Source: a virus (taxonomy: Duplodnaviria; Caudoviricetes). Taken from it: a stretch of 31,563 nt of DNA. The notes beneath the pieces are model-generated. The model saw only the letters and a program-made list of their open reading frames with translations. It was not told the DNA's origin and made no database searches. The stretch lies in IMG/VR virus record IMGVR_UViG_3300012890_000011, positions 1 to 31,563 of that record. One strand, written 5' to 3'. The position numbers were made by a program, and so were the translations under genes. This document shows, piece after piece, positions 1-31,563 of the stretch (positions within the stretch are counted from its first letter, which is position 1; each line of letters begins with the position of its first letter).

Positions 1-1
1 G

Positions 2-760
2 ATGACGCCGTCGGGGCGATCCTACATCGAGACGCTCGACAACCTCACCGGCGCGCGCCGGCTGCGCCTGCGGTTCGGGAAGTGGGTCCAGGCCGAGGGC
101 GTCGTCTACGAGGAGTACGACCGCGCGGTCAACCTCGTCGACCGCTTCGACGTCCCGGACTCCTGGACGCGCTACCTCGTCGTCGACTTCGGCTTCAACA
201 ACCCGTTCGTCGCGCAGTGGTGGGCCGAGGATCCCGACGGCGCGCTCGTCCGCTACCGCGAGATCTACCACACGGGGCTTCTCGTCGAGGACGCGGCGAA
301 GGAGATCGCCGAACTCTCGAAGGGAGAACCGAGGTGGCGCAAGGTCGTCTGCGACCACGACGCCGAGGGACGGGCCACGCTCGAGCGACATCTCGGCGTC
401 GTCACGACGGCGGCGAAGAAGAACGTCTCCCTCGGGATCCAGCACGTCAAGACGCGGCTCAGGAAAGGGCCGAACGGCAAGCCCGGGATGTACGCGATGC
501 GCGACTCGCTCGTGTCGCGCGATCCTGCCCTCGAGGCGAAGAAGAAGCCCTGCAGCACGGACCAGGAGTACGACGGCTACGTCTGGGACACCTCGAACAA
601 ACAGAAGAAGGGCGAGCAGCCGGTCAAGGAGAACGACCACGGCATGGACGCCGAGCGGTACATGGTCGCCGAGATCGATCTGCCCGACGAGAAGCCCAAG
701 GACACGCCGGTCACGATCCCCGCGCATCTGCGGATGATGGGCGCGACGCTCCCGAGATAG
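2..760 (+). CDS. terL: Terminase large subunit, C-terminal RNase H-like nuclease domain (5' truncated by window edge)
   Basis: Motifs GKWVQAEGVVY, VDFGFNNP, VCDHDAE and KENDHGMDAERY typical of PBSX/terminase_6 C-termini; directly upstream of the portal. Confidence 0.93.
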   Translation: MTPSGRSYIETLDNLTGARRLRLRFGKWVQAEGVVYEEYDRAVNLVDRFDVPDSWTRYLVVDFGFNNPFVAQWWAEDPDGALVRYREIYHTGLLVEDAAKEIAELSKGEPRWRKVVCDHDAEGRATLERHLGVVTTAAKKNVSLGIQHVKTRLRKGPNGKPGMYAMRDSLVSRDPALEAKKKPCSTDQEYDGYVWDTSNKQKKGEQPVKENDHGMDAERYMVAEIDLPDEKPKDTPVTIPAHLRMMGATLPR

Positions 761-764
761 ATCC

Positions 765-2204
765 ATGTCCACCCCTAACGCAATCATGCCTGCCCGCTTG
801 CAGACCGGCGTCCGCACGTCTCAGCCGAGCGGACACGATCCGTACGCCCGAGGCGGCATCGGCAACGTGGTTCGACGCGGAGTCGACCCGCTCATCGACC
901 TCAGCACGCAAGAGGGCGTGGCCCGGCTCTACGAGGGCAACGGGCTCCGTCTGCTCAAGGTTCTCCCGGACGTCCACCCGATGTTCGACAAGGAGCTTTG
1001 GAACGTCCTCAACCTCGCCTGCGCGCCGGGCGACCTCAGCGTTTCCGCCGTGGTGGACGACGGCAACGGCGAGGAGGTCGACGACGAAGCGACCGCGTCG
1101 CTCAAGGCCGTCTTCCAGAACCTTCCCGCGGAGATCGGCGGCATGGCGGGCCTAGCGCGCCAGCTCACGCAAGAGGCGATGCTGACCGGCCTTCCTTGTC
1201 TCGAGGCGGTGCCTGGCCCGACCGGAAGCGGGCTCGTCGGGATCTTCCCGGTCGATTCGCTCACGGTCGGTTTCCGACGGGAGGCCGATTACAGCCTGGT
1301 TCCTCGCCAACGGCAAAACAGAGCGAGCGGCCACAGTTGGGTCGACCTTGACCTGCGGACGTTCTTCTGGCGCGCGATGAACCCGATGGTGGACAACCCT
1401 TACGGGCGCCCTCCTCTCGGCGTCGCGCTTCACGCGTGTCTCGGGGACATCGCCATGATCGCGGACCTTAAGCGGGCGATCCACCTCGTTGGGCATCCAA
1501 GGCTCGACCAGTCCTTCGACTTCCAGGAGTCGGTCAATTTCGCCGTCCTGACCCTCAAGATGAAGCCTACGGAGGCGAACGAGTGGGCCTTCAAGCAGTT
1601 CCTCCGGGCCCGACAGCTCGCGACCGAGCTGCGGACCGACGACGTCCTGCTCCACGACAAGAACATCGAGACGAAGGTGCTCGAGGGCGGCGCCGGGTTC
1701 GCGGGACTGGAACCGATCCTCGCGTTCTTGCGGCACAACGTCATCGTCGCGCTCAAGTCGATGCCGACCCTTATGGGCGTCAACGACGGATCGACCCAGA
1801 CCTACACGACGGTCGAGTGGGCCATCTACGCTTCGGGGCTCGAGTCCGCGCGCGGGCTCGTCGCGGAGCTGCTCTGGCAAGCCGCCTCGCTCCACTTCCG
1901 TCTTATCGGGAGCAAGGCGAGGCCCAAGGTCAAGACGAAGCCGATCCGGACGACGGACAACATGGTGGAGGCCCAGACCGAGGCCATCAAGATCCGCAAC
2001 GAGCGGATCAAGTACGACGACGGCCTCATCGGCCCCGAGGACTACTCCAGGAACGTCACCGGCTCGGCGCCGTACGATCTGGCGAAGCTGAAGGCGAGGC
2101 CCGCTCTGGATGCCGCTGCGCGCCAGGGTTCCACGACAGGCGAAACCGCCGCCACGGTGCGCTTCGGACGTGCGGGAGAGCCCGCCAAGCGGGTTCAGGC
2201 TTGA
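765..2204 (+). CDS. Portal protein (DUF935 / Mu gp29-like)
   Basis: 479 aa right after terL; NPYGRPPL motif and PTLMGVNDGSTQTYTTVEW segment typical of portals. Confidence 0.85.
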   Translation: MSTPNAIMPARLQTGVRTSQPSGHDPYARGGIGNVVRRGVDPLIDLSTQEGVARLYEGNGLRLLKVLPDVHPMFDKELWNVLNLACAPGDLSVSAVVDDGNGEEVDDEATASLKAVFQNLPAEIGGMAGLARQLTQEAMLTGLPCLEAVPGPTGSGLVGIFPVDSLTVGFRREADYSLVPRQRQNRASGHSWVDLDLRTFFWRAMNPMVDNPYGRPPLGVALHACLGDIAMIADLKRAIHLVGHPRLDQSFDFQESVNFAVLTLKMKPTEANEWAFKQFLRARQLATELRTDDVLLHDKNIETKVLEGGAGFAGLEPILAFLRHNVIVALKSMPTLMGVNDGSTQTYTTVEWAIYASGLESARGLVAELLWQAASLHFRLIGSKARPKVKTKPIRTTDNMVEAQTEAIKIRNERIKYDDGLIGPEDYSRNVTGSAPYDLAKLKARPALDAAARQGSTTGETAATVRFGRAGEPAKRVQA

Positions 2205-2920
2205 CGCTCTTCCCGTGGCTCGCCGCCCGGGCGAAGCCCGAGCCTGAACCGCCGGACGACGACGACGCGGACGAGGGGCAAGCGGTCTCGAAAGAGGAGC
2301 GCCGCCACTACCTCCTCGCCTTCCGGCTCATGCGGAAGGAGACGGACCGCCGCGTCGTCGAGCTGACGCGCCTTCTCTCCACCGGAGACCTGGACTCGCG
2401 CGAATGGGCCGAGGCTTTCCGAAAGGAGCTTCGCGCCGCCCACTCGGAAGCATGGGCGATCGGGCGAAGGCTGGCCGGCCATGTCGGCGCGGTCGGCGAG
2501 GACGACGTCGCCGCCGGTCTCGCCGCCTGGGATCGCCAGGAGCGATTCTTCACAAGGTTCCTGGCCGACGTGGAGAGCGGCCGCTACACGAAGAAGGCGG
2601 AAGAGGGCGAGGACGCGGCGCTGAACGAGAAGGCGGTCAACGATCGCTCCCTCAAGTACGTCGCGTCGGTCAAGGGCACCGCCCACGAGTCGTTCCGGGT
2701 CGCCCTAAGGGATGAGCCGACGAACTGGAACCTCGGCCTCTCGGCGCACTGCAAGCCGTCGAAGTCGCATCCCTACGACTGTCCGAGTCTCGCCGGGCAG
2801 AGCCCGAAGCCCGCCGACGAATGGCCCACCGCCCCCGGCCGTGGTGAATGTCCGTGCGGGGGCAACTGCACGTGCTTCCTGTCGACGGTGGACGGAAGCC
2901 ACAGCACCGAAGGGATCTAA
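2201..2920 (+). CDS. Minor head / head morphogenesis protein (Mu gpF / SPP1 gp7-like)
   Basis: TTG start overlaps the portal stop (TTGA), in frame with ORF 1583..2920; C-terminal W..G..HC...C...PG.G.C.C..NC.C cysteine pattern; position after portal. Confidence 0.75.
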   Translation: MTLFPWLAARAKPEPEPPDDDDADEGQAVSKEERRHYLLAFRLMRKETDRRVVELTRLLSTGDLDSREWAEAFRKELRAAHSEAWAIGRRLAGHVGAVGEDDVAAGLAAWDRQERFFTRFLADVESGRYTKKAEEGEDAALNEKAVNDRSLKYVASVKGTAHESFRVALRDEPTNWNLGLSAHCKPSKSHPYDCPSLAGQSPKPADEWPTAPGRGECPCGGNCTCFLSTVDGSHSTEGI

Positions 2921-2932
2921 GGCTTTGTCCGC

Positions 2933-3220
2933 CTAAGCGCTGGAGCCCTGCTCGAATCGATCAAGCACTTTTTCCGCCCACTCGCGCTCCTGGAACGCAT
3001 CGCCGAACTCGGGGTTCTTCGATGGAACGGTCCGGATGCGGGCGTTGGTCGCGTCCTTGACCGGAAACCACGCGGTTACGATCCGTCCATTTCGGATTCG
3101 CGCCTTGCCGATAAAACGGTTACCCGGAACGTCGATCGCTCGTACGAGCATCTTCCCACCCTTCGGCACGGATGATGAGCCCGTCGCGTGGTTCACGAAG
3201 ACCCCATAGCGGTCGTCCAT
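2933..3220 (-). CDS. Hypothetical 95-aa protein, antisense moron
   Basis: Fills the gap between gpF and the protease; lower GC; protein-like composition; TAAACT 5 nt before the ATG. Confidence 0.55.
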   Translation of the reverse strand: MDDRYGVFVNHATGSSSVPKGGKMLVRAIDVPGNRFIGKARIRNGRIVTAWFPVKDATNARIRTVPSKNPEFGDAFQEREWAEKVLDRFEQGSSA

Positions 3221-3241
3221 AGCTCAGTTTACATATTGCTG

Positions 3242-3281
3242 CGGCCCCGCCTCCCTCCTGGGACGCGGGGCCGTTCTCGTT
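3242..3281 (+). terminator. GC hairpin with pyrimidine tail, putative intrinsic terminator
   Basis: cggccccgc(ctccc-tcct-gggac)gcggggccg followed by ttctcgtt. Confidence 0.55.
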
Positions 3282-3297
3282 CGGACGGACACCTCTT

Positions 3298-3366
3298 ATG
3301 AAATCTAACTGCACCCACGATCTAGCCGGTCAGACGGTCGGCCTTCTCGACGGTGAGGGCTCGTGA
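3298..3366 (+). CDS. 22-aa mini-ORF MKSNCTHDLAGQTVGLLDGEGS, resembling the gpF C-terminus
   Basis: ATG at 3298; TGA overlaps the GTG of the protease ORF (GTGA); NCT..L...EG pattern shared with the gpF end. Confidence 0.4.
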   Translation: MKSNCTHDLAGQTVGLLDGEGS

Positions 3367-5063
3367 GCCCCGCCGCTGTATCCGGGATGGACCTGCTGGA
3401 CCTTGCGAGGATGCACAGCGCCGTTTGGGCCATCGAGAACGGCTATGCCCAAGGCGCTCTGACCTACCTGACCGAGACCCAGTACGAGGCCCACATGGCG
3501 GCTTACGAAGCTCGCGTCGCCGCGCCCGCCCCGGTTCCCAACCGCGTTCGCCCGGAGGACCGGATGTACGCCATCGAGGGCGGCGTCGCCATGATCCCGA
3601 TCAACGGCGTCATGACGATGAAGCCCACGAGCTTCGGCGGCTGCTCGACGATCCTGACCCGCCGAGCGGTCCGGATGGCGTCGATCGACCAGGACGTGAA
3701 GTCCATCGTGCTCCTCGTCAACAGTCCCGGCGGAACCGTCGAAGGCACCGAGGAACTCGCCCTCGTCGTCGGTGAGGCGGCGAAGCTCAAGAACGTCACC
3801 TCGTACATCCAGGGCGGCTGTCACAGCGCCGCCTTCTGGGTCTCCGTCTACTCTTCCAGGATCGTTTCCCACCGCCTAGCCCTCTGCGGCTCGATCGGCG
3901 CGATGAACTCGATCCAGGACACGAGCGAGCAGGCGGCGAAGGAAGGGCGCAGGACGATCCTCGTCGCGAGCCGACCGCTCAAGGGTCAGGGGACGCCCGG
4001 CGTTCCCGTCAGCCCGGAGGCGGTGAAGATGCTGGAGGGGCATATCCAGTACTTCGGCGACGCCTTCGACCAGGTCGTGCTCAGCAACCGAAAGCTGACC
4101 GCCGCCCAGGCCAAGGAGGCGTTCACCGGCGGGACGTTCACCGCGCCCGACGCCCTGCGCCTCGGCCTCATCGACGCGATCCAGCCTTTCGACGAGGTCA
4201 TGGCGGAGCTTCAGGAGAGCGCGGTCACGGTGGACGACGTCGAGCCCGACGTCTCCGACGGCGAGATCCGCGACCGAGCGGGGCGCCCGAAGGTCGGCGT
4301 TCCGACCGACCCTCAGCGCGAGGCGAGCGCCCTCCTCGCCAGCCTCGCGCTGCGACCCACGATTTCCGCCCGCGAGGGCGGCGACGCGCGCCCTCGCGCG
4401 GAGAATCCCAGGCCCAACGGGGCCCCAGAGAACACCATGAGCGACCAGCCAAGCAACTGGAAGAACCGACTGGCCGATGCCTTCCGCTCGCGCGGGAAAA
4501 GCATCGTAGCCTCCAATCTCGACAACACGACGCGCGAGGACCCGGATCACATCTCCCGCGTGATCACCGAGTCGATCGACGCCCAGGTGGCCGATCACCT
4601 CGCCAACGATCCGCTCTCCCGAGCGGTCGGCGCGCGCAACATCCGCTCCGTCGAGGACCTGAACGCGATGGCGGCCCACGCGGCTATCGGCGAACGTCTC
4701 CTGAACAAAACCCGCGCGGAGACCCACCGCCTCGCGGTCGTCGCCTTCGGCGAGGTCAACGGCCCTCGCTTCTCGGCGTCGGTCGATCACCTCCCCTACG
4801 ACCAGGCGGTCGAGATGTGCGAGTCCTTCCGCGCCCAGGCGGGTGAGGCGTTCGAGACGACGCCGACCCAGCCCGCAAGCCGTCGGACCGTGCCGACCGA
4901 CCCCACCGCTCGCGGCAAGGACGCGACGGAGAACCCGAATCGGGCCTTCGACAAGCTCGACGCCACCGCGAAGGCGATGGTGATCGCCCGCGCCCCCGAC
5001 GACGAGAAGCGACAGGACGCTCTCGCCGCCGAGTACCTCAAGTCCATCCAGGAGATCGAATAA
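3363..5063 (+). CDS. S49 (SppA / lambda gpC-like) prohead protease with C-terminal scaffold region
   Basis: VNSPGGTVEG, CHSAAFW (catalytic Ser), GSIGA and ALRLGLIDAIQPFDEV motifs; start is GTG 3363 or ATG 3387. Confidence 0.9.
   Translation: MSPAAVSGMDLLDLARMHSAVWAIENGYAQGALTYLTETQYEAHMAAYEARVAAPAPVPNRVRPEDRMYAIEGGVAMIPINGVMTMKPTSFGGCSTILTRRAVRMASIDQDVKSIVLLVNSPGGTVEGTEELALVVGEAAKLKNVTSYIQGGCHSAAFWVSVYSSRIVSHRLALCGSIGAMNSIQDTSEQAAKEGRRTILVASRPLKGQGTPGVPVSPEAVKMLEGHIQYFGDAFDQVVLSNRKLTAAQAKEAFTGGTFTAPDALRLGLIDAIQPFDEVMAELQESAVTVDDVEPDVSDGEIRDRAGRPKVGVPTDPQREASALLASLALRPTISAREGGDARPRAENPRPNGAPENTMSDQPSNWKNRLADAFRSRGKSIVASNLDNTTREDPDHISRVITESIDAQVADHLANDPLSRAVGARNIRSVEDLNAMAAHAAIGERLLNKTRAETHRLAVVAFGEVNGPRFSASVDHLPYDQAVEMCESFRAQAGEAFETTPTQPASRRTVPTDPTARGKDATENPNRAFDKLDATAKAMVIARAPDDEKRQDALAAEYLKSIQEIE
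4437..5063 (+). CDS. Probable nested scaffolding protein (lambda Nu3-like internal start)
   Basis: In-frame ATG (gagaacaccATG AGC GAC) after a disordered linker; helical acidic C-terminal part; known lambda C/Nu3 arrangement. Confidence 0.5.
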   Translation: MSDQPSNWKNRLADAFRSRGKSIVASNLDNTTREDPDHISRVITESIDAQVADHLANDPLSRAVGARNIRSVEDLNAMAAHAAIGERLLNKTRAETHRLAVVAFGEVNGPRFSASVDHLPYDQAVEMCESFRAQAGEAFETTPTQPASRRTVPTDPTARGKDATENPNRAFDKLDATAKAMVIARAPDDEKRQDALAAEYLKSIQEIE

Positions 5064-5492
5064 ATGGCTGCTGCCTCTATCGACCGCGACGGTCTCCGCA
5101 AGGACGCCGACCTCGTCGCCTTTCCCATGGCGGCCAGCACGAAGGTCTACAACGACACTCTCGTGTTCAACCTGGGCGGAACCGGCTTCGTCGGTCCCGC
5201 CCGAACCGGAAACGCCAACGACCTGTTCGCAGGCGTCGCCCAGGGCGGCGTCGACAACTCGAACGGCGTCGCCGGCGCGAAGAAGGCCCGCCTCAAGCGC
5301 AACGGCTCCTTCGCCTTCGCCATCGCCGTAGCGCCCACCCCCGCGCTCAACGGCCAGCCCGCCTACGCGGCGGACGACTCGACCGTGACCGCCACCGCTA
5401 CCGGCGCGATCAAGGTCGGCACGTTCATCTACGACGAGCAGCTCGCCCCCGCGGGCCTCGTCCGGGTGGACGTCTCCAAGGGGGTCGCCTAA
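5064..5492 (+). CDS. Head decoration / capsid cement protein (DUF2190-like)
   Basis: 142 aa, Ala/Gly-rich; FAGVA, G.PAYAADD.TVT and IKVG motifs; between scaffold and capsid. Confidence 0.75.
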   Translation: MAAASIDRDGLRKDADLVAFPMAASTKVYNDTLVFNLGGTGFVGPARTGNANDLFAGVAQGGVDNSNGVAGAKKARLKRNGSFAFAIAVAPTPALNGQPAYAADDSTVTATATGAIKVGTFIYDEQLAPAGLVRVDVSKGVA

Positions 5493-5495
5493 GCC

Positions 5496-6398
5496 ATGAT
5501 CACCGCCGCACAACTCGCCTTCATCAAGACGGAGGTCCGCGACGAGCTTCGCGAGGCCTTCCGCGCCAAGCCCGCCGACGACCTTCTGTATCCGAAGATC
5601 GCCCTCAACGTCCCGACCAAGTCGAAGACGAACAAGTTCAGCGGGCTGGGCGCGCGCCCCGGCTTCAAGCTGCTTGAGGACCGCATGGCGGCCGAGCGGA
5701 TGAACCAGTACCCGTACGAGCTGACCGACAGGACGTACTACGACCTCATCACCATCGAGCGCGAGGCCATCGAGGACGACGCCACCGGACAGTTCGTCGC
5801 CGACGCCAGGCGCATCGGCGAGGGCGCGAACCCGTTCCGCGAGCAGCAGACCGTCAACCTCCTCGTGAACGGCCGCACGGGCATCTGCTACGACGGCCAG
5901 CCGTTCTTCAACGGCCAGCACAAGGGCGGGGTGCTCAACGCGCCCGGCCAGACCGTCCTTCAGACCAACGTCGCCACGGACGTCCTGTCGGCGGGGAACC
6001 TGGAAAAGGCCCTCGGCATCATCGGCAACTGGGTCGACGACAAGGGCAATCCCTTCGGCCTGCTCCCGGACACCCTTCTGGTCGGCGCGGGCAACCTCGT
6101 GAAGGCGTCCGACCTCCTGCGCAACGACCTGGTGGGCAAGACGACGCTCAACAGCATCCTCCAGCCCCGGGCGTCGGCGCTCGTTCCGGGCAACGCCTGG
6201 TTCCTGCTCTACACGCGCGGAGCGAAGCCGCTCATCCGCACCTACCGCACCGATATCGGCGAGAACGGCCTCGACCTGAACGATAACATCGGCAGTCGGG
6301 ACGCGTGGTCGAAGGGGGAGTGGGAGATCGGCGCCCGCATCCGCGAGGCGTACGGCTACGGCCCGTGGTGGACTGGGTACGGGAGCTTCCCCGCGTGA
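5496..6398 (+). CDS. Major capsid protein, Mu gpT-like
   Basis: ITIEREAIEDD..G, CYDGQPFF...H, PDTLLVG, AWFLL...KPLI and R.AYGYGPW..GYGS motifs of the Mu-like gpT family. Confidence 0.92.
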   Translation: MITAAQLAFIKTEVRDELREAFRAKPADDLLYPKIALNVPTKSKTNKFSGLGARPGFKLLEDRMAAERMNQYPYELTDRTYYDLITIEREAIEDDATGQFVADARRIGEGANPFREQQTVNLLVNGRTGICYDGQPFFNGQHKGGVLNAPGQTVLQTNVATDVLSAGNLEKALGIIGNWVDDKGNPFGLLPDTLLVGAGNLVKASDLLRNDLVGKTTLNSILQPRASALVPGNAWFLLYTRGAKPLIRTYRTDIGENGLDLNDNIGSRDAWSKGEWEIGARIREAYGYGPWWTGYGSFPA

Positions 6399-7147
6399 TC
6401 GCCGTCTGGACGGTCACGGGGAAACCCATGCTCGTCGGCAAGGCGGTCCTCGACCCGATCGTGCCGACCCTCTTCAACGAGCTTCCCGAGGAGGTCGCGT
6501 TCCAGGCCGTCAACCTGCGCATCGAGGAGGTTTCGGGGCCGAGTTCCCCGAGCCTCGGCGGCGGCGCGTGGCGGGACGAGGACGGCGAGACGCACGGGTC
6601 ATCCTCCGATGTCTCCGAGGAGGTTCCCGCCGGCATCACGATCGAGGCGTACGACGCCCTGGTCTCCGAGCGCGACACCCTCCGCACCCAGCTCACCAAG
6701 ATTCACGGGGATCTCAACGAAGCGAGGCTGAGGGCCAACCCTTCCGACGAGGATCTTGGCGAGGTCGCCAAGGAACGGGGCTTCGTGCTCGTCAGCGATC
6801 GCGACCACGACACGCTCACCCAGGCGATCGTCGACCTGACGAGCGAGCGGGACGCGGCCCGGACCGATCTCGCGGAGGCGAACGATGCAAAGGCGGCTGC
6901 CGAAGGCCAGATCGGGGATCTTCGGACCCAGATCGAGTCCTCTGCCGCCGAACTCGCTCCGACGCCCCCGCCCGTGGATCCGAACCCCGCGCTCATGGAG
7001 GCGATCGACGCCGTGCTCGCCGCCTCGGCGACGACGCTCGAGCGTCTTCCGGAAGATGCGCTCGGGAAGCTCGCCAAGCTGAAGGGGATCGACCCGATGC
7101 CCGACAGCAAGGCGAAGCTCGTGGAGGCGCTCAAACCGGCCGGGTAG
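6395..7147 (+). CDS. Acidic coiled-coil protein with C-terminal Rho-N/HeH-like helical module
   Basis: GTG overlaps the capsid stop (GTGA); heptad segments; C-terminal LGKLAKLKGIDPMPDSKAKLVEAL. Confidence 0.65.
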   Translation: MIAVWTVTGKPMLVGKAVLDPIVPTLFNELPEEVAFQAVNLRIEEVSGPSSPSLGGGAWRDEDGETHGSSSDVSEEVPAGITIEAYDALVSERDTLRTQLTKIHGDLNEARLRANPSDEDLGEVAKERGFVLVSDRDHDTLTQAIVDLTSERDAARTDLAEANDAKAAAEGQIGDLRTQIESSAAELAPTPPPVDPNPALMEAIDAVLAASATTLERLPEDALGKLAKLKGIDPMPDSKAKLVEALKPAG

Positions 7148-7162
7148 GGCCGAGAAGGCCCT

Positions 7163-7657
7163 ATGCCCGACTTCTCCCCCGTCTATCCGTGGATCCGGCT
7201 CTGTCTCCAGGACAGCGCGCCGGAGACCGGGCCTTTCGCCATCGCCAACGCCTACTTCGATCCAACGATCAAGAGCGCGCTGCGGGACTCCGTTCCTAAG
7301 GCGGCGATCGTCAAGGCGGGGCTGGTCGATTCCGGCGCTTTCTTCGACGCTTTGGTGGGCGACGACAAAGACCGGCTCGCCGAGGCGGTCGGGCTGCTCG
7401 TCGCCGCCCGCCTCATCCGCCCCCTGACCACGGGCGGCGCCAACGGGCATCTTCTCTCCGAGAAGACGGAACAGGTCTCCCGCACCTTCGCCGCCGGTCC
7501 CGGCAGCAAGGAGGAGTGGGAGACCCGCGCCAAGGACCTGATCGAAGAGTGCGCGTTCTTCGAGGTGGCCGACACTCCCGCTTTGGTCGGCGGCCTGGTC
7601 ATCGACGCCGCCGGTCCCTCTCGCGGCAGGTACGAGTCGCGCTGGAGGGACGATTGA
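7163..7657 (+). CDS. Probable head-tail connector / adaptor
   Basis: 164 aa, helical, AVGLLVAARL; called mainly on synteny. Confidence 0.6.
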   Translation: MPDFSPVYPWIRLCLQDSAPETGPFAIANAYFDPTIKSALRDSVPKAAIVKAGLVDSGAFFDALVGDDKDRLAEAVGLLVAARLIRPLTTGGANGHLLSEKTEQVSRTFAAGPGSKEEWETRAKDLIEECAFFEVADTPALVGGLVIDAAGPSRGRYESRWRDD

Positions 7658-8049
7658 GCGCCGCCGCCCGGCGGTTCACCGGGCTTAGGGGCCGCCTCAC
7701 CGGGGGCGGCTTCGACAAGTGGTGTCGGATCGAGACGCCACCGGCCGGGGAGCCTGAGCCGAACGGCGCGGGTGGGTGGCTAGAGCCCACCCCGGACGTC
7801 CAGGAGAACATCGCCTGCCAAGTGAGATTCCCGCGATCCAACCCCACGTCGCCCGAAGGCGAGGCGGCTCAGACCACCTTGCAGCGGGTGGAGATCCGCT
7901 TGCCCGTGGGCACCCCCGTCTCGGTCGAGTCCCGCATCCTCATCGGTGAAGAGGCCTATGTGGTCCAGGGACACGACACCGGACGATCCTACGCCTCGGA
8001 GATCGTCTGCGACTGCCTCCGCGCGAACGACGGCGAAGCATCCCCATGA
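7654..8049 (+). CDS. Head closure / stopper protein (SPP1 gp16-like)
   Basis: TTG overlaps the upstream stop, GGAGGGA upstream; beta-rich pattern C.I...G.GGW...NIACQV...IRLPVGT.V...RI.IG..Y.V. Confidence 0.7.
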   Translation: MSAAARRFTGLRGRLTGGGFDKWCRIETPPAGEPEPNGAGGWLEPTPDVQENIACQVRFPRSNPTSPEGEAAQTTLQRVEIRLPVGTPVSVESRILIGEEAYVVQGHDTGRSYASEIVCDCLRANDGEASP

Positions 8050-8147
8050 AGATCATCCGTGCATGGTGCGGCGAAACGCCGCTCATCGTCATCGAGGGCG
8101 TCGTGTACCTCCCCTCGCTCACCTACCGACTGCCAGTGCAACCATGA
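8046..8147 (+). CDS. 33-aa microprotein MKIIRAWCGETPLIVIEGVVYLPSLTYRLPVQP
   Basis: ATGA overlaps with both neighbours; exactly fills the gap. Confidence 0.55.
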   Translation: MKIIRAWCGETPLIVIEGVVYLPSLTYRLPVQP

Positions 8148-8458
8148 AGATCAGAGTTCTGCGAAACTTCGGCCTCGACGGGGAAAACCTCGAAGCGGGC
8201 ACGATCGTAACCGTCAATCGCTCCCACTTCGGGGACAACGTCGACACCTTCCAAAACGAGGGCTACTTCGAGGAGGTCGTCGAAGAGACCGCCACCGGCG
8301 CCAAACCGAAGAAGGCCGAGGCGACCAAAAAGCCCGCGACCTCCAAGAAGAAGGGGAAAGCCACCGTGCCCCCCTCGATCCCTGCCGATGTCCCGGCGCC
8401 GTCCGAGCCGCCTACGGAGCCCGCCGCGGAGGCCCCCGTTGCTGTCGATCAAGCTTGA
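8144..8458 (+). CDS. Small virion-associated hypothetical protein with Lys/Pro/Ala-rich tail
   Basis: MKIRVLRNF...G..LEAG.IV N-terminus typical of small head-region proteins; in frame with ORF 7946..8458. Confidence 0.65.
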   Translation: MKIRVLRNFGLDGENLEAGTIVTVNRSHFGDNVDTFQNEGYFEEVVEETATGAKPKKAEATKKPATSKKKGKATVPPSIPADVPAPSEPPTEPAAEAPVAVDQA

Positions 8459-8861
8459 GACGGCGACCCTCGACGCTCTCCCTAAACAGGTCGCCTTGAT
8501 CGCGCTGGAGGTCACGCTCGCGGGGGCCACGGCCACGGCTCAGGACGCGCGGCGGCGGGTCGAGACCCAGGTCGGCTCAGGCGTCCAGTACCCCGGACTG
8601 CCCAACCGGTCGTCCGCTGCGGGCGAATCGCCGGTGAACCAGTCGGGCGACCTTCTCGGGACCATCGGCACGGACCAGGACGGCGTCTCTGGCATCGGCG
8701 CCGACGCGGTTGCGGGCGACGGCTCCGGGAAGGCTCTCGCGCTCGAAGCGGGCACGTCGAACATGGATCCGCGTCCCTTCATGGGACCGGCCTCCGAGGT
8801 CGGGAAGGAAGCGGCAGAGGCCGCGCTGAGCAAGGCGGGCAAGACGCTCGGAAGGATCTAG
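8439..8861 (+). CDS. HK97 gp10-like tail completion protein
   Basis: S.AGESP..QSGDL..TI and LEAGTSNMDPRPFMGPA motifs; TTG start preceded by GGAGG. Confidence 0.85.
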   Translation: MLSIKLETATLDALPKQVALIALEVTLAGATATAQDARRRVETQVGSGVQYPGLPNRSSAAGESPVNQSGDLLGTIGTDQDGVSGIGADAVAGDGSGKALALEAGTSNMDPRPFMGPASEVGKEAAEAALSKAGKTLGRI

Positions 8862-9344
8862 ATGGCAGCGGGACAGCCCTATCTCGAAAGCGACGGCGAC
8901 ACCTTCCTCTACGAGACGCTCTCGTTCGACCCGCTCCTCAAGCGGTGGTTTCCGGGCGGGGTGACGGGGGAGAAGCCGGGCGAGGGCGCTCTAAGGCCGA
9001 CCATCCGTTACTGGCGTCAGTCGCCCGGGACGGACAAGCCCCGGCAGGACGGGAGGATGGGGCGAGCGCTCTCCTCGCCGACCTACGTCCTGGTCTGCCT
9101 CGACCGGCAGGCGGGCGGCTCCGACAAGGTCTACGGCACGATCGGCGGCAAGCTGACCCCGCGCCAACCCCTGTTGCAGATGGGGCAGAGACGCCTCTAC
9201 GACCTGCTCCACGGGCGGACCTTCCAGCACGGCGGCTTCGAGTACGAGGTCTCGTGCAACCCGGAGTACTCCATCACCGAGCCGACCGCCCAGGGCACCC
9301 GCGACGTCCAGGTGGGGTGGTGGGTCCGCATGAACGTCCAGTAG
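8862..9344 (+). CDS. Probable tail terminator protein
   Basis: Between gp10-like gene and tail tube; LYETL..D..L and P.IRY pattern. Confidence 0.6.
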   Translation: MAAGQPYLESDGDTFLYETLSFDPLLKRWFPGGVTGEKPGEGALRPTIRYWRQSPGTDKPRQDGRMGRALSSPTYVLVCLDRQAGGSDKVYGTIGGKLTPRQPLLQMGQRRLYDLLHGRTFQHGGFEYEVSCNPEYSITEPTAQGTRDVQVGWWVRMNVQ

Positions 9345-9350
9345 CCTCTC

Positions 9351-12296
9351 ATGTCCACCATCATCGGTTCCTACAGCCTCGACGTCCCGGCGACGGCGGC
9401 CTGGACCATCGGACCGACCTTCAAGCGAGGCGAGCTCGTCCGCGTCGTAGCGGGCGGGTCCGTACGCTGGAAAAGGACCTCGAGCGGCGGGGGCGATTCT
9501 CTCCCGGACCACGATCGAAGCTGGAACTTCGGCTGTACCCAGTCGCAGCCCGGCGACGTGCCGTGGGCGATCACATCGGGCGGCCCCGGCCTCGCGAGCG
9601 CGTCGTTGCCTCCGACGAAGACCTCGTACTGGCTCAGGCCCGCCGCCGCCTCTCAAGCGACCGGGGGCACGATCCCGGACGGCGCGACGGTCACCGGGGT
9701 CCAGCTCGACTTCATCCTGAGCGCGTCGGCGGAGTCGTCGGGCGGGTCGTTCACCGGCTACACCCCGACCTACGGCTACGAGAACACCGCTCCCGGACTG
9801 CCCGTGTGGCACTCGGTCGTCGGCTCGACGGACACGCCGATCGCCACGGGATACACCCAGAACCCCGCCTTTCAGCCCACCGTCAACCCTGCCCTCAAGG
9901 GGGTCGACGCGGCCTACTGCTACTTCCTCGCCAGCGGGGCGCAAGGGAACGGGGCGGACTTCCAGCTCGGCCAGTTCGACGCCCCCGCGAATTCGGCCTA
10001 TCCCGCGAACTCGACGGTAAGGGTCCGCGTCAAGGCTCCGTCGGGGTCTGGAATCGCCATCGTGACGCAGTACGGCGGGTCGATGAACGGAGCCGCCGAC
10101 CCGCCGATCTCCTACACGGCGACGGGCGACTGGCAGGAGATCGACCACCCGATCAAGCGGGCGATGACCGACGCCGCCACCCAGCTCTATCTCGCCGTAA
10201 GCCCCGCCGCGACCGGAACGACCTACCTCGACCAGGTCGCCTTGAGGAAGACGAACGCGCCCGTCGCCGAGGGGGCAAACCAAGCCGACACGAGCGCCGT
10301 GGCGACGGACGCGCCGATCGCGGACGGCGATCTCACCGCCGTGTTCGACGCGACGTTCGGGGTCTCGCAGATCGGCTCGACCGGCGTCGTCCCCGTCGCG
10401 GGCGGATCGTCGACCGTGACCCTCGGCGGTCCCGGCGAGACGTTCGGTCGGACGTGGACGGCGGCGAACGCCTCCTCTCTGGGTTGGGACGCGCGGGGCT
10501 TCAACTCGCTCACGAGCGGCACGAACCGGACCCTCGCCCTCCTGGGGGTGAACGCGACGTTCTACGTGAGCGGCGGGGAGACCTTCTCCTACTCGTACGC
10601 GCTCCCCGAGGGCGCGTACCCCTCGGACTTTCCCGAGGTCCACCTCTACGAGCCCGGGGCGGTCCTGCAGGCCGACGCTTGGCCCGGTTCGGCCCTGGTG
10701 GCGAGCGGGCGCCCGCCTCTGTCTCTCGCGATGCTCATCCTGCCAGACGGGCAGACGCCGCCCTTCGCCGCGACGTCCGGGTGTCTCTCGCCCTTGCGGC
10801 GAGGGACCTACGACGCGGAGACCGGGCTCGGCGCGACCGAACCGAACCTCTTCTACCGGCTCTGGTTCGTCGTCAACGACGGGCTGGGCGACTTCTCCGA
10901 CGACCAGGGCGGCTACTCCGTCCTCATCGAACGCATCCGAACCACGACCATGAGTCTCCCCCTCGAATCCCTCGTCTCTCCCCGCTTCGGTCTCCAGACC
11001 GGCGTGGGCGTCCGTTCCGACGTGTTCCGGATGCTCGGCTGCATCGCGGACAAGGGTTTCAAGCCCAAGCCCGACCAGCAGTGGGAGGAGAGCGGCACGG
11101 CAGGCTTCGGCTACCAGACCGACTCGAACCTCATCTACGACGTCTCCAACGGCGACGTGACCCTCAACCTCGACACCCTCGACACGGGCTACGTGCTCTA
11201 CTCCGTCTTCGGCGGCGAGAAGGTCACGACCCTCGCGCCGGGCGTCTACAAGCACGACTTCGAGTTCGACGTCTTCACCCAGGCGATCGCGCCCGCCTAC
11301 AGCGCGCAGACCCCCACCGAGGCAGGCGAGATCGCCCAGGCCATGATGGACCTGATCTTCAACGGCTTCAAGCTGAGCGCCGACCCCGGCAAGCTGCCGA
11401 CCGCCTCCAGCGCGTTCATCGCGGGCAAGCTGAACCTCACCGGGGACGCGGATATGCCCACGCTGTCCTCAGGCGTCAGCGCGGTCCAGGTGGTCAGCGT
11501 GAACGGCAACCCGACGAGCGGCACGTTCGTCCTGCTCGACCACACCAAGGCGTCGGGGATCGTCAACACGACCGACGTCGCCAGCGCGGTCCAGACGGCG
11601 GTGCGGCTGCTCGGCAACGACTACGCCAACGCGACCGTCGCGGGCAGCGCGGGAGCCTGGACGATCACCAGCCCGACCGGCAAGCGGCTCGCGCCCCTCG
11701 TGCCCGACTACACGGACGCCGGGAACCAGAGCACGCTCGTGGGCGGCACCGCCCCGACGGTCACCGTCGCGGTCACCAACCCCGGCGGCTTCAAGATCAA
11801 TCCGGTGGCGCGGTGCGGAGCCCAGTCCTGGTGCGTGAAGGTCGCGCCGACCTGGACGGCCATGGAGAACGCCCCGATCGTGATGACGGACAACTGGAGC
11901 TCCAACGTCACGATCGGCGAGCGGTACGTCCGGAAGTGGATCCAGGGCTGCTCGCCCGGCGCCTTCACCTACAACCAGAAGGACGGTAAGGACATCGTGG
12001 ACACCATGGAGCTGGAGATGGCCCTGGTCGATCCGGTGCGGACCTTCCTCAGCGCCGCGCGTTCCGGCCAGCGGCTTTGCGCGCGGCTCCTGTCCACCGG
12101 AGCCCAGATCGGCGCGACGGCCTATAAGCGGTCGATGACGATCGACATGGACGGTCAGGCGAAGTGGCCGGACAACACCGACAGCGACAACGTCCGGTCG
12201 GTGAAGATCGACTTCCGCGCCCTCTACAACATCGCCTCAGGACAAATGTTGAGGATCTCTTTGGTTAATGAACTGGCGTCGTACGCGACGAACTGA
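9351..12296 (+). CDS. 981-aa fusion: N-terminal lectin/carbohydrate-binding region plus C-terminal major tail tube protein
   Basis: One uninterrupted ORF; aa 534-981 has tail-tube features (FGLQT..G, G.YKH.F, isLVN..ASY end); N-terminal part has LecA-like and CBM-like motifs. Confidence 0.75.
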   Translation: MSTIIGSYSLDVPATAAWTIGPTFKRGELVRVVAGGSVRWKRTSSGGGDSLPDHDRSWNFGCTQSQPGDVPWAITSGGPGLASASLPPTKTSYWLRPAAASQATGGTIPDGATVTGVQLDFILSASAESSGGSFTGYTPTYGYENTAPGLPVWHSVVGSTDTPIATGYTQNPAFQPTVNPALKGVDAAYCYFLASGAQGNGADFQLGQFDAPANSAYPANSTVRVRVKAPSGSGIAIVTQYGGSMNGAADPPISYTATGDWQEIDHPIKRAMTDAATQLYLAVSPAATGTTYLDQVALRKTNAPVAEGANQADTSAVATDAPIADGDLTAVFDATFGVSQIGSTGVVPVAGGSSTVTLGGPGETFGRTWTAANASSLGWDARGFNSLTSGTNRTLALLGVNATFYVSGGETFSYSYALPEGAYPSDFPEVHLYEPGAVLQADAWPGSALVASGRPPLSLAMLILPDGQTPPFAATSGCLSPLRRGTYDAETGLGATEPNLFYRLWFVVNDGLGDFSDDQGGYSVLIERIRTTTMSLPLESLVSPRFGLQTGVGVRSDVFRMLGCIADKGFKPKPDQQWEESGTAGFGYQTDSNLIYDVSNGDVTLNLDTLDTGYVLYSVFGGEKVTTLAPGVYKHDFEFDVFTQAIAPAYSAQTPTEAGEIAQAMMDLIFNGFKLSADPGKLPTASSAFIAGKLNLTGDADMPTLSSGVSAVQVVSVNGNPTSGTFVLLDHTKASGIVNTTDVASAVQTAVRLLGNDYANATVAGSAGAWTITSPTGKRLAPLVPDYTDAGNQSTLVGGTAPTVTVAVTNPGGFKINPVARCGAQSWCVKVAPTWTAMENAPIVMTDNWSSNVTIGERYVRKWIQGCSPGAFTYNQKDGKDIVDTMELEMALVDPVRTFLSAARSGQRLCARLLSTGAQIGATAYKRSMTIDMDGQAKWPDNTDSDNVRSVKIDFRALYNIASGQMLRISLVNELASYATN
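10950..12296 (+). CDS. Major tail tube protein, probable internal start MSLPLESLVSP
   Basis: In-frame ATG in a cc-ATG context like other starts here; precedes the tail chaperones. Confidence 0.6.
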   Translation: MSLPLESLVSPRFGLQTGVGVRSDVFRMLGCIADKGFKPKPDQQWEESGTAGFGYQTDSNLIYDVSNGDVTLNLDTLDTGYVLYSVFGGEKVTTLAPGVYKHDFEFDVFTQAIAPAYSAQTPTEAGEIAQAMMDLIFNGFKLSADPGKLPTASSAFIAGKLNLTGDADMPTLSSGVSAVQVVSVNGNPTSGTFVLLDHTKASGIVNTTDVASAVQTAVRLLGNDYANATVAGSAGAWTITSPTGKRLAPLVPDYTDAGNQSTLVGGTAPTVTVAVTNPGGFKINPVARCGAQSWCVKVAPTWTAMENAPIVMTDNWSSNVTIGERYVRKWIQGCSPGAFTYNQKDGKDIVDTMELEMALVDPVRTFLSAARSGQRLCARLLSTGAQIGATAYKRSMTIDMDGQAKWPDNTDSDNVRSVKIDFRALYNIASGQMLRISLVNELASYATN

Positions 12297-12561
12297 ATAC
12301 AGGGAGCGTCAGCATCCACGGGCCCAGTGACTTAAAGGGCCGGAAAGCCACAAAATCCTGAGCCCAGCCAAACCGTTTTGTGGCACAGACGATCCTAGCA
12401 GAGCTTCTTGGGTTCATCAAGGCGCAAGGTCCACCTCACGATAAGGGCCAAACGCCAGGAATATTTAAGTTCTTGTACCAAAAAACGTAAACTGATGTTT
12501 TAAAATAGGAACGTCTCAAGGTGGGTGCCGTCAGCGGACCTCCATCGAGCAAGGAAGAATT
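12297..12561 (+). promoter_or_regulatory. AT-rich region, probable promoter of the lectin moron
   Basis: Sharp GC drop, A-tracts, TAAAAT at 12501-12506, AAGGAAG before ATG 12562. Confidence 0.45.
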
Positions 12562-13089
12562 ATGAGCAATGGCTTCGACAATCGCTTCGTGATCCTCGCG
12601 TACTCACCCGCTGCTGGGCAGGCTGTCACCTATAACGGCTCGTCCAATACGGAGCTTACGTTGCAGGATTATGACTGGTCAAATCCTGTACCCGACAACC
12701 AAGCGTGGCAGCTGGTGCCACAGGAGAACACAGGAGGCTCCTCAAACAACTGGGGATTCGCTCTCGTGAACCTCGCCACGGGGAACGCTATGTCGGCCAA
12801 CGGCAACGCTGCCGCTCCTCTCAGCATGGTGGAGTTTGCCTTTCGATCAACTAACTTCGACACCTTCGGCCTCATTGCCACTGGTCCGGCCTACCTGTCC
12901 TATGCGATTCAGAGCAACTCCAGCCCCAACCTCTGGTGGGGGGATGCGAACGGGAGCTATAACGTGGGCGATCCGGTCTCGCTCGTCGCCACGACGACGC
13001 CTTTCGAATGGCTCCTCCTCCCTTGTGCGGACTACCTACCCGGCAGAAGCGAAGAGGACGCGATGCAGAGAGTTCGCCGACGCACTTGA
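12562..13089 (+). CDS. Ricin-B / beta-trefoil lectin-like protein (moron)
   Basis: NQAWQL (QxW), FALVNLATG.AM, three-fold beta pattern ending FEWLL; lower GC3; no signal peptide. Confidence 0.7.
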   Translation: MSNGFDNRFVILAYSPAAGQAVTYNGSSNTELTLQDYDWSNPVPDNQAWQLVPQENTGGSSNNWGFALVNLATGNAMSANGNAAAPLSMVEFAFRSTNFDTFGLIATGPAYLSYAIQSNSSPNLWWGDANGSYNVGDPVSLVATTTPFEWLLLPCADYLPGRSEEDAMQRVRRRT

Positions 13090-13114
13090 AGCAAGCCCAC
13101 CCCGAAACTCTCCC

Positions 13115-13160
13115 GCGAGGGCCGCGACTCCAGACCGGAGTCGCGGCCCTCGCCCCTTTT
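13115..13160 (+). terminator. 17-bp perfect hairpin, putative terminator
   Basis: gcgagggccgcgactcc-agacc-ggagtcgcggccctcgc followed by ccctttt. Confidence 0.7.
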
Positions 13161-13169
13161 CCCGATCCT

Positions 13170-13217
13170 ATGTCCACTCTAATCGTCAACGAAATCCCAA
13201 GCTACGCCACCAACTAA
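13170..13217 (+). CDS. 15-aa mini-ORF MSTLIVNEIPSYATN, copy of the tail tube C-terminus
   Basis: 8/11 aa identical to LVNELASYATN (12261-12296); stop lies 1 nt before the chaperone ATG. Confidence 0.55.
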   Translation: MSTLIVNEIPSYATN

Positions 13218-13218
13218 G

Positions 13219-13707
13219 ATGAGCAAGACCACCCCCGCCCCCAACCTCGTCAACTTCGCCCAGCTCCGTGTGGACGGACAGCGCACCGTGGAGGTGAAGG
13301 TGCGCGGCAACGTCGTCCGCGTCACTGAGAGGCTCGAGGACGATTCCACCGTGGACAAGGAGATCGGACGCGCGCGCCTCACCGCCCAGCGCGGCACCCG
13401 GGCCGCGCAGGCCCTTCTGGCGACGTCGACCGACAACCCGGACGAGAAGCAGGCCCGAGAGGCGGAACTCGCTAGGGCCACGGCCTCCATGGACGCGCTA
13501 AACGTGGCGGTGACCTTCGACCGGCGGCGGATCGTCTGCAAGCGGATCGAGAGCAGGTTCGTCGAGTGGAACATCGTCGGCCCTGACAACAGGGCGCTTC
13601 CGCTCGACTTCGACGGGCTCTACGACGGTCCTCTCGGGACGACCACGCTCGAAGAGATCTTCCAGACGGTCCAGGAAGAGCCCTTCGTGGGGGAAGCGAG
13701 CGCCTAG
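13219..13707 (+). CDS. Tail assembly chaperone (gpG-like)
   Basis: Between tube and tape measure; VEWNIVGPD..ALP motif; ends with slippery GGGGGAA. Confidence 0.8.
   Translation: MSKTTPAPNLVNFAQLRVDGQRTVEVKVRGNVVRVTERLEDDSTVDKEIGRARLTAQRGTRAAQALLATSTDNPDEKQAREAELARATASMDALNVAVTFDRRRIVCKRIESRFVEWNIVGPDNRALPLDFDGLYDGPLGTTTLEEIFQTVQEEPFVGEASA
13689..13695 (+). other. Programmed -1 ribosomal frameshift site G GGG GAA
   Basis: Correctly phased in the last codons of the chaperone; the -1 frame is open for 94 codons. Confidence 0.8.
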
Positions 13708-13976
13708 CCCTTCAGGAGTGGATCTACCGCCGACTGAAGGAGTCTAGGCTTCCTGACTACACCGGCCCGGAGGAAAGGCTATGGTGCTTCCTCCCGGGCT
13801 GGGTCCGCTACTTCTGGCGTGCCCGCGAGATGAAAGGCGCGGTCACGCTCTGGGAGCTGATGGACATGAGCTATTCGCCGGGGATGGGCCGCGCGGTCAC
13901 CGCGATGGCCGACGCTCTCGCCTCGGCCGAGAACGCGGCGCAGGCGGCGTTCAGCAAGGAAAAGGACGGCAAGTAA
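13692..13976 (+). CDS. gpT-like extension of the frameshifted gpGT chaperone (GSERLALQEWIY...AFSKEKDGK)
   Basis: Open -1 frame from the slippery site to TAA 13976; not in the supplied ORF track. Confidence 0.78.
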   Translation, partial: GSERLALQEWIYRRLKESRLPDYTGPEERLWCFLPGWVRYFWRAREMKGAVTLWELMDMSYSPGMGRAVTAMADALASAENAAQAAFSKEKDGK

Positions 13977-14107
13977 AACGACATGACGCCTAGTTACATA
14001 GGTAAGGGAACAAAAGTACTATCTAAAAAAATTTATTAATTAGTGCCTTCGTTGTCGGAAAAACTGTCGTAATATCTGTTACAGAAGCGATTAAACGACG
14101 CTTCAGT
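13977..14107 (+). promoter_or_regulatory. Very AT-rich region, probable promoter of the accessory cassette
   Basis: ctaaaaaaatttattaatta plus TTGTCG/TAATAT-like hexamers; exact boxes not assigned. Confidence 0.45.
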
Positions 14108-14368
14108 ATGAGCAACATGGCAGATTCAACCTACAGCCCAACCAACATCGAATCCGGCGGCAGCGCTCCCTATCCGGCAGGAACGATCGCTTCTTGCACG
14201 ACGGCGTACTCGAGCGGATCCGGTACCCCTTCGGCCAAGATCACCAACAACGGCACGACGTCAACGATCACGGAGTTCCCCCACACGGACGTCGGCATCA
14301 CGACGGCTTACACCGTCTACAACTCGAGCCAAGGCGAGGTCGATCTCCTCGTTACGCCCTCTAACTGA
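14108..14368 (+). CDS. Hypothetical 86-aa Ser/Thr-rich beta protein
   Basis: Coding-like codon usage after the AT-rich region; no family recognised. Confidence 0.65.
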   Translation: MSNMADSTYSPTNIESGGSAPYPAGTIASCTTAYSSGSGTPSAKITNNGTTSTITEFPHTDVGITTAYTVYNSSQGEVDLLVTPSN

Positions 14369-14508
14369 GGCGCCCTGAGTCGGCAAGGGCTGGGATATCT
14401 TTCCCCGCCCTTCCACGACCGATGCGCAAGACGCGTTCCATGCGCGTTCGATAGGAAGACGCCTTCGGATCGGCCTTCGCCAATATCCGTCCCGAACCCA
14501 GAGACAAC

Positions 14509-15033
14509 ATGTCAGACCAACAGACCTCCACTCCTTCGCCCAACCCTGGTTACCAGTGCCAGATGGCCTTCGTCGCCGAGCAGCTCCTCTTGGGGGCCTT
14601 GACCAGCAACGACCCGACGTACACGAGCAACTTCTACAACGCCATGGCCCCGTTCTTCGCCATGTCGGGATACGCGCTCTCGCCCTACCAGTTCGTCGAC
14701 TTCGACAAGTTCGCCAAGAGCGACGAGGTGGGCCTCAGCGCCCACTTCACGCGTGTACTCGGAGGCGAGAAGCTTACTGAAGTGGACTTCCCGAGTCTCA
14801 AGTGCGCGGCCTGCAAAGTCTCCTCGTACGCGGTCGCGGGCTTGATCGTCGCCGCCGGGGCGGCGGCCCTCTCCTACCTGACCGTGGGCTCCTCTATCGT
14901 CATCGCCTTGGCCGGCATCGCGGGGGTCTCGCTCGAAGCCGCTCTGGCGTTTGCGGTGACCCTCGGCGGCGTGGTCTCAGGAGGAGTTGGAAAGGTCGTC
15001 GAGGCGATCTGCGAATGGGTCGGCGTCTGTTAG
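14509..15033 (+). CDS. Putative precursor of a halocin C8 / saposin-like hydrophobic peptide
   Basis: C-terminal 76 aa: CAACK, then Gly/Ala/Val hydrophobic helices, then ICEWVGVC. Confidence 0.55.
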   Translation: MSDQQTSTPSPNPGYQCQMAFVAEQLLLGALTSNDPTYTSNFYNAMAPFFAMSGYALSPYQFVDFDKFAKSDEVGLSAHFTRVLGGEKLTEVDFPSLKCAACKVSSYAVAGLIVAAGAAALSYLTVGSSIVIALAGIAGVSLEAALAFAVTLGGVVSGGVGKVVEAICEWVGVC

Positions 15034-15289
15034 ACACTGAGAAGCCTAGGGATTGAGCCAATCGTTTCGCACGCATTGTGCAAAAAGGTGATGAACGTTC
15101 GTTAGGGGTTCATCGCCCTTTCCATCGAAATGGAGCTCAATCCGCGTTCGACAAAGAGAAGGCCGGAACTTAGCCTCTTCCACCCTTAAGATGTTTAACC
15201 CTACGATTACAACCTGGCGTCGCGCAATTGATCTCATAGATGGGCGATGGTGGACGTCATCCGGACGTGTCAGTGATTGGGAGTAATGT

Positions 15290-15703
15290 ATGATAAGATC
15301 AACGATGCACTATCCTATCAAAGCACCTGCCAATCTTTTCACCTGCGAGTTGACCCTCGTTAGCCCAGGGTTGAACCTTGGTGTCCGCTTCGATAGCAAC
15401 GAGAGCAACACGACCTACGGCGGTTCGCTGCTCGTGAACGGGCCTGTTAGCGTCGCTCCGATCGTGGTCGGCATCTGGGACGGCGACGGCGACGTGTTCT
15501 TTACGCTGTACGATCTCCAGGATGGAGCGGTCGGCGAGTCGGTCTCCAGCCTCGTAATCGACGCGGGGGCGGGAGGCGTCCCCGCCACCCCGTATGTGAA
15601 GGTGTTCAGCCATAGCGGACTTGCGTGCGACGTCGTTCAGACTGGCGGAGATCCCGTCACCAACGCTCTCAAGTACACCCTCACTGTTAGCGTGGCCCCG
15701 TAA
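15290..15703 (+). CDS. Hypothetical acidic beta-rich protein
   Basis: Clean ORF, start at 15290 or 15305; no family recognised. Confidence 0.65.
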   Translation: MIRSTMHYPIKAPANLFTCELTLVSPGLNLGVRFDSNESNTTYGGSLLVNGPVSVAPIVVGIWDGDGDVFFTLYDLQDGAVGESVSSLVIDAGAGGVPATPYVKVFSHSGLACDVVQTGGDPVTNALKYTLTVSVAP

Positions 15704-15738
15704 TATCCTGCGCGGTCGAACTTAAAAGAACGAGCACC

Positions 15739-16170
15739 ATGGCCAACACCTCCAACTACACCTTCAATATCTCCCTGCTTGACGGCATGCCCCCGGTTCT
15801 TTGGCAGCCGGGCACCATGGAACTGACGGTCGTCTTCGACGACTCTTCGACGGACGTTGGCACGGTGACGGGCAGCCTCTCCGTACCCGGATGGTACTCC
15901 GAGCCATTCCCCCTCGCTGGCAAAACCGTAGGCAGCGCAGAGGCCGCGCTCGCAGTGGCCGTGACCGGCACGACCAAGGAGGGCGAGGCGGATCTGGCGG
16001 TCTCGCTTCTGGAAGATGGCTTCCTCTATAGCACGACCTACCTCGGAGGCACGGCGTCGATCTCCGACAGTGCGGCTCATGAGACCTACGCCTACGCGAT
16101 CACCGGCTACACCGGCGAGCCCGGTACTGAGCCGAAGCAGAGCCGCCATTCGCGAGCCAAGGCTTCCTGA
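15739..16170 (+). CDS. Hypothetical acidic beta-rich protein
   Basis: Clean 143-aa ORF 35 nt after the previous gene; alternating beta pattern. Confidence 0.65.
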   Translation: MANTSNYTFNISLLDGMPPVLWQPGTMELTVVFDDSSTDVGTVTGSLSVPGWYSEPFPLAGKTVGSAEAALAVAVTGTTKEGEADLAVSLLEDGFLYSTTYLGGTASISDSAAHETYAYAITGYTGEPGTEPKQSRHSRAKAS

Positions 16171-16303
16171 CCATCCATGCGGCGGCGTACCTGTGATAAG
16201 GAGAGCGCTTGTTCCTTCCTGCGCTCAGGGTCGCCACGGGCCCCTCGCCATGTCGGGGGCGAAGCGAACGGCGACCTCGGTACGACCGAGGAGCCTTTTC
16301 ACG

Positions 16304-16348
16304 AAGGCGGAGCGGACGGCCTTCAGCAAGGAAAAGAGCGCAAAGTAG
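16304..16348 (+). repeat. Diverged copy of the gpGT 3' end
   Basis: TTCAGCAAGGAAAAG exact at 13950-13964 and 16322-16336; AAQAAFSKEKDGK* versus AERTAFSKEKSAK*. Confidence 0.8.
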
Positions 16349-16394
16349 GCACTTTAGAGTTCAAGAGGATTGGATCGGCGCTAATATTTGCGCG

Positions 16395-17204
16395 ATGTTA
16401 TCGCTCCTCATAGGCGCCTTCCTCGCTCACTCGCATCAGGTCGTCTACGACGACGCCGATGCAGCTCCGATCTGGTCTGTCGACCAGGCTCTTCTTCAAA
16501 AAGCCTGGATGAAGGGATGGGAAGAGGGCAAGAAGAAAAAGGGAAACCTCGATAATCTTCTCGACTTCCTACGTACCGACATGGGACGAGTCCGATCACC
16601 TACGGGGGAACGTTGGCGCGCATCGTGCGTGATACCGTTCCCCCCATTCGCGAAGATGGAGTTGGCAGGGTTCCAGTCCGGGCGTCGATTCGAAACCTAT
16701 GAAAGCGAGGGCAAAGCTGTCGTTGAGGACGTAGCCACTCACCGGAACTCGGCTGATCGAACGATCGCCTTCGCCATCCAACTGAACGCCTGGCCAGGCC
16801 TGAGCGACTACAACGGAGACATCAATCGCCGCGCGAACCAAAAGGACGTTCGGGCATCCGACTTCGTCCTCATGATCGACGATCGTAAGATCAAGCTCAA
16901 AGACACTCTGGAAGGCGAGTCCAGCACGCTGAATGGGAGCGTAAGCGTCCCGATCACCGATACGTCGACCTCATCTGTTTCTTCAGGTGGCCGAACCTAC
17001 TCCTCGACGGTCACCTACACGACGAACCAGACTCATGGCTACGACGCGTACAGCGCGATCTACGGTTTGGTCTTCCCGTACTTCGCGCCAGATGGCAAGC
17101 CATACATCACCAAGAACACCAAAAGTATTTTTCTGCGTGTCGTGATGCCGAACGGGGTCCGAGACGTATCCCTGGATCTGGCGAAGCTCAAGACGAACCT
17201 CTAG
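16395..17204 (+). CDS. Putative exported/envelope protein (moron)
   Basis: Short hydrophobic N-terminus MLSLLIGAFLA; lower GC; in frame with ORF 16209..17204; followed by a hairpin. Confidence 0.7.
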   Translation: MLSLLIGAFLAHSHQVVYDDADAAPIWSVDQALLQKAWMKGWEEGKKKKGNLDNLLDFLRTDMGRVRSPTGERWRASCVIPFPPFAKMELAGFQSGRRFETYESEGKAVVEDVATHRNSADRTIAFAIQLNAWPGLSDYNGDINRRANQKDVRASDFVLMIDDRKIKLKDTLEGESSTLNGSVSVPITDTSTSSVSSGGRTYSSTVTYTTNQTHGYDAYSAIYGLVFPYFAPDGKPYITKNTKSIFLRVVMPNGVRDVSLDLAKLKTNL

Positions 17205-17230
17205 CCGCCCAAATCGCACCGACCTCACCC

Positions 17231-17272
17231 AGAGGGCGACCTTCGCTATGAAGGTCGCCCTCTCGTCGTTTT
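17231..17272 (+). terminator. 14-bp perfect hairpin, putative terminator
   Basis: agagggcgaccttc-gctat-gaaggtcgccctct followed by cgtcgtttt. Confidence 0.7.
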
Positions 17273-17284
17273 CACCGAACACTC

Positions 17285-20200
17285 ATGTCCGCTGTCACCG
17301 TAGCAGAACTTCTCGTCGCCTTTCGAGGCGATACCACCGGCTTCGACAAGGCCAATCTGAGCGTTCGACAGAACCTCGTGAAGACCGCCGTCACCGCCGA
17401 AGAGACGGCGGAGGCCTTCCTACACCTCGCATCGGGCATCGGCACGTCGGGAGCAGCATACGAAGCCGCGTCGGTCCAGGCCGCGACCTACACACGGGTC
17501 GCGCTCGACTCCGCGAAGGCCTCGGAGGCGGCGGCCACCGCCTTCGTTGTGGCGTCGCGCGAAGCTGGCACTGTCGAGGCCGCGTTGACCCTTGCGGTCG
17601 CCTCCGCTCGCTCCGCCTCGACCGAGTTCGTCAAGACGGGCGGCTCCGCGACGAGGATGAAGGTCGAGATGGCCGCGCTCAAGAGCGAGGTCATGGGCCT
17701 GAACCGCACGCTGAACGCCCAGGCGTCGATGAGCATTGCGACCAAGCTCGACGCCGGAGCGACTGCGGCCTCAGCGATGGAGGCGCGGGTCGCTGCTCTT
17801 ACCGCCCAGATGGCGGCACTGAACGCCGAACTCGCGGCGACGAAGGCGACCGGCTTCCCCTCGGTCCCGACAGGGGGACGTGGGGGCGCGGCTGGAACGC
17901 CTGGAGGCAACTTCGCGGGCAAGGCGATCGGGGCGGGCAACTCCGTAGGGCGTTCTCTGACGAACTACGTCACCACGCCGATCCTCCTGGCCGACGCGGC
18001 GAGCCTCAAGTTCGCGGGCGACTTCGACACCGCCATGCGGAACGTCAACTCGCTGGCGAAGCTCTCGGAGTCGGGCTTCAGGGACCTGGAGAAATCGGTT
18101 CTCGGGCTGGTGGACGACCCCAGGATTCGCCAGATGCCCTCCGACCTCGCGGAAGGTCTGTACGACGTCCAGGGGAGAGGTTTCAAGGGCGCCGAGGCTA
18201 TGGACGTCTTGCGGCAATCGGCTATCGGCGCGTCCGCGGGCATGACCACCACCCTCACCTCGGCGGCGGCTCTCGGCGCGGTCCTGAACTCCCACGTCAA
18301 GGGGGTCAAGGACTCGAAGGAGGCGATGGACGTTCTCTTCACCGAGGTCGATCTCGGCGCGAACAGCTTCGAGGCCCTCGCGACCAGCCTGGGGCCGGTG
18401 CTACCTACGGCCGCCGCTGCGGGCGTCAGTCTCCAGGAGCTTATGGCCGGGTTCGTGGTCATGACCAACCAGGGGAATTCCGCAGCCGAGGCGGCCACCT
18501 CCTACAACAACATGATGACGCACATCATCAAGCCGAGCAAAGACGCGGCTGAGGTGATGCACGCGCTGGGAATCGAGTACGGGATCAACGCGCTCCAGAG
18601 CAAGGGCCTCGCGGGATGGCTCAAGGAGGTCTCGGAGAAGACCGGCGGGAACAAGCAGGCCCTCATCCAGCTCATGCCCGAGCTTCGCGGCATGAAGGGC
18701 CTCCTCGCCACGGTCAACGACGGAGGAAAGGCCTATGCCATCGCGCTGGAGGGCACGAAGCGGGCTTCCGAGGGCGCGGGTGCCGCCGCGAAGGCCAACG
18801 CCGAGCAACAGAAGAGTCTCGGGTTCGAGACGGACAAGATGAAGCAGGAGGCCGCACGAGCCGCCATCGCACTCGGAAACGAACTGGTGCCCGCCGCTCG
18901 AGACGTAATCGGCGTGGTCCGGGACGCGACGAGGTGGTTCAACTCGCTCGACGCGCAGACCCGTTCGAACATCGTCAGGTGGGGACTCTACGCCGCCGCG
19001 ATGGGGCCAGTGGTCAAGGTCGGAACGACGTTCGCCAACGGCATCCGAGCGGTGATGGGCCTTCGGACCGCCTACGTCGCCTCACAGACGGCGATGGCGG
19101 CGGCGAACGTCGCGACGGCGACCAGCGCCACCACGGCCACAGCGGCGGTGGGCGGTCTCGCCACGTCGATCGGCGGGATCGTCGCCCTCGCGGCGGCGCC
19201 CATCGTCGTGACGTTCCTCATGAAGAAGATCGGAGACGACTTCGAGGATTCCGTCGCACAGGCTCGCGCCGACAACGCGAAAGGCTACGACAAACTCCAG
19301 TTCGAAGCGAGGAAGAAGGCGCGGGCCTTCTACAACGCCCACGGCGAGAAGGAGACGATGGCCTATGCCGGAACCAACCCAGGCGGCAGGTACATCGGCT
19401 TCGACGTCGCGACGGCTAAGGAGGCGATCGCCTCCGAGAAGCGGATGGCGATGGACCGCCAGTACCGCGACTCGGTTCTCAACTCTCATGCCAAGGCCGA
19501 GGCCGAGAAAGCGAAGAACGCACACGCCGCGGCTGCTCGACAGGCGCAGCAGGACCAGGAGGCCTCACGACGGGCGGCGGGCATCCTCGCCGGACTGGGA
19601 GCGGACAAGGAGCGCAAAGGCCGGAAGGCGAAGGAGACCGATCCCCTCGACCAGTACCGCGAGCAGCAGTACCAGCTCAAGAAGTCTCTCGCGTTGGGTC
19701 CGGACGCGCCCGAGTCGGCGTCGATGGCCTACGACATCGCGAAGCGGCACCTCGACGGGCTTTCGGGCATGAAGGGCGCCGCCGGGAAGAGCGGCGCGGA
19801 TCTTGGCGCCGAGATCGTCAAGCACGCTGGGGACGCCATCAAAACCCCGGCGGGCCAGGCGTCCTGCGCCTACTTCGCCAGCGCGGTCATGAAGGCGGCT
19901 GGGGCGAAGGTTCCCGGGAGCGCGAGCGCGAAAGGCCTTCGGGACAGCATGGTCGCCAGCGGCGCCGTGCCCCACCCCGCTTCCGAGGCGAAGGCCGGCG
20001 ACGTCATCATATGGAAGGGCAGGCGGTACGGCGCGATCAAGGACGCGGACGGCCAGGGCTATCACGCCGGAATCGCGATGGGCGACGGCACGGTCCGGGC
20101 CTCGTCGGGCGGCCGGGTCCGCACCATGCCGATATACGACGCGGCGCACGCGACCGCCTACACGCTTCCCGGCGCGGGCGGCGCGTCCGACTCCTCGATC

Positions 20201-21589
20201 GTCGCGGCGGCGCGGCGCAACCTCGCTCTGCAACTCGCGGTCGAGAGGGGCGAGAAGGCGCTGAAGGCGAGGGAGGACGCCGCCGACAAGGCGAAGGATC
20301 GCGCAAAGGAGGTCGCGGATCTGATGCAGGCCGCCAAAAGGGCCGCGAACGAGGCGTCGCGCGCGGTTCTCGCCACCAAGCTCGGCACCGACGAGGACAC
20401 GCTCTCGCTGGCCGCCTACGGGGTTCCGTTCGCGGACATCCCCAAGGTTCTCGGCAAGGCGGGCAAGGCGATCCAGTCGGCCATCGCCCAGCAGGCCAAG
20501 GCGGTCAAGGATCAGCGGGCGGCGGAAGTCGACCCTCGTGACGCCGGTTTCGATGACGGGAGCGACATGGCGCGGGACTTGAGATCCAAGCGCGCCGAGA
20601 AGGCCCTGGAGGCGTCGCGAAGGTCGATCGAGGAGTTCGAGGGGATCATGCGATCCAACGCCGACAAGAGGGACGAGGGAGGCGCGACTTCCCTCGCGGC
20701 GCGCCGGACCCATTACGTCAAGGAACAGGTCGGCGGGCTGAAGACCACCGGCGACTTCGGTCTGGACCTGGAGCGTCAGCGGCAGGTGGCCAAGGCGGCG
20801 GGAGAGGCCTTCGACGCCACGCCGATCCGGGCCTACCGTTCGGCCATGCGGGATCTATCCCGCCAGCTCGGAGAGCTGGGGCCCCAGACCGACGCCGCTC
20901 GCATCGCCGCCATCCGATTCGACTCGGACGGGCTGGAGAGGATGGACGAGGACAGTGCCAAGGCCATCCTCGCGCTGGAGAAGCTGACCGACAAGATGAG
21001 GGCGCAGAAGGAGACCGCCCGGCAGGCTGGGGACGCTCTGGGCCAGGCCTTTACCGGGGCCATGACCGACGGACTCAACCACGGCTTTATGGGATTCCTG
21101 CGCGCGCTCGTCTCCAACGTCGACCAAGCCATCCGGCAGGCCGTTCTCGCAAAGTTCGCGTCGGGGATCTCCAACCTTGTCGCTGGAGTTCTCGGACCGA
21201 AAGGACCGGGGGTCAAAGACCCCGGAATGACCGGCTCTGGTGGCTCCCTGGCGGCCTTGGCGGGGGCTCTTCCAGCCTTTTTGCCTCACTTCGCCAAAGG
21301 AGGCCCCGTCGGCGCGGGCGAGGCGGTGGTCGTGGGCGACGGCGGCAACGGCAGCGGCACGGAGGTCTTCGTGCCGCGCGTCGCGGGCAACATCCTCCCG
21401 AACGAGTTCGTTCAGGGCGTGACGAACATGGCGAACAACCGGAACGAATCCAAAGGCGGCGACACGCACAACACCTTCAACCACAGTCCGACGATCCAGG
21501 TCTCGGGGCCGGTGGACCGAAGGAGCCTCCAGCAGATCAAGACGGCGTCCTACGAAGGCGCCCGTCAGGCCTGGGAGGCGGCCCGGTAG
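17285..21589 (+). CDS. Tail tape measure protein, TP901 family, with internal NlpC/CHAP-like hydrolase domain
   Basis: 1434 aa, Ala-rich; FDTAMRNVNS, DLAEGLYDV..G and G.SAAEAAT core; C-terminal FAKGGPV...VVG..G.EVFVP..G.I.PN. Confidence 0.95.
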   Translation: MSAVTVAELLVAFRGDTTGFDKANLSVRQNLVKTAVTAEETAEAFLHLASGIGTSGAAYEAASVQAATYTRVALDSAKASEAAATAFVVASREAGTVEAALTLAVASARSASTEFVKTGGSATRMKVEMAALKSEVMGLNRTLNAQASMSIATKLDAGATAASAMEARVAALTAQMAALNAELAATKATGFPSVPTGGRGGAAGTPGGNFAGKAIGAGNSVGRSLTNYVTTPILLADAASLKFAGDFDTAMRNVNSLAKLSESGFRDLEKSVLGLVDDPRIRQMPSDLAEGLYDVQGRGFKGAEAMDVLRQSAIGASAGMTTTLTSAAALGAVLNSHVKGVKDSKEAMDVLFTEVDLGANSFEALATSLGPVLPTAAAAGVSLQELMAGFVVMTNQGNSAAEAATSYNNMMTHIIKPSKDAAEVMHALGIEYGINALQSKGLAGWLKEVSEKTGGNKQALIQLMPELRGMKGLLATVNDGGKAYAIALEGTKRASEGAGAAAKANAEQQKSLGFETDKMKQEAARAAIALGNELVPAARDVIGVVRDATRWFNSLDAQTRSNIVRWGLYAAAMGPVVKVGTTFANGIRAVMGLRTAYVASQTAMAAANVATATSATTATAAVGGLATSIGGIVALAAAPIVVTFLMKKIGDDFEDSVAQARADNAKGYDKLQFEARKKARAFYNAHGEKETMAYAGTNPGGRYIGFDVATAKEAIASEKRMAMDRQYRDSVLNSHAKAEAEKAKNAHAAAARQAQQDQEASRRAAGILAGLGADKERKGRKAKETDPLDQYREQQYQLKKSLALGPDAPESASMAYDIAKRHLDGLSGMKGAAGKSGADLGAEIVKHAGDAIKTPAGQASCAYFASAVMKAAGAKVPGSASAKGLRDSMVASGAVPHPASEAKAGDVIIWKGRRYGAIKDADGQGYHAGIAMGDGTVRASSGGRVRTMPIYDAAHATAYTLPGAGGASDSSIVAAARRNLALQLAVERGEKALKAREDAADKAKDRAKEVADLMQAAKRAANEASRAVLATKLGTDEDTLSLAAYGVPFADIPKVLGKAGKAIQSAIAQQAKAVKDQRAAEVDPRDAGFDDGSDMARDLRSKRAEKALEASRRSIEEFEGIMRSNADKRDEGGATSLAARRTHYVKEQVGGLKTTGDFGLDLERQRQVAKAAGEAFDATPIRAYRSAMRDLSRQLGELGPQTDAARIAAIRFDSDGLERMDEDSAKAILALEKLTDKMRAQKETARQAGDALGQAFTGAMTDGLNHGFMGFLRALVSNVDQAIRQAVLAKFASGISNLVAGVLGPKGPGVKDPGMTGSGGSLAALAGALPAFLPHFAKGGPVGAGEAVVVGDGGNGSGTEVFVPRVAGNILPNEFVQGVTNMANNRNESKGGDTHNTFNHSPTIQVSGPVDRRSLQQIKTASYEGARQAWEAAR

Positions 21590-22261
21590 ATGGTCGACCT
21601 TGTGGTTCTCGACCCCCTCAGTTCCGAGGGGTGGACGGCCAAGCAGAAGGGGAAGGTCGCCATCGGCGAGGTGGACAGCGGGTCGGAGCGGCGGGTGCGC
21701 AAGTGGCCCGTCACCCGCCGCGAGTACAACATCCCCTACCGGGCTCGCACCGCAGAGAAGTGGATCCGGCTCATGGAGTTCCACGAGCTGAGGGGGACCA
21801 CCGAGCGGGGGTTCCTCATCTGGGACATCTACCGCGCCTATATCCAGAACGAGCGCATCGGGACCGGCAACGGCACGAACAAGACGTTCCAGCTCACGAA
21901 GACCATCGCGGACGCGGCGAACGCGGTCGTCCGCACGATCCGCTACCCGGTGCCCACGGGGACGCCCCTCCCGATCAACGTGAGGGGACAGGCGATCGCG
22001 CAGGGCTTGCCGCAGGGGCAGACGACGGCCCAAACGATCGTCACCGTCGCCGGGTCGCCAAGGACGGAAGGGACGCAGTTCACCGTCTCCCTGACGACCG
22101 GCGCGGTGACGTTCGCCACCGCGCCGCCGGCGGGCGCGGCGGTCGTCGTGACCTTCTTCGCCTACGTCCCGGTCCGCTTCCTCGACGAGGAGATGAGCGT
22201 CGAGACGATGAGCATCCTGGGCGACAACGAGAGCGCTCTTATCGAACTTCTGAACGAATAG
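21590..22261 (+). CDS. Distal tail protein, DUF2460 (TIGR02217, RcGTA g12-like)
   Basis: SGSERR..KW, FH...G...GF, IGTGNG...FQL.K, VTFATAPPAGA and VPVRF motifs. Confidence 0.9.
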   Translation: MVDLVVLDPLSSEGWTAKQKGKVAIGEVDSGSERRVRKWPVTRREYNIPYRARTAEKWIRLMEFHELRGTTERGFLIWDIYRAYIQNERIGTGNGTNKTFQLTKTIADAANAVVRTIRYPVPTGTPLPINVRGQAIAQGLPQGQTTAQTIVTVAGSPRTEGTQFTVSLTTGAVTFATAPPAGAAVVVTFFAYVPVRFLDEEMSVETMSILGDNESALIELLNE

Positions 22262-22264
22262 ACC

Positions 22265-23161
22265 ATGCCCAAAACCACCCCTCCCGGCCTTCTGGATCCG
22301 GGCCGCGTCCTTTGCCTCGCCGTCAAGGTGGTCCGAAAGGACGGCGTGACGATCGGCCTCACCGACACGAACGTTCCCTTCGTCTTCGAGGGCGTCTCCT
22401 ACTCGCCGGTCGGCGGCGTCTCCTCGTCGACCATCCAGAGCGACACCGGAACGTCGGCGGGCTCCCTGACGTTCAGGACGCTCGAAGGGGTGTCGGACGC
22501 GGTGGGCGCCTCCATCACCGCCGAGGACCTTCGGGGGGGTCTCTACGGCGGCGCGCAGGCCTGGGTCTACGAGCTGGACCCCACCGCGCCGCAGCTCGGC
22601 GCGATGATCCACAACCGCTACGTCTTCACCAAGGCGACCATCCGGGACGCCGACAAGGAGATCGAGCTTAGGGAAGCCCTCTACCGGCTCAAGAACGCGA
22701 CCGGTCGCACGGTCACCTCTGCCTGCGACGTGGCGAAGGTTTGGGACAAGCGGTGCGACCCGCATCAGACCCTCAAGGGCGCCTACTCGTTCTCGCGCAC
22801 CGTGTCGGGGGTGCCGGGCGAGTTCACGGTGGACTTCTCCGGGGACGCCCACGGCGACGGGTACTACAGCTCCGGATACTTGGAATGGACCTCGGGCCGA
22901 AACACGGGCCTGGGCGACGACATCAAGCTCCACGAGAGCCTTCCGGGCAACGTGGCGAGGATCACCCTCAAGACGCCTCCGGGCTTCGACGTCGATTCGG
23001 GCGACGTCGCCACTCTCGTCCGGGGATGCGACCGGAGTCGCGAGACCTGCCGGACGATCGCCAACCCGCACAACCCGAGCGGGACGAACATCGAGAACAA
23101 CCAGGGCTTCAAGCTCCCCCTCCCCGACGACATCGCCCGGGTCGGACGCCAGACGAAATAG
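22265..23161 (+). CDS. Baseplate hub protein, DUF2163 (TIGR02218, RcGTA g13-like)
   Basis: RKDG..IGLTD, IT.EDL.GGLY.GA, C....D.RC, G.LEWTSG.N.G, GCDRS..TC and N..GF motifs. Confidence 0.9.
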   Translation: MPKTTPPGLLDPGRVLCLAVKVVRKDGVTIGLTDTNVPFVFEGVSYSPVGGVSSSTIQSDTGTSAGSLTFRTLEGVSDAVGASITAEDLRGGLYGGAQAWVYELDPTAPQLGAMIHNRYVFTKATIRDADKEIELREALYRLKNATGRTVTSACDVAKVWDKRCDPHQTLKGAYSFSRTVSGVPGEFTVDFSGDAHGDGYYSSGYLEWTSGRNTGLGDDIKLHESLPGNVARITLKTPPGFDVDSGDVATLVRGCDRSRETCRTIANPHNPSGTNIENNQGFKLPLPDDIARVGRQTK

Positions 23162-23177
23162 CCCCCCTGGGCGACTG

Positions 23178-23387
23178 TTAGTCCTCGTCTTCCACAAGCA
23201 CCTGGATCGTCGAGGGGCTGAACTCCGCCGGGATCGTGCCGGTTTCTCCGTTCTCGTCCACCTCGGTCTCCATCGTCAGTCCCTCGGGCCCCGTCACCAG
23301 CACCCGCGTCCCTTCCGGAGCCGGGTGGACCTTCACGCCTTCCTTCCCCGGATCGTCGATCGAAGTCGTCTTCGCGCTCTCAGCCAT
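23178..23387 (-). CDS. Hypothetical 69-aa acidic protein, antisense
   Basis: Fills the gap between hub and NlpC genes; coding-like codon usage on the minus strand. Confidence 0.6.
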   Translation of the reverse strand: MAESAKTTSIDDPGKEGVKVHPAPEGTRVLVTGPEGLTMETEVDENGETGTIPAEFSPSTIQVLVEDED

Positions 23388-23396
23388 GGACCCACT

Positions 23397-23816
23397 ATGC
23401 CACTAAGCACCCAAGAACGATTCGCGCGCGCCGCAACACAGCTAGAGGGCGTCCCCTTCACCGACCACGGTCGAGACCCGAAAGTGGGCCTTGACTGCGC
23501 GGGCCTGCTCATCGCCGCCGCGCGCAAGGTGGGCCTAAAGCCGCAGGATCGCCCCTACGTCATCGTGCGCGGCTCGGACTACTGGAAGCCCATGGCCGAG
23601 ATCGTGGAGGCCCTCGCCTATCCGGTCGAGGGCGAATGGGAGCGGGGCGACGTTCTCGGCTTCCGCTACGGCCCCATGAAGAACCACCTCGGCGTCTATC
23701 TCGGCGGCGGGAAGCTCGTCCACGCCTGGGACGCCACCGGAATTCGGAAGGTCGTCGTGACGGTCATGGACCCGCCCCTAAGCCGCAAGGTCGTCGCCGC
23801 CTGGAGGCTCCGCTAG
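23397..23816 (+). CDS. Tail-associated NlpC/P60 peptidase (TIGR02219, RcGTA g14-like)
   Basis: G.PF..HGR....GLDCAGL, GDVL.FR, HLGVY and VHAW motifs; ATG at 23397. Confidence 0.92.
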   Translation: MPLSTQERFARAATQLEGVPFTDHGRDPKVGLDCAGLLIAAARKVGLKPQDRPYVIVRGSDYWKPMAEIVEALAYPVEGEWERGDVLGFRYGPMKNHLGVYLGGGKLVHAWDATGIRKVVVTVMDPPLSRKVVAAWRLR

Positions 23817-26608
23817 TGGCGGGCGGATCTCCGTTCGCCTTCGCGGGCGCGGTCGTCGGCGGCGCGATCGGGTCTATCGGCGCGCCCTTCGGCGGCGTCG
23901 GCGTCGGAGCGAAGTGGGGCGCGACCATCGGCACGGTGGTCGGGTCGCTCGTCTCGAAGCCGCCCGACGCCGCCAAGTCGCGCGACACGCGATGGGGAGG
24001 CGTCAGCTACGGGACGAGCATCCCGCGCGGTTGGGGGCAGCACCGGACCGACGCGCTCGTGTTCTGGGGCGTCCGGAACGCCGACGGCTCCTATCTCTTC
24101 AAGCACACCCAGAAGAAGCGCAAGGGCAAAGGCGCCCAGAACGTGGCGCACTACCGGGCCACGTTCGCCTTCTACATCCTTGAGACCGGACTGACCTTCG
24201 ACGACGGGCGGCAGGTGGAGCGGCGCATCGTGGTCGACCGGGTCTGGATGGCCGACAAGATCGTGTGGCAGAGCCCCAGCGCGGCGCCGATCGCGCCCTG
24301 GTCCTCGACCGTCACCTACGCCTACGGCGACCACGTCACCCGATCCGGAAAGACGTACGCCAGCGTCGGGGACGCCAACCTGGGCCATACGCCTCCCAGC
24401 GGGTCGAACTCGTGGTGGCAGAAGGTCTCGACGTCGAAGAACATGAACCTCGTGTTCCATCCGGACGAGACGGAATCCACCTTCACGATGGCCGCCGACT
24501 CGGTGATGGTGGCCCACGACGGGATCGCGAACACCCCCGCGATGCGCGGCGGCGCCTACGGCCTCGCGGACGACGTGGACCTCTTCGACATCGGGAACGT
24601 CGTCCCGCAGAACGTCAGCGTCGAATGGCGCTGGGCGGATACCTGCTACCTGCGGGACCTTCTGGGCGACGCCTGCGGCCTCTCGGGAATGCCCGAGGGC
24701 TCCTACGACTTCTCGGACGTCGCCGACACCCTGACGGGCTACCGGCAGACCTCGCGCCAGTCGGGCCAGGACCTCATCGGCTCGCCGCTCGCGATCAAGG
24801 GCTACGACCTCGTGTCGATCGATGGCGTCGTGCGGGCGGTGAGGCGGGGCGGCGCCGTGACGGTGGACGTGCCGAGATCCGCCCTCGGCGGCACGCTCGA
24901 AGGCGAGACCGTCCAGCCTTTGGACGAGCAGATCCTCGTCGATCCATCCGAGCTCCATTCCTCCTTCCGGCTGGGCTACTACGACGCCGCGGCGGGCTTC
25001 CGCCAGTCGTACCAGTCGGCGTTCCGAAACGACCACCAGACCGACAACCCGACCGACATGGCGACCGACCTCGTCATGACGCCGGTCGAGGCGGCCAGGG
25101 TGGCGGGGCGGCTGCTCGACACGGAATGGCTGGAGGCGGGCGGCACGTTCGGTGTTTCGCTTTTGGGGGACTACTCCTCGGTCGTGGGAACCGACCCCGT
25201 CACCATCCCCTACCGAGGCAGGGCGACCCGCTTCCGCATCACGGGAACGGCGTTCGTGCAGAACCAGATCAAGGTGAAGCTGGCGCGCGACGCGATCGAG
25301 GTCACGCGTCGCTACGAGTCGGCGTCCACCACCATCGCGGCCAAGCCCGACGACGGGGCGATCGTCCCGACGGCGTTCGACGTGCGCTCGCCCGCGACCG
25401 ACCTCTCGACCGACTTCGCCACCTATCCCGGCTTCTACGTCTTCGCGAACGGGCCCGAAGGATGGCTCGGCGGCCAGGTGGTCTTCACCTTCGACCCGCC
25501 CGGCTCCGAGAGCCGCGAGTGGGCGGACGGTCCCTACGTCACCGACGCCTCGACGTTCGGCGTCCTGACGGCCGCTCTGGCGGGGACGGGCACGACGCCG
25601 ACCGTTCCCTCCGCTCCGACCGGACTGGCGGCGACGGCGGGCGACGCCCAGGTCTCGCTCGCCTGGGGCGCGGCGAGCGGGGCGACGAGCTACAGCGTCA
25701 AGCGCGCGACCGTCTCGGGCGGGCCGTACACGACCGTCCAGAGCGGCCTCACGTCGCCCTCTTGGATCGACTCCGGGCGCACGAACGGCACGACCTACTG
25801 GTACGTCGTCTCCGCGTCCAACACGGCCGGGGAAGGCCCCGACTCCAGCCAGGCGAGCGCGACGCCCACGGCCCCGGTGACGCCCCCACCCGCTCCGTCC
25901 GCGCCGACCGGCCTGACGGCGTTCGGTCGCACCTCGAGGGTGGATATCGCCTGGAACGCGGTCTCCGGCGCGACCTCCTACACCCTCAAGCGCGGCACGG
26001 TCAGCGGGTCCTATCCGTCGACCGTGGCGACGGGGCTCACCAGCCCCTCCTACACGGACACCGGCCGGAGCGACGGTACGACCTACTTCTACGCGGTGGC
26101 CGCCGTCGGATCGGGCGGCACGAGCGCGAACTCGTCGGAGGCGAGCGCGGTCCCGATCGCCGTTCCGACGCCGATCTCTGCCACCGCTGGGAACGCCTCG
26201 GTCTCGCTGAGCTGGGGCGCGGCGGCCGGGGCGACGAGCTACCGGGTGAGATACGGGACGGTCGCCGGGGGGCCGTACGGATCGACCCTGGCCGTGAGCG
26301 GCACGTCCACGACGATCGCCGGTCTCGTGAACGGAACCGCCTACTACTTCGTCGTGACGGGCATCAACGTCGTCGGAGAGAGCGACCCCTCGACCCAGGC
26401 GACCGCGACGCCGTTCGGAGGCGGCGCAGGAATGGGCACGGGCACGGCGACAGGCCCCGGAACCGGCACGGCGACCGCGACGGCCGGTGGCCCTCCGACG
26501 GCTACGGGCCCACAGACGGGAACCGGAACGCTCACCCAGACGGGCGTAGGAGCCAACACCGGCACGTTCACTCCGGCGCCGGGGACGGGCGTGAATGCCG
26601 GACAGTAG
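23816..26608 (+). CDS. Central tail / host-specificity protein (RcGTA g15 megatron-like, N-terminal part) with CBM5/12 insert, three FN3 domains and a Thr/Gly tail
   Basis: GTG at 23816 with GGAGG; Gly-rich hydrophobic N-terminus, SYG..IPR.WG, Y.ATFA, RVW..K, G..NTPA.RG; three PxAPTGL-type FN3 repeats. Confidence 0.88.
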   Translation: MAGGSPFAFAGAVVGGAIGSIGAPFGGVGVGAKWGATIGTVVGSLVSKPPDAAKSRDTRWGGVSYGTSIPRGWGQHRTDALVFWGVRNADGSYLFKHTQKKRKGKGAQNVAHYRATFAFYILETGLTFDDGRQVERRIVVDRVWMADKIVWQSPSAAPIAPWSSTVTYAYGDHVTRSGKTYASVGDANLGHTPPSGSNSWWQKVSTSKNMNLVFHPDETESTFTMAADSVMVAHDGIANTPAMRGGAYGLADDVDLFDIGNVVPQNVSVEWRWADTCYLRDLLGDACGLSGMPEGSYDFSDVADTLTGYRQTSRQSGQDLIGSPLAIKGYDLVSIDGVVRAVRRGGAVTVDVPRSALGGTLEGETVQPLDEQILVDPSELHSSFRLGYYDAAAGFRQSYQSAFRNDHQTDNPTDMATDLVMTPVEAARVAGRLLDTEWLEAGGTFGVSLLGDYSSVVGTDPVTIPYRGRATRFRITGTAFVQNQIKVKLARDAIEVTRRYESASTTIAAKPDDGAIVPTAFDVRSPATDLSTDFATYPGFYVFANGPEGWLGGQVVFTFDPPGSESREWADGPYVTDASTFGVLTAALAGTGTTPTVPSAPTGLAATAGDAQVSLAWGAASGATSYSVKRATVSGGPYTTVQSGLTSPSWIDSGRTNGTTYWYVVSASNTAGEGPDSSQASATPTAPVTPPPAPSAPTGLTAFGRTSRVDIAWNAVSGATSYTLKRGTVSGSYPSTVATGLTSPSYTDTGRSDGTTYFYAVAAVGSGGTSANSSEASAVPIAVPTPISATAGNASVSLSWGAAAGATSYRVRYGTVAGGPYGSTLAVSGTSTTIAGLVNGTAYYFVVTGINVVGESDPSTQATATPFGGGAGMGTGTATGPGTGTATATAGGPPTATGPQTGTGTLTQTGVGANTGTFTPAPGTGVNAGQ

Positions 26609-27434
26609 GAACGTCCGCACCATCGACGCGCGGCTCGGGGGCGTGGGGGATCTCGCCGTCGCCCTCTGGATCGCCGAGGGGGCAAGGCGGCAAGGGGAGA
26701 CCGTCCCGATCGCGGGCTACGGCGACGTGGTCCGCGCCTTCGGTCTCGCGCGGGCGCAGGGGGTCTCGCCCGACCGACTGGCGACGGGTACCGACTCGAC
26801 CGCCTACCAGGAGGAGCTTAGGACGAGCGAAGACCGCTCGCCACGCACGCTGAGATGGCAGAGGACCCACGGATGGGACTATCCTCCCGCGCGCCCCCGG
26901 CTGCTCGCCCTGCCCAAGAAGGCGAGGCGGTGGGGGGAAGCGATGTCGGACGCGAGGACCGTCGTCGTGGCCCCGCGCGCGAACTTCACGACCCGGACCC
27001 TTCCGGATCAGAAGTGGCTTCGGGTCGCATGGGCCCTGCAGGCCGAAGGCTTCGACGTGGTCGCGATCGACCGGGACAAGGAGGCGGTGGACCGGTTTCC
27101 GCGCTACGCATTCGGCTTCGGCTGGACGCACGTCCTCGCCCTCATGGAGCGCGCCGCCCTCGTCCTGGGCAACGATTCGGGAATCTCCCACCTTGCGGCG
27201 ACGCTAGGCGTTCCGGCCGTCGTCGCGATGGGCCCGACCGATCCCGCCATCGTCTTCGGCCACGCCGACAACGTCCGGGCGGTCCGGTCTGAGGCGACGC
27301 CTTGCGTCGGGTGCCACTTCCGCCAGGCGAGCGGCTTCTCGGCGCCTTGCGACGTCGGCTGCGAGGCCCTCCACCTTCTGCCCTGGGAAGCCCTTCGAGA
27401 CGCCGCCCTCGCCTGCCTCCAAAGATCATCATGA
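26595..27434 (+). CDS. Glycosyltransferase family 9 (heptosyltransferase-like)
   Basis: GGVGD N-terminal motif; VLGNDSGISHLAATLGVPAVVAMGPT; CxxC...C...C cluster. Confidence 0.9.
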   Translation: MPDSRNVRTIDARLGGVGDLAVALWIAEGARRQGETVPIAGYGDVVRAFGLARAQGVSPDRLATGTDSTAYQEELRTSEDRSPRTLRWQRTHGWDYPPARPRLLALPKKARRWGEAMSDARTVVVAPRANFTTRTLPDQKWLRVAWALQAEGFDVVAIDRDKEAVDRFPRYAFGFGWTHVLALMERAALVLGNDSGISHLAATLGVPAVVAMGPTDPAIVFGHADNVRAVRSEATPCVGCHFRQASGFSAPCDVGCEALHLLPWEALRDAALACLQRSS

Positions 27435-28036
27435 GCACCGCAGAACTGCAAGTAAAGATCGCCTCGACGATGGCGGTCCCCGCATCGACCTTGACGCTGG
27501 TGAACAACGGCGCCCAGAACGCGCTTATCGGCGAGGAGATCGTCGGCGTGGTCGACGCCACCGACCTCGGGAACGGCGCGTACCAGATCGGGCCCAACCT
27601 CGTCCGGGGGATGCGGGGATCGCCCGCAGTCGCCCATCCTGCCGGTGAGACCTTCGCCGCCGCTCCGAGCGTCGATCAGACGACGAAGGTCGAGGTGGAT
27701 CCCCAGTACATCGGCAGGACGGTCTACGTCCGGGTTCTCTCGCCCGGGCAGGACCTGGACGATTCCCCCGAGCTGTCGTGCGTCGTCGCCGACCCGACGT
27801 CCCCCTACGTGACGAAGCTTCCGCAGTGGGCGAACGGGGAGACCCCGGTGGGAGCGGTGGACGGCGTGAACGTCACGTTCACGCTCGCCCACGCGCCGAT
27901 TCCGGGAAGCCTGACCCTCTTCGTCAGCGGCGCGCCCGAGAGCACGACCGACGTCACCACGAGCGGGACGACGGTGACCTTCGCCACGCCTCCCCCGGTC
28001 GACTCGACCCTGAGCGCCCAGTACCAGTACCTCTAA
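27431..28036 (+). CDS. Tail protein resembling the detached C-terminal part of the megatron-like protein plus a small beta domain
   Basis: ATGA overlap with GT9; ALIGEEIV...AT..G.G.Y....LVRG.RGS...H.AGE.F motif; C-terminal GAVDGVN.TFTL...VTFATPP. Confidence 0.75.
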   Translation: MSTAELQVKIASTMAVPASTLTLVNNGAQNALIGEEIVGVVDATDLGNGAYQIGPNLVRGMRGSPAVAHPAGETFAAAPSVDQTTKVEVDPQYIGRTVYVRVLSPGQDLDDSPELSCVVADPTSPYVTKLPQWANGETPVGAVDGVNVTFTLAHAPIPGSLTLFVSGAPESTTDVTTSGTTVTFATPPPVDSTLSAQYQYL

Positions 28037-28040
28037 GCCC

Positions 28041-28748
28041 ATGCGAGTCCGGTCTATCAACATCCCATCGTCCATCGTCGGCGTGTGCGTCAACGAGGCC
28101 GGCCACCTCATCGTCACCTTCAAGGACGGCTCGTCCATGGACGCGGGCTACGTGGTCGGCCCGCCCGGCAATCCTGGCGCGGGAACGGCGGGCAAGAACG
28201 CTGTTCAGCCGACCTTCTCCGCCACGGTCGCGCTCGGCGCCGTCGGATCGGACGCGACGGTGAACGTCACCAGCGTCGACGGGGTAGCCCAAAAGCTGGC
28301 GTTCGCACTTCCCAAGCCGAAGGACGGCATTGATGGAAAGGACGGAGTGAAAGGGGGCGACGGAACGACGCCCTCGATCTCGATCGGCACCGTGACGACG
28401 CTCGCGCTCGGGGCGACTCCGACGGTCAGGCGCAAGGCGGGTGACACGGACGCTACGCCGGTGTTCGATTTCGGTCTGCCGGGCGCGATCCTCGGTGGAT
28501 CGTTCGACGTCCAGATCCCGGCGATCCTCCTAGCGGCCGTCGGGGTTCTTAAGTCGGCGACGGTCAACGTCCCCGGCGCGAAGGTTGGGATGCTGGCGCT
28601 GGCGAGCCCTCCGCGTGGGCTTATGCCTTCCCTCTCAAAATCGCCGCTCGCCACGGTCACCGCCGACGGGGTGGTGACCATCGACTACGTCGCCGCCGTC
28701 GCGATCGCCGCCCAGACCGCGACGTTCATCGTTCGCGTGATCCCCTAA
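28041..28748 (+). CDS. Tail fibre-like protein with short collagen-like repeats
   Basis: GHLIVTF.DG...DAG.V.GP.G; GXY repeats; IGTVTTL..G....FDFGLP module. Confidence 0.75.
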   Translation: MRVRSINIPSSIVGVCVNEAGHLIVTFKDGSSMDAGYVVGPPGNPGAGTAGKNAVQPTFSATVALGAVGSDATVNVTSVDGVAQKLAFALPKPKDGIDGKDGVKGGDGTTPSISIGTVTTLALGATPTVRRKAGDTDATPVFDFGLPGAILGGSFDVQIPAILLAAVGVLKSATVNVPGAKVGMLALASPPRGLMPSLSKSPLATVTADGVVTIDYVAAVAIAAQTATFIVRVIP

Positions 28749-28773
28749 TAGCCCCTTAGGACACAAGGAACAA

Positions 28774-28819
28774 GCCCCCGGCTCCTCTCTCAAGAGGAGC
28801 CGGGGGCCTTTCGTCGTTT
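28774..28819 (+). terminator. 15-bp perfect hairpin ending the structural operon
   Basis: gcccccggctcctct-ctca-agaggagccgggggc followed by ctttcgtcgttt. Confidence 0.8.
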
Positions 28820-29091
28820 CGCGGACGTTAGGATCTTCGAGAAGAATCCCTCGTCGCCATGAGGAACTCCCTTTTAGCGCCGACCATTGAGGCAGGCCGC
28901 ACGATGAGGCGGCGAGAAGAGAAGCAGACGCAATTGGGCCGGACTCCTAGCATGGGGATCCGGCCTCTTTTTCGTCGCTGGGGGTCGCCTAAGGCCCGCT
29001 TCCGGTGGGACCGAGAACGACGGCAGGTTCCTCGACGGGGGCTTTCCTCGCGGGTGCGAAACCTTCTTTTCGGCCGGTTCGTCTTGGCAAC

Positions 29092-29244
29092 GTGGACGAG
29101 TTCGATGCCGCGCGGAAGACGGAGGAGGAGATGAAGGAGACCGTCCGACTGATGGTGGAGGAAGAGGAGCGCTTCCAGGACGACGCGCAGCACGTCAGGG
29201 AGAACATGAGGGTCGTTCGCGACGAGGCCCGGCCCAAAGACTAG
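29092..29244 (+). CDS. Small acidic helical hypothetical protein (50 aa)
   Basis: GTG 29092 in frame with ORF 29005..29244; coding-like codons; start uncertain. Confidence 0.45.
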   Translation: MDEFDAARKTEEEMKETVRLMVEEEERFQDDAQHVRENMRVVRDEARPKD

Positions 29245-29412
29245 CCTTTCCGGCGTCGGGGCTTCGGCTTCGGATCGTCGCGGAACTTCGCGTCGAGACT
29301 CCGCCGTGCATCCCTTCGGCGCGGCCCTGCCCGATAGTGTCCCCGTCCTAGGCGCTCCGAAGATACGGTGTGATCCGGCTACACAGATCCGACGTCCTCA
29401 CGAGTCCGGATC

Positions 29413-29451
29413 GCGCGCCGCTCGGGCCGGACCCCGGCCCGAGCGGCGCGC
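29413..29451. repeat. 18-bp perfect inverted repeat with 3-nt loop
   Basis: gcgcgccgctcgggccgg-acc-ccggcccgagcggcgcgc. Confidence 0.85.
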
Positions 29452-29551
29452 CCAGGTCGCGGGACGGACGCGCCTCGCACGCCGTCCGTGCGTGTAGACT
29501 CGCGCATGGAGGTTCGGGACCCTCGTCCGGACCGCCCCCGCCCGGTGTCCC

Positions 29552-30289
29552 ATGGCCCTTCCCGAGACCGACGAGTTCCACATCGAGTACCTCTCCGATC
29601 GCGAGCGCGCGGTGTTCGACCTCGCCGTCGAGGGCCATACGGACGAGCTGATCGCCCAGTCGCTCGGGGTGGCGACCTCCACCGTCGCCAGCTACTGGGT
29701 GCGGATCCGGGGCAAGCTGGGGTCCCTGAGCCGCACCGAGATGGTCGGCGCCGCTCTGCGCCGGGAGATCCGCGAGCGCACCGCCGAGCTCCGGGCCGAG
29801 AACGCCCGCCTCAGGGCCGAGCTCGCGAGGCAGGCCGACCGGACGCAGGGCCTGCTCGCGACCCAGGCCGCCCTGGCGGAGTCCGCGTGGCAACCCCACG
29901 CCCTCGCGCGGCTGCCCGAGGCCGTCCTGGTGGTCGGGCCTCCCGCGGACGTCGTCTACGCGAACCTCCGGGCGCTCAGGCTCTACCGAGCGGACGAGGC
30001 GGGGCTGGAGGGCCTCGCGATGCGGGACCTCACGACCGCCGGGGCCCCGGGTCGGCTGCGGGAGCCCTGCCGGGAGATGCTCCTGCCGGGCGGTCCGGAG
30101 GAGGAGACGTACGGCCTGGAGGAGCCCTACTACGCGCGGCGCCGGGACGGCACGAACTTCCAGGCGCTGGTGGAGGCCGAGCGCTTCGACACCCCCTCGG
30201 GTCCTTTCGTGGCCCTCGCCGTGCGGGAATTCATGCAGGACGTGGAGCCGGTCCTGGCGGCTTTGTGCCGACCGCTCAAGGCGGCCTAG
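29552..30289 (+). CDS. LuxR-type HTH / coiled-coil / PAS domain regulator
   Basis: LSDRERAVFDL..EG.T...IAQSLG....TV..Y..RIR.KLG; PAS motifs LPEAVLVV, YAN and RRRDGTNF. Confidence 0.88.
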   Translation: MALPETDEFHIEYLSDRERAVFDLAVEGHTDELIAQSLGVATSTVASYWVRIRGKLGSLSRTEMVGAALRREIRERTAELRAENARLRAELARQADRTQGLLATQAALAESAWQPHALARLPEAVLVVGPPADVVYANLRALRLYRADEAGLEGLAMRDLTTAGAPGRLREPCREMLLPGGPEEETYGLEEPYYARRRDGTNFQALVEAERFDTPSGPFVALAVREFMQDVEPVLAALCRPLKAA

Positions 30290-30327
30290 GACGCGGGGCG
30301 CTTCCGTGCCGGCCTTCTCGGACAAGG

Positions 30328-30378
30328 AAGGAACAGGCCCCGGCTCCCCTAGAGAGGAGCCGGGGGCTTTTCGTCGTT
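30328..30378. terminator. Hairpin terminator between convergent genes, near-copy of 28765-28818
   Basis: aaggaacagg-ccccggctcc-cctagaga-ggagccgggg-gcttttcgtcgtt. Confidence 0.75.
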
Positions 30379-30391
30379 CAGGCGGATCGCC

Positions 30392-30970
30392 TCAGGCGCG
30401 CTTGCGGCGGCGCAGGGCCATCAGGGCGAACGGGAGGGCGGCGGCGGGGCCCGGCGTGGGAGAAGGCCTGGGACCGTCGAGGCTCACGTCGTCGAGCGCC
30501 GCATAGAGACCCTGGGTACCTCCGTTGAACCGGATCGTCGTCACGCCGGAGGTCGCCACGTAGTCGAGCGTGAAGGTCTCGAAGCCGTTCGTCGGCTGGT
30601 TGAAGCCTGTGCCGAAGACGAACTGGCCGTCGAGGTAGGCGTTGATCCCGACGTCGTAGGCCGAGGGTGGGTTTCCGGCGCCTTCGATGTAGTAGGCGAA
30701 CGAGAAGCGGTATGTCTGCCCCGCGATCGTGGCGACGCTCTGGGACAGCGTCGCATCGTCGGTCGTGGGGCCGTAGAAGTAAGCGGCGTACTGGCCGCTG
30801 GCCGTTCCGTTGACACTCGAGGCTGACACCGCGCCGCCCCCGCCGACGGTCCAGCCGGAGAGATCGCCGGTCTCGAAGCCGCCGTTCACGACGAGGTTGG
30901 CGGCCGACGCCGAGACGGCGGCGGCCAAGAGGACGAGGAGCGAAGCGGATCGGACCAATCGATGTTTCAT
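30392..30970 (-). CDS. Secreted CBM-like protein with PEP-CTERM-like sorting signal
   Basis: Signal peptide; NLVVNGGFETGDLSGWT...LDDVSL domain; C-terminal TPGPAAALPFALMALRRRKRA. Confidence 0.85.
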   Translation of the reverse strand: MKHRLVRSASLLVLLAAAVSASAANLVVNGGFETGDLSGWTVGGGGAVSASSVNGTASGQYAAYFYGPTTDDATLSQSVATIAGQTYRFSFAYYIEGAGNPPSAYDVGINAYLDGQFVFGTGFNQPTNGFETFTLDYVATSGVTTIRFNGGTQGLYAALDDVSLDGPRPSPTPGPAAALPFALMALRRRKRA

Positions 30971-31430
30971 GGGACACCAGCGTTGTTGCCGGCCTCATTC
31001 TACGCCAGAAAAAACTTATAACCATAAAATATCTCATTAAATTCTAAACAGTTTCGTTCGTCGCCGAAGCCTGGCGCGACGACCTTTTAACGATCCTGCC
31101 CGTACCCGCTCGCCGTGGTGACGACCGCCGTCCACAATCCGCCGCGACCGTGGCCTGATCCTCGGGCTCGCTCGCCTCGATCCGCACGCTCGCGGTCGCC
31201 GTCACGACCGTGACCCAGGCGGAAGACGGGAAGAACGGCAGGTCGATCGACGCGTACGCACGGTCGACGGCCTCGTGGAACTCGGCGCGGCTCGGCAGCC
31301 CGTCCGCGGCCTGTGGTCGAAGAAGCGTCGGTCCGATCCGGATTTAACGGCGACCCGGCAGGTTTACCGAGCTCAGAAACGCGGGAAGATGGGAAGACGT
31401 GCAGGAAGGCGCGGCCGGCGCCGACCCACC

Positions 31431-31563
31431 ATGCGCCACATCAGATCGTCTCTCAAGCGTTGCCGGGCGTTTACGCTCGTCGAGCTCCTTATCGTGATCG
31501 TCGTCCTCGCGGTGCTGGCCGCCATCGTCATCCCCAAGTTCGGCGACTCCAGCATGCGGAGCC
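31431..31563 (+). CDS. Prepilin-type N-terminal cleavage/methylation protein (3' truncated)
   Basis: MRHIRSSLKRCRA-FTLVELLIVIVVLAVLAAIVIPKF; not in the ORF track. Confidence 0.88.
   Translation, partial: MRHIRSSLKRCRAFTLVELLIVIVVLAVLAAIVIPKFGDSSMRS

Follow-up and report, generated by a model that had tools for sequence, protein, structure and literature searches.

Cargo cassettes between repeated ends of two tail genes in a Fimbriimonas prophage

A phage moron is cargo that lies between conserved genes which are neighbours in a relative, has a composition unlike that of the backbone, and carries its own promoter and terminator; Cumby 2012 and Juhala 2000 appear as references on such elements in PMC10884400. 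How morons enter between tightly coupled late genes is an old question, and their entry is usually credited to unspecified illegitimate recombination. In HK97, the annotation places a moron, gp15, between the gpGT and tape-measure genes. WHO homing elements, which insert at FBA1 in Torulaspora and Lachancea yeasts, swap the 3' end of the gene for a diverged copy; the old end is pushed downstream, the downstream fragment acts as a homology arm, and repeated rounds build a tandem cluster with the newest unit nearest the gene. According to the passages cited, WHO also encodes an endonuclease that was shown to cut sensitive alleles (PMC7282813). Prophage e14 lies in E. coli icd and is accompanied by the icdC fragment (PMC13626634, in the part cited); the icd and icdC ends are alike at 153/165 nt, with 9 silent and 2 amino-acid differences in 55 codons. 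Long target duplication insertions carry cargo without mobility genes between direct repeats of >30 bp, some of which overlap the 3' end of a gene; in the sections cited, the cargo is restriction-modification, and the repeats in those table rows that were seen agree almost completely, at 43-47 of 45-47 nt (PMC2853133). Where a mycobacterial interspersed repetitive unit (MIRU) has inserted, a short ORF remains to which the gene downstream is coupled, as the cited part of that report describes (PMC12548453).

The window, that is, the whole 31,563-nt stretch of DNA that was analysed, holds a prophage of a Fimbriimonas bacterium with cargo between the repeated ends of two tail genes (Table 1). A first-pass annotation had proposed that three cassettes arrived with a replacement 3' end of the target gene, that the displaced end was kept with a new ATG for translational coupling, and that the pattern was not a described one. 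All peptides and coordinates that it quoted are present in the sequence. Two of the three proposed cases (tube and gpGT) are real, and the gpF case is at chance level. As far as the cited sources go, the replacement half of the pattern is known from e14 icd/icdC and from WHO at FBA1, and the coupling half has a precedent in MIRU. The repeated stretch comprises the last 11-14 codons of the tube and gpGT genes; the repeats measure 36 and 45 nt and are 61-78% identical (22/36, 29/45 and 35/45 nt). The cargo units are 0.9-1.2 kb long, and their GC content of 0.56-0.61, against 0.68-0.69 in the backbone, is of the moron type. Promoter-like sites number 1, with 1.4 expected. Two of the four closing hairpins are strong (13115 and 17231) and two are weak (15087 and 16275).

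Table 1. Features of the gpF, tube and gpGT regions, with positions in the window
Feature	Position	Strand	Basis
3' end of gpF-like head gene, native, with family terminal motif	2855..2920	+	10 homologues; codon z -0.22
95-aa ORF on opposite strand, insert at gpF, no family match	2933..3220	-	
Hairpin with tail; similar hairpin and tail at equivalent site of G059	3241..3280	+	z -4.5
22-codon mini-ORF, overlaps protease GTG by 4 nt	3298..3366	+	
Tail-tube gene (assigned)	9351..12296	+	By position; G134 homologue matches PHROG tail families
Working tube end, likely replacement; foreign codons; starts ~8 codons before duplicated part	12237..12296	+	Codon z
Cargo: 175-aa protein, predicted as ricin-B-type beta-trefoil (lectin-like)	12562..13089	+	ESM Atlas features 0.94, TM 0.71-0.75
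Perfect 17-bp hairpin and pyrimidine tract, likely terminator	13115..13153	+	Fold z -5.6
15-codon mini-ORF; putative displaced original tube end at 13182-13217	13170..13217	+	Relatives' ends, codons, score
Tail assembly chaperone G (13219-13707) with -1 frame extension GT to 13976	13219..13976	+	G059 shares layout
gpGT end copy 1 (T1), working end, native codons	13932..13976	+	Codon z, repeat family
Unit 1 cargo: two ORFs (86 and 174 aa) separated by a hairpin, no known family	14108..15033	+	
Hairpin closing unit 1, weak	15087..15117	+	z -1.8 over folded segment
gpGT end copy 2 (T2), foreign codons, resembles G059 gpGT end	15129..15173	+	Codons, repeats, score
Unit 2 cargo: 137-aa and 143-aa ORFs, no known family	15290..16170	+	
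Short hairpin closing unit 2, weak	16275..16291	+	z -1.4 over folded segment
gpGT end copy 3 (T3), T1 lineage, decayed mostly by amino-acid changes	16304..16348	+	
Unit 3 cargo: 269-aa ORF, hydrophobic N-terminus, no known family	16395..17204	+	
Terminator-like hairpin before tape-measure gene (start 17285)	17231..17263	+	

The tube gene, assigned as such from its position and the PHROG match of a relative, ends in LVNELASYATN*. As had been proposed, this end recurs after the lectin-like insert as MSTLIVNEIPSYATN*, in a mini-ORF whose stop lies 1 nt upstream of the chaperone ATG. The two ends give a local score of 44; of the other pre-stop 22-mers in the window, 588 in number, none scores above 22. 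Over 11 codons they show 5 silent and 3 amino-acid differences, and local alignment detects no match between them at the DNA level. The last 11 residues of the remnant agree with those of three close relatives at 11, 10 and 7 of 11 positions, those of the working end at 8, 7 and 5, and the Pro of the remnant is present in 4/4 close relatives. Empty alleles had been suggested as a check, and G059 supplies one, in which the tube stop is followed by 7 nt and the chaperone ATG; the cargo thus separates genes that are adjacent in this relative, a placement of the moron type. A second tube and chaperone, 85% identical, would leave 769 nt spare if both lie on one 3583-nt contig, less than the 922-nt insert. 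The predicted lectin-like protein has no match in a Pfam search, and among 175 family genomes only its own copy was found. Spacer-like matches to the remnant in 175 genomes were short and weak.

Codon usage also distinguishes the two copies. The last 21 codons of the working tube end have a z of -5.3, the lowest of 23 core gene ends and a value reached by 1/2167 interior windows, and lie in a gene body with a GC3 of 0.94; the remnant scores -0.9. Gene ends are somewhat atypical in general (glycosyltransferase z -3.6, hub -2.8). Codons -21 to -12 alone give -4.6; the foreign tract begins at 12237 and thus before the duplicated stretch. The relatives' ends, the allele of G059 and codon usage support the proposed replacement 3' end, with the downstream copy probably the old end and the upstream working end the incoming one.

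The gpGT end is present three times, with stops at 13976 (T1), 15173 (T2) and 16348 (T3). The repeat after the cargo that had been reported, AAFSKEKDGK* against TAFSKEKSAK*, holds up with a score of 38 (background maximum 29 of 589) and is extended by a third copy absent from the first-pass annotation, NGAQSAFDKEKAGT*, which scores 45. A repeat search recovers the same ends as one family (D1, 3 copies of 45 nt). In a comparison that also yielded T2, 3 of 30 rows are void, two as self-hits and one for its strand. The cargo before the tape-measure gene consists of three stacked units, each a gene end followed by cargo and a hairpin; 46 nt beyond T3 lies a fifth cargo gene. Over 14 codons, T1 and T2 show 6 silent and 5 amino-acid differences, and T2 has foreign codons (z -5.2) and the residues NGAQ..FD.EK in common with the gpGT end of G059. 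T1 and T3 (z +0.8 and -0.8) differ at 1 silent and 6 amino-acid sites, a pattern of decay. T3 is likely the oldest displaced gpGT end, and decay and position suggest the insertion order T3, T2, T1. No empty allele of this lineage was found for the gpGT units. The reading of replacement and displaced ends fits the array, but neither of the two gpGT remnants adjoins a structural gene as the coupling part of the proposal would have it.

In the gpF region, MKSNCTHDLAGQTVGLLDGEGS* exists as a mini-ORF overlapping the protease start. That it repeats the gpF end is not borne out: its score of 23 is equalled or exceeded in 1.7% of 592 background peptides and in 13% of 1000 shuffles, BLASTP returned no alignment, their DNA similarity is under the null mean, and the ending [YF][ST]TxG[IL], found in 10 close aligned gpF homologues, is missing. 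We rejected it as a gpF remnant, as unproven. Descent from a different small ORF of G059 that also overlaps the protease by 4 nt was not significant either (score 19, 26% of shuffles). This chance-level case, and the circumstance that the assemblies seen may all come from one sample, are what speaks for chance similarity or mis-assembly throughout. For the tube and gpGT cases, which exceed every background peptide, the background test, together with the ends found in relatives, refutes it. Single Logan contigs, free of differences, run across the two tube copies and across the three gpGT copies, and the copies are too diverged to confuse an assembler; this explanation is extremely improbable.

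The cassettes probably came in through recombination, with a diverged phage or the relic of a prophage as partner, and each brought a replacement end and pushed the old end downstream. A diverged donor and two crossovers are suggested because the copies differ largely at silent sites, and two crossovers also fit the start of the foreign tube tract upstream of the duplicated part. A left crossover in the gene body would make the donor's last codons the working C-terminus, and a right junction just past the cassette hairpin, 11-14 codons before the recipient stop, would let the old end survive. The cassette would then be flanked by gene ends, and the downstream remnant could serve as a homology arm for later rounds that reuse the junction, so that units stack with the most recent one next to the gene (T1, T2, T3). 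The process would not require an encoded recombinase, and silent divergence of the copies would guard the cassettes against looping out. The two gpGT ends of G059, which show 11 silent and 4 amino-acid differences in 58 codons and have the same downstream leader and different cargo, may represent a donor pool of this shape. The second of them (C420) was considered as a second array and rejected, as it is likely part of a separate degraded element.

Local tandem duplication over the gene end, with cargo inserted later and copies diverging in place, is rather unlikely. Cargo-free tandem units of 111-146 nt do span the ends of four late genes in the family relative G134 (L121), and T1 and T3 are alike at 35/45 nt. 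However, the G134 units are 77-93% alike throughout, spacer included, and the spacers here are unrelated. Duplication in place also fits poorly with the foreign codons that T2 and the working tube end show against a gene body of high GC3, with a foreign tube tract that reaches beyond the duplicated part, and with the likeness of T2 to the end of another lineage.

T2 and T3 start at the same Asn codon, within 1 nt; in front of each stand a hairpin, then a TTT(C/T)C tract and then CGAA, an arrangement that the tape-measure leader has too. Together with the heavily recoded ends, this could point to a targeted system, in which a recombinase or nuclease acts in trans at a fixed site near the stop and the recoded end confers immunity, as in WHO-like home-and-rescue; the contig is without the phage early region, so a trans-acting gene is conceivable. 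We consider this unlikely. No integrase, nuclease or defence family was found in the 7 cargo proteins, no TnpB-family match in G001 or G059, and no Rfam family above chance within 2000-18000. The tube and gpGT targets have no common site, replacement extends over more sequence than the remnant does, and an inherited junction would account for the common gpGT site without an enzyme. The junction motif gave 0 and 1 matches as a genome-wide repeat, equal to the control.

The proposed rule that displaced ends are kept with a new ATG for the coupling of the next late gene, as a general route for cargo, is very unlikely, and its coupling part fits the tube/chaperone junction alone. Core neighbours are tightly packed (11 pairs with gaps of -4 to +6, and one of 15). 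The chaperone gene is without an SD (duplex +0.8 kcal/mol). By chance, an in-frame ATG would occur within 5 codons ~6% of the time here. Short ORFs end at the start of the next gene at 13217 (+1) and 3366 (-4), the latter matched by the small ORF of G059; none does so at 15173, 16348 or the tape-measure start. The T2 copy has no in-frame ATG, and the ATG at 16250 lies 18 codons upstream of the copied part of T3, within a weakly folded stretch. Moreover, the tape-measure gene, likewise SD-less (-0.1), lacks a coupling ORF, the G059 tape-measure gene and the G031 chaperone follow inserts without one, several genes have SD-like sites (capsid -11.5), and the chaperone start, predicted to be unstructured (0.73 unpaired), may initiate alone. 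At the tube junction, the right arm may have brought or kept an in-frame ATG, and the resulting 15-codon ORF, the sole remnant so placed, could supply the chaperone gene with ribosomes; such coupling is likely a by-product, possibly retained, and not the rule. No single source of this ATG was singled out: the first codons resemble tube, portal and tape-measure starts and are closest to the G059 tape-measure leader. An 8-nt word is common to the tube end and the 5' part of the chaperone gene.

The generality of the route was not borne out. Remnants were found at 0/14 relatives' tube ends, three of these with inserts, and no gpGT remnant was found in the gpGT-to-tape-measure region of G059, where two contigs hold cargo of at least 4.2 and 4.4 kb. 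Among the alleles seen, none has T2 or the foreign tube end native beside the same cargo, and no phage was found that could have donated the tube end (close in protein, with AT-richer codons). Viral contigs gave only Mu-like loci at 24-33% with a capsid query, and no close relatives with the chaperone, the tube or a degenerate remnant pattern. Metagenome and genome scans returned this element alone, and a phylum-wide search of 401 genomes found no further close tube. Logan contigs of one run, possibly the one from which this DNA comes, hold no joint that skips a cassette, although such contigs cannot show absence. Among 3970 ORFs compared, scores of at least 32 outside the window looked low-complexity or paralogous (G134 and G115 inspected).

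At this locus the old end, the incoming end and the likely order of gains can be read as scars. If the remnants act as homology arms of short length, a hotspot could accumulate stacked cargo without an integrase, and a simple stop-anchored search for C-terminal copies would allow moron gains to be dated and put in order across many phages. Coupling at the tube/chaperone junction, if true, would be nature's counterpart of the bicistronic trick. It is a tentative and doubtful extension that WHO-like late-operon cassettes (recoded end, cargo, hairpin, downstream homology arm) spread and stack at fixed codons without an enzyme of their own, possibly driven by a nuclease that acts in trans and leaves the recoded end uncut, and that they keep the displaced end as a coupling peptide wherever the following gene depends on coupling.

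The present evidence is one well-preserved locus of known architecture. The short ORF at the start of the chaperone gene would, if coupled to that gene, recall MIRU as described in the cited part; unlike that repeat family with its own ORF, the ORF here is a single displaced gene end, with no repeat family in 175 related genomes. Long target duplications, in the sections cited, have in common with this locus a repeat >30 bp, an insert <20 kb and no mobility gene, but the repeats here are far less alike and the cargo holds no restriction-modification family. As in e14/icd, the working end and the downstream copy differ, in e14 mostly at silent sites; e14 is, in the part cited, a 15-kb element with its own integrase and excisionase, whereas the units here are short, without an integrase and at lower identity. 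A single crossover of the e14/icd type would not give a foreign tube tract that starts before the duplicated part, and instead of a shared core the gpGT junctions have only the 4-nt CGAA in common. The locus is like WHO, as described in the cited passages, in its silently diverged replacement 3' end and its old ends stacked downstream in the order suggested above. It is unlike WHO in the absence of a nuclease family from the 7 cargo proteins, in cargo that is unrelated from unit to unit, in its phage late-operon target, and in its short ends, those of WHO being hundreds of nt long. Low-GC cargo with a closing hairpin lies at the very same late-operon junction as HK97 gp15; no gene-end remnant was found at 12 gene ends of HK97/HK022 (best score 18), although annotated morons follow 5 of these, and here the remnants are present.

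The gene-end copies are a real feature of this DNA and are partly richer than the first-pass annotation described, with replacement of gene ends supported and translational coupling at most local. The window is a tailed prophage's late region. PHROG family matches include terminase, portal, protease, capsid, tape measure and tail-tip genes, and identical window DNA (20,486 of 20,486 nt) is found in a genome catalogued as uncultured Fimbriimonas sp. GC3 is near 0.9 in core genes, and GC falls in three stretches.

The C-terminus of every gene was scored against all peptides preceding a stop codon. The peptides quoted in the first-pass annotation are all present. Its tube and gpGT cases are borne out: the tube end matches a copy at 13217 with a score of 44 (background maximum 22, 588 peptides), and the gpGT end matches a copy at 16348 with a score of 38 (maximum 29, 589 peptides). 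An additional gpGT copy, T2, was absent from that annotation and scores 45 against the latter background. A repeat search recovers the same three 45-nt gpGT copies, spaced by 1197 and 1175 nt. At the tube locus, the gene end is followed by a lectin-like cargo gene, a 17-bp hairpin, a 15-codon ORF, the last 11 codons of which form a tube end, and, 1 nt further, the chaperone. The gpGT locus comprises three consecutive units, in each of which a gene end is followed by one or two cargo genes and then a hairpin; the tape-measure gene comes after the third unit. To within 1 nt, T2 and T3 have their start at the same Asn codon, which lies 8-12 nt 3' of the preceding hairpin. None of the seven cargo proteins has a match above noise in PHROG, Pfam, NCBIfam or PADLOC.

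Coordinates of features in the window and in related loci
Feature	Location	Positions
Low-GC stretches	window	2920-3360; 12300-13200; 13980-17280
Mini-ORF overlapping the protease start	window	3298-3366
Tube ORF, variable N-terminal part	window	9351-10949
Working tube end (start of atypical tract)	window	12237-12296
15-codon ORF	window	13170-13217
Tube remnant	window	13182-13217
G/GT frameshift site	window	13687-13707
T1 (working gpGT end)	window	13932-13976
T2	window	15129-15173
T3	window	16304-16348
Split tail hub gene	window	23816-28036
Glycosyltransferase-9 gene	window	26595-27434
Hub C-terminal restart	window	27431
Right-end hairpins	window	28774-28811; 30337-30371
Secreted paralogues	window (-); L103	30392-30970; 1639-2190
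Tandem repeats	L121 (G134:C4)	6496-7087; 8842-9133; 9762-10043; 11440-11793
G059 gpGT ends	L105; L188	4100-4250; 3650-3740

The ends of three tube homologues (78-85%) read IVNEIPSYSTN, IVSEVPSYSVN and IVNEIPSYATN; the remnant agrees with them at 10, 7 and 11 of 11 residues, and the corresponding counts for the working end are 7, 5 and 8. In the related genome G059, whose tube-chaperone junction has no insert (one empty allele), the end LRNEVPSYATM has 7 matches to either copy and shares its Pro with the remnant. Among 23 core gene ends, the working tube end has the most atypical codon usage over its last 21 codons (z -5.3), a value reached by 1 of 2167 overlapping interior windows, and the atypical tract starts about 8 codons ahead of the duplicated part. 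The remnant has native codons (z -0.9). Because 8 of 11 residues are kept, with different codons at 5 of these 8, and the match is invisible to DNA alignment, the two copies look like homologues from two lineages rather than a fresh duplication. T2 is also foreign by codons (z -5.2); it is similar to the gpGT end of G059 and differs from T1 by 6 silent and 5 amino-acid changes in 14 positions. T3 differs from T1 by 1 silent and 6 amino-acid changes, a pattern suggestive of a decaying native end. An order in which T3 was displaced first and T2 next, T1 then being installed by a close relative, would fit.

Plain tandem duplication of gene ends does occur in this family. The related phage-like cluster L121 in G134 has tandem repeats of 111-146 nt over four late-gene ends, with no cargo, and in the 146-nt repeat the duplicated start of the next gene makes a 49-codon ORF overlapping the true start by 4 nt. 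It yields, however, neither foreign codons nor unrelated spacers. We take the direction at the tube, the foreign codons, the repeats and the one empty allele as established; the first, second and last support, at the tube, the earlier proposal that an incoming cassette brings a replacement gene end. Such replacement would involve a diverged phage or relic as partner in a two-crossover exchange, with the left crossover within the gene body and the right junction 3' of the hairpin. Remnants would afterwards serve as homology arms, fixing the junction for later rounds. G059 shows that donors of this shape exist, as its two gpGT ends differ at 11 silent and 4 amino-acid positions and share a leader but not their cargo. 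A trans-acting enzyme might, with low probability, take part, since no early region appears on the contig upstream of the terminase; nothing points to one, with no Rfam family above chance in 2000-18000 and no TnpB-family match in G001 or G059.

In G059, the near-identical leader is followed by differing small, apparently secreted proteins. Its gpGT-to-tape-measure interval (L160 and L105), spread over two contigs, carries a minimum of 8.6 kb of cargo and is a large hotspot.

The displaced end was also proposed to be kept, with a new ATG, for translational coupling. The 15-codon ORF could pass ribosomes to the chaperone, because spacing in the late operon is tight and no SD site precedes the chaperone, as scored against the anti-SD motif. 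An in-frame ATG so near is expected by chance in about 6% of cases. We consider the odds of a contribution at this junction roughly balanced. Neither gpGT remnant adjoins a structural gene, and inserts without a coupling ORF precede the SD-less tape-measure gene, the tape-measure gene of G059 and the chaperone of G031. Coupling is thus at most local and not a rule, and it is unlikely to be why remnants are kept. The reported gpF copy before the protease does not stand out, its score of 23 being matched in the background (1.7% of 592 peptides) and among shuffles (13%). An alignment of 10 gpF homologues shows a common ending, which is present in the upstream gpF gene but lacking from this mini-ORF; the mini-ORF may be a badly decayed relic of the gpF end. 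G059 has, at the same place, a hairpin and tail like those in the window and, behind them, three small ORFs, of which the third has a 4-nt overlap with the protease start. A small ORF coupled at this position therefore need not be a gene-end copy.

Further variation was found along the prophage. The hub and an Rcc01698-like C-terminal domain share one frame in three relatives (G009, G115 and G067); in the window the hub is interrupted by repeat-rich sequence, a stop and the glycosyltransferase-9 gene, and its C-terminal part restarts with a 4-nt overlap. The long N-terminal part of the tube ORF, between a common start and a common block ahead of the tube domain, is wholly different among close relatives (774-981 aa); it could represent a variable decoration domain or a gene fusion. 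The G/GT frameshift site is a five-G run followed by AAG, and G059 has the canonical heptamer GGGAAAC there. Two similar strong hairpins flank a host-like stretch at the right end, both with a CGTCGTT tail that also occurs 3' of the 17231 hairpin. Two paralogous secreted proteins flank the prophage genes, one on each side, and share a carbohydrate-binding-like domain as well as their C-terminal sorting-like tail.

The idea of a general route for adding cargo is not upheld, as a remnant was seen behind 0 of 14 tube ends of relatives (best score 21; 3 have an insert before the chaperone) and 0 of 12 HK97/HK022 gene ends (best score 18). Remnants decay, so these counts limit visibility, not history. 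Among papers listed by searches of the open-access literature, no title or abstract describes this pattern of gene-end copies in phage late operons. In HK97 the same gpGT junction carries a moron, yet no gene-end remnant. For WHO elements, PMC7282813 proposes the same replacement and homology-arm model, from which the model here differs in having no endonuclease. The locus is a variation on an already known architecture.
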